DNA of 57,141 nt from Bacilli bacterium. GTDB taxonomy: Bacteria > Bacillota_I > Bacilli_A > RFN20 > CAG-826. The notes under the pieces are model-generated. The model saw only the letters and a program-made list of their open reading frames with translations, ran no database searches and was not told where the DNA came from. Numbering within the stretch: the first letter of the stretch is position 1; every line of letters begins with the position of its first letter. This document shows positions 1-57,141 of this stretch, piece by piece. The translations under genes and the position numbers were made by a program. Location of the stretch: NCBI GenBank assembly GCA_017619815.1, contig JAFZRR010000043.1, positions 1 to 57,141 on the forward strand, given 5' to 3'.

Positions 1-1
1 G

Positions 2-727
2 AACAAAGGATACATGACTGAAGTCTTTTCAGCTTTCAAAGATTATTTATTCACACTTGGATTTAAGAAAATAACTATCCGCGCAGAAGTCGCAAATATT
101 GGAAGTAACAAAGTTATTCAAAAGAATGGATTTCAATTTGTTGGTGTGCAACATAAAGAAAAGAATGGTAAGTCATGTGACATTAATTGTTATGAATTAA
201 GTCGAATTCTTGAAACAAATAGATTAGTTCTTAGACCAATGGCGGATGCTGATTATAAAGCTTTACAAGCGGTTATTTCTGACCCTGAAACGATGAAATA
301 TTACGCTCAACCATATGATGAAGCGGGTGTCCAGAAGTGGATTGATTGGTGTAAAGCTAGCCAAGCTAAAAGAGGATTCTCTCTTTGGTCAGTTATCTTA
401 AAAGAAACAGGACAAATGATTGGTGACTGTGGTGTTTCCATGCAAACAATTGATGATGAAATGAAACCAGAAATTGGTTATCACTTGAATAAGAAATACC
501 ATCGTCAAGGTATTGGAAAAGAAATGACACAAGCAGTCAGAAACTATTTCTTCACAAACTTTGATTACGACGCAGTTTATTCCTATATGGATGTGAATAA
601 TGAACCTTCCTATAAAACCGCTGAAGCGAATGGAATGACTTATCTACATGATTATGTCACTCATGATGGTGAAAGATGTAAGGTTTATCGCATCACCAGA
701 AGTGAATGGGAAAAGATAAAAAAATAA
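2..727 (+). CDS. Tandem RimJ/RimL-type GNAT acetyltransferase (5' truncated by window edge)
   Basis: Frame is open back to base 2 (NKGYMTE, the tail of GNAT motif A). First domain ends ...ANIGSNKVIQKNGF. A second complete GNAT starts at ILETNRLVLRP and contains YHRQGIGKE and NEPSYKTAEANGM. Confidence 0.8.
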   Translation, partial: NKGYMTEVFSAFKDYLFTLGFKKITIRAEVANIGSNKVIQKNGFQFVGVQHKEKNGKSCDINCYELSRILETNRLVLRPMADADYKALQAVISDPETMKYYAQPYDEAGVQKWIDWCKASQAKRGFSLWSVILKETGQMIGDCGVSMQTIDDEMKPEIGYHLNKKYHRQGIGKEMTQAVRNYFFTNFDYDAVYSYMDVNNEPSYKTAEANGMTYLHDYVTHDGERCKVYRITRSEWEKIKK

Positions 728-749
728 CCACCGAGATGGTGGTTTTCTT
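726..749. terminator. Bidirectional intrinsic terminator
   Basis: AACCACC-gagat-GGTGGTT hairpin with flanking A and T runs between convergent genes. Confidence 0.75.
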
Positions 750-2039
750 TTAGAAACTAATTGATAGCGTTAGTGTTAATAACGCGACAGTGATGATTGG
801 AATAGATATCACCGCGCCATATTTTATGAAATCAAGGAATGAATATTTGGTTTCATGAGAATTCACTAAGTTTGTGAACATAATACCTGCGAGTGCGCCG
901 GTAGGTGTTAAGAAAGCACCAATATTACTTCCAACGATTGAGGCATAGACCGCCATGTTGTTACTACACATATTGGAATAAAGAATGCTCATCGGAATAT
1001 TGTTAATCAAATTACTGACAAAGAAGGATGAGAATCCATAAGTCCAAATTGTATTTGTATGACTTAATAATTCCATTATTTTTTCAGAGATGCCTTGATA
1101 GTTCAAAGCCACAACCACAACAAACATTGATAAGAAGAATGGAATAAGTGGATATGGTAGTTTCTTTAAAGAACCCGTTAGATAGTTCCAATTTTTCTTT
1201 GTGACTAAACACATGATTAATGTGAAAAGAAGCAATGATGAAGCGCAAATGAGGGATATTAGCCACATTTCAACTTTGATATAACTTGAAATAATTAAAA
1301 ACACTAAACAAGTTAATAAATAACCAAGTCCCACGAACAAAGCAACCTTATTTTCGATATGAACCTCTTCCTCATTTATTTGTAGTGGAGTTCTAAGTTT
1401 TCTAAAGAAAATCAATAATAAAACGCCATATTCAATTAAGCCCGCGCATAAAGTTGGAAGGGCCATGATTTTGAAATAATCAAAGAATCCAATATTCGCA
1501 GAAGTGGCTAAATAAATATTTGTTGGATTACCAATAAGTAACATTAAAGACCATGTATTAGCCGCGGAGAATTCCGCAACTAAATAAGGAATAGGATTGA
1601 TCTTTGAATTCTTGCAGAAGAAGCAAATAAATGGAGTGAATGTGAGAATCACAATATCGTTAGATGTGAATACTGTTAAAGTCGCAGTTAAGACATAGAA
1701 GATTGTGAATAACGCAAACTGGTTGTTCTTTGCTTTCTTTGCAGCGAAGTTAGCTAAGAATTTAAATAAACCAACTTCATCAAGGAAGATGGATAAACAA
1801 GTCATTGAGAAGAATAAAATGATAATCTTGATTGGATTAATTGGAGTATTACTAGTAAGTTCTGTGAATACTTCTTTGATTGGCGCTAAGCTAGTAGCTA
1901 AAAGGATAATGGCACCAGTTAATGCGATTAACCAATAAGTGGATATGGAAAATCTACCAATCTTAATCTTTGGCAAGAAGAGGATTGATAGCGTGACGGC
2001 GATGAATGTGATGCTAGCGATAATAATTGTAGGAATCAT
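750..2039 (-). CDS. ArsB/NhaD (IT superfamily) anion permease
   Basis: About 11-12 hydrophobic segments; FTSNDIVILTFTP, LLIGNPTNI, SNLINNIP and GSNIGAFLTPTGALA motifs. Confidence 0.8.
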   Translation of the reverse strand: MIPTIIIASITFIAVTLSILFLPKIKIGRFSISTYWLIALTGAIILLATSLAPIKEVFTELTSNTPINPIKIIILFFSMTCLSIFLDEVGLFKFLANFAAKKAKNNQFALFTIFYVLTATLTVFTSNDIVILTFTPFICFFCKNSKINPIPYLVAEFSAANTWSLMLLIGNPTNIYLATSANIGFFDYFKIMALPTLCAGLIEYGVLLLIFFRKLRTPLQINEEEVHIENKVALFVGLGYLLTCLVFLIISSYIKVEMWLISLICASSLLLFTLIMCLVTKKNWNYLTGSLKKLPYPLIPFFLSMFVVVVALNYQGISEKIMELLSHTNTIWTYGFSSFFVSNLINNIPMSILYSNMCSNNMAVYASIVGSNIGAFLTPTGALAGIMFTNLVNSHETKYSFLDFIKYGAVISIPIITVALLTLTLSISF

Positions 2040-2294
2040 AAGAGCACGAGTGCTATTATGCTCCTTTTTATGAAAATGTTAATTAGTTTTTTCTTATAAA
2101 GAAGATTTCAAACTAAAATACTTTTAAGTTTTATAAGTTGAAATTTATATATAAAAACAACCATAAAAATATAAAATATTTTTCCATAAAAAGCACCAAA
2201 CAAAAACGAACAAAATTAGATTATTTTTTTATATATGTTATATTGATATCACGCTTCATCTATTATAAATGATGTTTCGTTTGGAGGTTTTAGT

Positions 2295-3101
2295 ATGAAG
2301 AGCTTTATCAACGCTGCGGAATATGTCGAACTCGCCATTTCCGAATGCGGAAAAGAAGAATGTGTAAAGAATAAAGCGGTTTGCTTAGGCAAAAGAGATT
2401 TTCATCTTTTCCATTATGTTTTACTTGGTAAAGGTACTTTGCTAATCAATAACAAAGAATACCGTTTATCCAAAGGCAACGTCTTCTTTATTCCCGCTCA
2501 CGCTGATGCTTTCTATTATCCAGATAAAGATGATCCATGGATTTATGAATGGGTTGGCTTTACTGGCACAAAAGTGGATGCCTATTTAGAAGAATTAAAT
2601 CTCTCTATCGATCATCCAGTTATTGTTGATAAGAATAAAACCTATAAACCATATTTCAACGCTATCGTAAAAAGATATTTGAATAATGGTTATTCTGACA
2701 TTTCTTCTTTGGGAGCCTTATATGAATTATTTGGGGAAATGATTTATGAAAAAGAAGGCGCTCAAACAATGTCAAAAACATCCGTGACAGTCCAATTAGC
2801 GAAAGATTTCATTAGAAATAACTATCGCACAGACATCACAATTGAAGACATCGCAAAGAATGCAAATGTCACACCAAACTATTTATCGGCCATCTTCCAA
2901 AAAGAAGAAAATATGACCACAAAGAGATATCTCACAAAGATCAGAATGACTCAAGCAATGAGTCTATTACAAACCGGTAAAATGAAAGTCAAAGATGTAT
3001 CTGAAGCGGTTGGCTATCCAAATCAACTTCACTTCTCAAATGAATTCAAGAAGTACTTTGGAAAATCGCCAATTTCATACCTAAATAACAAAACCGAATA
3101 G
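2295..3101 (+). CDS. AraC-family transcriptional regulator
   Basis: N-terminal cupin domain (FHYVLLGKG...PWIYEWVGF) and C-terminal double HTH (VKDVSEAVGYPNQLHFSNEFKKYFGKSP); GGAGG RBS. Confidence 0.92.
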   Translation: MKSFINAAEYVELAISECGKEECVKNKAVCLGKRDFHLFHYVLLGKGTLLINNKEYRLSKGNVFFIPAHADAFYYPDKDDPWIYEWVGFTGTKVDAYLEELNLSIDHPVIVDKNKTYKPYFNAIVKRYLNNGYSDISSLGALYELFGEMIYEKEGAQTMSKTSVTVQLAKDFIRNNYRTDITIEDIAKNANVTPNYLSAIFQKEENMTTKRYLTKIRMTQAMSLLQTGKMKVKDVSEAVGYPNQLHFSNEFKKYFGKSPISYLNNKTE

Positions 3102-3124
3102 GGGTATCAATGTTAGGGGGAAGG

Positions 3125-3157
3125 AAGCTATTCATTATTGGATAGCTTTTTCTTTTT
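3125..3157 (+). terminator. Intrinsic terminator after the AraC gene
   Basis: AAGCTATTCA-ttat-TGGATAGCTT stem (one G-U pair) followed by a T tract. Confidence 0.7.
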
Positions 3158-3205
3158 GTTTAACAAAGACAAAACTATAATTATATTTAGCGAAGGTATA
3201 TAACT

Positions 3206-4150
3206 ATGATTTCTATCGGTATTGATATTGGTGGCACATCAATCAAAGGTGCAGGAATTACAAAAGAAGGTAAAGTATTAGAAGTCTTTTCTTTACCAGT
3301 TGATAAACAAGATAATCAAGAAACCACAATTAACAAGTTAATTGATGCAGTAAATAATTACATCAAAGAACAAGGTTTCAAGAAAGAAGAAATCTTAGGC
3401 ATCGGTTTAGGTGTTCCTGGCGTTATGGACACAAAAGCTGGTGTCATTACATATTCCAATAACTTGCAATGGTATGAATTACCAATCGTAGAAATGATGG
3501 AAAAAGGAACTGGCCTCAAAGTCAAAATCACCAATGACGCAAACGCAGCAGCATTAGGTGAAGGTAGATATGGTGCTGGTAAGAAATATAAAAACATCAT
3601 CATGGTGACATTAGGCACCGGTGTTGGCGGCGGTATCATCATTGATGGAAAACTCTTTGAAGGTAACTTAGGTAAGGGCGCTGAACTTGGACATACAGTC
3701 GTGGTTATCGATGGCGAACAATGTTCATGCGGTAGAAAAGGTTGTTTAGAAGCTTATGCCTCTGCAACAGCATTAATTAGAGATACCAAGAGAGCCATGG
3801 AGCAACATAAAGAATCCAAGTGTTGGGAAATCGCTGAAAAGTTAGGTAAGGTTGATGCTCGTGTGGCATTTGAAGCTGATAGATTAGGTGATCCAGTCGG
3901 TCATCAATTAGTGGAAAACTATGTTAAGTATTTAGGCGAAGGGTTATTGAATTATTTCAATATTTTTAGACCTGAAGCAGTCATTCTTTCCGGTGGCATC
4001 GCTAACGAAGGCGAATATCTCTTATCCAGATTGAGAAAGTATTTTGAAGAACGCAACTATGGTTTTCAAGGAACACCAAAAGTTGAATTATTAGTTTCTG
4101 AACTAGGATATGATTCCGGCAAGATTGGTGCTGGTGCATTATTCTTCTAA
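3206..4150 (+). CDS. ROK-family glucokinase
   Basis: IGIDIGGT, NDANAAALGE, TLGTGVGGG, GAELGH and CSCGRKGCLE zinc motif. Confidence 0.92.
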   Translation: MISIGIDIGGTSIKGAGITKEGKVLEVFSLPVDKQDNQETTINKLIDAVNNYIKEQGFKKEEILGIGLGVPGVMDTKAGVITYSNNLQWYELPIVEMMEKGTGLKVKITNDANAAALGEGRYGAGKKYKNIIMVTLGTGVGGGIIIDGKLFEGNLGKGAELGHTVVVIDGEQCSCGRKGCLEAYASATALIRDTKRAMEQHKESKCWEIAEKLGKVDARVAFEADRLGDPVGHQLVENYVKYLGEGLLNYFNIFRPEAVILSGGIANEGEYLLSRLRKYFEERNYGFQGTPKVELLVSELGYDSGKIGAGALFF

Positions 4151-4153
4151 GAC

Positions 4154-5095
4154 ATGAAAGATAGTTTTAATAGAGAAGTTGATTACTTAAGAATATCAGT
4201 CACAGACTTGTGCAATTTGAGGTGTGTTTATTGCATGCCTTCTTGTGGCGTGTGCAAAAAAGAACATCAAGAAATCATCTCTGTTGAACGCATTAAGGAA
4301 GTTGTTTTAGCGGCTTCTAAATTAGGTATTACCAAAGTTCGTCTTACAGGTGGAGAACCACTTGTGAGAAAAGGAATAATTGAGATTTGCAAAGAAATTA
4401 AATCCATTTCTGCAATAAAAGAATTATGTCTAACTACGAATGGCGTGCTTTTAAAAAACATGGCGCAAACATTATTTGATGTTGGTGTAGATAGACTGAA
4501 TGTATCTTTAGATACACTTGATTTAAAAAAGTATGAACGCATCACAAGAGGTGGGAACCTTAATGATGTTCTTGGAGGTATCGAAAAAGCAAAAGCCGTT
4601 GGTTTTAAAAACATTAAGATCAACGCCGTCCTCATCGGTGGTTTTAATGATGATGAAATAACTGATTTTGTTGAATTTGCAAAGAAGGAAGAACTCACTG
4701 TTAGATTCATTGAACTTATGCCTATTGGCCAAGGAAAGTTAATGGGTAAAGAATCATTTGTATCTAACGATCTTATTTTTCAGAAGGTTCCTGATCTTAT
4801 TCAAACCAGAGATGATGGCGTGGCTAAAGAATATAGTTTCAAAGATTCAAAAGGTAAGATTGGTTTAATATCTCCATTGTCTCATAGCTTCTGTTCATCT
4901 TGTTCCCGCATCAGATTAACAAGCGATGGCAAAATAAAACCATGTTTACACTCATCTATGGAAATACCCACAAATGGTTTAGGTGGTGATGAGCTAGTGG
5001 AGACAATTAAAAAAGCAATACTATTAAAACCAGAGAAGCATCATCTGGAAATAGGTAGTGATTCTTTAAATAATATGAACGAGATTGGCGGATAA
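4154..5095 (+). CDS. moaA: GTP 3',8-cyclase (radical SAM)
   Basis: YLRISVTDLCNLRCVYC, RLTGGEPL, RFIELMPIG, FCSSCSRIRL...KPCL and C-terminal IGG. Confidence 0.96.
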   Translation: MKDSFNREVDYLRISVTDLCNLRCVYCMPSCGVCKKEHQEIISVERIKEVVLAASKLGITKVRLTGGEPLVRKGIIEICKEIKSISAIKELCLTTNGVLLKNMAQTLFDVGVDRLNVSLDTLDLKKYERITRGGNLNDVLGGIEKAKAVGFKNIKINAVLIGGFNDDEITDFVEFAKKEELTVRFIELMPIGQGKLMGKESFVSNDLIFQKVPDLIQTRDDGVAKEYSFKDSKGKIGLISPLSHSFCSSCSRIRLTSDGKIKPCLHSSMEIPTNGLGGDELVETIKKAILLKPEKHHLEIGSDSLNNMNEIGG

Positions 5096-5192
5096 CCAAT
5101 CTTTTTTAATATTTTTTCGTATGCGCCCGCTATTCAAGGTTAATAGCCGTGCGTGTGTGCGCACAGCGAACAAAGTTCGCCAACTTGATAAT

Positions 5193-5220
5193 TTGACAAC
5201 ATTTTCTTGATTGTTAAAAT
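5193..5220 (+). promoter_or_regulatory. Sigma-A-type promoter for the moeA-like/moaC/MOSC-mogA/modABC unit
   Basis: TTGACA (5193-5198), 16 nt spacer, extended -10 TGnTAAAAT (5212-5220). Confidence 0.65.
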
Positions 5221-5235
5221 AATCAAGGTGATTTT

Positions 5236-6264
5236 ATGAAAAGAATTAATACTGTTGATGCGGTTGGCAAGATTTTATGCCACGACATTACACAAATCAT
5301 TCCAGGTGTTAATAAAGGACCTGTTTTTAAAAAAGGGCATGTTATCAGAGAAGAAGATATTCCAGTTCTTTTAAGTGTTGGAAAAGATCAAATCTTCATT
5401 TTGGAAAATGATGAAAATATGGTTCATGAAAATGATGCCGCAAATATCCTTGCTGGATTATGTGGTAAAGAGAATATTGACTGGTCCGAACCAAGCGAAG
5501 GAAAGATTGAACTTAGGGCCGCTATTGATGGTCTGTTTTTAGTTGACAATGAAAAACTACAAATTGTTAATTCTTTTGGGGAAATGATGATTGCTACTAG
5601 AGCTAGTGGTTTCCTTGTGAAAAAAGGTGATAAGTTAGCTGGCACAAGAATCATCCCTTTAGTTATTGAAAAAGAAAAGATGGATAAGGTTGTTTCTTTA
5701 GTGGGTTCAGAACCAATTATGAAAGTGGTTCCACTTAAGAAAAAGAACTATGGATTAGTGACAACTGGAAACGAAGTCTTCTATGGACGTATTAAAGATG
5801 CGTTTACACCAATACTTGAATCAAAATTAAAAGTCTTTGGGTGTGAAATGAAAGAGCACGTCATCTTGAATGATGATCATGAAAAGATAACCGCCGCTAT
5901 TAAAGAAATGCTTAGTCGTGGTCTTGATATGGTTATTTGTACAGGTGGTATGTCCGTTGATCCAGATGATAGAACGCCATTAGCTATTAAAAACAGTGGT
6001 GTTGATATCGTTACATATGGAGCACCAGTTTTACCAGGTGCTATGTTCCTAGTTTCTTATACAAAAGATAATAGGCCAGTTTTAGGCCTACCTGGGTGCG
6101 TTATGTATGCGAAAAGAACAATATTCGATTTGCTTCTTCCACGCATCTTAGCGGACGTAAAAATAAATAAAGAATACATGTCATCGTTAGGTAATGGCGG
6201 TCTCTGTTTGAATTGTGATGTATGCACATTCCCTAACTGTGGTTTTGGAAAGAGAGGTATGTAA
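5236..6264 (+). CDS. MoeA-like molybdopterin-binding protein with C-terminal Cys cluster
   Basis: [21 protein letters not shown] and [11 protein letters not shown]...LGLPG of the MoCF-biosynthesis domain; ends [19 protein letters not shown]. Confidence 0.85.
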
Positions 6265-6265
6265 A

Positions 6266-6733
6266 ATGAGTGAATTTACACACTTTGATGAAAAGGGCAA
6301 TGCCAGAATGGTGGATGTCGCAAATAAAGAAGTGACTCATAGAGTGGCTATCGCTGAAGGTGAAATCTATATGTCACCAGAATGTTTTCAAATGGTCAAA
6401 GAAGGAAAACATAAAAAAGGTGACGTTCTCACTGTTGCTACTGTCGCAGGTATTATGGCCGCAAAGAAAACCTCTGAAATAATTCCAATGACTCACAATA
6501 TCAATCTCACCAGTGTGAATGTTACATTTGAAGAAATTCAAAATGGTTATAAAACTATAGCCAAAGTTGAATGTGATGGAAAAACAGGTGTGGAAATGGA
6601 AGCCTTGCACGCAGTAAGTTCCGCGTTATTAACAATTTATGATATGTGCAAAGCGGTTGATAAGAGAATGGAAATCAACAATATTCATCTCTTAGAAAAA
6701 AGCGGTGGTAAATCAGGAGACTTTCATCGTTAA
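6266..6733 (+). CDS. moaC: Cyclic pyranopterin monophosphate synthase
   Basis: [50 protein letters not shown] and KSGGKSG. ATG at 6266 (GAGG RBS) is preferred over the track start at 6215. Confidence 0.96.
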
Positions 6734-6734
6734 T

Positions 6735-7679
6735 ATGGGAAAGATTGTTGCTATTTGCATCTCTGATAGAAAAGGTATTCAAAAGCACGAAATACCAGAA
6801 GCTACTTTTATGGCGAATTTTGGTATTGAAGGCGATGCACACGCTGGTACATGGCATCGTCAAATATCTTTCCTAGATGAAGAAGAGATTAATGCCTATA
6901 AAGAAAAAGGCGCCGAAATTACAAATGGTGCTTTCGGTGAAAACCTCATTATCCAAGGAATTAAAGTTAACCAATTATCAGTGGGTTCGTGGCTTAGATG
7001 TGGAGATGTGATATTCGAAATATCTCAAAAAGGAAAAGAGTGTCATGACCACTGCGCAATATATTACAAGATGGGTGAATGTATTATGCCAAGATTAGGA
7101 ACATTCGCCAAAGTAATCAAAGGCGGAAAAATCAAAAAAGGAGATGTAATTGAAGTGATTGAAAGAGAAAAACCATTTCCATACCAAGCAGCAGTTATTA
7201 CATTATCCGATGCTGGTTTCCGTGGTGAAAGAGAAGATATTTCAGGACCAACCATCGCAAAGCGATTGGTTCAAGAAGGATATGAAGTGGTGGAACAAAT
7301 CTTATTACCAGATGAGCCAAAGCTACTTCAAAAAGAATTAATTAGATTATGTGATCAAAGACAACTTGATTTAATTTTGACTACTGGTGGAACAGGATTC
7401 TCACATAGAGATCAAACACCAGAAGCTACATTAGCGATTATGGATAGAAATGCACCAGGCATTGCTGAAGCCATTAGAGCGGAGTCTTTGAAAATAACTC
7501 CACACGCGATGCTTTCTCGTGGTGTTTCTGTCATTAGAAAGAAAACTTTGATCATTAATCTTCCTGGTTCTCCAAAGGCATGCTTGGAGAGTATGGATGT
7601 ATTTATGAAAGCCATGCCACACGCAATTGGTTTATTGCGTAACGAAGTTTCAAATTGTGCGAAAGGAGATAAAAAATGA
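6735..7679 (+). CDS. MOSC-domain / MogA (molybdopterin adenylyltransferase) fusion
   Basis: N-half is MOSC (GIEGDAHAG..HRQIS, GAFGENL, KECHDHC..CIMPRLG). C-half is MogA/MoaB (ITLSD, TTGGTGFSHRDQTPEAT, MLSRG, INLPGSPKA). ATG at 6735 with AGGAG RBS. Confidence 0.9.
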   Translation: MGKIVAICISDRKGIQKHEIPEATFMANFGIEGDAHAGTWHRQISFLDEEEINAYKEKGAEITNGAFGENLIIQGIKVNQLSVGSWLRCGDVIFEISQKGKECHDHCAIYYKMGECIMPRLGTFAKVIKGGKIKKGDVIEVIEREKPFPYQAAVITLSDAGFRGEREDISGPTIAKRLVQEGYEVVEQILLPDEPKLLQKELIRLCDQRQLDLILTTGGTGFSHRDQTPEATLAIMDRNAPGIAEAIRAESLKITPHAMLSRGVSVIRKKTLIINLPGSPKACLESMDVFMKAMPHAIGLLRNEVSNCAKGDKK

Positions 7680-8506
7680 AAGCACAAAAAATAATTTTCA
7701 GTTGCCTTGGCGTTTTAGCACTCGTTGGCTGTTCAGCAAAAGCCAATGAAAACTTCATCCTAGGTTTAGGTGGAGAAAACGTCCCAGTTGGACAATATGC
7801 TTCCAAGATCTTAGAGTACTTCGGCTTAGATGAACAAGCATTAGCCCAAAAAGGCGTCATCTCTTATGGTGAAGACGTCAAAGCGGTTACAACTCAAGTC
7901 AAACAAGGCTTAGTCTCCGCTGGTATTATTTATGCGACAGATGCAAAATCTGCCAACTTAAAGGTTGTTGACACCGCCACAAAAGAAATGTGTGGACAAG
8001 TCATCTATCCTGCAGCCTGCATTAGCAATAGCACAGGCAAATTAGATGCTGCAAAATCATTCTTAGCTTACTTAACAAGCAACGAAGCTATGGCAGTATT
8101 TGAAAGTGTTGGTTTCTCCAAGGTTGGTGATCCACAAACTCCAATTACTCAAGTCACAAGTACAATCACATTGAATGTTTATGCTGCTGCTTCTATGACA
8201 GAAACAATGAACTCCATTAAGACAACATACGAAGCTGCTCATCCAAACATCACATTAGCGATGAACTATGGCTCTTCCGGAAAACTCCAAACTCAAATTC
8301 AAGAAGGTAGAGAACTTTGCGACTTATTTATCTCTGCTGGTGCCAAACAAATGAACGCTCTTCAAGATGGTGAATACATTGTTAATGACACAAGAATTAA
8401 TTTATTAGAAAATAAAGTTGCTTTATCAGTCCCAGATAAAAACCCAGCAAAAATTAACTCTTTTGAAGATTTAAAAGTTAAATTACAAAGCTATTTAGAC
8501 AAATAA
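7676..8506 (+). CDS. modA: Molybdate-binding lipoprotein ModA, circularly permuted
   Basis: Lipobox LVGC (Cys19). All ModA motifs are present (VPVGQY, GEDV, AGIIYATDA, YPAA, VYAAAS, YGSSGKLQTQI, DLFISA, LLENK) but the two halves are in swapped order. Lies directly upstream of modB and modC. Confidence 0.9.
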   Translation: MKAQKIIFSCLGVLALVGCSAKANENFILGLGGENVPVGQYASKILEYFGLDEQALAQKGVISYGEDVKAVTTQVKQGLVSAGIIYATDAKSANLKVVDTATKEMCGQVIYPAACISNSTGKLDAAKSFLAYLTSNEAMAVFESVGFSKVGDPQTPITQVTSTITLNVYAAASMTETMNSIKTTYEAAHPNITLAMNYGSSGKLQTQIQEGRELCDLFISAGAKQMNALQDGEYIVNDTRINLLENKVALSVPDKNPAKINSFEDLKVKLQSYLDK

Positions 8507-8508
8507 TT

Positions 8509-9177
8509 ATGAATCTATTCCCACTTTGGAACTCATTGAGAATTGCTCTTATTGCCACGGTAATAATCTTTTTCCTTGGCGTATTTTTAGCTTATCTTGT
8601 AAAGAAATGTCCCAAAGTGCTCAAAGGTATCATCGATGTTGTCTTAACATTACCTTTAGTTTTACCACCAACAGTGTGTGGCTATTTACTTATTCTAGTA
8701 TTTGGTCCTAACCACCCTGTTGGTGCGTTTTTACAAACCATGGGCATTCAGTTCTTTATGGATTGGAAAGGCGGAATATTAGCCTCCGTTATGGTGGCGT
8801 TCCCATTAATGTATAGAACCACAAGAGGTGCGTTTGAATCATTTGATGAAAACTTAGCCTCTGCAGGTAAGACATTAGGATTATCCAATTTTTATATTTT
8901 TTGGAGAATTAGAATGCCGGCTTGTAAAAATGGAATTATTGCCGGACTTGTTTTGGCCTTTGCTAGAGCATTAGGCGAATATGGTGCAACATCTATGCTT
9001 ATTGGATATAACCAATATAGAACTGCGACCATTTCCACAACAGTTGCGTATGCTTGGAATAATAACGATACTCAAACTGCCCTTGTTTGGGTTTTGATTA
9101 ACTTATTCATTTCCGCAATTGTTTTAGTCCTTATTAACATCTTTGAAAATAACAACAAGAAAGGAGCAAAACTATGA
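8509..9177 (+). CDS. modB: Molybdate ABC transporter permease
   Basis: LPLVLPPTVCGY, VAFPLMYR and FARALGEYGAT. Confidence 0.95.
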   Translation: MNLFPLWNSLRIALIATVIIFFLGVFLAYLVKKCPKVLKGIIDVVLTLPLVLPPTVCGYLLILVFGPNHPVGAFLQTMGIQFFMDWKGGILASVMVAFPLMYRTTRGAFESFDENLASAGKTLGLSNFYIFWRIRMPACKNGIIAGLVLAFARALGEYGATSMLIGYNQYRTATISTTVAYAWNNNDTQTALVWVLINLFISAIVLVLINIFENNNKKGAKL

Positions 9178-10217
9178 GTCTTTATGTTGATATAAAGAAA
9201 GATTTTGGTTCTTTCAAACTTAACGTTAAATTCGAAACAGAAGGTGGAGTCACCTCTATTTTAGGCGCCAGTGGTACTGGCAAATCTATGACTTTGAAAT
9301 GTATCGCCGGAATCGAAAAGCCAGATTCAGGCATCATAGTTTTAAATGGTAGGACATTGTTTGATTCTTCTAAGAAAATCAATCTTCCACCTCAAAAAAG
9401 ACATGTTGGATATATGTTCCAAAATTATGCTTTGTTCCCAAATATGACCGTGCGTCAAAACATTATGTGTGGCATGCACAATCAAGGCAAAGAAGTTGAT
9501 AAAGAATCAAAACTTTTAGCTATTGCTAAAAAGTTAAAAATTGATCACCTCTTGAAACATCGCCCACATCAAATTTCTGGTGGCCAAGCACAACGTGTTG
9601 CCTTAGCGAGAATTCTTGTTAATGATCCAGAAATTATCTTATTAGATGAGCCATTCTCCGCTTTAGATGAGCATTTAAGAAATCGTCTCCAAATTGAAAT
9701 GAAAGAAAACCTTAATGAGTTTAATAAGGAAGCTCTTTTGGTTACTCATAATCGTGATGAAGCCTATGTTCTTTCTAATGAAACTGTCATCTTGTCTGAA
9801 GGTGATAGCTTAATGCAAGGAAAGACAAAAGAAATCTTTATTAAACCTATATATTTAGAAACAGCGATTATCACTGGTTGTAAGAATTTTGCTCCATGTA
9901 TTAAGGTAGATGATCACACAATTGATATTCCTGATTGGGGGGTTAAATTCCATATTGATGAAGTGGTAAATGAAGATATAAATTATGTTGGATTAAGAGC
10001 TCACGAATTTGAAGTGAATGAAAAAGAGAACAAGAATAACATCAAAGTTTTAGAAGTTATTGAACAACCATTTGAAATTCAAGTTCGCTTCAAATATGAA
10101 AATCAAATTGATGATAGCGAAGAATTACTTTGGACGTTAAAAAAAGATTCCAAACCTTTCGTTTCACCGAAGCATTTAGGAATCAAATCGAATCATATTT
10201 TATTACTTAAGAAATAA
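9174..10217 (+). CDS. modC: Molybdate ABC transporter ATP-binding protein
   Basis: Walker A GASGTGKS, signature ISGGQAQRVALAR, Walker B LLDEPFSALD, INLPPQKRHVG; ATGA overlap with modB. Confidence 0.93.
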   Translation: MSLYVDIKKDFGSFKLNVKFETEGGVTSILGASGTGKSMTLKCIAGIEKPDSGIIVLNGRTLFDSSKKINLPPQKRHVGYMFQNYALFPNMTVRQNIMCGMHNQGKEVDKESKLLAIAKKLKIDHLLKHRPHQISGGQAQRVALARILVNDPEIILLDEPFSALDEHLRNRLQIEMKENLNEFNKEALLVTHNRDEAYVLSNETVILSEGDSLMQGKTKEIFIKPIYLETAIITGCKNFAPCIKVDDHTIDIPDWGVKFHIDEVVNEDINYVGLRAHEFEVNEKENKNNIKVLEVIEQPFEIQVRFKYENQIDDSEELLWTLKKDSKPFVSPKHLGIKSNHILLLKK

Positions 10218-10221
10218 TTTA

Positions 10222-11073
10222 TTATTTCTTGAAGAATTCACAAAGCTCAGGCACGTTGTTTCTCATGTGAGAATTGACTGCCTCTTTTTTATAGAAAATA
10301 GAAAGAATTTCACCGGCGATTGAGACTGCGATTTCTTCTGGAGAGTCGCCTCCAGTTTGTAGTCCGATTGGAGAATAGAAGTTTGATAAATCAATATCTC
10401 TACCGTGTTTTGCGAACAATTCATCGAGATAATCTTTTATCTTCTTTTTGCTACAAAGCATGCCGAAATATGCTGGCTTAATATTGAGTTCAAATATTGC
10501 ATCTAAAACATCATAGTCATGTAAATGACTTGGTGTACAAACAACGACATAACGATTGTCGGGCATGCCGTATTTTTTAAGATAATCCGCGAAGCCAATA
10601 TTAACTTTAACGTTCGCGGAATCATCTAATGCATTAATGACTTCTTTGCGGTCATCAATAATAGTGACAAAGAAATTTAATGGTCTTAATAATTTGGCTA
10701 ATGCCGCACCGCAGTGGCCAGCGCCAAAAATATAGACATATTGTTTAGGACCAACAAATTCATAGAATAGTGTAGCGGTTCCTCCGCAAGCCATATCGAG
10801 TTTAACTTCGTTATTAGAAACTTTAATTTCTTTATTGTTTAATAAATATTTTTCGGTAACAGATTCTCTGTTCTTGATAATCTCTTTGCACTTTTCGCGT
10901 GCGTAATACTCTATAGAACCTCCACCGACGGTACCAAAAGCTTCGTTATCTTCTGTAACGATCATTTTCTTTCCGACATCAGATGGGCCCATGCCTGTCT
11001 TTTCAGTGACAGTGACAATAACTAAATCCTTACCGGCGTTCTTGAGTTCTGCAATTTTGCTATAAATATCCAT
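10222..11073 (-). CDS. XdhC/CoxF-family molybdoenzyme maturation factor
   Basis: GTVGGGSIE, MACGG, IFGAGHCG, IDDR and YSPIGLQTGGDSPEEIAVSIAGEI. Confidence 0.9.
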   Translation of the reverse strand: MDIYSKIAELKNAGKDLVIVTVTEKTGMGPSDVGKKMIVTEDNEAFGTVGGGSIEYYAREKCKEIIKNRESVTEKYLLNNKEIKVSNNEVKLDMACGGTATLFYEFVGPKQYVYIFGAGHCGAALAKLLRPLNFFVTIIDDRKEVINALDDSANVKVNIGFADYLKKYGMPDNRYVVVCTPSHLHDYDVLDAIFELNIKPAYFGMLCSKKKIKDYLDELFAKHGRDIDLSNFYSPIGLQTGGDSPEEIAVSIAGEILSIFYKKEAVNSHMRNNVPELCEFFKK

Positions 11074-11075
11074 AT

Positions 11076-12758
11076 TTAAAACTTGATTCTTTCGTTGATA
11101 GTTTTGATTTTTTCAACGTTGAACTTAACGACTTGTCTATCGAATGTAATGAAGCCATTTAATTCATCTTCAACGTCACTTAACTGTGTGTAGATGCATG
11201 CGCTTAATCCTTTGCGGATATTGCTGATGACGTCTCTTTCAATCATCTTTTCATAAGCATCTAACCATTTGTCAGTATTCTTATAAACCTTATAAGTTTG
11301 TTTGCCTTTTCTCATATGGTCTCTAATTGGTAAGACGAGTCCACCAAATTCTGAGAGAACAACCGCGCGGTTCTTAATCTTATTTGCGCTTGGCATTTTT
11401 ACTTTTTTGAAATAGACGTGTAATGATTTCACATCACTGACACCTTGATCGTGCCAACCAGAAGCGTGATCGAACAATCTCGTTTTATCTAAGTCTCTTA
11501 GACCGTAGTAAATATCTTTTGCATCAAATTGCCCCCAACCTTCATTGAAGATTGTCCATAAAACAATTGATGGAGTGTTATATAAGTAGTTGATGATGTC
11601 ACGGAATTCTTGTCTAGCTTCCATACGACCTTCAACATCATTTCTTCCAAAGGCTTTATATTTGTTATCTTTTTTATGCTTACCAGTCACTAATGGTTTT
11701 AAAACAATTGATGGTTTATATTTGCCACCGCCATTAATGAAGTCTTGCCACACTAATAAACCCATGCGGTCGCATTCGTAATACCATCTTGGCATTTCAA
11801 TCTTGATATGTTTTCTAACTGTATTAAATCCTAAGGATTTGATTAATCCTAAGTCAGAAACATAATCCTGATAGGATTCCGGCGTATATAAGCCACCTTT
11901 ATAGTAGCCTTGGTCAAGAACACCTTTCATAAAATAAGGCTTGTTGTTAAGGGCTAAAACTTTATGGCCATTATGCATCATTGTGGAAACTTTTCTCATC
12001 GCGAAATAAGAAGAGATTTCATCACCTTTTGTTTTAACAGTGAAGCGATATAAGAATGGATCTTCTGGTGACCAAAGATGTGGATTATCAATTGGATAAC
12101 TCACTTCTTCATTTGTAGGAATAACCTTTTCTTTTCCAAAGATTTTAATCGTTGCGCCAGGAGCATCACTGATGACATTAATTCTCACTTCGTTATTATC
12201 AACATCTGGGGTGATTTTAAGTTCTTGAATGTAATCGTTAGAGACGCTCTCTAACCAAACTGGCATATAAATACCGGATTGAGGTGTATACCAAATACCG
12301 CCTCTTTTAATCTTTTGTTTGCCACGAGAGAAGTGGGATGTATCAGAAACATCTCTAACTTTAACTAATAAAACATTTTCATCTTCAAGGAATGGTTTGA
12401 TATCAAATTCAAATGGCAAATAACCACCGACATGTAAACCTAAATGTGCATCATTTAAATACACATCTGCGATTTGATCAACACCCATGAAATGGAGAAT
12501 AACTTTATCTTTGATAAAAGATTTATCTAAAGAGAATTTTAAACGATAGTATAATCTTTCATCTGGATGAACAGTTCTATTCACACCAGAAAGCTCGGTT
12601 TCAGGAGAAAATGGAACCATGATTTTACCATCAAAAGTATCAGGAACTTTTTTGTCTTTCCTGATTGCGTATTCCCATTCCCCATTCAAGCTAAGATAAC
12701 TATTTCTAACTAATTGTGGTCTTGGATAATCGATGAGTGGTTTATTCGCTCTGTTCAT
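11076..12758 (-). CDS. Glycoside hydrolase family 2 (short, beta-galactosidase/galactofuranosidase-like)
   Basis: YPRPQLVR..LNGEW, GGIWYTPQSGI, LDQGY, RKHIK, WTIFNEGWGQ (acid/base) and VLSEFGG (nucleophile). ATG at 12758 with GAAGGGG RBS is preferred over TTG at 12770. Confidence 0.88.
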   Translation of the reverse strand: MNRANKPLIDYPRPQLVRNSYLSLNGEWEYAIRKDKKVPDTFDGKIMVPFSPETELSGVNRTVHPDERLYYRLKFSLDKSFIKDKVILHFMGVDQIADVYLNDAHLGLHVGGYLPFEFDIKPFLEDENVLLVKVRDVSDTSHFSRGKQKIKRGGIWYTPQSGIYMPVWLESVSNDYIQELKITPDVDNNEVRINVISDAPGATIKIFGKEKVIPTNEEVSYPIDNPHLWSPEDPFLYRFTVKTKGDEISSYFAMRKVSTMMHNGHKVLALNNKPYFMKGVLDQGYYKGGLYTPESYQDYVSDLGLIKSLGFNTVRKHIKIEMPRWYYECDRMGLLVWQDFINGGGKYKPSIVLKPLVTGKHKKDNKYKAFGRNDVEGRMEARQEFRDIINYLYNTPSIVLWTIFNEGWGQFDAKDIYYGLRDLDKTRLFDHASGWHDQGVSDVKSLHVYFKKVKMPSANKIKNRAVVLSEFGGLVLPIRDHMRKGKQTYKVYKNTDKWLDAYEKMIERDVISNIRKGLSACIYTQLSDVEDELNGFITFDRQVVKFNVEKIKTINERIKF

Positions 12759-14079
12759 ATTCCCCTTCAATATTATTTTCAGTTAATTTTTGTTTCTCTT
12801 TTTTAATGATAATTAAAGTTGGAATAATTGCAAGTAGAATAACTAAACCAGCGAATAAGAAGATAAATGCGTTTGGTTGAATTACTGTTTGATTGTATTC
12901 ATTTACATATGTTTGAGCGTTGATATAAGACACGCCTCTACCAATATATGGACCAGTAACCATTGGAATAAGAACGATGAAAATCATTCTCACACCTTGG
13001 AATAAACCAACTTCATTAACTGGAGTGTAATCTCTGACTTTTGCACCGATAACTGCAGTACCAATCATATAGCCTGTCATCATGACTGTACCCGCAATCA
13101 TAACGCCAACCATGGCGAAGCTCTTTTGCACAAAGAACATACCAACCGCGCCTGCGACTGTGATGGCAATTGCAGGAATGATGATTTTGTTTTTGCCAAT
13201 CTTGTCCATGAATAAACCAAAGACAACAGTGATGATAGAAGCAAGGATTAAAACAACACCTAAAGTAATTGTGAAATTCAAATCTTTGATTTCTAAAACC
13301 TTATCGATATAAACCATCAAATATGGCATGAACACTTGAATACCAATGAAGAAGACCATGAAGGTAATTAAAACTAAATAAAGTAGTGGATTGGCTTTGA
13401 TGACTGATGGTCTAAAACCATAGAATATATTTTTAATATATGGCTCATTCTTATTTGGTTGGATTTGATCTTTTGGTAATAAGAAGATGCTGACAATACC
13501 AGCGACTGTTGTGAGGCCACCGATGATGACGAAGAATAATAACCAATTTCTCTTTCCTTCGGCGGTTAAAGCGCCATCTAAACCAACAACCACAATCATA
13601 GCGATAAGTGGAAGAATTGATAAAACACTTTCAACTTTTCCGCGGTTGCTCTCTTGTGTATTGTCTGTAACATATGCGTTAAATGCCGCGTCATTCGCGG
13701 TACTACCGAAGAATGTCATAACGCAGTCCATAACAACAATCATCGTACCTGCCGCCATCGCGGAACCAGCAACAAGACTGAGTTTAGAATTTGGATCTAA
13801 GAAAGCAAATAAGATAATGGAAATACCCCAGATGATGTAACCAAATGAGATAAAGGCTTTTCTTTTGCCTAACCTATCGCTTAAAGCTCCCATCAACAAA
13901 GTTGTAATTGTGGCAGCGGCTGCACTGGCAGCCACCATGATAGGAATGAATGTGTAATTCGCCGTACAATCAAACACATACAAATTGAAATAATTATTTT
14001 CAATTGCCCATGCTAATTGGCCTACAAAACCAGCGATGATAAATGAAAGCCATTTTCTGATTCCGATTTTATTATTCAT
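12742..14079 (-). CDS. MFS sugar transporter
   Basis: 12 TM segments; motif A GALSDRLGKRK and GLFMDKIGK; overlaps the GH2 start. Confidence 0.9.
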   Translation of the reverse strand: MNNKIGIRKWLSFIIAGFVGQLAWAIENNYFNLYVFDCTANYTFIPIMVAASAAAATITTLLMGALSDRLGKRKAFISFGYIIWGISIILFAFLDPNSKLSLVAGSAMAAGTMIVVMDCVMTFFGSTANDAAFNAYVTDNTQESNRGKVESVLSILPLIAMIVVVGLDGALTAEGKRNWLLFFVIIGGLTTVAGIVSIFLLPKDQIQPNKNEPYIKNIFYGFRPSVIKANPLLYLVLITFMVFFIGIQVFMPYLMVYIDKVLEIKDLNFTITLGVVLILASIITVVFGLFMDKIGKNKIIIPAIAITVAGAVGMFFVQKSFAMVGVMIAGTVMMTGYMIGTAVIGAKVRDYTPVNEVGLFQGVRMIFIVLIPMVTGPYIGRGVSYINAQTYVNEYNQTVIQPNAFIFLFAGLVILLAIIPTLIIIKKEKQKLTENNIEGEYEQSE

Positions 14080-14171
14080 ATTCTTAGTCCTCGGTTATAA
14101 GGATTTGCACCATTTCTATTATATTAGAAAAATATATAGCGAGTATGTATTTTTACGATTATATTATTGCT

Positions 14172-15044
14172 ATGGAAACAAAATTCATTGTCATTAAAAA
14201 TGAATACCTCGAAGTCACTCTCTCAACATTAGGAGCTTCTATTTATAGAATCATCTTCGATGGAAAAGATATGGTGCTCACGCCCAAAGATAAAAATGAT
14301 TTTTATAAAACCAGTGTTTATTACGGAAAAACTATCGGTAGAGTTTGTGGAAGAATTGAAATAAAAGACACTTTGAACTTTAAGCCACAAGCCAATGAAA
14401 GTGGTGTTTCCCTCCATGGTGGTTTTGATGGTTTATCCACAAAAGAATTCAATGTGGATGCAAAACCAACATATGCAGAATTCCATTATTTATCTAAAGA
14501 TGGTGAAGCTGGATATCCTGGAAATATGATATTCAGAGTGAGATATGAATTAATTGATAATTCTTTAATTATTTCTTACTTCACGGTTACCGATAAACCT
14601 TGCCTATTAGCAATGACCAATCACGCATATTTCTGTTTAGGAGAAGATAAATTAGATAATTTATATCTCAAGATGGAAAACGAGAAATATTTAGTCGTGG
14701 ATAATCGTTTATTACCAGTTGAATATGAATCAATACCAGAAAAATTCAACTTTACCAACGGTAAAAAACTTGATAAAACTGGTGATATTGATAACTATTT
14801 CCTTTTCAAAGAAAAGGCTGTTGAACTTTACTCAGATAAATATTCTTTGAATATCCAAACAAATTTTGTGGGAACTCAACTTTTTACTGATCATTGGCTT
14901 GATAATGTAGAAGTTTATTCCAGTAAAGAAAAAGTTTGTCGCGCAATCGCAATTGAACCACAAGATAATCAATTAGAAAGAAAAGAATTATTACCCCATG
15001 AACATTACGAAAGGTATATTAGATACACATTTAAGAAATTATGA
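14172..15044 (+). CDS. galM: Aldose 1-epimerase (galactose mutarotase)
   Basis: GKTIGRVCGRI, LHGG, GYPGN, TNHAYF and AIEPQ. Start chosen at METKF (14172); 14145 is also possible. Confidence 0.9.
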   Translation: METKFIVIKNEYLEVTLSTLGASIYRIIFDGKDMVLTPKDKNDFYKTSVYYGKTIGRVCGRIEIKDTLNFKPQANESGVSLHGGFDGLSTKEFNVDAKPTYAEFHYLSKDGEAGYPGNMIFRVRYELIDNSLIISYFTVTDKPCLLAMTNHAYFCLGEDKLDNLYLKMENEKYLVVDNRLLPVEYESIPEKFNFTNGKKLDKTGDIDNYFLFKEKAVELYSDKYSLNIQTNFVGTQLFTDHWLDNVEVYSSKEKVCRAIAIEPQDNQLERKELLPHEHYERYIRYTFKKL

Positions 15045-16186
15045 AAACTGAACTATTTGAAAAATTTTTAAACAAATTTGGAAAACCAGCTGAAGGATAT
15101 GTCCAAAGTGGCGGTCGCTTTGAGATGCTCGGAAATCACACTGACCACAACCACGGAAAGACCTTAGCGTCCACCTGTTCACTAGTCATTGAAGGAGCAT
15201 ATTCTAAGGAAGAAAATAATCAAGTTCGATTAGTTTCCGAAGGACAGTGCGAATTTGAAATCTCACTTGATAACACAGACTACGTTCAAGAGACAGTAGA
15301 TTTATCCGCTTGTTTCATTAGAGGAATCGCTGATTATTTTAAAAAACACGGATATAAATATGGTGGCTTTTCCGTCTACACAAAATCCAACGTTCCTCCA
15401 GGAGCAGGTGTCTCCAGCTCAGCAGCTTTTGAGATTCTTTTAGGAAAGATTTTTAATGCCTTATATAACGACAATCAAATTGGAATTTTAGAACTTTGTA
15501 AAGCTGGACAATACGCTGAGAATAATTACTTTGGCAAGAAGAGTGGTCTTTTAGACCAAATTGCTTGTGCTTCCATGGGCGTATCCTATATTGATTTTGA
15601 AAATATCGAAAAACCACAAATTGAAATCATTCATAATGACTTCCCAGGATATCAATTTGTTATCGTTAATACCGGAAAGAGCCATGCTTCTCTCAGTCAT
15701 TTATATTCTTCCATCACATCTGATATGTGGAATGCCGCAAAGAAGATGGGACATGAATTCTTAAGAGAATGTTCTAAAGGAGAACTGGAAAATATTAAAC
15801 CTCAGTTAACTGAAGGTGAATATAACCGCGCCAAACACTTCTTTGATGAAAACGAAAGAGTGGAAAAAGGTAGAAATTGTTTAAAAAACAATGACTATGA
15901 AGGATTTTTGGAATGTGTTAGAGGTAGTGAGGTTTCAAGTCGTAATCTTTTAAAGAACGCAATGGTCAATGATGAATATGAAGGATCCTTAGCCGAAGCC
16001 ATTGATATTTCCAATGCTGCTATGGATAATTTAGGAGCTTCAAAAATCAATGGTGGTGGTTTTGGTGGTTCCATCATTTGTATAGTTCCTATTAGTAAAT
16101 TGGAACAATATGTGCGTATAATGAAAGAAAGATACGGAGAAAATCAAGTATTCATCGTATCAATTCTTAACAAAGCAAAGGAGTAA
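15041..16186 (+). CDS. galK: Galactokinase (GHMP family)
   Basis: GRFEMLGNHTDHNHG, PPGAGVSSSAA, SGLLDQ and GGGFGGS; ATGA overlap with galM. Confidence 0.9.
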   Translation: MKTELFEKFLNKFGKPAEGYVQSGGRFEMLGNHTDHNHGKTLASTCSLVIEGAYSKEENNQVRLVSEGQCEFEISLDNTDYVQETVDLSACFIRGIADYFKKHGYKYGGFSVYTKSNVPPGAGVSSSAAFEILLGKIFNALYNDNQIGILELCKAGQYAENNYFGKKSGLLDQIACASMGVSYIDFENIEKPQIEIIHNDFPGYQFVIVNTGKSHASLSHLYSSITSDMWNAAKKMGHEFLRECSKGELENIKPQLTEGEYNRAKHFFDENERVEKGRNCLKNNDYEGFLECVRGSEVSSRNLLKNAMVNDEYEGSLAEAIDISNAAMDNLGASKINGGGFGGSIICIVPISKLEQYVRIMKERYGENQVFIVSILNKAKE

Positions 16187-16191
16187 ATCGT

Positions 16192-16791
16192 ATGCAATTT
16201 AAGAAAAGTATTTTATTGCCAATCGTCTTATCAGTTATTGGCATCTTCGTTTCCGTCCTTGGATTTATCATGATTCAAGTCGCCGCCAAAGTGAATAACA
16301 CCACAACCGGTGCATCTCCATTAGCGATCGTTGAATTAGTTTTATTCGTCTTAATGTTATCAGCATTATCCGCCAAGAAACCAATCTTCACAAAGGTTGT
16401 TTGTATCATTGCTATTGCAGCATTGTTATTACAAGCTTTCATCGTGTGTATCGTTTCTTCCGTCTCTTTCCAATATAGAGATGTGCAATGGGATACAGTT
16501 TCATTCTTATCCTTAGGCGTCTTATGCTTAGTCGCAGTCATCTTATTCTTAATCTATTACCTTATCGGTAAAAAAGATGTTCTAAAGAAATTAGCATTAA
16601 TTATGAATATCTTTGTTATGGCATTCTATTTCATTTTCGCCGCTATTATGGGTGTTTCATCATTCGCAGGCGTTTATGCTACAACAAGATATTACGGAAT
16701 CGAATTAGCGGTTCTCTTATTAAATGTCTGTTTAATGTCAGGAATTGTTCTTTCTCTCCAAGGAAACCTCGAAACTAAAGAAGAAGAATAA
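16192..16791 (+). CDS. Hypothetical membrane protein (about 6 TM)
   Basis: Hydrophobic ORF with AAGGAG RBS, 5 nt after galK; no recognisable motif. Confidence 0.75.
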   Translation: MQFKKSILLPIVLSVIGIFVSVLGFIMIQVAAKVNNTTTGASPLAIVELVLFVLMLSALSAKKPIFTKVVCIIAIAALLLQAFIVCIVSSVSFQYRDVQWDTVSFLSLGVLCLVAVILFLIYYLIGKKDVLKKLALIMNIFVMAFYFIFAAIMGVSSFAGVYATTRYYGIELAVLLLNVCLMSGIVLSLQGNLETKEEE

Positions 16792-16810
16792 CATTTAAAA
16801 ATCTCATAAA

Positions 16811-16842
16811 AGAGCGGTCAAATTAAACGACCGCTTTTTTTA
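16811..16842 (+). terminator. Intrinsic terminator
   Basis: AGCGGTC-aaattaaac-GACCGCT followed by a T run. Confidence 0.8.
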
Positions 16843-16968
16843 TTTTATAAAAGAGAACATCTTTTTATACGAAAATCTACTGTGTTTTTTTCAAGTCTTC
16901 AGTTTGTTGTTTTATTGAAACTATTTAATTAAAATTAAAGTGTATCGTTTTTATACGGAGGTTCAATA

Positions 16969-18696
16969 ATGGGCTCAAAATCTAGAGTTGCCAAGGCTTA
17001 TACTGGCAACAAGGTTCCAAAGTTCACGAGATGGTTTTATCCATTCAGTGGTATTTTTCGTGATGCATGTTATGCATTAGTTGGTTCATTCCTTCTTCAA
17101 TACGCAATTACATCTGGCGTCTTAAGTAGCAATGCCGATACATTTGCTACTCAATATGGTGTCATCACCATTGCGATGATGATTGCTCTTGTTTGGGATG
17201 GTATCAACGATCCTATCATGGGATTTATTGTTGAGAAGGTTCACTTCAAACTCGGCAAATTTAAACCATGGATTTTAATTGGTGCTATCGGTAATACACT
17301 TGCCGTCATGCTCCTCTTCTTAGTGAGACCTGCTAACAGCTGGGTCTTCGTTGGTTTAATGATTGCCTTCTATGTCTTGTGGGATACATTCTTCACAATG
17401 AACGACATTGGCTACTGGGCCATGTTACCATCACTTTCAAGTGATGAAAAAGAACGTGCAACTTTAACTTCACGTGTTACAATCTGCGCTGCTATCGGTG
17501 GTTTCTTAATGACCGGTGCTGCAACATTATTACCAACAATGTTTGGTGCTAGTAGTGGTAAAGGTGCTGCTACAGTTTATGGAATTATGGCTATTGTTGT
17601 TAGCTTATTATTCCTTGCTTCTCAAACTGCAGTCTTCTTCTTCTGCCAAGAAAAGGCTAGAGACGTTAAACAAGAAGAAGCTTCAGAAAAATCAAGTCTC
17701 GCTGACTTATTCAAGATTGTCGGTAAGGATCCACAAGTTCGTTGGGTTGTTATCTCCATCTTCTTATATTACTTAGCCAGTGGCGTTTTAACCGGTGGTA
17801 TTGGTATGAACTATTACTACTTATCCGTAGGATATGGTTCCGCTTCTGGTGGTTTAGTTGTTACATTGATCGCTGTGTTCTATGTCTTATCTCAAATCAG
17901 TTCACAAGCGTTATATCCAGTAATTGCTAAGAAAATTTCCAAACAAAAGATTTTATTAATCGCCACAATCATCACATTAGTGGGTGCGGTTGGATTCTTC
18001 TTCACATGCTTCCCATTATTTGGTGATAAATCATTATCTGTCATGTTAAGTGGCGACGCTCCAGCATACGGAAAAGATATGATTAAAGAAGGTTTGCCAT
18101 GGGCATTCAGTGGTTTGATGTTCTTCAACTACTTATTCCCATTTGTGTTCTTCTTTGGCGCCGGTCTTGTTTACATGGTCTTATTAGTTATGTTCCAAGA
18201 CTCCATCGATTATCACGAATATACATTCGGTGAAAGAAAAGAATCTGTTATCTCCGCTTGGAGACCATTAGATGTTAAATTAGGTTCTGCGTTATTACGT
18301 GGTTTCCAATATTTAATCTTCTTAACCGCAGGTGTTATGGAAGTCGTTAACGGCATCTCTACCGCAGAAGGCACACTCAATGCTGATATGGCTCAAGCTG
18401 GAAGCGATGAAATTGCCAAAGATGCAGCAACACTTAAATTCACAACCAAAATTGCTGAATTAATGGATGGTGTTAAACCAGAATCACTAATTGTTATTGG
18501 TATTTGGGTGTTAGCAATTCTTGTTTTGTGCTTTGTCGCAGTATTCTTATTAATCCGCTTTGGATATAAAGTTACTGAAGAAAAACATATCCAAATGGTC
18601 GCGGAACTCGAACAACGCCATGCTGCAGCTGGTTTCAATAAAGAAGAAGTTGAACAATCAGTTGAAGCGGTTGTTGAAGAAAAACCAGAAGAATAA
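16969..18696 (+). CDS. GPH-family (MelB/LacS-like) galactoside:cation symporter
   Basis: VWDGINDPIMG, GKFKPWILIG, FFTMNDIGYWAMLPSLS, DSIDYHEY..GERKES; 12 TM with loop insertions. Confidence 0.9.
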   Translation: MGSKSRVAKAYTGNKVPKFTRWFYPFSGIFRDACYALVGSFLLQYAITSGVLSSNADTFATQYGVITIAMMIALVWDGINDPIMGFIVEKVHFKLGKFKPWILIGAIGNTLAVMLLFLVRPANSWVFVGLMIAFYVLWDTFFTMNDIGYWAMLPSLSSDEKERATLTSRVTICAAIGGFLMTGAATLLPTMFGASSGKGAATVYGIMAIVVSLLFLASQTAVFFFCQEKARDVKQEEASEKSSLADLFKIVGKDPQVRWVVISIFLYYLASGVLTGGIGMNYYYLSVGYGSASGGLVVTLIAVFYVLSQISSQALYPVIAKKISKQKILLIATIITLVGAVGFFFTCFPLFGDKSLSVMLSGDAPAYGKDMIKEGLPWAFSGLMFFNYLFPFVFFFGAGLVYMVLLVMFQDSIDYHEYTFGERKESVISAWRPLDVKLGSALLRGFQYLIFLTAGVMEVVNGISTAEGTLNADMAQAGSDEIAKDAATLKFTTKIAELMDGVKPESLIVIGIWVLAILVLCFVAVFLLIRFGYKVTEEKHIQMVAELEQRHAAAGFNKEEVEQSVEAVVEEKPEE

Positions 18697-18708
18697 ATAT
18701 AAATATTT

Positions 18709-18738
18709 AGGCTCTTCATAATCGAAGGGCCTTTCTTT
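18709..18738 (+). terminator. Probable intrinsic terminator
   Basis: AGGCTCTTC-ataatc-GAAGGGCCT followed by TTCTTT. Confidence 0.55.
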
Positions 18739-18759
18739 GCATAATAGGGGGTATTATAC

Positions 18760-20202
18760 ATGGAAGACAAATCATCAGTTATCTTTGGTAATCCTATTGA
18801 TAAGAAAACTATCAAACAAGGAATTAAATCAAAGAAGAAATTTATAAAGAAATATGGTGACGACACAAATAAGGAATATCACTTAAGTGTCGAACCTATT
18901 CCATCACTCGATTTTATCGGTGCCCAAAATCTTGTCTTATCCGATAAACCAATGGAGTTCCCGAAGAACGCATTAGTTGTCGGTAATATCAGAATGGGAT
19001 TTGGTCACTATAGAATTTCAATTGCCTTAGCGAGTTGCGCTAAAGCATTAGGCTATGAACCATATTGGTTTGATTTAGCGAGCTTTGACGCCACCGGAAG
19101 CAAGATGATTAGATATCAAAACGATCTCTACTCAAAAGCCTCCAGAATCAGCCAAAAATCAAAGTTATTTAATAAATTCTTCTGGGAACCACTTAACTCA
19201 GAAGGTTTTAGACAAATTACTTATAATTCAAAAGACCAAAAGAATGCTGAATTATTAGCGCCTTTATATAATGACTTTCCAAAGGATATTCCATTTGTCG
19301 CTACACACGTATGGCCAAGCCAAGGCGCGATACACGCGAACTTAACACATGTTGTAAATGCGATTCCAGATAACTGGCCAATGGCACTTCATCTTTCTGA
19401 AGGTGCAATTCACGTCGTCCAAACTCCATTTGCATATCTTGGATATAAGATGCTCAATGGCATGGCGAAAAAACCATTAAAAGGAATTCCAAATGCTGAC
19501 CTATATGAAGTTGGTCATTATGTCGATCACGAGTTAGTTGCTAACATTGAAAAAGATGTCGAAAACCGTGTGAAAAGAATTCAAAATAATGAGCCAATCA
19601 GAATCCTAATGTCCGTTGGTGGTGCGGGTGCCGGTGCAAAGTATTTCTTACAGATAATTGAACACCTATTACCTTTGGTAAAAGAAAAGAAAGTAGCTTT
19701 ATTCTTAAACCTTGGAGACCACCTCGATATGTTCGAATACTTGAAAAAACATATCAAAGGATTTGAAAACGAAGTCATTAAATATTTTGATGAATATTCT
19801 AAACTCAAAGAGTTCGTTGATGGCATGGATAAGAACGTTGTTGAAGGCACTTATATCTTCTATCACAAGGACATCTTTGAAGCTGTCTATTCCACAAACC
19901 TTTTAATGAGACATGTTGAGATGTTAATCACTAAACCAAGTGAATTAGCTTTCTATCCGGTTCTCAAAGTAATGATGAGACATATCGGTGGACATGAAGT
20001 TTATGGTGCTGTTCACGCTCAAGAATTTGGTGATTCCACATTCGAATGCCCAGACAAAAAGTCCATGAACGAAATGCTTGATAGACTCATTGAAGATAAG
20101 GATTTATTAATCCATTTAAATAGACAAATTGTGAAATTAAAAGAGCAAGGAATCTACAACGGTGGATATGAAGCTATCAAATTAGCGGTCAAAGGAAAAT
20201 AA
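18760..20202 (+). CDS. Uncharacterised GT-B-fold protein, distantly UgtP/MGDG-synthase (GT28)-like
   Basis: Ordered motifs MGFGH, ATHVWP, NAIPD, ILMSVGGAGAG, ITKPSEL and GGHE parallel the GT28 motifs GxGH, STHP, VxTD, LLMGGG, ITKPGG and PGQE. Confidence 0.6.
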   Translation: MEDKSSVIFGNPIDKKTIKQGIKSKKKFIKKYGDDTNKEYHLSVEPIPSLDFIGAQNLVLSDKPMEFPKNALVVGNIRMGFGHYRISIALASCAKALGYEPYWFDLASFDATGSKMIRYQNDLYSKASRISQKSKLFNKFFWEPLNSEGFRQITYNSKDQKNAELLAPLYNDFPKDIPFVATHVWPSQGAIHANLTHVVNAIPDNWPMALHLSEGAIHVVQTPFAYLGYKMLNGMAKKPLKGIPNADLYEVGHYVDHELVANIEKDVENRVKRIQNNEPIRILMSVGGAGAGAKYFLQIIEHLLPLVKEKKVALFLNLGDHLDMFEYLKKHIKGFENEVIKYFDEYSKLKEFVDGMDKNVVEGTYIFYHKDIFEAVYSTNLLMRHVEMLITKPSELAFYPVLKVMMRHIGGHEVYGAVHAQEFGDSTFECPDKKSMNEMLDRLIEDKDLLIHLNRQIVKLKEQGIYNGGYEAIKLAVKGK

Positions 20203-20217
20203 TCAAGTACTAATCAA

Positions 20218-20239
20218 AAAAGGACCTTAAGGTCCTTTT
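20218..20239. terminator. Bidirectional intrinsic terminator
   Basis: Perfect palindrome AAAAGGACC-TTAA-GGTCCTTTT between convergent genes. Confidence 0.8.
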
Positions 20240-22559
20240 ATTTTACTTCTAACTTGATTTCTTTAACGATATCATCCATCGAAATTGTTATTTTAGCTTG
20301 TCCTGGTTTATTCTCAGAGAACACGAACAATGATAGTTGTCCACCAAGTAGTGATTGAGCATTATCGCCCAATACTTTAATTGGTCCTTCACACTCAATT
20401 TTGATCACTCTATTGGAGTATTGCATGAGTGAACCATTTTCATCAATATGTTTAACGACAATACGCGCCGCATCATAAGTGTCTTTATTTTCTAAGACAG
20501 TTTTAGATGGTTCTACAAGTAAGTCGAACTTCTTTGATGGACCAACTTTCTTGGTAACCACTAATTGATCATTCTTATAGCCTTTGAATGTATAAGTCTT
20601 AGCAATACCACCCCATGAACCAACATGAGTATTGTAATAATCGACTAGTTCAGCATATGTGACTTTGTATTTTTTCATCATATATGCGAGATAGAGTTTT
20701 TCTTTTAATGTTAAGGCATTGAAACCCTGCGTAGCAGCATGTGTGAACATCTTTGCTATTTTTGGCCAGCTCTTCTTTGCAAATCTTTCTTCTTTGAAAG
20801 TTTCTCCCACCAAGTCATCAACTAGTATTGGTGGATGTGGCAAATATTTAAATTGATTATGCTTTGGATAGTAGCGAGCCACAAACTCGTCATTCTTAAA
20901 TAAGTCAAAGTAGTCACAATTTGTTGTGACATATATATCGAAGTATCTCGCTTCTGGATAATCACCAGGTTTCATATTTGAGATAACTTCTAACATTGGT
21001 TCTTTAACTAATTGAGAAGCATAGATATAAGAACTATGTTTTGGATTTCTATATAAGTCATAAACACCATGTGGGCAAATATGATCACCAGATCCAAAAT
21101 CAACGTGAGTGTGATAGTCAAAACCACACCAACCAATCGCACCACACACATTCTCGTACTTAAAATTATCATCTATAACTTTCGCATGTCTAAGTGCTAC
21201 TTCGACTTTTGTTCTTTCGTCGGAAGTAGGTTTAACTGGATCCATGTGTCCAAGATACTCCGTAACCAAATATGGTTTACCTTGTGTTTTAACTTTCTTT
21301 GGATTGATTAGTCCGATGCGCATAGAATCACAAGAGAAGTCATTATAGGCGTAAATATCTTCTAAAAGTTCTGAATCTCTAAAGTTTCTGACCCCTAATG
21401 TTTGTCTTGTTGAATCTAGTTCATGTGCAAGTGCATTTGCCTTTTCATATAAATCGTGATCATCTTGAGATTCATCTATACGCACACCGTGGGCAATTAA
21501 TGAAGGATGATTTCTTTGTGTTTTAACCATTGCTTGTAGGTAAAACATGAAATTGTCTCTCCACTCTTTTTCTTTACCAATATGTTGCCATCCTGGAATC
21601 TCGTTAACTGTGAGTAAACCAATCTCATCACATCTATTTAAGAAGTGTTCACTTTGAGGATAATGAGATTGTCTTACAATATTAATTCCGGTTTTGAATT
21701 TTAATAAATCAGCATCTTCTTCTTGCATAGCTTTTGGCATTGCGTAACCAACATATGGATAGCCTTGATGTCTGTTCAAACCAACAAGTTTAACTTTTTT
21801 GTCATTGAGGTAGAATCCATCTGGTTTGAAGATTGCTTTTCTAAAACCAAAGCGAGTTTGGTATTCTTCATCGCCATCTTTACTATGAATTTTGGTAACT
21901 AATGTATATAGATTTGGTTGTTCTAAGTCCCAAAGGGAAGGATTCTCAACCTTAAATTGATTTTGGTCTGATTCACAAACTAATTTGTCTTTCAAAAATA
22001 CTTTGTGAGACACTTCAATTTCTTCATTTCCAACCTTATCAAATTGCACATCAACTAAGCCGGAAATGTCACTCTTCACAAAGAGATTTTCAATATATGT
22101 TTTTGGGTGAACTTCAACAGAGACTTCACGATAAATTCCACTGAATGTTAAGTAGTCTACTGCATATCCAAATGGTGGAATTAAAGGATCTTCAGAAGAA
22201 TCTAAAACTACGACTAATCTATTGCCCTTTTGCTTCACAAATTCAGTGACATCAAGTTTTACTTGAACCCAACCAGAAATGTGCTCGCCAAGATCGTGAC
22301 CATTTAAATATATTTTGGCCTTTAACATATATCCATCAAAGACCAAATTAACTATTTTATTTTCAATATTTTCTTCAATATCAAATAGTTTTTCGTATGT
22401 CGAAACAACCTGATAATCCTTCTCATTGAAGTAGTTATAAGGTACCTCTTTTGCGCAGTGCGGAATGTTAATTCGTTGACTACTATTAGGGAGCTTATTT
22501 AAATACTCGTCTTTATAGTCGCTAATGAATTGCCAATCGTAGTTTATTGCATGTTTCAT
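20238..22559 (-). CDS. GH2 beta-galactosidase
   Basis: DYLTFSGIYREV, GLNRHQGYPYVG, RQSHYPQ, EIPGWQ, GVRIDES and YLVTEYLGH. Confidence 0.92.
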   Translation of the reverse strand: MKHAINYDWQFISDYKDEYLNKLPNSSQRINIPHCAKEVPYNYFNEKDYQVVSTYEKLFDIEENIENKIVNLVFDGYMLKAKIYLNGHDLGEHISGWVQVKLDVTEFVKQKGNRLVVVLDSSEDPLIPPFGYAVDYLTFSGIYREVSVEVHPKTYIENLFVKSDISGLVDVQFDKVGNEEIEVSHKVFLKDKLVCESDQNQFKVENPSLWDLEQPNLYTLVTKIHSKDGDEEYQTRFGFRKAIFKPDGFYLNDKKVKLVGLNRHQGYPYVGYAMPKAMQEEDADLLKFKTGINIVRQSHYPQSEHFLNRCDEIGLLTVNEIPGWQHIGKEKEWRDNFMFYLQAMVKTQRNHPSLIAHGVRIDESQDDHDLYEKANALAHELDSTRQTLGVRNFRDSELLEDIYAYNDFSCDSMRIGLINPKKVKTQGKPYLVTEYLGHMDPVKPTSDERTKVEVALRHAKVIDDNFKYENVCGAIGWCGFDYHTHVDFGSGDHICPHGVYDLYRNPKHSSYIYASQLVKEPMLEVISNMKPGDYPEARYFDIYVTTNCDYFDLFKNDEFVARYYPKHNQFKYLPHPPILVDDLVGETFKEERFAKKSWPKIAKMFTHAATQGFNALTLKEKLYLAYMMKKYKVTYAELVDYYNTHVGSWGGIAKTYTFKGYKNDQLVVTKKVGPSKKFDLLVEPSKTVLENKDTYDAARIVVKHIDENGSLMQYSNRVIKIECEGPIKVLGDNAQSLLGGQLSLFVFSENKPGQAKITISMDDIVKEIKLEVK

Positions 22560-22604
22560 AGTATTTAACCATGAATAATTATATAATAATTCCGAGGTTA
22601 TTAT

Positions 22605-24944
22605 ATGCTAAAAACTACTGAAAATGTCTTTGTCATCAGCACAAAGAGTTTGTCCTATGTTTTTCATGCGGATAAAACTGGACTACTGTTCCATGACTAT
22701 TTTGGAAAAAAAGTCGACCTCGTGGATTTTGATGTAAAATCACTCTCCGTTAAGCCATCTGTTCAAAAGGGAACATCTACAATGTACGATGAGTCCCAAA
22801 ACAAAGAGCTTTCAATGGATGTGGTTCCATTAGAATTTTCCTTCCCACATAAAGGCGACTATAAGAGCACACCAATCCTCTTAAAGAACGAAAAGTTTGG
22901 GTATGTATTTGATTTCAAATTTGATCGATTTGAACAAAGAGAGCCTAAAGCTTTAGAAGGACTCCCAACTCCTCATTCCGCAAACGAAGAGTTAGTTATC
23001 ATCTTAAAAGATGAAAAAGCCAATGTTGAAGTCGAACTTCATTATTTGGTCTTTGAAGAATGCGATGTCATTTGCCGTAACGTTACTATAGTAAATAATG
23101 GCGAACTTGAATTATCCGTTCTCAAAGCGCTTTCCTATCAACTTGACCTAGTGAATAGAGAGTTTGAATTAACCACTCTAACAGGCGGTTGGGCAAGCGA
23201 AATGAATCAACAAAAGCAAACACTAATAGTGGAAGGCAAATACTCCGTAGAATCAAGAACCGGAAACTCTTCTTGTAGAGCCAATCCATTCTTCATGCTC
23301 AAAGAGAAATCAGCCAGCCTAGATCATGGTGATGTTTATTTATTCAACCTCATCTATAGCGGAAACCACTTAGAAGAAATTGAATTATCACATTATGGAT
23401 TAGTTCGTGTTGAAGCCGGTATTAATCCATTCTGTTTCGAATTTAAACTCAAACAAGGCGAAAGATTTGAAACTCCTTACGCAGTTTTAACTTATTCCGA
23501 TAAAGGAATTAATGGTGCTCGCCTTAATATGCACCATTTTACGAATAACCATGTCATTCCATCCCAGTGGAATAACACGATAAGACCAGTGGTTATTAAT
23601 AACTGGGAAGGCACATACTTTAAATTCACAGAATCAAAGTTATTAGCCTTAGCAAACGATGCAAAAAAATATGGCGCTGAACTATTTGTTTTAGATGACG
23701 GATGGTTTGGTGCGAGAAACTCTGATACAGCGGGTTTAGGCGACTATAACGTCAATAAGAAAAAGTTACCATCAGGCCTTTCTGGACTCAGCAAAAAGAT
23801 ACATAAGAAAGGTATGAAATTTGGACTTTGGTTTGAACCTGAAGCGGTCAATCCAGACTCCGATTGTTACCGCGCTCACCCTGAATGGGCAATCAAGTGT
23901 GTTGACCGCGAACCATCATTAGGAAGACACGAATTGATACTAAATCTTTCTTTGAAAGATGTTCAAGACTACTTGATTAATTCCGTCTCTGGAATCTTGA
24001 ATTCCGCGAAGATTGAGTTTGTTAAATGGGACATGAACAGAAACATTTCTGACATCACCTTTAACGACTATGAACCAGGTGAATTTTATCACCGCTACAT
24101 GCTCGGTTTATATCGTGTTTTAAGTGAACTCACAAAACGTTTCCCAGATGTTTTATTTGAAGGATGCGCCAGTGGTGGTAATAGATTTGATTTAGGTATT
24201 CTTTCTTACTTCCCACAAATTTGGGCAAGTGATGATACTGATGCTCATGAAAGAATCACCATTCAAAGCGGTTATTACCTTGGATATCCACAAAGCACAG
24301 TGTCCGCTCATGTATCGAGTTCTCCATCTCACCAATTATTGAGAAGAACTCCGATTGAAACTAGATTCAATGTTGCGATGTTTGGTGTTCTTGGATTTGA
24401 GTTATTGTTTAACGAATTAGACAAACTCGAAAAGAAGAAATGTAAACAGCTTATTGAAGTCTATAAAGCCAATCGTGAAGTGCTTCAATTTGGTGATTTC
24501 TATGAATTAGATAGTTATTCAAATAACTTCCATAAATGGCAAGTCTTATCTAAAGATAAAAAATCAAGTTTGATTGGCCATTTTAATGTTCTTCAATTAA
24601 CTCATGCACCAGAAACTATCCTCAATGCAAATGGTTTAATTGATGAACAAAAATATAAGATTGATGTTGTCAGTTTAGAACATAACATTAAGGAATTTGG
24701 TGGACTAGTTAATATGCTTACTCCAGTCCATCTCAATCCAAATGGATGGGTTGTTAATCTTTTATCAAAGAAAATGACCATTCCTTATGAAAAAGAATCT
24801 TATGTTGCCTATGGTAACGCAATCAATAATAAAGGCATTATATTGAACCCAGAATGGTCCGCTTCTGGCCTTAATGAAGGAGTTAGGGTTTTAGAAGATT
24901 TCGGATCGAGATTATATTTGGTTAAAGCAGATGAAACAAACTAA
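22605..24944 (+). CDS. GH36 alpha-galactosidase
   Basis: INNWEGTYF, LFVLDDGWFG, FGLWFEPE, KWDMNR, EGCASGGNRFD and WASDDTD. Confidence 0.95.
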   Translation: MLKTTENVFVISTKSLSYVFHADKTGLLFHDYFGKKVDLVDFDVKSLSVKPSVQKGTSTMYDESQNKELSMDVVPLEFSFPHKGDYKSTPILLKNEKFGYVFDFKFDRFEQREPKALEGLPTPHSANEELVIILKDEKANVEVELHYLVFEECDVICRNVTIVNNGELELSVLKALSYQLDLVNREFELTTLTGGWASEMNQQKQTLIVEGKYSVESRTGNSSCRANPFFMLKEKSASLDHGDVYLFNLIYSGNHLEEIELSHYGLVRVEAGINPFCFEFKLKQGERFETPYAVLTYSDKGINGARLNMHHFTNNHVIPSQWNNTIRPVVINNWEGTYFKFTESKLLALANDAKKYGAELFVLDDGWFGARNSDTAGLGDYNVNKKKLPSGLSGLSKKIHKKGMKFGLWFEPEAVNPDSDCYRAHPEWAIKCVDREPSLGRHELILNLSLKDVQDYLINSVSGILNSAKIEFVKWDMNRNISDITFNDYEPGEFYHRYMLGLYRVLSELTKRFPDVLFEGCASGGNRFDLGILSYFPQIWASDDTDAHERITIQSGYYLGYPQSTVSAHVSSSPSHQLLRRTPIETRFNVAMFGVLGFELLFNELDKLEKKKCKQLIEVYKANREVLQFGDFYELDSYSNNFHKWQVLSKDKKSSLIGHFNVLQLTHAPETILNANGLIDEQKYKIDVVSLEHNIKEFGGLVNMLTPVHLNPNGWVVNLLSKKMTIPYEKESYVAYGNAINNKGIILNPEWSASGLNEGVRVLEDFGSRLYLVKADETN

Positions 24945-26589
24945 TTGGTATAAAGACGCAGTTATATATCAAATCTATCCCCGTTCTTTTTGTGATGGAA
25001 ATGGTGATGGCTTAGGTGATATACCTGGCATTATTTCAAAACTAGACTACTTAAAAGATCTAGGTGTGAATTGTGTTTGGCTATCTCCAGTTTATGATTC
25101 TCCCCAAGAAGATAATGGATATGATATCTCTAATTATAGAGATATTTATAAACCATTTGGTACATTAGATGATTTCAAAAAGATGTTAGACGAGATGCAC
25201 AAAAGAGGCATTCGTTTGATTATGGATTTAGTAGTTAACCATACATCTAGTGAACATGAATGGTTCAAGTCTGCAATCAGTGACAAGAACTCTCCGTATA
25301 GAGATTATTACATTATTAAAAAAGGCCGCAAAAACGGCAAAAAACCTCCAAATAACTGGACAGGTTTCTTTGGTGAAAAAGCCTGGGAAAGAATTGGAGA
25401 TACTGAAGATTACTACTTACATCTATTTGCTAAAGGACAGCCAGATTTAAACTGGGAAAACGGAAAAGTGAGAGAAGAAGTAAAAGATATTCTCCGCTAT
25501 TGGTTAGATATGGGTGTGGATGGCTTTAGATGTGATGTCATAACTTTGATTTCTAAAGACCAAAGATTCAAAAATGTTGGACCAACAATTGCCCTTGCGG
25601 GTAAGAAGTACTATGTAAATGGCCCAAGACTTCATGAATTCCTCCATGAGTTATATGTAGATGTCTATCAAAACTATGATTGTATGACTGTTGGTGAAAC
25701 TGTCTTGTCCACACTTGATGATGCAAGAAAACTTGTTGAACCAGAAAGACAAGAACTCTCAATGATATTCAACTTTGATCACACCGATGTTGATAATCAT
25801 ATGGGCGTGAAGTATTTCTTAAGAAAATTCAAAGTCAAAAACTTAAAGAAAGTAGTAGATAAATGGCAACATGGTTTATATGGAAAAGGATGGAATTCTT
25901 TATTCATCGAAAACCATGACCAAAGAAGAAGTGTTGGAAGATTTGGAACTGACGATACTAAGTATCGAATTGAATCTGCTTGTATGTTAGGAGCCACATA
26001 TTTCTTCTTACAGGGAACCCCATTCATTTATCAAGGACAAGAGATTGGCATGACAAATGGTGATTTCAAAACCATTGATGATGTCAAGGATGTCGAAGCT
26101 CATAACATCTATAATCTCGCTAATAAAGTCAAAATCTTGAAACCAATTGTTAATAAGAGTTTGCTACAAGTTAGTAGAGATAACGCTAGAACCCCAATGC
26201 AATGGGATGATAGTGAATATGCTGGTTTCTCAACCGTGGAGCCATGGCTCAAAGTTAACAAAAATAAATGCTGTATCAATGTTAAAGAAAGCATTGAATA
26301 TTCCGACTCCATTTATCATTTCTATCAAAAACTCATCGCCTTCAGAAAAGGTAATGAAGTAATAAAAGATGGAGAATATATTGATTTATTAAAATCAAAT
26401 AGTAAGATATTTGCTTATAAACGTAAATTAGGCGAGAAGGAAATAATCATCGTCAGTAATTTCACAAATAAAGAAGTCAAATTACCTGCTATTGAGGGAT
26501 TAGACAAATTTGAAATTACATTAAGCAATTATGTGAAACATACCCCTGTCTTAAAACCATACGAGACAAGAGTGTACAAGAATTATTAG
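24931..26589 (+). CDS. GH13 oligo-1,6-glucosidase/alpha-glucosidase
   Basis: YQIYPRSF, DNGYDIS, MDLVVNHTS, QPDLNWEN, DGFRCDVI, TVGE, ENHDQ and SRDNARTPMQW. Confidence 0.95.
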   Translation: MKQTNWYKDAVIYQIYPRSFCDGNGDGLGDIPGIISKLDYLKDLGVNCVWLSPVYDSPQEDNGYDISNYRDIYKPFGTLDDFKKMLDEMHKRGIRLIMDLVVNHTSSEHEWFKSAISDKNSPYRDYYIIKKGRKNGKKPPNNWTGFFGEKAWERIGDTEDYYLHLFAKGQPDLNWENGKVREEVKDILRYWLDMGVDGFRCDVITLISKDQRFKNVGPTIALAGKKYYVNGPRLHEFLHELYVDVYQNYDCMTVGETVLSTLDDARKLVEPERQELSMIFNFDHTDVDNHMGVKYFLRKFKVKNLKKVVDKWQHGLYGKGWNSLFIENHDQRRSVGRFGTDDTKYRIESACMLGATYFFLQGTPFIYQGQEIGMTNGDFKTIDDVKDVEAHNIYNLANKVKILKPIVNKSLLQVSRDNARTPMQWDDSEYAGFSTVEPWLKVNKNKCCINVKESIEYSDSIYHFYQKLIAFRKGNEVIKDGEYIDLLKSNSKIFAYKRKLGEKEIIIVSNFTNKEVKLPAIEGLDKFEITLSNYVKHTPVLKPYETRVYKNY

Positions 26590-26601
26590 GAGGAAGATCT
26601 T

Positions 26602-27813
26602 ATGGATCAAGTATTAAATCAATTAATCAGAAAAGAAACCAAACGCCAAAACATTGGTGTGGAGCTTATTGCTAGTGAAAACTATGCCAGTAAAGAAGTG
26701 AGAAAGATGTGCTCATCTATTCTTACAAATAAATATGCAGAAGGTTACCCACACAAACGTTATTATGGCGGTTGTGAATTTGTCGATCAAATAGAAGAAC
26801 TCGCAATTAGCAGAGTTTGTGAATTGTTTGGTAGCAAATTTGCTAACGTCCAACCACATAGTGGTTCACAAGCTAACGCCGCTGCATATAGAGCATTATT
26901 ACCAGAAGGTGGAAAAATCCTTTCATTAGTTCTTAATGATGGTGGTCATCTTACACATGGTTCCCCAGTTTCATTTTCATCTCATGATTATGAATTCGTA
27001 TTTTATCCATTAGATGGTTCCGGCCACTTGAATTATGAAGGCATCCGTGAATTAGCTTTACAAGAAAAGCCAAACGTTATTCTTGCTGGTTATAGCGCAT
27101 ACCCATACGCAATTGATTTCAAACGCATTGGTGAAATTGCTAAAGAAGTTGGTGCTTATTTCATGGTCGATATGGCGCATATCGCAGGCCTAGTTGCGGC
27201 TGGTGTTCATATGAATCCAGTTCCATATGCTGATATCGTTACTTCCACAACACACAAAACATTAAGAGGCCCACGTGGCGGCATCATCCTCACAAATAGC
27301 GAAGAACTCATTAAGAGAATCAATAGTGCAGTCTTCCCATATTATCAAGGTGGACCACTTTTACATATCATCGCCGCGAAAGCTGTTTGTTTTAAAGAAG
27401 CCTTAAGTGATGACTTCAAAGAGTACGCAAAGCAACTTGTGAGAAACAACAAAGCATGTCGTGATGAATTTGCCAAACTCGGTGATAAAGTTTCTGATAC
27501 CGATAATCATTTATTCTTATTAAATGTTTTGGATTCCTTTGGAATTAATGGCTTAGAAGCCCAAAAGAAACTTGAATTAATCAATATCACCACAAACAAA
27601 AACATGATTCCTAACGATACACTTAAACCAAATAAAACATCTGGTTTACGTATTGGTTTTGCTGCGGTCACAACACGTGGCTGTACCGAAGAAGACGCCA
27701 GACGCATCGCTAGATTAATCCACGGATTCTTATCTAACAAATTAGATGAACAATCCGCTAAGAAAAAAGTTAAAGAAATAGTTAGTAAATGGAAACTAAT
27801 TGAAAAGATCTAA
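26602..27813 (+). CDS. glyA: Serine hydroxymethyltransferase
   Basis: ELIASENY, NKYAEGYP, NVQPHSGSQAN, GGHLTHG and TTHKTLRGPRGG (PLP lysine). Confidence 0.98.
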   Translation: MDQVLNQLIRKETKRQNIGVELIASENYASKEVRKMCSSILTNKYAEGYPHKRYYGGCEFVDQIEELAISRVCELFGSKFANVQPHSGSQANAAAYRALLPEGGKILSLVLNDGGHLTHGSPVSFSSHDYEFVFYPLDGSGHLNYEGIRELALQEKPNVILAGYSAYPYAIDFKRIGEIAKEVGAYFMVDMAHIAGLVAAGVHMNPVPYADIVTSTTHKTLRGPRGGIILTNSEELIKRINSAVFPYYQGGPLLHIIAAKAVCFKEALSDDFKEYAKQLVRNNKACRDEFAKLGDKVSDTDNHLFLLNVLDSFGINGLEAQKKLELINITTNKNMIPNDTLKPNKTSGLRIGFAAVTTRGCTEEDARRIARLIHGFLSNKLDEQSAKKKVKEIVSKWKLIEKI

Positions 27814-27826
27814 GGAGGGGTTGGTC

Positions 27827-29806
27827 ATGAAGAGAAGGAAACAACCAAATCGATTAAAACTTTTCTATTACTCACATCCATATTTTGTCATATTTAATCT
27901 ATTGATTATTTATAACATTATCCTCATCGGCATTGCTGCTTTGATTATGACTTATATCATGCACAATGCTACAGGTTCAGATGGACTTCCACTAATGGAG
28001 TTCAGTCTTGATTCTTATTTCAAAAATTTAGAATACTGCGTTGTCTTCACAATGAATACAGGTGGTATCTACGATCAAGCTCCTATCGGCATCATTATCA
28101 TGAAGGTTGTCTTATCAGTCATTCAAATGATTACCTTTACCGGTGCATTAATTGGCTTAGCAACTTCCATCCTTCAAAGCATGTTTGATAAGAGAATCCA
28201 CAATATTGGAAAAATTAAAATTAAACATCATTATGTCATCTTAGAATGGTCTGCAGTGGGAGCAAATCTTGTTAGAGAACTCTCCTTTATGCACGGTAAT
28301 AAGACGATTGTTATTTTATCAAGTAAAAATCGAGATGAAATTCAAGAAGAGATTGATAATCTCTTTCTCGAAACTGGAACCAGTAAAAAACATCTCAAAT
28401 TATTTATTAAACAAGGCGAAGCTTCTAGTCGAAAAGCCCTAAAAGAAATTAATATCGATAAAGCGGAATCCATCGCTATTTTAGGCGCTTCTTCTTGGCT
28501 TAACGAATCGAAGAAAAATGACTCTGCTTCTTTTAAGATTTTGATGACTGTTTTATCAATCACCAAGACTAGTAACATCGTCATCGAAACAGATGACCCA
28601 GAAGTCACAAAGAACATTCATGACTTAATGCTTGCCTCTACAGATTTAGGCAAAGCCCATATTTCTATCTTCTCTAGAAACACAGTCGTGGGTCATGTTC
28701 TAGCCAAGACTGCGGTCAATGTGAATTATTCAAGTTTGTATTATTCACTTTTATCTTTCCAAAACGGTTCTTTCTATGCGATTGATAAACCATATTCAGT
28801 TACCGAAGCTTTAGAAAGATATAGCAGTTGCTTACCAGCCTTCAGATATCCAATTTCCGACACAAATGATAAAGATTTGCTTTATCTTTCAGGAAAAAAC
28901 GAAAGTTCGATTAGACGCGCTCTTTTACGCAAAAAATACACAAGAGAAGTTTCTTTTAAAAAGAATTTAATCAAAAATTCCTTCACCTTATGTGTTATTG
29001 GCAAAAATGAAAGAAGCAACGCGATTAAAGAAGCTGTTGAAAGACACAATGAATTAAATGAAGGTCAAATCAATTTATTGATTCTCCCATACGATGTTGA
29101 TGTTGAGGAAACATTAACAAAACTTCAAAAGGAAAAAGGACAAAAGAAAATCCTTATTCTCAGTGACAACAATGCCTCTGAAGAAAATATGGATAGCAAT
29201 GTATTCCTAACATTAATCAAAATCAAAGCAAATAAAGATCTCTGTAAAGGCATTGAAACATTTGCGGAAATCTTTGATGAATCTAATAAGTTCTCTTTAG
29301 AGAGTTTGAATATTACGGGTGTTATTATTGCTAACCAAATGGTGGCTATCTATTTAACACAACTCTTATGCCACCCAGAATCTCATAACTTCTATGAAGA
29401 TTTAGTTATTCCAAATGAAACCACAAGTGCGGCGTTTGAAATTCGTTTAGCCAAAGAATTATTAAATGAAAAAGGTGATATCGAATTCACATCACGCGGT
29501 GAATTTGTAAGCGCATTATATGAAGCTAGCAATCATGAATATTTACCAATTGGTTTAATTGGCGAAAAGGAACAAAAGAATATTTTTGATTCCGTGACTG
29601 GTGTTGTTACAGGCGCAGTCGGTGGTGCAGTTAATCTCGCCACAAAGATGGTTTCAAATATCGGCAACGCGCTTACATTAAGCGATACACCTGAAGAAGC
29701 CACATGTGATTTTTCAAATATTTTGTTATTCAATGATCACATTAGAAAGAAAGAAAAACTCGTTATCAAACCAGATACAATCATCATCGTGGTTCATAGA
29801 TTTTAG
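27827..29806 (+). CDS. CASTOR/POLLUX-like 2-TM ion channel with tandem RCK domains
   Basis: TM1, pore-like segment (FTMNTGG), TM2, then Rossmann-like RCK1 (HHYVILEWS; LKEINIDKAESIAIL) and RCK2 (LCVIGKN; DSNVFLTLIKI). ATG at 27827 with AAGGAGG RBS. Confidence 0.6.
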   Translation: MKRRKQPNRLKLFYYSHPYFVIFNLLIIYNIILIGIAALIMTYIMHNATGSDGLPLMEFSLDSYFKNLEYCVVFTMNTGGIYDQAPIGIIIMKVVLSVIQMITFTGALIGLATSILQSMFDKRIHNIGKIKIKHHYVILEWSAVGANLVRELSFMHGNKTIVILSSKNRDEIQEEIDNLFLETGTSKKHLKLFIKQGEASSRKALKEINIDKAESIAILGASSWLNESKKNDSASFKILMTVLSITKTSNIVIETDDPEVTKNIHDLMLASTDLGKAHISIFSRNTVVGHVLAKTAVNVNYSSLYYSLLSFQNGSFYAIDKPYSVTEALERYSSCLPAFRYPISDTNDKDLLYLSGKNESSIRRALLRKKYTREVSFKKNLIKNSFTLCVIGKNERSNAIKEAVERHNELNEGQINLLILPYDVDVEETLTKLQKEKGQKKILILSDNNASEENMDSNVFLTLIKIKANKDLCKGIETFAEIFDESNKFSLESLNITGVIIANQMVAIYLTQLLCHPESHNFYEDLVIPNETTSAAFEIRLAKELLNEKGDIEFTSRGEFVSALYEASNHEYLPIGLIGEKEQKNIFDSVTGVVTGAVGGAVNLATKMVSNIGNALTLSDTPEEATCDFSNILLFNDHIRKKEKLVIKPDTIIIVVHRF

Positions 29807-29814
29807 GAGTAATT

Positions 29815-30741
29815 ATGAAAGATTTTAAAGAAATAATTATCAAAGATAATTTTTATCAATCTTCATCATTTTTTCCAATGCCTTTAACATTAATTGGAAC
29901 ACTCAATGAAGATGGCTCTTTAACAAGCTATGGAGCTTATTCTTTGATTTTCCCTTATTACATCGCGGGCAAAGGATATTACGCAATGGTGCTTGAATGT
30001 CGCAATACCTCTAATACCGCAAAAGGATTGTTGAGACATGGAAAATGCACAATCAATTTCCTTCCATATACAAAGAAGGGATTTAAGCAACATGTTGACT
30101 GTGGATTCCCTGGAGACACTCCGGAAGAAAAGATGAAAGACTTTTCATTCACGCCAGTTGATGGAAAATCACAAGAAGAACATCCTGATGAAAAGTATCC
30201 AAAGATTTTAAATGAAGCACTTCAAGTATTTGAATGTACTTGGGTTAAAGAACTCGATGGTGCACAAAATGATAAAGTCCAAGAAGAATATGATGGGCCA
30301 TATCATGATTTCAACGGCATCACCTCTAAGTATGGTGCTCATTTCATTTTGAAAATCGATCACATCTTATTGAAAGACAAATACTACAATTCCTTAATCA
30401 ATGGTGCGACCAGAAGTAATTTCTGTCCATTACCCACAAACTGGGGATATAGAGATAGCAAAGATTTCTGGTGCAGTGATTATAGAAAACCAAGAGCTAC
30501 AGGTATTCCAAATCGAGAAATTGATATTTCTTCATTAAAATATGCTGCCACAAGACTCAATACTGATGTACAATTTACAGACGAGGCCTTGAAAACTTTA
30601 GTAAAAGTCCCTCGACCATTCCTAAAGCTTGTTCTTCAAGGTTGCGTAAAATGGGCAGATGAAAATGGAGTGAAAATCATCACTGAAAAAGAGATGAAAA
30701 TAATCTCCGACAAGAGATCTGCAGAAAAGAGTAAAAAGTAA
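29815..30741 (+). CDS. Flavin-reductase-like (split-barrel) protein with C-terminal PCP_red-like helical domain
   Basis: FPMPLTLIGT, SNTAKGLLRHGKCTINFL and EALQVFECT; tail FTDEALKTLVKVPRPFLKLV..WADENGVKIIT. Confidence 0.6.
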   Translation: MKDFKEIIIKDNFYQSSSFFPMPLTLIGTLNEDGSLTSYGAYSLIFPYYIAGKGYYAMVLECRNTSNTAKGLLRHGKCTINFLPYTKKGFKQHVDCGFPGDTPEEKMKDFSFTPVDGKSQEEHPDEKYPKILNEALQVFECTWVKELDGAQNDKVQEEYDGPYHDFNGITSKYGAHFILKIDHILLKDKYYNSLINGATRSNFCPLPTNWGYRDSKDFWCSDYRKPRATGIPNREIDISSLKYAATRLNTDVQFTDEALKTLVKVPRPFLKLVLQGCVKWADENGVKIITEKEMKIISDKRSAEKSKK

Positions 30742-30742
30742 T

Positions 30743-31168
30743 ATGAAAAAAGCATCAAGGATTTTATTAACTATCGGTGGTGTCTTCCACATTGTTGATG
30801 GTGTCAGCTTCTTTATTGCGGCATTAGTTTTCTTAATTGGATCAATCATCTTCTTCGCTACCGGTGCTAACTGGTTTGGATTCATTTATGATTCAGTTGA
30901 TACAGAAGAAACCATGACAATAGCTATGACAATGTCTGCCATCATCTATATTGTGTGTGCGTTGATGTTCGTGGGATTTGGAATTATGTCCATTATCGCC
31001 GCAAGACTTACATTTAATGCAATCGAAAATGGTAACAAGACAAAATACATCACGGTCATTGTGCTAAGTGCTTTATTAGATGTTATAGCCGCTATTGTTG
31101 GTTCAATCTTTGGATTAATTACATTAAATAAAGAAAAGAACGAAAAAGAACCTGAAGTGGTTGAATAG
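30743..31168 (+). CDS. Hypothetical membrane protein (3-4 TM)
   Basis: Hydrophobic ORF starting 1 nt after the previous stop; acidic C-terminal tail. Confidence 0.7.
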   Translation: MKKASRILLTIGGVFHIVDGVSFFIAALVFLIGSIIFFATGANWFGFIYDSVDTEETMTIAMTMSAIIYIVCALMFVGFGIMSIIAARLTFNAIENGNKTKYITVIVLSALLDVIAAIVGSIFGLITLNKEKNEKEPEVVE

Positions 31169-31169
31169 A

Positions 31170-32051
31170 TTATTCAATCTCAGAACGATGAGGGAGCGAC
31201 GCAATCGCTCCTTTTCTTGTGACTGCAATGGATGAAACTTTACTGGCAAACTTCATTGCTTCTTTAACATGCTTACCCTCGCTTAATGCGGTAACAAAGG
31301 CACCGCAATAACTATCACCCGCTCCAGTGGTATCAATTGCATCAACCTTGTGTGGAGCAATAGTAAATGAATCATTTTTATCAACATACAAACTACCTTT
31401 TTCGCCAAGAGTAACAATGACGCGTTTGATACCTTTTCTAATCAAGGATTTTGCTCTTTGTTCAAAGTCTCCATTGATGTCTGGAGTGAAGTATTCTAAC
31501 TCATGTTCGTTAGGAATAAAAAAGTCGATATATTTGAAAGCTGAAGAAGGTACTTCATGGTATGGAGCAGGGTTCAAAATGACAGTTAAGCCCTCCTCCT
31601 TCGCTTTGCTCATTGCATAGACAATTGTGTCCACAGGATTTTCAAGTTGCAATAGCAAAAAATCAAATTTTGAAAAGTCAATCTTATCAATATCCTCTTT
31701 TGTGATGTCCATATTTGACCCTGGAACAATCACTATTCTATTCTCAGCATTTTGGGTTTCGATGGTAATGCTTGCAACCCCTGTATTTTGTTCAGAAATT
31801 TTAAGATTTGCATGTAAGCCAATGCTGTTTAAAAACTCTTGAACTCTTCTTCCGTTGTCATCATTTCCGACAGCACCATAAAACTCCACATTGCCATTTA
31901 AAAAGTGAATGGCACAAGCTTGGTTTGCGCCCTTGCCACCGATGTTGGATAAAAAGGATTCTCCATAGACAGTGGTGCCAGGTTCAGGAAGAACAGAAGT
32001 ATATGTTACATTGTCGATAGAAATGCTACCGATGACTAAAACCTTTTTCAT
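31170..32051 (-). CDS. rbsK: Ribokinase
   Basis: GGKGANQA, LNPAP, PNEHE and DTTGAGDSYCG (PfkB signature). Confidence 0.93.
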   Translation of the reverse strand: MKKVLVIGSISIDNVTYTSVLPEPGTTVYGESFLSNIGGKGANQACAIHFLNGNVEFYGAVGNDDNGRRVQEFLNSIGLHANLKISEQNTGVASITIETQNAENRIVIVPGSNMDITKEDIDKIDFSKFDFLLLQLENPVDTIVYAMSKAKEEGLTVILNPAPYHEVPSSAFKYIDFFIPNEHELEYFTPDINGDFEQRAKSLIRKGIKRVIVTLGEKGSLYVDKNDSFTIAPHKVDAIDTTGAGDSYCGAFVTALSEGKHVKEAMKFASKVSSIAVTRKGAIASLPHRSEIE

Positions 32052-32974
32052 TAGTAAGCCCTGATTCCTTGCTCAACAATATCCCAGTATTTTGCAACAT
32101 CAATATCCATGGCAACATAGGCGTTATGTGGTGCGTGTAGATAGTCAAAAACATCGCAATTTGTTCTGCCATAACTTGGGCCGTGAGATATATCAATTAC
32201 TACATTCATTTTTTCAAATTTAATCAAGTTTCCATCGATGATGGAAGCGATAGTGGCGGGATCATGCAAAGGACCTGCTTTTACACCAAATGTTTTTCTT
32301 TGGTTTTCATTAAAAACTCTCATTAATTTAACAAACATATCGCTTGCCTTATTATTGATCTTTTCCATTCTACTAATCACTTCATCAGTGACGATAACTT
32401 TTCTTGTGACATTAAGACCAACCATCTTCACAGTGACACCGCTTGAGAAAACGACATGTGCAGCTTCTGGATCGCACATAATATTGAATTCTGCTGCAGG
32501 ACTTGTGTTTCCGTTATCAACAGAACCACCCATGATAATAATTTCATCTAATCTTTCTAAGATTCTTGGCTCCATTTTGATTGCCATTGCAACATTGGTT
32601 AATGGACCAGTGGCAACGATAGTGACTTTGTCATTGTTCATTACGGAATCAATTATTAATTGAACACCGTGTCTTTTATCAAATTTGTCACCATAATCTG
32701 GAAATTCAAAACCATCTAATCCACTTTCACCATGGATAGCAGCACATATAACTCTTTCTCTCACCATTGGGAATTCACATCCAACACAAATTGGAACGTT
32801 GATTCCTAAATATGTAGCGACATTTAAAGCATTTCTTGCTGTCTTTTGAATTGTTTGATTACCAGCAACAACACTGATACCTAGTAAGTTGATATTTGGG
32901 TTTTTACCCGCTAATAAAATAGCCACCGCATCATCGTGACCAGGATCGCAATCTAAGATAATATTTCTTTTCAT
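32051..32974 (-). CDS. Inosine-uridine-preferring nucleoside hydrolase
   Basis: DCDPGHDD, IHGESGLDG, ATGPLTNVA, AAEFNI and PLHDP; stop-start overlap with rbsK. Confidence 0.95.
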   Translation of the reverse strand: MKRNIILDCDPGHDDAVAILLAGKNPNINLLGISVVAGNQTIQKTARNALNVATYLGINVPICVGCEFPMVRERVICAAIHGESGLDGFEFPDYGDKFDKRHGVQLIIDSVMNNDKVTIVATGPLTNVAMAIKMEPRILERLDEIIIMGGSVDNGNTSPAAEFNIMCDPEAAHVVFSSGVTVKMVGLNVTRKVIVTDEVISRMEKINNKASDMFVKLMRVFNENQRKTFGVKAGPLHDPATIASIIDGNLIKFEKMNVVIDISHGPSYGRTNCDVFDYLHAPHNAYVAMDIDVAKYWDIVEQGIRAY

Positions 32975-33057
32975 ATTATGTATTTCCTAACTATTTTTAG
33001 ATTAATGTTTTCAATATAATTGTTCAATTATTAAATCATTTGAATTACACTAAATTT

Positions 33058-34197
33058 ATGAAAAAATTCATAAAGAATCACATTCCCTTCCTTATAATGT
33101 CTTTCATTTTGTTATTAATGATTGTTTTTCTAATCGTTATGTCTGTTCTTCAACAAAACGCTCATATCGCTGAACAATGGACTAGATCATTTGGAAGACA
33201 ATATACAAAAGCAATGTCTGCATTTAACAGTAACTTCTTGTTTAGCATCACTGAAGCAAGTGCGATTATCGTTATTATTTCATGTGTCTTCTTCTTAGGG
33301 TGGGGTTTCTCATTCTTAGGAAATAAAAAAGTCTGGCCATTTGTTCATAGAGCAATGATGGTGACTTTAATTATCGTAGGCACAGTCACAATGTATAACG
33401 CGAGTGTTGGTTTTGCATACACTCGTGAAAAACTTCCAATAGAAGGATATACAGGAGAAATCAAAAAAGAGGATTTTAGAGCCATTGCTGAATATTTCGT
33501 GGAAGATTATAACAACTGTGCCAAAGAGCTTGGAATCGACGAAAAAGGCGAATTAATCATGCCTTATAAGTATGAAGATATGATTGCGAAGATTCGTTTA
33601 GAATTTAACAAGTTAAATGATGATTATTTTAGCGACACAGTTGCTCATCCAAAAGCACTAGAAACTTCTGGTTTATTTACCACAGTGGGAATCGTCGGAA
33701 TGTACTTTGGAGTATTAGGTGAGGCTAATTACAGCACCTATAGCACAAATGCGGAATTACCATTCTGCATCGCACATGAATTATGTCACTCAATAGGAGT
33801 AATGAGAGAAGATGACGCTCAGTTCTTATCATTCTATTTATTATCCACAAGTACTGATCCATTGCTTAGATATTCTGCTTACTACAACACCATCAGCAGT
33901 ATTTTAGGAATCACTTTCTACACTGGTAACAGTGATGACTATGATGAAGTGAGAAATCAAATTTGCGATGAAATAAAAATCAACTATAGATATATCTATA
34001 ATCATTGGAAAAATAAGATGTTCTTATATGATTTAGGAAACGCTATTAATGACTGGTATTTAAAAACTTTCAGTCAGAAGAAAGGCACCTCTTCATATAA
34101 CGACACACCAACAGAAATTGATCCTGGTGGATTTGTAATTACACTCTCCAATTATCAAAGTATTTATTTTAAAATATATTACGACAATCATATTTAG
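33058..34197 (+). CDS. DUF3810-like membrane-anchored HExxH putative zinc metalloprotein
   Basis: Three N-terminal TMs; [34 protein letters not shown] and LRYSAY. Confidence 0.7.
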
Positions 34198-34208
34198 GAG
34201 GAATTATC

Positions 34209-34346
34209 ATGGAAGAAAAGAAACTTCATCATTTTCAATGCACTGTTTGTGGATACGTCTATGAAACAGAAGAAGATGAATTACCAGATGATTTTGTTTG
34301 CCCAGTTTGTGGCGTCGGAAAAGAAATGTTTGTCAAAGTTGACTAA
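34209..34346 (+). CDS. Rubredoxin (45 aa, not in the ORF track)
   Basis: Manual translation [45 protein letters not shown] with two CxxCG knuckles; AGGAGG RBS. Confidence 0.92.
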
Positions 34347-34429
34347 TTATTAAATTAGTAACATTGAAACTTAAATATGAATCATCAATGTTTTCGGATG
34401 ATATAATTTTGGGGAAAGGAGAATTTATT

Positions 34430-35170
34430 ATGTTGAAAAAACTAGCTGCTGAATTTGTTGCTACAATGATTCTTGTTCTCATTGGTTGCGGTGTCGCAAT
34501 TGGTGTTGGATGTGGTGATAACGCTGGTATCGTTGCTACAGCTGCTGCATTTGGTGTTTCCATCATCGTCTTAGCTTACACAGTTGGCCAAGTCTCTGGT
34601 GGTCATGCAAACCCAGCCGTCTCATTAGCAATGGCTATCCGTGGTGACATCTCATGGAAAGAATTTGCATTATATGCATTAGCTCAAGTTCTTGGTGCAT
34701 TAGTCGGTAGTGGTATCTTAGCTTTAATCTTCTTAACAGTTAAGAGTACTGGTGCAAACGGCATCGGCGCTCCATTAATCAATGCTGTCACAGATGCAGG
34801 TTTGAAAGATAATGGTGCTAAATTTGCTGCATTAGGTCTTGCCGTCTTAGTTGAAATCGTTTTAACATTCCTCTTCATCCTTCTCATCCTTGGTGTTACA
34901 TCCAAGAAAGAATGGGGTGGCTTTGCAGGTTTATTAATCGGTATCGCTTTATTCGGTATCCACTTAGTTGGTATTCCATTAACCGGAACATCAGTCAACC
35001 CAGCCAGAGGCTTATCCGCACTTGTCTTCTCAATGTTTACCGGTAAAGACGTTGGCGATAAAGCATTAATGCTTATCCCAGCCGTTGTTGCTCCATTCAT
35101 CGGTGCTGCTTTAGCAGCATTAGTGTGGAAGCTCTTTGCGGGCAAAAAAGAAGCAAAAGAAGCTGAATAA
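34430..35170 (+). CDS. Aquaporin (MIP family, AqpZ-like)
   Basis: SGGHANPAVS and GTSVNPARG; ATG at 34430 with AAGGAG RBS. Confidence 0.93.
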   Translation: MLKKLAAEFVATMILVLIGCGVAIGVGCGDNAGIVATAAAFGVSIIVLAYTVGQVSGGHANPAVSLAMAIRGDISWKEFALYALAQVLGALVGSGILALIFLTVKSTGANGIGAPLINAVTDAGLKDNGAKFAALGLAVLVEIVLTFLFILLILGVTSKKEWGGFAGLLIGIALFGIHLVGIPLTGTSVNPARGLSALVFSMFTGKDVGDKALMLIPAVVAPFIGAALAALVWKLFAGKKEAKEAE

Positions 35171-35187
35171 TTCTCATTACAAATAAA

Positions 35188-35224
35188 ATAAAGCCGCTAG
35201 GTTCGTCCCAGCGGTTTTATTTTT
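35188..35224. terminator. Bidirectional intrinsic terminator
   Basis: ATAAAGCCGCT-(11 nt)-AGCGGTTTTAT between the convergent aquaporin and pepT genes. Confidence 0.75.
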
Positions 35225-36416
35225 ATATCTTCAAGATATCGATAACGACATCAATCATCTTTTCAAATTGTTGAATAACTAAGAACTCAAATCTACCGTG
35301 ATGGTTATATGATCCAGTTCCTAAGTTTGGAGTTACTAAACCCATCTTGGAGAATGTTGCGCCATCGGTACCACCTCTAATTTTTGTGGAGCGTGGTTCG
35401 ATACCATTCTTTCTTAATGCTGCTTTTGCTAATTCCACTGGTTTAGGATTCTTATCAACATAGGGTTTCATATTTTCATATTGCTCTTTAACAATAACTT
35501 CAATATTGATGCCAGGATATTTTGTCATGAGTTTTGCAGCGTTTTCTTTGATGATTTGATTGCGATTTACAAGTTTTTCTCTATCAAAATCCCTCAAAAT
35601 AAGCTCAGCATGGATTTTATCTGATGAACCATTAACATCGTTCATGTGCCAGTATCCGTCATCTTCTCCGGCCTCAAATGGTGTATCGTTTTTCGGCATG
35701 AGATTGATTATTTCATTGAGTACTAAAATGGCATTAATTAGTTTGCCTTTTCCTTCACCTGGATGGACACTTACACCTTGAATATTGATTTCAACACCTT
35801 GTGCATTAAAGTTTTCAAAATCAACATTTTCGATATCAGCACCGTCGACTGTAAATGCATAATCTGCATCCATCTTCTCTAAAGAGAAGTGTTTGGAACC
35901 TTCACCGATTTCTTCATCAACAGTAAATGATACACTGATGTTATGATGCTTGACTTCAGGATGATTATGGAAGAATTCAAGTGCATTCATGATTATAGCG
36001 ATACCTGCTTTATCATCTGCGCCCAATAATGTTGTTCCATCGGTAGTTACTAAGTCACATCCTTTGAACCTATTGAGTATTGGAAATTGCTTTGGCGAGA
36101 ATGTGTATTGCTCGTTCAAAACGATATCCCCTCCATCATAGTTTTTATGAATTTGAGGATTAACACCTTCACCAGTTACTTCTAAGGCTGTATCAATATG
36201 TGTATTTAAACCGATTTTATCGCCTTCACCTTGAAGATGAGCATAGACGATACCATATTCATCCATGTAAGCATCAGAAAGACCCAATTCTTTTAATTCT
36301 TCTACTAAAAGACGAGATAAGTTCTTTTGTTTTTCAGTTGATGGCGTGGTTCCGGTTTTATCATCTGATTGTGTATCGATCTTTGCGTATCTAATAAATC
36401 TATCTATTTTTGCCAT
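35223..36416 (-). CDS. pepT: Peptidase T (M20B)
   Basis: IDTQSD, TLLGADDKAG, FTVDEEIG, SVHPG, IRGGTDGA and PNLGTG..NHH; ATG at 36416 with GAGGTG RBS. Confidence 0.95.
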   Translation of the reverse strand: MAKIDRFIRYAKIDTQSDDKTGTTPSTEKQKNLSRLLVEELKELGLSDAYMDEYGIVYAHLQGEGDKIGLNTHIDTALEVTGEGVNPQIHKNYDGGDIVLNEQYTFSPKQFPILNRFKGCDLVTTDGTTLLGADDKAGIAIIMNALEFFHNHPEVKHHNISVSFTVDEEIGEGSKHFSLEKMDADYAFTVDGADIENVDFENFNAQGVEINIQGVSVHPGEGKGKLINAILVLNEIINLMPKNDTPFEAGEDDGYWHMNDVNGSSDKIHAELILRDFDREKLVNRNQIIKENAAKLMTKYPGINIEVIVKEQYENMKPYVDKNPKPVELAKAALRKNGIEPRSTKIRGGTDGATFSKMGLVTPNLGTGSYNHHGRFEFLVIQQFEKMIDVVIDILKI

Positions 36417-36498
36417 ATTGTTCACCTCAGTGCTCTTATTATAGTTTCTTTTAAAGAATAATGTTTCTATTTATTAGAAATAACATATAATAAAGTCC

Positions 36499-37083
36499 AT
36501 GAAAGAAATTATTGAAATCAAAAGAAAAGAATTTGAAGTTCTCGAGAAACTCGGAGAGCATTCTTATAAAGTAAAAAGAAAAGATAAAATCTATTTCTTA
36601 AAGAAGTACGACAACAAAGATTCGTTCAACCAATTTGTTGAACAATATCGTAGATTAAAGATTACAGCGATGGATATTCCAAAGTGTTATTTGTTCGATA
36701 AGAATCTTTTAATTAGTGTTGTAGACTTCATTGAAGGAGATAATATTTTTGAAATCCTTCTCAAAGAAGAAATCAAGAACGAAGAGATTTATAAGAACCT
36801 TTTCTTAGCGGAATGGTATATGAGAAGAGAAAAGCTCAGAATCGATTTCCATCCAGACAATTTTATATTCAATGGTAAGAAACTCTATTATCTTCCATAT
36901 AAGTTTGGAAAGTTTGAACCAAACTATGATTTTAATATGAATGACTTGCGCTTATGGTTCATCACCAAACAATTTGCTCAATACGCAAAAAGCAAGGGAA
37001 TTGATTTTGACGATTCACGCGTAGGCAATGAATACGCGACAAATAAACAAATCGCCCTTATGGCGGTCAAATACTACATGTAA
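36499..37083 (+). CDS. Hypothetical protein with degenerate protein-kinase-like (APH/RIO/Kdo) fold
   Basis: LEKLG..SYKV, YFLKKY, VVDFIEG hinge and DFHPDNFIF catalytic-loop-like motif. Confidence 0.5.
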   Translation: MKEIIEIKRKEFEVLEKLGEHSYKVKRKDKIYFLKKYDNKDSFNQFVEQYRRLKITAMDIPKCYLFDKNLLISVVDFIEGDNIFEILLKEEIKNEEIYKNLFLAEWYMRREKLRIDFHPDNFIFNGKKLYYLPYKFGKFEPNYDFNMNDLRLWFITKQFAQYAKSKGIDFDDSRVGNEYATNKQIALMAVKYYM

Positions 37084-37084
37084 T

Positions 37085-37993
37085 ATGAACTACATTGTTT
37101 TTTCTATTTCCGGTAATAAGAAGCTTGCTAATGAAGTGGCGAAAGCGTTAAATGCAGAAGTTGGCAAAGTTTATAAAAAGACTTTTGCTGATGGAGAAAT
37201 AATGGTTAAAAGTGCATCTGATGTTAAAGACAAGGATGTAGTGATAATTCAATCAACTTCCAAAAATGTGAACGAAGAATTGTTTTGCTTACTTTTACTT
37301 TTGGATTCAGTCAAACGTTCTGGTGCAAGATCAATTAAATTGTTCATGCCATATTTTGCATATAGCAGACAAGAGAGAGTAAGTTGGGTCAATGAACCAG
37401 TCTCATGTGAGGTTGTGGCGAACATAATTGATACCGCTGAATTTGACAGTTTGACATGCTTCGATTTGCATCATCCAATTATCGAAACCTTCTTCAAACA
37501 TGAGATTAAAAATAAACCTACAACAAAACTATTTGCTCAATATTATTTAGACTATTTTAAAGCCCAACGAATTTCCAAAGATGAAGTGGTCATTGTTTCA
37601 CCAGATCATGGCAGTAATTCAAGAGCAGACATGTTGTCTAGAGAACTTGGAGAAGTTGAAATCGTCATTTTAGACAAAGTTCGTCCTCAACCAAACAGAG
37701 CAGAACATCTTGAGATTGATGGTAGCTTAGTGAAAGGCAAAGTATGCATTCTTATTGATGATATAATAGATACAGGTGGAACTATAAGTTCAGCATCTAA
37801 GTTATTACGCGAAAAAGGCGCAAAATCCGTGTTAGTTGCCGCAACACACGCTGTCTTGTCAAAAGGATGCGTGACAAGGTTGAAAGAATCTGGAATTGAT
37901 GATTTAGTGGTTTCTAACACAATCGAAAAGAAACTTGATCAATTCATCAATAAAGTAGATATTCTTCCATTAATCCTTGAAGAATTTAGATGA
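37085..37993 (+). CDS. prs: Ribose-phosphate pyrophosphokinase
   Basis: FADGE, MPYFAYSRQER, DLH, VSPDHG, ILIDDIIDTGGT and ATHAVLS; ATG at 37085. Confidence 0.93.
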   Translation: MNYIVFSISGNKKLANEVAKALNAEVGKVYKKTFADGEIMVKSASDVKDKDVVIIQSTSKNVNEELFCLLLLLDSVKRSGARSIKLFMPYFAYSRQERVSWVNEPVSCEVVANIIDTAEFDSLTCFDLHHPIIETFFKHEIKNKPTTKLFAQYYLDYFKAQRISKDEVVIVSPDHGSNSRADMLSRELGEVEIVILDKVRPQPNRAEHLEIDGSLVKGKVCILIDDIIDTGGTISSASKLLREKGAKSVLVAATHAVLSKGCVTRLKESGIDDLVVSNTIEKKLDQFINKVDILPLILEEFR

Positions 37994-38098
37994 AAAATTA
38001 ATCAAATTTGAAAATCATAAAATTAACAGAAATTGAATTTAATATTAAACGAATGCAATATTAAAACAACAACCTACAAGAAAAGAAGCGAATTAACG

Positions 38099-38734
38099 AT
38101 GACATTTGAGATAATTATACAAATTGTTCTATTAGGAATTGGCCTATCAATGGACGCTTTTTCAGTTGCGCTTGTTGATGGTTTAACAATGAAAGGAATC
38201 ACCAAAGGAAGATCGTTCTTTATTGCTGGTTCTTTTGGATTTATGCAAGGCTTCATGCCTCTAGTTGGCTTCTGGATTGTTGAACTCGTTGAACAAATAG
38301 CTGGTAGTATTGCTGGAGAAAAAGCTGGCCAAATTACTGCATTGATAGTTGTGTGGCTTGCCTTTGTCTTACTTTTAATTGTTGGTGGTAAGATGCTTAT
38401 TGAATCCATTATTGAACTAAGAAAGCCTCAAGAAGAAAAAGAGGAAAAACAATTCTCTTATAAAAATGTTCTTCTTTATTCTGTTTTAACTGCAATTGAT
38501 GCTCTCGCTGCAGGCGTCACAATGCACACAGGTTTATCTAATACAGGCACAGTGTGGCTACACGTTGTAATTATTATGGTTATCACATTTGGCCTCTCAT
38601 TAGTCGGATTGTTCCTAGGAACAAAAATTATCAAACTTCTTAAAGGAAGATATGAAATCTCCGGAATTATTGGTGGTTGTATTCTCATCCTTTTAGCGGT
38701 TTGGGTTATCTTAAGTCACTATTTACCTCTTTAG
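38099..38734 (+). CDS. mntP: Manganese efflux pump MntP family
   Basis: IGLSMDAFSVAL, FQ-like FMQGFMPLVG, TAIDALAAG and IIGGCILI. Confidence 0.88.
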   Translation: MTFEIIIQIVLLGIGLSMDAFSVALVDGLTMKGITKGRSFFIAGSFGFMQGFMPLVGFWIVELVEQIAGSIAGEKAGQITALIVVWLAFVLLLIVGGKMLIESIIELRKPQEEKEEKQFSYKNVLLYSVLTAIDALAAGVTMHTGLSNTGTVWLHVVIIMVITFGLSLVGLFLGTKIIKLLKGRYEISGIIGGCILILLAVWVILSHYLPL

Positions 38735-38750
38735 AAATATTTTTCTAATG

Positions 38751-39912
<1,162 letters not shown>

Positions 39913-39913
<1 letters not shown>

Positions 39914-40950
39914 TGGATATCAATTTATTTGATTTTTATTTACCAGAAGAACTCATCGCTCAAAAGCCAGTTCAAAAAAGAGATGAATCTCGTTTGCTCG
40001 CGGTAAATCTCAAGGACCACACTTATGAAGATAAGCACTTTTTTGATATTACCAATTATTTAAAACCAGGTGATGTCTTAGTGAGAAATAACACAAAGGT
40101 CATTCCTGCTAGATTACTTGGTATTAAAGAGAAAACCGGAGCCCGCTGCGAACTATTGCTTTTAAAGCAAATAGAAGGTGATAACTGGGAATGCTTAACA
40201 AGACCTGCAAAATCTTTAAAAGTCGGCGCACGCGTCGATTTTGGTGATGGAAAACTCATCGCTGAATGTATTGAAGAACGTGACGAAGGTTTAAGAGTTT
40301 TCAAGTTCATCTATGATGGAATCTTTTTAGAAGTCTTAGATACATTAGGAAAAATGCCTTTGCCTCCATATATTAGAGAACAATTATGCACAAATGATAG
40401 ATATCAGACCGTGTACGCAAAATTTGAAGGTAGTGCAGCTGCGCCAACCGCAGGATTCCACTTTACTGAAGAGTTATTCCAAAAGATAAAAGACATGGGT
40501 GTAGAAGTTATTGATATTACACTCCATATTGGTTTAGGAACATTTAGACCAGTTAAAGTTACTGATACAAAAGATCACGTCATGCATAGTGAGGTCTATG
40601 AAATTTCAGAGGAAGCCGCCGCTAAACTCAACAAAGCAAAAGCGGAAAATCGCCGTATCATTGCTATCGGTACAACTTCAGTTAGAACCCTTGAAGCTAA
40701 TTACACAAAATACCATACATTTACCGCAACAAAAGAAGCGACAAATATCTTTATTCAACCAGGATATGAGTATAAAGTAGTGAAGGCGATTATTACAAAT
40801 TTCCACTTGCCAAAATCTACATTAATTATGTTGGTCTCAGCCTTTGCAGGAAGAGAATTTACACTTGAATTATATAAGCACGCAGTTGAAGAGAAATATC
40901 GTTTCTTCTCTTTTGGCGATTCAATGTTCCTTTATGGAAAAGAAGATTAA
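39913..40950 (+). CDS. queA: SAM:tRNA ribosyltransferase-isomerase
   Basis: [46 protein letters not shown] and YRFFSFGD. Confidence 0.98.
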
Positions 40951-41569
40951 TTATCAGAATATATTATTAAAAAAACTCGAAGAAATCGAGAAAAGTGGAC
41001 GCAAGCCAAGACTCTGTTTGCATGCTTGCTGTGGTCCGTGTTTTACCATTCCATATGAATTAATCAAAAATCATTTTGAAATCACGATCGTTTTCAATAA
41101 TTCAAACATCTATCCTAAGGAAGAACACGATAGAAGGCTCGCTGAATTTAAGCGTTATATCAAGGAAATTAATGCGGATGTAAAGTTCGTCGAATTTCCA
41201 TATGATAATTTAACCTATAATAAAGACCTTGAACCAAGGGCAAATGATAAAGAAGGGCACGAAAGATGTCGCATCTGTTTCCGTAAAAGATTAAGACAAG
41301 GTTTTGAGTATGCTAGGGAAAATGGATTTGATTATTTTGGAACAGTCATGACTATTTCTAGATACAAAAATGCCCAAGACATTAACAAGATTGGACATGA
41401 GTTAGAAGCGGAATTCTCTCCGGTCAAATGGTTGGATGCAGACTTTAAGAAAAACGATGGATATGAGCATTCACTCCTCATAATTAAGGAACACGAGATG
41501 TATTTCCAAGAGTATTGTGGCTGTATTTATTCGTATAATGCCTATCTCAGTAAAAACGAGAAAAAATAG
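40934..41569 (+). CDS. queH: Epoxyqueuosine reductase QueH
   Basis: [24 protein letters not shown] and YFQEYCGC; ATG at 40934 overlaps the queA end. Confidence 0.92.
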
Positions 41570-41589
41570 TGGAAAAAAACCAAAAATTG

Positions 41590-41612
41590 ACCCCAAAAAA
41601 TGGGGTTTTTCT
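41590..41612 (+). terminator. Probable intrinsic terminator after queH
   Basis: ACCCCA-aaaaa-TGGGGT followed by a T tract. Confidence 0.6.
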
Positions 41613-41698
41613 TATTTTCGACCCTTATTTTTGATCCAATTTTTACGCATATTTGACACCCGTGTTTTCCCTATAAACAAAATATTTTAATAATTTAT

Positions 41699-41727
41699 TT
41701 GACACGTATATGCATAGGGGGTATGAT
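41699..41727 (+). promoter_or_regulatory. S10 operon sigma-A promoter
   Basis: TTGACA (41699-41704), 17 nt spacer, TATGAT (41722-41727). Confidence 0.8.
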
Positions 41728-41733
41728 TTTAAC

Positions 41734-41860
41734 GTTGTCTGCCCGCGATGAAATGCGAGGTTGCTGATACACCCACAGGCGTTGTCATGAAGGTGTCATC
41801 AGGTAATTCGTATCGAGCAGGTCATGGACAAAGCCTGAAAGTGATATAGGAGGAAATTTC
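41734..41860 (+). ncRNA. rpsJ (S10) 5' leader, putative ribosomal-protein autoregulatory RNA
   Basis: GC-richer 5' UTR containing GAGGTTGCTGATACACCC, which resembles the conserved Firmicutes S10 leader (recalled, not searched). Confidence 0.6.
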
Positions 41861-42172
41861 ATGGCAAAAACTAACAAGATCAGAGTTCGCCTTAAAGCTT
41901 ACGATCATGTCAATCTCGACTTGAGTGCGGCAAAGATTGTGGAAGCGGCGAGCAAGACCGGTGCAGAAGTTGTCGGTCCTATCCCTCTCCCAACGGAGAA
42001 ACAAGTATTCACGATTTTGAGAGCTGTTCATAAGTACAAAGATTCCCGTGAACAATTCGAAATCAGAACACACAAGAGACTCATCGATATTAACAAACCT
42101 AGCAAGGCCACGATGGATTTATTAAAGAATCTTGACTTACCTGCAGGAGTTAGCATCGAGATCAAAATGTAA
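41861..42172 (+). CDS. rpsJ: 30S ribosomal protein S10
   Basis: [17 protein letters not shown] and [15 protein letters not shown]. Confidence 0.99.
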
Positions 42173-42186
42173 GGAGGTAAGAGTTC

Positions 42187-42915
42187 ATGAAAGCAATCGT
42201 TGGACGCAAAATGGGCATGACTGAAGTCTTCGCTGAAGATGGAACAATGTACCCAGTATCAGTCGTCGAAGTCTTACCAAACGTTGTCACACAAGTTAAA
42301 ACACTTGAAAAAGATGGATATGTGGCAGTCCAAGTCGGCTATGAAGAAAAACGTGAAAGCCGCGCTAACAAATGTGAAAAAGGTATCGCTGCAAAAGCTA
42401 ATACAACTCCACATTACGTCAGCAAGGAATTACGTGGTGATGAAATGGCCAACTACCAATTAGGTGACAAAATCACAGTCGACCTCTTCAAAGCAGGCGA
42501 CATCGTTGACGTCATCGGAACAAGCAAGGGTCATGGTTACACCGGCACAATCAAACGCTGGAATATGACAATCGGTCCAAAAGGACACGGTTCAGGTTAC
42601 CACAGAGGTCAAGGCTCCTTCGCTAATAATGGTCGTTACAACCATGGTGTTATGCCAGGCAAACACATGTCAGGTCACATGGGTAATGAATCCGCGACAA
42701 TCTTAAACTTAACCGTTGTCGCCGTGAACGCAGAAAAGAATTACATCTTAGTTAAAGGTGGCATTCCTGGTCCACGTAAAGGTATCGTCGTTATTCGTAG
42801 CGCGGTCAAAGTGGTTAAGAACGCAAAAGCGGTCAAGACATTAATCGACCGCACACCTGCTCCAGTGGAAGAAGCACCAGTTGCTGAACCAGCTCCTGAA
42901 GCAACAGCTGAATAG
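42187..42915 (+). CDS. rplC: 50S ribosomal protein L3 (C-terminal extension)
   Basis: GRKMGMT, DGYVAVQVG, GTSKGHG and LVKGGIPG. Confidence 0.98.
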   Translation: MKAIVGRKMGMTEVFAEDGTMYPVSVVEVLPNVVTQVKTLEKDGYVAVQVGYEEKRESRANKCEKGIAAKANTTPHYVSKELRGDEMANYQLGDKITVDLFKAGDIVDVIGTSKGHGYTGTIKRWNMTIGPKGHGSGYHRGQGSFANNGRYNHGVMPGKHMSGHMGNESATILNLTVVAVNAEKNYILVKGGIPGPRKGIVVIRSAVKVVKNAKAVKTLIDRTPAPVEEAPVAEPAPEATAE

Positions 42916-42933
42916 TGAAAGGAGAACGTAAAC

Positions 42934-43575
42934 ATGGCAGAAAAGAAAACAGTCAGCGTCAAAGTTTATAACAAAGCTGGCGAAGAAGTTTCCAAATTAA
43001 GTTTAAAAGCCGAAGTCTTCGGTATTGAACCAAACAACCAAGTTATGTTCGACGCTGTTCAAGTTGAACAAAGCAACGCTAGACAAGCGACAGCCAAAAC
43101 AAAGGTCCGTCACGAAGTCAGCGGTGGTGGAAAGAAACCATTCCGTCAAAAAGGTACAGGCCGTGCACGTGCCGGTACAACAAGATCCCCAATTTGGGTT
43201 GGTGGTGGAACGGTCTTCGGTCCAGATGGAAATCAATCTTATAAGATTTCCCAAAACAAGAAAGCCCACAACTTAGCATTAAGAAGTGCATTAAGCTTAA
43301 AAGTTAAAGATGGCATGAAAGTTCTCGATGAGTTAAAACTCACAGAAAAGAAAACCAAAGAATTCTTAAAAGTCTTAGATGCCCTTAAAGTGGGTGGCAA
43401 AGCCTTAGTGGTCGTTGATGAAATTGATGAAAACACATTCTACAGCGCATCCAACTTAGACTGGGTCAAATTAGTGACCATTGATAACGTTAGTGTTCTC
43501 GACTTACTCAATGTTGATACAGTCGTTTTCACAAAGTCCTCAGTGGAAAATTTACAAAAGGAGGTTTTGAAATAG
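42934..43575 (+). CDS. rplD: 50S ribosomal protein L4
   Basis: EVSGGGKKPFRQKGTGRARAG and GGGTVFGP. Confidence 0.98.
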   Translation: MAEKKTVSVKVYNKAGEEVSKLSLKAEVFGIEPNNQVMFDAVQVEQSNARQATAKTKVRHEVSGGGKKPFRQKGTGRARAGTTRSPIWVGGGTVFGPDGNQSYKISQNKKAHNLALRSALSLKVKDGMKVLDELKLTEKKTKEFLKVLDALKVGGKALVVVDEIDENTFYSASNLDWVKLVTIDNVSVLDLLNVDTVVFTKSSVENLQKEVLK

Positions 43576-43578
43576 TTT

Positions 43579-43923
43579 ATGGCAGCTAAAAAGAAAGCTG
43601 AAGCTAAAGCAGCAAGCCGCTTCGCAAAACCAACCGAAAAAGATTTCGCAGTCATCCTTGAACCAAGAATCACAGAAAAGTCCATGGATCAAATGCAAAA
43701 TCAAAACAAGATAACCGTTAAAGTTCTTGATAGTGCGAACAAAACTGAAATCAAATTAGCAGTTGAAAGAATCTTCCAAGTTAAAGTCGAAGATGTTCGC
43801 GTCTCTAATGTGAGAGCCAAATCAACAACTAGAGGAACCCGCTACCAAGGCAAACTCTCCGGTTACAAGAAAGCAATCATTACCATCGCTGATGGTGAAG
43901 CGATTGACTTATTCAAGGACTAA
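43579..43923 (+). CDS. rplW: 50S ribosomal protein L23 (short N-terminal extension)
   Basis: PRITEKS, ANKTEIKLAVE and YKKAIIT. Confidence 0.97.
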   Translation: MAAKKKAEAKAASRFAKPTEKDFAVILEPRITEKSMDQMQNQNKITVKVLDSANKTEIKLAVERIFQVKVEDVRVSNVRAKSTTRGTRYQGKLSGYKKAIITIADGEAIDLFKD

Positions 43924-43964
43924 TCACAAGTTCAATTTAGTCCAAATTATAGGAGGAAAAAGTA

Positions 43965-44798
43965 ATGTCAATTAGAACTTACAAACCTACGTCCGCAAGC
44001 CGTAGAAACATGACAAATTCGACATTCGAAGAAATCACAACAAATACTCCTGAGAAATCATTATTAGTCAGTTTAACCAAAACAGGTGGCCGTAATAACC
44101 AAGGTAAAATTACCTGCCGCCACATTGGTGGAGGTCATAAACGCAAATACCGCGTTATCGACTTCAAACGTAATAAGGACAATATCCCAGCGGTTGTGAA
44201 AACTATCGAATACGATCCAAACCGCAATGCGAATATTTGCTTAATCTGCTATGCAGATGGTGAAAAGCGTTATATCATCGCTCCAAAAGATATCAAAATC
44301 GGATACAAAGTCGTATCTGGTGAAGCCGCTGACATCATGCCAGGCAACGCCATGTGCTTAAAGAGCATTCCTGAAGGTACATTCATTCACAACATTGAAT
44401 TAGTTCCAGGTAATGGTGGTCAATTATGCCGTGCCGCTGGTGCAGCAGCTCAAGTCCTCGGTTCCGAAGGTAAATACGTTCTCGTGAGATTAGCTTCTGG
44501 TGAAGTTAGAAAAATCTTAAAAGAATGTAGAGCTACAGTTGGTGCCGTTGGCAATGAAGACTGGAACCTCATCAACGTCGGTAAAGCCGGCAAAACAAGA
44601 TGGCAAGGTACCAGACCAACAGTTCGTGGTTCAGTTATGAACCCATGCGATCACCCTCATGGTGGTGGTGAAGGTAAATGTCCAGTCGGACGTGATGCAC
44701 CACGTACACCTTGGGGCAAACGTGCTCTCGGTGTGAAGACACGTAAAGTGAAGAAAGCGTCCACCAAATTAATCGTCCGCCGTAGAAACGGTAAATAA
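43965..44798 (+). CDS. rplB: 50S ribosomal protein L2
   Basis: [17 protein letters not shown] and [13 protein letters not shown]. Confidence 0.99.
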
Positions 44799-44820
44799 TG
44801 CAGAAGGAGGAAAATGAATT

Positions 44821-45114
44821 ATGGCAAGAAGTTTGAAAAAAGGCCCATTCGTGGATGAACCATTAATGAGAAAAGTTGAAGCCTTAAACGCAGCTAACAA
44901 AAAAGAGATCATCAAAACATGGTCCCGTAGAAGCACAATATTCCCACAATTTGTCGGACACACCTTTGCAGTTTATAACGGTAAAGAACACATCTCTGTG
45001 TATGTCACAGAAGATATGGTCGGACATAAACTCGGCGAATTTGCTCCAACCAGAAAATTCACCGGACATACAGGCCACACAGCTGAAGATAAAGCAGCTG
45101 CCGCCGCTAAATAG
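44821..45114 (+). CDS. rpsS: 30S ribosomal protein S19
   Basis: [12 protein letters not shown] and [11 protein letters not shown]. Confidence 0.99.
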
Positions 45115-45125
45115 GAGGTTTGATC

Positions 45126-45641
45126 ATGGCAGAAGAAACAAAGAAAACAACTGCTAAGAAAGCCGCTGCTCCTAAGAAAGCAGTAAAGAAGGCTGAACCA
45201 GTTGAAGAAGTTAAAGCTCCAGTTGAAGAAGCTCCTAAGAAAGCACCAGCCAAGAAGGCTGCTGCTAAAGCAGAGAAGAAAGTCGAAGCTCCAAAGAAAC
45301 CTGCTCCAACAGAAGCACGCGCTATCGCAAAGAACGTGAGACTTACTCCTCGTAAAGCCAGATTAGTTATCGACCTTGTTAGAGGTAAGAATGTTAAAGA
45401 AGCATTAGGTTTATTAGCAATGACAAACCGTGCTGCATCCGAACCAGTCAGCAAGTTAATCAAATCCGCTGCTGCTAACGCTGTTAACAACTTCGGTATG
45501 GATGAAGATAGCTTATACATCGCTCAAATCTGGGCAAATGATGGCTTAAGAATGAAAAGATACTTACCAAGAGCAAAAGGTTCTGCTTCTGGTTTAGTGA
45601 AAAGAAACTGCCACTTAACAGTGGTGGTCAAAATGAGATAG
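45126..45641 (+). CDS. rplV: 50S ribosomal protein L22 with ~60-aa K/A/P/E-rich N-terminal extension
   Basis: Core EARAIAKNVRLTPRKARLVIDLVRGK...PRAKGSA; AGGAGG lies 7 nt before the ATG at 45126. Confidence 0.97.
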   Translation: MAEETKKTTAKKAAAPKKAVKKAEPVEEVKAPVEEAPKKAPAKKAAAKAEKKVEAPKKPAPTEARAIAKNVRLTPRKARLVIDLVRGKNVKEALGLLAMTNRAASEPVSKLIKSAAANAVNNFGMDEDSLYIAQIWANDGLRMKRYLPRAKGSASGLVKRNCHLTVVVKMR

Positions 45642-45654
45642 GAGGAAAACATCA

Positions 45655-46341
45655 ATGGGTCAAAAAGTTAATCCAGTAGGTATGCGTGTTGGTGTCAATC
45701 GTGATTGGAATTCACGTTGGTACGCAAACGAAAAAGAATACCATGTGTTCCTCAACGAAGATATTAAGATTCGTCAATATCTCGAAAAGAACCTCAAAGA
45801 TGCCTTATTATCTCACGTCGAAATCGAAAGAGTCGCCAGCAAAGATGCAAAAGGCACAAACCTTGTTGTTACTATCTATGTTGCACGTCCAGGCGTGGTT
45901 ATCGGCCAAGATGGTAAGAACATCAACAAAATCAAAGAAGATTTAGCAAAATTAGTGAAGAGTGATGCCATCCGCGTTGATGTCCTCGAAGTCAAAAATC
46001 CTGACTTAGATGCCAACATCGTCGCTCAATCAATTGCAAAGCAATTAGAAGAAAGAGCATCATTCAGAACCGCTCAAAAGAAAGCCATTCAAAGAGTTCG
46101 TAAGTCCGGTGCTAAAGGTATCCGTACAGTCGTCTCTGGCCGTTTAGGCGGTGCAGATATCGCACGTAGCGAAGGTTATAAAGAAGGTGTTATTCCTCTA
46201 CATACACTTCGCAGTGATATCGACTTCGCGATTTGCCATGCTGCTACACAATATGGTCGCTTAGGCGTCAAAGTGTGGATCTGCCGTGGTGAAATTCGCC
46301 CTGAACTTCAAAAGAAATCTTCTGAAGAGAAAGGAGAATAG
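45655..46341 (+). CDS. rpsC: 30S ribosomal protein S3
   Basis: MGQKVNP, RPGVVIG and [12 protein letters not shown]. Confidence 0.99.
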
Positions 46342-46343
46342 TC

Positions 46344-46757
46344 ATGTTACAACCAAATCGTGTGAAATATCGTCGTCCTCATATTATTAAATATGAAGGC
46401 AAAGCAACATCTGGTAACACTGTTGCATTTGGTGAATTCGGACTAGAAGCACTTGAAGGTGCTTGGATCACAGCCCGTCAAATTGAAGCGGCTCGTGTCG
46501 TCATTTCCCGTTATACCAAAAGAGGTGGCAAGATCTTTATTAGAATCTTCCCGCACTTAGCTAAAACCAAAAAGGCCGCCGGCACCCGTATGGGTTCTGG
46601 TAAAGGTTCCCCAGAAGATTGGGTGGCAGTAGTCAGACAAGGCTGCATCATGTTTGAAATGAGCGGCATTGCTGAAGATCAAGCTCGTGAAGCTCTCCGC
46701 TTAGCGGCTTACAAACTCCCAATCAAATGTAAAGTTGTCAAGAAAGGAGAAGAGTAA
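46344..46757 (+). CDS. rplP: 50S ribosomal protein L16
   Basis: [17 protein letters not shown] and AAYKLPIK. Confidence 0.99.
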
Positions 46758-46760
46758 TCC

Positions 46761-46958
46761 ATGAAAATTAATGAAGTCCGTGAATTAACCACCGCAGAAT
46801 TAAAAGAAAAACTCTATTCCTTAAAGGAACAACTCTTCGAACTCCGCAGAAAGAAAGCTGTCGGTGCTCTCGAAAAACCAGAAGATGTCATCGGAGTTAG
46901 AAAAGACATCGCGCGTGTTAACTTAGTATTAAGAGAACGCGAACTCGCAAGTAAATAG
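46761..46958 (+). CDS. rpmC: 50S ribosomal protein L29
   Basis: LKEQLFELR and VRKDIARV; operon position. Confidence 0.97.
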
Positions 46959-46972
46959 GAGGATTGACGCAT

Positions 46973-47428
46973 ATGGAAAGAAAAGTTCAAGCCCGTCGTA
47001 CCATCCAAGGTGTTGTCGTCAGCAATAAGAACGATAAAACAATCGTCGTCCTTGTCGAAACACACAAAAGACACGCCAAATACGGCAAACGTGTCAAATA
47101 TGGTAAAAAATACTATGCTCATGATGAAAACAATGAAGCAAAGAATGGCGATACAGTTACCATTATGGAAACAAGACGCTTAAGTGCTACAAAGAGATTC
47201 AGATTAGTGAGCATCGATAAGAAAGCCGTCATGTCTGTTAAAGAAGCTGAAGCTGAATTAAAAGAAGAAATTCTTGAAGCTGAAATCAAAACAGAAAAAG
47301 TTGAAGAACCTAAAGTAGAAGAAGTCAAAGCTGAAGAAGCTCCTGTCGAAGAAGCCCCAGCCAAGAAACCTGCTGCTAGAAAGGTTAGTAAAAAAGCAAA
47401 AGAAGAATCCAAGGAGGAAAGTAAGTAA
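46973..47428 (+). CDS. rpsQ: 30S ribosomal protein S17 with ~65-aa C-terminal extension
   Basis: [23 protein letters not shown] and [15 protein letters not shown]. Confidence 0.97.
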
Positions 47429-47805
47429 TGATCCAGAAAGAAACAAACCTTGTTGTCGCTGATAACAGTGGTGCACGTTCTGTTCGTGCTTTCACCCTCT
47501 ATGGTGGTTCAACCCGTAAATCATCTTCCATCGGTGACATTATCAAATGTGCCGTTAAGGATGCTATCCCAAATGGTAAGGTGAAAAAAGGTGACGTCGT
47601 TAGATGTGTTATCGTTAGAACCAAAAAGGCTATCAATAGACCAGATGGTTCCACAATCGCATTCGATGACAATGCCGTGGTCATTATCAATGATGATAAC
47701 GCACCAGTCGGCACACGTGTCTTTGGCCCTGTCGCTAGAGAATTACGTGATTGTGGTGAAGAAGGATTCATGAAAATTGTCTCCCTCGCACCAGAAGTGT
47801 TATAA
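47428..47805 (+). CDS. rplN: 50S ribosomal protein L14
   Basis: [20 protein letters not shown] and [10 protein letters not shown]. Confidence 0.99.
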
Positions 47806-47821
47806 GGAGGAATAAAAGACT

Positions 47822-48127
47822 ATGAATTTAGTTAAAGGTGATACAGTCATCGTTATCGCAGGTCGCGATAAAGGCAAAACTGGCGTAATCCAAAAAGTTA
47901 TTCCTGAAAGTAACAGAGTTGTCGTTGAAAACGTCAACTTACGCAAAAAACACAAAAAACCAACCCAAGCCAACCCAGAAGGCGGCATTGTTGAAATCTA
48001 TGCTCCAATCGATGCTTCTAACGTTATGTTAGTCGATCCAAAGACCAAGAAACCAACAAGAATCGGCCACAAAGTTGTCAAAGGTAAGAAAGTCCGCTAC
48101 GCAAAGAAGAGCGGCACAGTGCTATAA
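47822..48127 (+). CDS. rplX: 50S ribosomal protein L24
   Basis: [17 protein letters not shown] (KOW motif) and APIDASNV. Confidence 0.98.
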
Positions 48128-48140
48128 GGAGGAAATAACC

Positions 48141-48842
48141 ATGGCAGAAGAAACAAAGAAAACTACTGTGAAGAAAACCTCCACAGCCAAAGCTGCTCCA
48201 AAGAAAGAAGCGGCTCCAAAAGCAGAAGCTCCAAAGGCTGAAGCCCCAAAAGCGGAAAAGAAAGTTGCTAAGAAAGGCAACGGTAACAAAGTTTCCGCTA
48301 TCCAACCTCGTTTAAAAGTTAAATACGAAAACGAAGTGAGAAAAGCATTATTAGAAAAATATAATTATTCTTCTACAATGCAAATCCCAGGCTTATCTAA
48401 GATCGTCGTCAACATCGGTTGTGGTGATGCCACACAAGATGGCAAACGCTTAGAAGAAGCTGTTGCTGAATTAGCACAAATCACCGGTCAAAAACCAGTT
48501 ATTACAAAAGCGAAGAAATCCATCGCTTCCTTCAAATTAAGAGAAGGTCAAGAAATTGGTTGTAAAGTTGATTTACGCGGCGTGCGTATGTGGGACTTCT
48601 TTGATAAGTTAGTCTCAATCGCGCTCCCACGTGTTCGTGACTTCCGTGGTGTCAACCGTAACGCCTTCGATGGTCGTGGTAACTACACCTTAGGTATCAA
48701 GGAACAATTAATCTTCCCTGAAATCGAATACGATAAAGTGCAAAAAGTTCGTGGTATGGATATCGTTATCGTTACCACCGCAAGAACAGATGAAGAAGCA
48801 TATACCTTATTAGATTTATTAGGTATGCCATTCAATAGATAG
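48141..48842 (+). CDS. rplE: 50S ribosomal protein L5 with ~55-aa N-terminal extension
   Basis: [23 protein letters not shown] and LPRVRDFRG; AAGGAGG RBS before the ATG at 48141. Confidence 0.98.
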
Positions 48843-48856
48843 GAAAGGAGTACACA

Positions 48857-49042
48857 ATGGCTAAGACTAGTTTAAAGGTCCGTCAATCAAGACCTCAAAA
48901 ATACAAAGTTAGAGAATACACAAGATGTGAACGTTGTGGACGTCCTCACTCTGTCTATTCAAAATTCCATTTATGCCGTATCTGCATTAGAGAATTAGCC
49001 TATAAAGGTGAAATTCCAGGCATGAAAAAATCATCTTGGTAA
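48857..49042 (+). CDS. rpsZ: 30S ribosomal protein S14, short zinc-binding type
   Basis: [13 protein letters not shown] and GEIPG; 61 aa. Confidence 0.97.
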
Positions 49043-49060
49043 TAGGAGGAAATAGTAATT

Positions 49061-49453
49061 ATGATGTCAGATCCAATTGCGGATATGCTTACCAGAATTC
49101 GTAACGCAAACGCATTAAAACATGAATCAGTCAAAGTCCCCGCTAGCAAGATGAAAATCGAAATCGCGAAGATTTTGAAAGAAGAAGGCTTCATCGTTGA
49201 CTATAAAGTCAAAGGCGAAGTCAAAAAAGAAATGACCATTACCTTAAAATACGCAGCTGATGGTACAAGAGTTATCTCCGGTTTAAAGAAGATCTCTAAA
49301 CCAGGCTTACGTGTTAACGTTGGTTGCGAAAAACTTCCAAAGGTCTTAAAAGGCTTAGGTATCGCAGTCATCTCTACATCCCAAGGTGTCATGACTGACG
49401 CAAAAGCCAGAACCTTAGGAATCGGTGGCGAAGTTATCGCCTACATCTGGTAA
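49061..49453 (+). CDS. rpsH: 30S ribosomal protein S8
   Basis: [20 protein letters not shown] and STSQGVMT. Confidence 0.99.
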
Positions 49454-49467
49454 TAGGAGGAAAGTTT

Positions 49468-50010
49468 ATGTCAAGAATTGGTAATAAACACATTGAACTC
49501 CCAGCCGGTGTTACAGTCGTTGAAGAAAACGGCTTTGCCAAAGTCAGCGGCCCAAAAGGCACATTACTCGTTTCCTTAAATACCGGAATCGATATGAAAG
49601 TTGAAGGCAATATCGTCTCCTTCACAAGACAAAATGAACAAAAACAAACCAAACAAAACCATGGTACAGTCCGCGCTAACGTTCATAACGCAGTCGTCGG
49701 TGTCTCCCAAGGTTATAAAAAATCCCTAGAAATGCGTGGTATTGGTTACAAAGCCCAATTACAAGGTAATAACTTAGTCTTATGGGCCGGATATAGCCAC
49801 ACCATCACCATCGTTCCAAACGAAGGTGTCAAAATCACAATTGTCGATCCAACCAACATTGATGTTGAAGGTATCGATAAACAAGCTGTTGGTCAAACCG
49901 CTGCTCGTATTAGAGAAGTCCGTAGACCAGAGCCATATCTAGGTAAAGGTATCCGTTACAAAGGCGAGTACGTTGCGACAAAAGAAGGCAAACGTGCTGC
50001 TGGTAAATAA
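49468..50010 (+). CDS. rplF: 50S ribosomal protein L6
   Basis: MSRIG, GPKG and RRPEPYLGKGIRY. Confidence 0.99.
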   Translation: MSRIGNKHIELPAGVTVVEENGFAKVSGPKGTLLVSLNTGIDMKVEGNIVSFTRQNEQKQTKQNHGTVRANVHNAVVGVSQGYKKSLEMRGIGYKAQLQGNNLVLWAGYSHTITIVPNEGVKITIVDPTNIDVEGIDKQAVGQTAARIREVRRPEPYLGKGIRYKGEYVATKEGKRAAGK

Positions 50011-50035
50011 TTAGAAAGGTAGGAATTAGTTGTTT

Positions 50036-50392
50036 ATGGTAACAAAGAAAGATAAAAATGTTTCCCGTGTTCGTAGACATGCTCGTGTGAGAGCCAAATT
50101 AAGTGGTTCCGCAGAAGCACCAAGACTTTGCGTCTACCGTTCTAATAAGAATATCGAAGCTCAATTAATCGACGACGTTAAAGGTGTTACATTAGTTTCT
50201 AGCTCCTCTATGGCGCTTAAACTTGAAAATGGTAGCAACATTGAAGCCGCTGCTAAAGTGGGCAAAGATATCGCGGAAAAAGCATTAGCGAAAAAGATTA
50301 AGAAAGTCGTCTTCGACCGTAGTGGTTATATCTACCATGGCCGTGTGAAGGCTTTAGCAGAAGCCGCTCGTGAAGCTGGCTTAGACTTCTAA
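50036..50392 (+). CDS. rplR: 50S ribosomal protein L18
   Basis: [12 protein letters not shown] and [23 protein letters not shown]. Confidence 0.98.
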
Positions 50393-50405
50393 GGAGGAAT
50401 CAATA

Positions 50406-51032
50406 GTGGAAGAAGAAAAGAAAGTTGCTGAACAAGTCTCAGCAGAAGCTGCTCCAGTTGAAGAAGCTCCAAAAGAAGGTCGTGAAAATCGTCGTCCAAG
50501 AGGTGACCGCAACGACAGACGTCCAAGAGATGCCAAACGTGGCGATCGTCGCGATAGAAGAGACGAACCAAAAGAATTTGAAGAACGTGTTGTCTTCATT
50601 AACCGTGTTAGCAAAACCGTTAAAGGTGGCCGTAGAATGAAATTCTCCGCCCTCGTCGTTGTCGGCGATGGCAAAGGCCGTTATGGATTCGGTGTCGGTA
50701 AAGCCGCTGAAGTCCCAGATGCAATTAAAAAAGCATCCGAATCTGCGAAAAAGAACTTATTTAACATCCACTTAGTGAAAGGTGGAACCATCTCTCACGA
50801 AGTCGTTGGTAAATACGGTGCTTGTAATGTTTATCTAAAACCTGCCCCAGAAGGTACTGGTATTATCGCCGGTGGCCCAGTTCGTGCGGTCTTAGAATTA
50901 GCAGGTGTTCGTAACGTTTGCTCTAAAGTTTATGGTTCCAGAGCTCCAATTAACATCATTAGAGCTACAAACCAAGGCTTGAACAACCTCAAGAGCTACA
51001 AAGAGACAAGATCTCTTCGTGGCAAAGAATAA
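50406..51032 (+). CDS. rpsE: 30S ribosomal protein S5 with ~55-aa N-terminal extension (GTG start)
   Basis: [13 protein letters not shown] and [12 protein letters not shown]; AAGGAGG RBS. Confidence 0.97.
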
Positions 51033-51080
51033 TAAAAATATCTCAATTAGATATAAAATAATTGAATAGGAGGTGCACAT

Positions 51081-51521
51081 ATGAAATTACATGAACTTCA
51101 AGTAGCCGAAGGCGCTCGTAAGGAACATTACCGTAAAGGTCGTGGTCTTGGTTCCGGTAACGGCAAAACAGCCGGTAAAGGACATAAAGGTCAAAACGCT
51201 CGTAGCGGTGGTGGCGTCGCATTAGGTTTCGAAGGTGGTCAATTACCACTCTTCAGAAGATTACCAAAACGTGGCTTCAAAAATGTAAATCATGTCAATT
51301 ATGCCACCATTAACGTCGGCGATCTCAACAGATTCGAAGACGGTACAGTGGTTTCCTCAGCATTACTAAAAGAAAATGGATTATTATCCAAGGAATATGA
51401 TGGCTTAAAGGTTTTAGGTGGAGGTAAACTCGAAAAGAAATTAACCGTCCAAGCCAAAGCCTTCAGCAAATCCGCTGAAAAAGCCATTAGTGATGCCGGT
51501 GGCAAAATTGAGGTGATCTAA
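51081..51521 (+). CDS. rplO: 50S ribosomal protein L15
   Basis: [25 protein letters not shown] and FEGGQLPL. Confidence 0.99.
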
Positions 51522-51523
51522 TT

Positions 51524-52885
51524 ATGAAGAAAATTGGTCAAATTCTCAAAAACAAAGAAATCATGAATCGTATCATGTTTACGATTCTCATCCTCATCGT
51601 ATTCCGTATTGGTGCGCAGATTACAGTACCAGGTGTTACATTAGGTGATGACTTACAGAATTATCTCGATAGTTCTTATGCCTTATCCTTAATGAACTTA
51701 CTTGGTGGTGGAACTCTTCAAAGTTTCTCCATCTTCGCACTTGGCGTGAGCCCATACATTACTGCTCAGATTATCGTTGAATTATTATCAACAGATGTCT
51801 TACCAGCATTAACTGAACTCAAACGTCAAGGTCAAAGCGGAAGAAAGAAGATCGAACTTGCAACCCGTTACTTAACTCTTATGTTAGGTGCGGTTCAAGC
51901 ATATGGTATTATCCAAACCATGAAATCTAGTGAAGCAATTACATTTGTAACCGCTTCTCAAGAATGGCTCACATACATCTACATCATCGTTATTATGATG
52001 GCAGGTTCTATGATTGTCATGTGGCTTGGTGACCAAATCTCAGTTAAAGGTATCGGTAACGGTATTTCCATGATTATTTTCGCGGGTATCGTTTGCTCCT
52101 TACCTTCACAAATCGGAAATGCCTTCTCATTATGGGTTGGTAACTCCGCGCTTCAAGGACAAGGCGACTCTGCACGTATTGCAGGTATCTTCAAATTCTT
52201 GTTATACATCCTCGCTTATGTCTTAATTATTTCCTTCGTTACATTCATCGAACTCTCTAAGAGAAAGATTCCAGTGCAACATTCAGGAAAAGGCGGTGGA
52301 CAAACACAAAGTATGTCCCGCGCCAGCTTCTTACCAATTAAGGTGAACTCCGCCGGTGTCATTCCTGTCATCTTCGCGAGCTCCATCTTAATGGCACCAA
52401 GCGTCATCGTCGCATTCGTCGATGCTGAGCATAGTAGTGATACATGGTTAGGTATCTTCCAAACCAGTACCTTATACGAAATGCCAGGCGGATGGAAAAT
52501 GCCATGGGGCTTAATCATTTACTTGGTTCTCACCATTGCATTTACATTCTTCTACGCGAATGTCCAAATCAATCCTCAACAACTCGCTGAGAACTTCCAA
52601 AAGAACGGATCTTACATTCCTGGTATCCATACCGGTAATGAAACAGAACGTTACGTGAGAAAAGTTCTTAATAGAGTTACCTTCATAGGTGCGATGGCCT
52701 TAGCGTTAATTGCTGCTCTTCCAGTAGTGTTAACACTTACAGTCTTTAAAGACAATCCATCATTAGCCTTAGGTGGTACCGGATTAATCATCGTTGTCGG
52801 TGTCGCATTAGAAGTTAACAATCAAATCGACGGCTTACTCGCAGGTAAATCCTTCGATGAAGTCGTGGCTGGTGGAGGTCGTTAA
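51524..52885 (+). CDS. secY: Preprotein translocase subunit SecY
   Basis: FSIFALGVSPYITAQII, GIGNGISMIIFAGI, AGVIPVIFA and GGTGLIIVVGV. Confidence 0.99.
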   Translation: MKKIGQILKNKEIMNRIMFTILILIVFRIGAQITVPGVTLGDDLQNYLDSSYALSLMNLLGGGTLQSFSIFALGVSPYITAQIIVELLSTDVLPALTELKRQGQSGRKKIELATRYLTLMLGAVQAYGIIQTMKSSEAITFVTASQEWLTYIYIIVIMMAGSMIVMWLGDQISVKGIGNGISMIIFAGIVCSLPSQIGNAFSLWVGNSALQGQGDSARIAGIFKFLLYILAYVLIISFVTFIELSKRKIPVQHSGKGGGQTQSMSRASFLPIKVNSAGVIPVIFASSILMAPSVIVAFVDAEHSSDTWLGIFQTSTLYEMPGGWKMPWGLIIYLVLTIAFTFFYANVQINPQQLAENFQKNGSYIPGIHTGNETERYVRKVLNRVTFIGAMALALIAALPVVLTLTVFKDNPSLALGGTGLIIVVGVALEVNNQIDGLLAGKSFDEVVAGGGR

Positions 52886-52887
52886 TT

Positions 52888-53538
52888 ATGTTAAAAAATA
52901 TCATCTTAATGGGCCCTCCAGGTGCGGGCAAAGGCACCTTAGCCAAACAATTAAAAACAGCCTTTAATCTCACACATATCTCTACAGGCGATATGTTTAG
53001 AGAAAATATTAAAGGTGGAACCGAACTCGGTCTTCTTGCTAAAAAGTATATCGATGACGGCCATCTCGTCCCTGATGAAGTGACAATTGGTATGCTCAAA
53101 GATAGACTAGCGCAAGATGACTGTGCCAACGGATTCTTATTAGATGGTTTCCCAAGAACTCTTCCACAAGCGGAAGCTTTAGAAAAGTTATCTAAGGAAA
53201 TCAATCGTCCAATCGAAGTCGTGGTCAACTTAGATTGTGATAACCAAGAACTCATTAGACGTATCTCTGGTCGTCGCGTTTGTAAAAACTGTGGTGCGCC
53301 ATATCACGTCCAAACCATGAAACCAAAAGTGGAAGGTGTTTGTGATTTATGTGGTGGCCCATTATACCAACGCGCTGATGACAATGAAGAAGCGTTAAAA
53401 GTTCGTTTAGACCATTATGTTCATGACACCAAACCTCTCTTAGACTTCTATAGTCAAAGAGGATTATTAGAGAACTTCAATTCTTTAATGGGTAGTCAAG
53501 AACTCTTCAATCAAGTTTCAACATTTTTAAACAAATAA
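52888..53538 (+). CDS. adk: Adenylate kinase (zinc LID)
   Basis: GPPGAGKGT, HISTGDMFR, LDGFPRT and CKNC..CDLC. Confidence 0.99.
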   Translation: MLKNIILMGPPGAGKGTLAKQLKTAFNLTHISTGDMFRENIKGGTELGLLAKKYIDDGHLVPDEVTIGMLKDRLAQDDCANGFLLDGFPRTLPQAEALEKLSKEINRPIEVVVNLDCDNQELIRRISGRRVCKNCGAPYHVQTMKPKVEGVCDLCGGPLYQRADDNEEALKVRLDHYVHDTKPLLDFYSQRGLLENFNSLMGSQELFNQVSTFLNK

Positions 53539-53539
53539 T

Positions 53540-54301
53540 ATGATTATTACAAAATCTGCTCGAGAAATTAATTTGATGAAAGAAGCCGGTAGAGTGGTGG
53601 GTCTAGTGTTTAAAAAACTAGAAGAAGCCATTCGTCCTGGTATGTCGACGTTAGACATCGATGCGATTGTTGAGTCAACAATGCTCGAAAACGACTGCAT
53701 TCCAGCGGAAAAGGGCTATTACGGCTATCCCGCAAGTGCATGCGTCAGCGTCAATGACACTCTCATCCATGGTATTCCATCTAATAAGATTATTATTAGA
53801 GAAGGCGATATCGTCTCAGTGGATATTGTAGCAACATATAAAGGCTATTCCGCAGATGCGTGCCGCACCTATAAAGTCGGCACGCTCACGGAAAGGGCGA
53901 ATCGAATTGTCGATGTTACCAAACAAGCCTTCTTTGAAGCCTTAAAGGTTGTTAAACCAGGCGCCCACATTGGTGATATCTCCGAAACGATTCAAAAATA
54001 TGTCGAATCTCATGGTTATAACGTCGTCCGCGAATATACAGGTCATGGTATCGGAGCGCACATGCACGAAGATCCAACCATTCCAAACTATGGAAAAGCG
54101 GGCCTCGGACCAGTATTAACAGTAGGTATGGCTCTATGCATCGAACCAATGGTACTTGAAGGTCGTAAAGACATCAGAGTGCTCGGTGATGGATGGACCG
54201 TCAAAAGCAGAGATGGAAAACTCACTGCTCACTACGAAAACACAGTAATAGTTACTGAAGATGGTTATGAAATTATTACCATGTACGAAGGAGAAGAATA
54301 G
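53540..54301 (+). CDS. map: Methionine aminopeptidase type I
   Basis: HGIPS, GDIVSVD, GHGIG..MHEDP, IEPM and AHYENT. Confidence 0.98.
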   Translation: MIITKSAREINLMKEAGRVVGLVFKKLEEAIRPGMSTLDIDAIVESTMLENDCIPAEKGYYGYPASACVSVNDTLIHGIPSNKIIIREGDIVSVDIVATYKGYSADACRTYKVGTLTERANRIVDVTKQAFFEALKVVKPGAHIGDISETIQKYVESHGYNVVREYTGHGIGAHMHEDPTIPNYGKAGLGPVLTVGMALCIEPMVLEGRKDIRVLGDGWTVKSRDGKLTAHYENTVIVTEDGYEIITMYEGEE

Positions 54302-54304
54302 TAA

Positions 54305-54523
54305 ATGTCAAAACAAGATATGATTGAAGTTCAGGCGGTCGTTAAGGAGTGCCTACCAAACGCAAACTTTAAGGTAGAGCTCGAAAACGGCGTCGTAATT
54401 CAGGCCACCGTTTCTGGAAAAATCCGTATGAATTACATACGCATTCTCCCAGGTGATAGAGTTACGGTAGAAATCTCGCCTTATGATTTAACACGGGGCC
54501 GCATAACATTCAGGTTTAAATAA
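54305..54523 (+). CDS. infA: Translation initiation factor IF-1
   Basis: [31 protein letters not shown]. Confidence 0.99.
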
Positions 54524-54549
54524 ACCGTAATTTTAGGAGGAAAAAACTT

Positions 54550-54663
54550 ATGAAAGTCAGACCCTCAGTCAAACCAATCTGCCCAAAGTGCAGAGTGATT
54601 AAGAGAAATGGCAAAGTTATGGTCATCTGCTCTAATCCAAAGCACAAGCAGAGACAAGGTTAA
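54550..54663 (+). CDS. rpmJ: 50S ribosomal protein L36 (not in the ORF track)
   Basis: Manual translation [37 protein letters not shown]; AGGAGG RBS. Confidence 0.99.
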
Positions 54664-54680
54664 TAGGAGGATAAAGTAAT

Positions 54681-55058
54681 ATGGCACGTATTGTTGGTGT
54701 TGATATTCCTAATGACAAACCAGTCAAAATCGCCCTTACCTATATCTATGGTATCGGTAGATACACCGCCGAACTCATTTGCGAAGGCGCAAAAGTTGAC
54801 GGCATGATCAGAGTTAAAGATTTAACAGATGATCAATTCGGCGCAATCAGAAATGAAATCGCCAAATATAAAACAGAAGGTGATCTTCGTAGAGAAGTTG
54901 CTTTAAACATCAAACGTTTAACAGAAATTAACTGCTACAGAGGATTACGTCATAGAAGAGGCTTACCAGTTAGAGGTCAAAGAACCAAAACTAACGCTCG
55001 TACTCGTAAAGGTCCACGTAAGACCATTGCGAACAAGAAGATGGCCCCACAAGGTTAA
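54681..55058 (+). CDS. rpsM: 30S ribosomal protein S13
   Basis: ALTYIYGIG and [26 protein letters not shown]. Confidence 0.99.
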
Positions 55059-55076
55059 TGAAAGGAGAATAGAGTT

Positions 55077-55466
55077 ATGGCAAAGAAAACTACAACCCGT
55101 AAAAAGAAAGTCAAACGCTCATTTACTAAAGGTGTCGCCCACATTCATTCCACTTTCAATAACACAATCGTTACAATCTGTGATGAACAAGGTAACGCCT
55201 TAAGCTGGTCTAGCGCTGGTGCAATGGGTTTCAAAGGCGCAAAGAAAGCCACCCCATTTGCCGCCCAACAAGCCGCTGAAGCAGCAGGCAAAGCCGCATA
55301 TGAACAAGGCATCCGTCAAGTTGATGTCGACGTTAAAGGCCCAGGTCCAGGCCGTGAAGGAGCGATCCGTTCCTTAGCAGTCGTCGGATTACAAGTCTTA
55401 TCCATCGTTGATAGCACACCAATCCCACACAACGGCTGCCGCCCACCAAAACGCCCAAGAGGCTAA
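55077..55466 (+). CDS. rpsK: 30S ribosomal protein S11
   Basis: [20 protein letters not shown] and [12 protein letters not shown]. Confidence 0.99.
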
Positions 55467-55481
55467 TAGGAGGTCTACGAT

Positions 55482-56447
55482 ATGAAAATCGCCAATCCAT
55501 TTGAAAGATTCGGAATTTCCCAAGCCGATTACGACGGTACAGAAAACTACGGTCGTTTCGTCATTGAACCACTCGAAAGAGGTTTTGGTCAAACATTAGG
55601 TAACTCCTTAAGAAGAGTTTTACTCTCAAGTTTACCAGGCGCTTCATTATATGCAGTAGAAGTGGAAGGTGCTCGTCATGAATTCACCGCTTTAGAAGGC
55701 GTTGAAGAAGACGTCACATCCATCATCCTCAACTTAAAAGGTCTCGTCTTAAGAATTCCAGAAGAAGACGATGGCAATAAAAGATTAGAAATCGATGTCA
55801 AAGGACCAGCAGTGGTCACCGCAAAAGATATCGTTCTCCCAGCCGGTGTTGAAGTTGTTAACCCAGATTTAGAAATCGCCCACTTAGTGGAAGGTGGCAG
55901 CTTACACATGGTATTACACGCCCGTAATGGTCGTGGCTATATCACTGGCGAACAAAATAAAACTATCCATACTGGTTTAGCCTTAGGCACAATCAGCACA
56001 GATAGCAACTACTCCCCAGTTAGAAAAGCCAACTATACCGTCGAAAACACCCGTGTGGGACACGATTCTCGTTTCGACAAGTTAACAATCGAAGTTTGGA
56101 CAGACGGTTCCATTTTGCCTCAAGAAGCATTAGCGAAGTCCGCTCAAATCTTGATTGCGCACTTAGACAAGTTCTTAGAAGTTGCTAATATCACACGTGA
56201 TATCAACATCGAAAAAGAAGAAGAACAAGTCGAAGAAAACAAATACGAGAACTTCACAATTGAAGAACTCGATCTCTCAGTTCGTTCTTATAACTGTTTA
56301 AAGAGAGCTGGTATTCAAACCATCTTAGAATTAACAGACAGAACTGAAGAAGACATGATGAAAGTTAAGAACTTAGGTAAAAAGTCTCTCAAAGAAATCA
56401 AAGAGAAACTCACAGCCTATAACTTATCTTTCAAAGATTTCGAATAA
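55482..56447 (+). CDS. rpoA: RNA polymerase alpha subunit
   Basis: EPLERGFGQTLGNSLRRVLLSS, LDLSVRSYNCLKRAGI and NLGKKSL. Confidence 0.99.
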   Translation: MKIANPFERFGISQADYDGTENYGRFVIEPLERGFGQTLGNSLRRVLLSSLPGASLYAVEVEGARHEFTALEGVEEDVTSIILNLKGLVLRIPEEDDGNKRLEIDVKGPAVVTAKDIVLPAGVEVVNPDLEIAHLVEGGSLHMVLHARNGRGYITGEQNKTIHTGLALGTISTDSNYSPVRKANYTVENTRVGHDSRFDKLTIEVWTDGSILPQEALAKSAQILIAHLDKFLEVANITRDINIEKEEEQVEENKYENFTIEELDLSVRSYNCLKRAGIQTILELTDRTEEDMMKVKNLGKKSLKEIKEKLTAYNLSFKDFE

Positions 56448-56461
56448 GGAGGTAACAATTT

Positions 56462-56863
56462 ATGCCAGCACAAGGTAGAAAAAATGTCCATGGTAAAACC
56501 GGCGTAAGATTTAAAGCCGCGTACACCAAGAGCAAATATGAGAATATGCTTCGTAATGTCGTTACTGACTTAATTCTCAAAGGCTCCGTCAAAGTGACTG
56601 AAGCAGTCGCTCGTGACGTCGTTAAAGAAGCAGATCGTTTAGTGACATTAACCAAAAAGGAAGATGTCATGAACGCCAAACGTCAAGCCGCTAGATTCGT
56701 CAGAAATATCTCTAACGAAAAAGGCGTCTCTGCGTTAGATGTATTATTCGCTGAAGTCGGTCCAAGATTCGCATCCCGTCAAGGCGGCTATACCCGTAGA
56801 TTAAAACTCGGTAATAGACGTGGTGATGATGCTCCAATCGTGGTCGTCACTTGGGTTGAATAA
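56462..56863 (+). CDS. rplQ: 50S ribosomal protein L17 (divergent N-terminus)
   Basis: PRFASRQGGYTR..KLGNRRGDDAP; position after rpoA. Confidence 0.95.
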   Translation: MPAQGRKNVHGKTGVRFKAAYTKSKYENMLRNVVTDLILKGSVKVTEAVARDVVKEADRLVTLTKKEDVMNAKRQAARFVRNISNEKGVSALDVLFAEVGPRFASRQGGYTRRLKLGNRRGDDAPIVVVTWVE

Positions 56864-56883
56864 TTAATCAACTAATTACAAAG

Positions 56884-56912
56884 AACCATCAGTTCATTCT
56901 GGTGGTTTTTTA
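56884..56912 (+). terminator. Intrinsic terminator of the ribosomal superoperon
   Basis: AACCATCAG-ttcatt-CTGGTGGTT followed by a T run. Confidence 0.85.
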
Positions 56913-56967
56913 TTATTTCACTGTGGCCAAATATGGTATATAATTTAGTCGCAGGAGGTAAATAACT

Positions 56968-57141
56968 ATGAACATTGTTCCAATGAGAGATCTTAAAAAT
57001 ACCACGAAGATTGAAGCTCTTTGCAAAGAAACAAAAGAAGCGGTTTTTGTAACCAAAAATGGTTATGGCGCTTTAGTGGTCATGGATATGGATCTATATG
57101 AAGAACTATTGCAACAAGCTTATGAAGCAAAGTTAATTAAC
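56968..57141 (+). CDS. Phd/YefM-family type II antitoxin (3' truncated, not in the ORF track)
   Basis: Manual translation MNIVPMRDLKNTTKIEALCKETKEAVFVTKNGYGALVVMDMDLYEELL...; VFVTKNG..LVVM..E is the Phd signature; AGGAGG RBS. Confidence 0.85.
   Translation, partial: MNIVPMRDLKNTTKIEALCKETKEAVFVTKNGYGALVVMDMDLYEELLQQAYEAKLIN

Follow-up and report, generated by a model that had tools for sequence, protein, structure and literature searches.

The open reading frame at 7676–8506 of the window (the whole 57,141-nucleotide stretch of DNA analysed here) codes, in this gut bacterium, for a protein that, as judged by sequence comparison, is homologous to the molybdate-binding protein ModA yet not colinear with it: the part that ends canonical ModA (C) stands first, and the part that begins it (N) stands last. 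We consider it likely that this gene is a functional, natural circularly permuted modA, the lipid-anchored product of which would capture molybdate (or tungstate) for the ModB2C2 importer encoded downstream.

Order of the ModA halves

The translation was searched against PDB chains with phmmer. Residues 163–260 matched residues 5–102 of the ModA 4kd5 (i-E 7.4e-18), whereas residues 33–150 matched its residues 118–232 (i-E 2.1e-11), and two stretches were obtained in 12 of the 14 PDB hits. Profile searches gave the same result. Pfam SBP_bac_11 (PF13531; 134.5 bits, cut-off 25) placed its positions 1–100 of 227 on residues 166–267 (nt 8171–8476) and its positions 112–226 on nt 7775–8116, and the TIGR01256 modA model (107.5 bits versus a cut-off of 62.5) placed its positions 1–93 of 217 on residues 171–267. 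A colinear N-to-C match to ModA was not obtained with TIGR01256, PF13531 or 4kd5; each gave two stretches in swapped order. The E. coli-type ModA equivalog NF007958 scored 93.5 bits, far under its 253-bit cut-off, and the frame is not assigned there. A first-pass annotation had read a circular permutation from the order of the motifs and had proposed comparing the two halves with ModA separately. The swapped coordinates from phmmer, PF13531 and TIGR01256 bear this reading out, and every motif string that it quoted is present in the translation in the order given. Among the PDB structures searched with phmmer and Foldseek, none has the permuted order.

The oxyanion segments AAAS, GSSG, VPxGxY, DVK-V and YxTDA are all present and line up with their counterparts in 4kd5, 8zj6 and 2h5y. 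The ligand-contact residues that we presume for ModA partly follow those of E. coli ModA. Ligand-contact residues are also described in an excerpt of PMC9171197. The parts of the gene and its neighbours are listed in Table 1. Residues 26–147 contain VPVGQY, DVKAV, IIYATDA, VIYPAA and VGF, and residues 164–276 contain AAAS, GSSG, DLFISAG and LLENKVAL and close with a terminal helix at 263–275 (DSSP of the AF2 model). L-V-G-C fits the lipobox consensus. As for the linker, its earlier nucleotide limits stood, but its residue limits had to be corrected to 148–163: it follows the invariant G146-F147 and precedes a strand beginning with I164.

The AF2 model had a mean pLDDT of 90.3 and a pTM of 0.82, with a pLDDT of 83 in the linker (block 151–160) and of <50 at residues 1–24. 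In Foldseek, ModA chains matched this model locally only (rmsd 0.9–1.3 Å over 71–75 columns), whereas B. subtilis OpuAC (2b4m, 2b4l, 3chg) aligned with it end to end at a TM of 0.46–0.50. The proposed assignment of a ModA fold rests on sequence, the confidence scores and the local Foldseek matches.

Table 1. Predicted features of the permuted modA gene and of the surrounding Moco/mod cluster.
Feature	Position	Strand	Evidence
moaA (radical SAM + Mob_synth_C), opens the Moco/mod cluster	4154..5095	+	PF04055 1.9e-36, PF06463 1.7e-28
MoeA-like molybdopterin-binding protein	5236..6264	+	MoCF_biosynth 5.5e-25; syntenic in L002
moaC	6215..6733	+	MoaC 2.8e-55, residues 32-165
MOSC + MogA/MoaB-type fusion, stop overlapping modA start (ATGA)	6705..7679	+	MOSC 1.3e-11, MoCF_biosynth 1.8e-32
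Shine-Dalgarno-like AAGGAG, 7 nt before ATG	7663..7668	+	read from sequence
Permuted modA, 276 aa plus stop	7676..8506	+	ORF, Pfam, TIGR01256, phmmer versus PDB
Signal peptide with lipobox L-V-G-C, Cys19 the predicted lipidation site	7676..7732	+	sequence; C19 invariance
Residues 26-147, C-terminal part of canonical ModA	7751..8116	+	4kd5 match; PF13531
Linker, residues 148-163, old C-terminus to old N-terminus	8117..8164	+	variable alignment columns
Residues 164-276, N-terminal part of canonical ModA	8165..8503	+	4kd5 match; PF13531
modB permease	8509..9177	+	BPD_transp_1 3.9e-21; syntenic beside permuted and canonical modA in relatives
modC ATPase, overlapping modB	9174..10217	+	ABC_tran 1e-32; synteny
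xdhC-type Moco insertion chaperone, convergent with modC	10222..11073	-	XdhC_C 4.3e-29, XdhC_CoxI 5.5e-15

Permuted relatives, tandem fusions and the route of origin

The C-N order was found in 42 of the 120 relatives listed (53–100% identity) and, at 50% clustering, in 10 of the 150 top-ranking ModA-like representatives out of 8801. Across 32 permuted homologues (54–85% identity), C19, V36-P37-V38-G39, Y41, K69, V71, Y86, T88-D89-A90, A171-A172-S173 and S200-S201-G202 were invariant. In the databases such proteins bear the name of ordinary ModA, with the rearrangement unmentioned. Relative to the canonical ModA found within its genus, the window protein showed an identity of 57% (N part) and 61% (C part), which is lower than its identity to other permuted proteins (64–79% and 66–88%, respectively). 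This difference argues that the gene was probably acquired already permuted and not rearranged in place, and it rules out in-place rearrangement of the genus's canonical modA as the simplest reading. On a single origin of the window's family (type 1), two data sets disagreed (p-AU 0.649 versus 0.016).

A second and larger family of permuted ModAs (type 2) was also found. Its example, P0414 of Anaerocolumna xylanovorans, is named molybdate ABC transporter substrate-binding protein by NCBI/UniRef. Type 2 resembles the window's type in its C-N order, its lipoprotein signal and the presence of modB-modC downstream, and its AF2 model had a pLDDT of 90.1. The breakpoints differ: in 4kd5 numbering, type 2 is cut at ~94/95 and the window's type at ~113–117, about 20 residues apart, and the terminal helix of the window protein is the starting helix of type 2 proteins. 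Trees were built on redundancy-reduced sets (92 rows of 244 half-pairs, 103 rows of 427 units, and 46 hand-picked rows), with P0015, P0166, P0355 and N-C-order proteins of >400 aa omitted. An AU test on the 46 hand-picked rows rejected a joint clade of types 1 and 2 (p = 1.25e-9), and type 2 formed a separate clade. These sequence data suggest that ModA permutation arose at least twice, via head-to-tail gene duplication.

The search for tandem ModA-ModA intermediates that had been proposed yielded 9 clusters of fused N-C-N-C proteins (518–582 aa), one of which was found on 7 contigs of up to 133 kb. The two independent permuted families and these tandem fusions go beyond the first-pass annotation. 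In the trees, the fusions grouped with canonical ModAs of high GC, and the two copies within a fusion were mostly mutual nearest relatives. P0008 has the order N-C-N, with a linker and a C-terminal end that are the same as those of one permuted group. Six further proteins (P0015, P0028, P0029, P0032, P0043 and P0049) were rejected as intermediates on account of long identical stretches shared with the tandem P0160, and we read them as fragments or mis-assemblies of the P0160 tandem gene. P0164–P0171 (~520 aa, scored as N-C-N) were rejected as tandem ModAs, being a ModA plus a divergent second binding module.

The most likely route would start with an in-frame tandem duplication of modA, giving SP-N-C-N-C; the first N part would then be lost by in-frame deletion with the signal peptide kept, and the second C part would be truncated. 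We infer this exact path. The first-pass annotation had already put forward duplication and fusion with subsequent loss of the outer halves, and this origin is supported indirectly: the tandem fusions indicate that such a route exists, and they are best taken as evidence of the route and not as demonstrated ancestors of the window protein. That the permutation arose with no tandem-fusion intermediate, through recombination between two modA copies or through fission of half-genes and their re-fusion, is rather unlikely. As such a route would allow, none of the observed tandem fusions forms the sister group of the window's clade, and the larger tree mixes canonical with permuted rows; however, 9 clusters within the same ModA lineage contain in-frame ModA-ModA fusions, P0008 matches a permuted group in both its linker and its C-terminal end, and among the hits, with C-only rows set aside, no split half-genes with their own start were identified.

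A route through in-frame tandem fusions can be extended, tentatively, to a possible wider picture. The modA of monoderm gut Bacillota may switch repeatedly between canonical and permuted forms by this means, with at least two independent permutations whose breakpoints differ but fall in one lobe, and perhaps further ones, together with reversions, inside the window's own family. Permuted forms may then be kept because a membrane-tethered protein gains from having its lipid anchor on lobe B instead of lobe A, for example in its orientation to ModB or its freedom of lobe closure.

Function, lipid anchor and genomic context

The operon has the order moaA-moeA-moaC-MOSC/mogA-modA-modB-modC, in which the true start of moaC is probably later than the listed GTG. 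The modA ATG overlaps the stop of the upstream gene, and modB begins 3 nt past the modA stop; translational coupling to modB-modC was seen at three type 1 permuted loci and one type 2 locus. The same order is kept beside permuted ModA in L002 and L082, and two congeners and one family member keep it beside a canonical ModA; in congeneric species the modA slot of this operon holds canonical ModA. By profile searches, the permuted protein is the sole ModA match in the 1.22 Mb, 91%-complete genome, which codes for two xanthine-dehydrogenase-family molybdoenzymes (PF02738). A ModA match was absent from 36 of the 41 genomes of the family.

After the lipobox Cys19, the chain would begin in canonical lobe B, cross to lobe A, reach the old C-terminus, pass through the 16-residue linker to the old N-terminus, and cross back to end as a lobe B helix. 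On this path, lobe A would be continuous and lobe B split, with the lipid tether on lobe B. Because all five ligand-contributing segments are kept, the Venus-flytrap site should form as in ordinary ModA, and molybdate or tungstate would be captured and then delivered to the ModB2C2 importer. According to an excerpt of PMC9171197, lobe A of P. aeruginosa ModA carries both of its termini. The placement of the anchor on the opposite lobe, predicted in the first-pass annotation, follows from alignment to solved ModAs combined with the lobe boundaries published in that excerpt. We infer the ligand identity, the anchor lobe and the docking on ModB.

Complex prediction of the permuted ModA with two copies of ModB gave a score of 0.56, compared with 0.00 for the best control, with at least 92% contact agreement between runs and a partner pLDDT of at least 83. 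Of 80 solved complexes, 58 attained the mark used, as did 2 of 110 mismatches; only 7 of the 80 solved complexes, and both passing mismatches, attained it with a score of 0.60 or less. Since ModA-ModBC complexes are already solved, the pass may reflect likeness. The prediction hints that the permuted ModA may dock on ModB, and any effect of the permutation on this docking or on Mo/W selectivity, as raised earlier, would be speculation.

A functional binding protein with a shifted ligand or role, taking tungstate or another oxyanion or acting as a sensor uncoupled from ModBC, is quite improbable. Its tether would sit on a different lobe, matches to WtpA models are present though partial and weak, and ModA-type sites bind molybdate, tungstate and chromate as described in the excerpt of PMC9171197. 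Nevertheless, the WtpA matches reach 29 bits where 355 are needed, the best family is modA with TIGR01256 over its cut-off, the coupling to modB-modC recurs at the type 1 and type 2 loci given above, and the ligand-segment columns are identical to those of canonical relatives. It is very improbable that the rearrangement is real but the gene decaying or non-functional. Most relatives in the family have no ModA (the 36 matchless genomes of 41), but here the frame is intact with a lipobox, a Shine-Dalgarno site and translational coupling, the ligand segments are invariant across the 32 homologues at 54–85% identity, the predicted fold is confident, 14 of 15 variants are synonymous, and the protein is the only ModA of a genome that retains Moco synthesis genes and the two molybdoenzymes. 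Together with the operon and the 42 of 120 relatives that share the order, these points uphold the earlier view of a functional gene, and comparison of the sequences shows purifying selection on the permuted modA.

Single contigs from four runs of three studies bridged the junction with neither joints nor indels. Contig X1, which may be the source of the window itself, spanned its full length with 0 differences; X3 covered 7980–8800 with 0 differences, X4 covered 7829–8431 with 9, and X6 covered 7400–8429 with 23. Of the 15 strain-variant sites within the frame, the sole non-synonymous one was T158A, inside the linker. The first-pass annotation had proposed mapping reads across the junction; these contigs span it, and the permuted order is not an assembly artefact. 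Although the assembly behind the window is of metagenome type, with 65 contigs, and several odd N-C-N and C-N-C database proteins resemble mis-assembled tandem genes, the probability that an assembler misjoined the halves of an ordinary modA is negligible, as per-run contigs of three studies cross the junction independently, some with strain-level differences, and the order recurs in 41 more clusters at 90%, in the species-representative genomes L002 and L082 and in one further family.

Known permuted binding proteins and meaning of the finding

Compared with canonical ModA (TIGR01256; SBP_bac_11; cluster D-IIIa; 4kd5, 1amf, 2h5y and 8zj6), the window protein has halves that are up to ~50% identical to 4kd5, the same ligand segments and the same modABC operon, and it is a predicted lipoprotein, as in other Bacillota. 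It differs in that the halves are swapped, the old termini are joined by a 16-residue linker, and the new termini would fall in the lobe that canonical ModA keeps continuous.

Natural permutation of other binding proteins is already known. An excerpt of PMC4990184 describes TpMglB-2 (Tp0684) of Treponema pallidum as a lipid-tethered binding protein of the ABC type ('Type Ic / Cluster Bc') that is circularly permuted in nature and retains both ligand binding and conformational change, with homologues chiefly in treponemes and Gram-positive gut bacteria. Its authors proposed a link between permutation and tethering, and its permuted part is 13% identical to the canonical counterpart, leaving its origin obscure (PMC4990184, same excerpt). 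The likeness is by analogy only: TpMglB-2 has a sugar-binding fold of Type I (cluster B) in which the N lobe is permuted, whereas the permuted ModA is a type II oxyanion-binding protein. In contrast to that 13%, each half of the permuted ModA shares 55–65% identity with canonical relatives, and there are tandem intermediates. With CPSARST, structural circular-permutation relations linking glycine-betaine-binding proteins to ModA (1ATG, 1AMF) and CysB were reported in an excerpt of PMC2395249; these cases show that type II binding-protein folds tolerate permutation, but they are deep between-family relations at <24% identity, whereas the present case is recent and within the ModA family. A full-text literature search found no description of a natural permuted ModA, in agreement with the first-pass annotation, which knew of none. 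Permuted ModAs are already in public databases under the ordinary name.

The ModA family looks like a natural example of permutation through duplication that is unusually clean, with canonical, fused tandem and two differently cut permuted forms in one family, at a sequence identity high enough for each half to be traced. Annotation pipelines label permuted ModAs as ordinary and miss the rearrangement. The natural cut sites are pre-validated permutation sites for ModA-based oxyanion sensors. If the tether benefit is true, it would parallel the idea raised for the permuted TpMglB-2 lipoprotein in the excerpt of PMC4990184. Canonical and permuted ModA share one operon slot across species of a genus, and it can be tested directly whether each can work with the ModBC of the other, how a binding protein with two lobes and a closing hinge copes with new termini, and whether delivery to the ABC permease depends on the position of the lipid tether.

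Order of the ModA halves and reality of the junction

The first-pass annotation had described a ModA whose halves are swapped within one open reading frame, and this was borne out. In a PDB sequence search, residues 163-260 of the window protein matched positions 5-102 of 4kd5, the solved C. difficile ModA (i-E 7.4e-18), and residues 33-150 matched positions 118-232 (i-E 2.1e-11); two matched stretches per chain were seen in 12 of 14 PDB hits. The first ~100 profile positions of Pfam SBP_bac_11 and of TIGR01256 (modA) fell on residues 166-267 and 171-267, respectively, and at the DNA level PF13531 positions 1-100 lay at nt 8171-8476, downstream of positions 112-226 at nt 7775-8116. A linker joins the swapped halves as described; the sole correction was to its boundaries, now residues 148-163. 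The protein begins with a signal peptide whose last residues, L-V-G-C19, we take to be a lipobox; Cys19 was invariant among 32 homologues. The modA start codon and the stop codon of the preceding MOSC/MogA gene overlap in ATGA, and the modA stop is followed after 3 nt by the modB start.

We compared positions 7400-8800 with per-run contigs from four public sequencing runs of three studies. A single contig of run X1, which may be the source sample, spanned the whole interval with 0 differences, and a contig of X3 covered 7980-8800 with 0 differences. Contigs of X4 (second study) and X6 (third study) covered 7829-8431 with 9 differences and 7400-8429 with 23. All four bridged the junction at 8117-8164, and no joints or indels were found in them across 7400-8800, ruling out an assembly chimera. 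Because 14 of the 15 variant sites within the ORF were synonymous, the gene is under purifying selection; the only replacement, T158A, lies inside the linker. One X4 contig of 1112 nt, otherwise unrelated, matched 7985-8017 over 33 nt with 2 differences; this piece covers the region encoding the conserved MCGQVIYP segment and probably derives from another organism's modA.

Features of the modA locus and of related genes in the window's genome
Feature	Position	Strand	Remarks
moaA	4154-5095	+	first gene of cluster
MOSC + MogA/MoaB-type molybdopterin-binding domain fusion	6705-7679		directly upstream of modA
Shine-Dalgarno-like AAGGAG	7 nt before modA ATG	+	sequence
modA ORF	7676-8506	+	open, encodes 276 aa
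Glycoside hydrolase genes near the Moco/mod cluster	11076-12770, 20238-22559, 22605-24944, 24931-26589		
Xanthine-dehydrogenase-family molybdoenzyme genes	contig C51 of the same genome (G000), 8241-8939 and 14169-14885	-	PF02738; ORFs of 705 and 779 aa

Predicted fold and docking on ModB

AlphaFold2, with 32 permuted homologues in the alignment, gave a mean pLDDT of 90.3 and a pTM of 0.82; values below 50 were confined to residues 1-24, and the linker block reached 83. With Foldseek, a sequential aligner, ModA chains matched the model only locally (71-75 columns, rmsd 0.9-1.3 A, 28-49% identity), and the end-to-end matches were other type II binding proteins, namely PstS-like 4h1x (TM 0.53), B. 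subtilis OpuAC (0.46-0.50), HtxB and HisG. For the predicted model, this is the pattern expected of a permutation, and the end-to-end matches fit the CPSARST report of structural circular-permutation relations among glycine-betaine-binding proteins, ModA and CysB (PMC2395249). In P. aeruginosa ModA, lobe A is reported to hold both termini, with two hinges joining the lobes (PMC9171197). From these lobes and the PDB alignment, we infer that the new termini lie in lobe B, roughly 10-15 residues ahead of the VPxGxY ligand helix; lobe A would now be continuous, and lobe B would be split and carry the lipid tether.

When the protein was modelled together with two ModB chains, the complex scored 0.56 (best control, 0.00); agreement between runs was 92% of contacts or more, and the partner pLDDT was at least 83. 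This gives weak support for docking: of 80 solved complexes 58 reached the mark, as did 2 of 110 mismatches, and the passes at 0.60 or less comprised only 7 of those 80 complexes plus both mismatches. Because ModA-ModBC complexes have been solved, the score may merely mirror likeness to them.

Permuted families and their origins

In the first protein search, the C part preceded the N part (C-N) in 42 of the 120 matches listed (53-100% identity), one being the sequence that represents the cluster of the window protein; 70 were canonical (N-C) and 8 had longer mixed orders. Records from 5 contigs contain the window protein itself. Among 80 loci of species-representative genomes, 79 were canonical, and the one permuted locus belonged to a MAG titled uncultured Erysipelotrichaceae bacterium. 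Against 1.84 billion representative sequences clustered at 50% identity, 8801 matches were obtained at E <= 0.001, the best 150 of which comprised 123 N-C, 10 C-N and 17 fragments or other orders.

Of 41 genomes from the same genus, family and order as the window, 5 had a ModA match. The permuted form occurred in the window genome and in one genome of another genus of the same family, and the canonical form in two same-genus genomes and one further family member. All five showed the identical order MoeA-MoaC-MOSC/MogA-ModA-ModB-ModC, the MOSC-MogA/MoaB-type fusion being kept beside both forms; canonical and permuted modA therefore fill one slot. Because identity to other permuted proteins (N part 64-79%, C part 66-88%) exceeded that to the canonical ModA of congeners (57% and 61%), the gene was more likely acquired already permuted than rearranged in place.

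A second permuted family (type 2) has a different breakpoint from the window protein's family (type 1). Two of the C-N representatives, P0274 and P0276, end just past the strand LL-N-VVLIVP, with the next helix moved to the N-terminus. The 113 new proteins listed in a search with P0276 (80 C-N with the same end, 32 canonical, 1 tandem) all bear the ordinary ModA name, and include one that NCBI/UniRef name for Anaerocolumna xylanovorans and others on 2.5-3.3 Mb contigs. In the type 2 protein P0414 (AF2 pLDDT 90.1, pTM 0.80), the swapped parts correspond to residues 6-95 and 94-229 of 4kd5, placing the breakpoint at about 94/95, whereas that of type 1 lies at about 113-117. In the family of Moryella indoligenes, 55 of 151 sampled genomes had a match at E <= 1e-10, and only 1 of these matches was full-length and colinear (type 2), with modB and modC downstream.

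In a 103-row tree, type 2 formed a single clade (SH-aLRT 99) nested in canonical ModAs and apart from type 1, and forcing all permuted rows together was 133.5 log-likelihood units worse (p-AU 1.25e-9; 46 rows). Since the clades are separate and their union was rejected, permutation of ModA appears to have arisen independently at least twice. Tests of a single origin of type 1 disagreed: in quick searches, as were all trees (about 240 columns), the constraint was better than the free tree with 92 rows (p-AU 0.649) but 56.7 units worse (p-AU 0.016) with 46, a set in which low-GC canonical proteins and more distant members were included.

The first-pass annotation had proposed duplication and fusion. 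Among longer proteins, tandem ModA-ModA in a single chain (N-C-N-C, 518-582 aa) made up 9 clusters, one on 7 contigs of up to 133 kb and another with 50 member sequences. The 406-aa P0008, from a single 3989-nt contig, has the order signal peptide-N-C-linker-N. It shares the linker and the C-terminal end with a permuted group, whose signal peptide its own resembles; either a half-way intermediate survives in it or its contig is chimeric. By their domain order, the tandem proteins and P0008 are the intermediates expected under permutation by duplication. In most tandem proteins, each copy has the other as its closest relative, suggesting recent or repeatedly homogenised duplications in P0155-P0163, and the tree placed them among high-GC canonical ModAs. 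They show that the proposed mechanism has its intermediates, not that the window protein descends from these.

P0155-P0163 carry an SPI-type signal peptide. P0164-P0171, lipoproteins of ~520 aa (one named for Pseudoflavonifractor sp. AF19-9AC), combine a canonical ModA with a second, divergent ModA-like binding module and may bind two ligands or have two binding sites. The long proteins P0172-P0196 combine ModA with ModB-type permease (PF00528) or MoCF_biosynth (PF00994) domains; either true fusion or read-through in gene calling could explain them.

Molybdenum need and significance

The cluster runs moaA, MoeA-like, moaC, MOSC+MogA fusion, modA, modB, modC and a convergent xdhC. On its flanks lies a dense array of sugar-transporter and glycoside hydrolase genes, the latter comprising two GH2, one GH36 melibiase and one of the alpha-amylase family. 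The window genome (1.22 Mb, 65 contigs, 91% complete) gave no further match to the window protein, PF13531 or TIGR01256, and none to PF00384-type molybdopterin oxidoreductases. Another contig encodes two PF02738 (xanthine dehydrogenase family) enzymes, so the host requires molybdenum cofactor, with the window protein as the only ModA found. Together with the purifying selection, this favors the earlier view of a functional rather than decayed protein, function itself being predicted. Sequence and model make it most likely that the window protein still works as a ModA, its tether having been relocated.

The full-text literature covered, which takes in few subscription journals, yielded no account of a naturally permuted ModA, and to that extent the supposed novelty stands. 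TpMglB-2, reported as a naturally permuted, lipid-tethered protein that still binds glucose, shares both traits with the window protein but has a type I sugar-binding fold; its homologues are reportedly mostly from treponemes and Gram-positive gut bacteria, and its authors speculate on a link between permutation and tethering (PMC4990184). By domain order, the window protein is not unique but belongs to the small type 1 family, beside the independent type 2, and both are already in databases under the ordinary ModA name. The main interest of the permuted ModA lies in protein evolution and binding-protein engineering.
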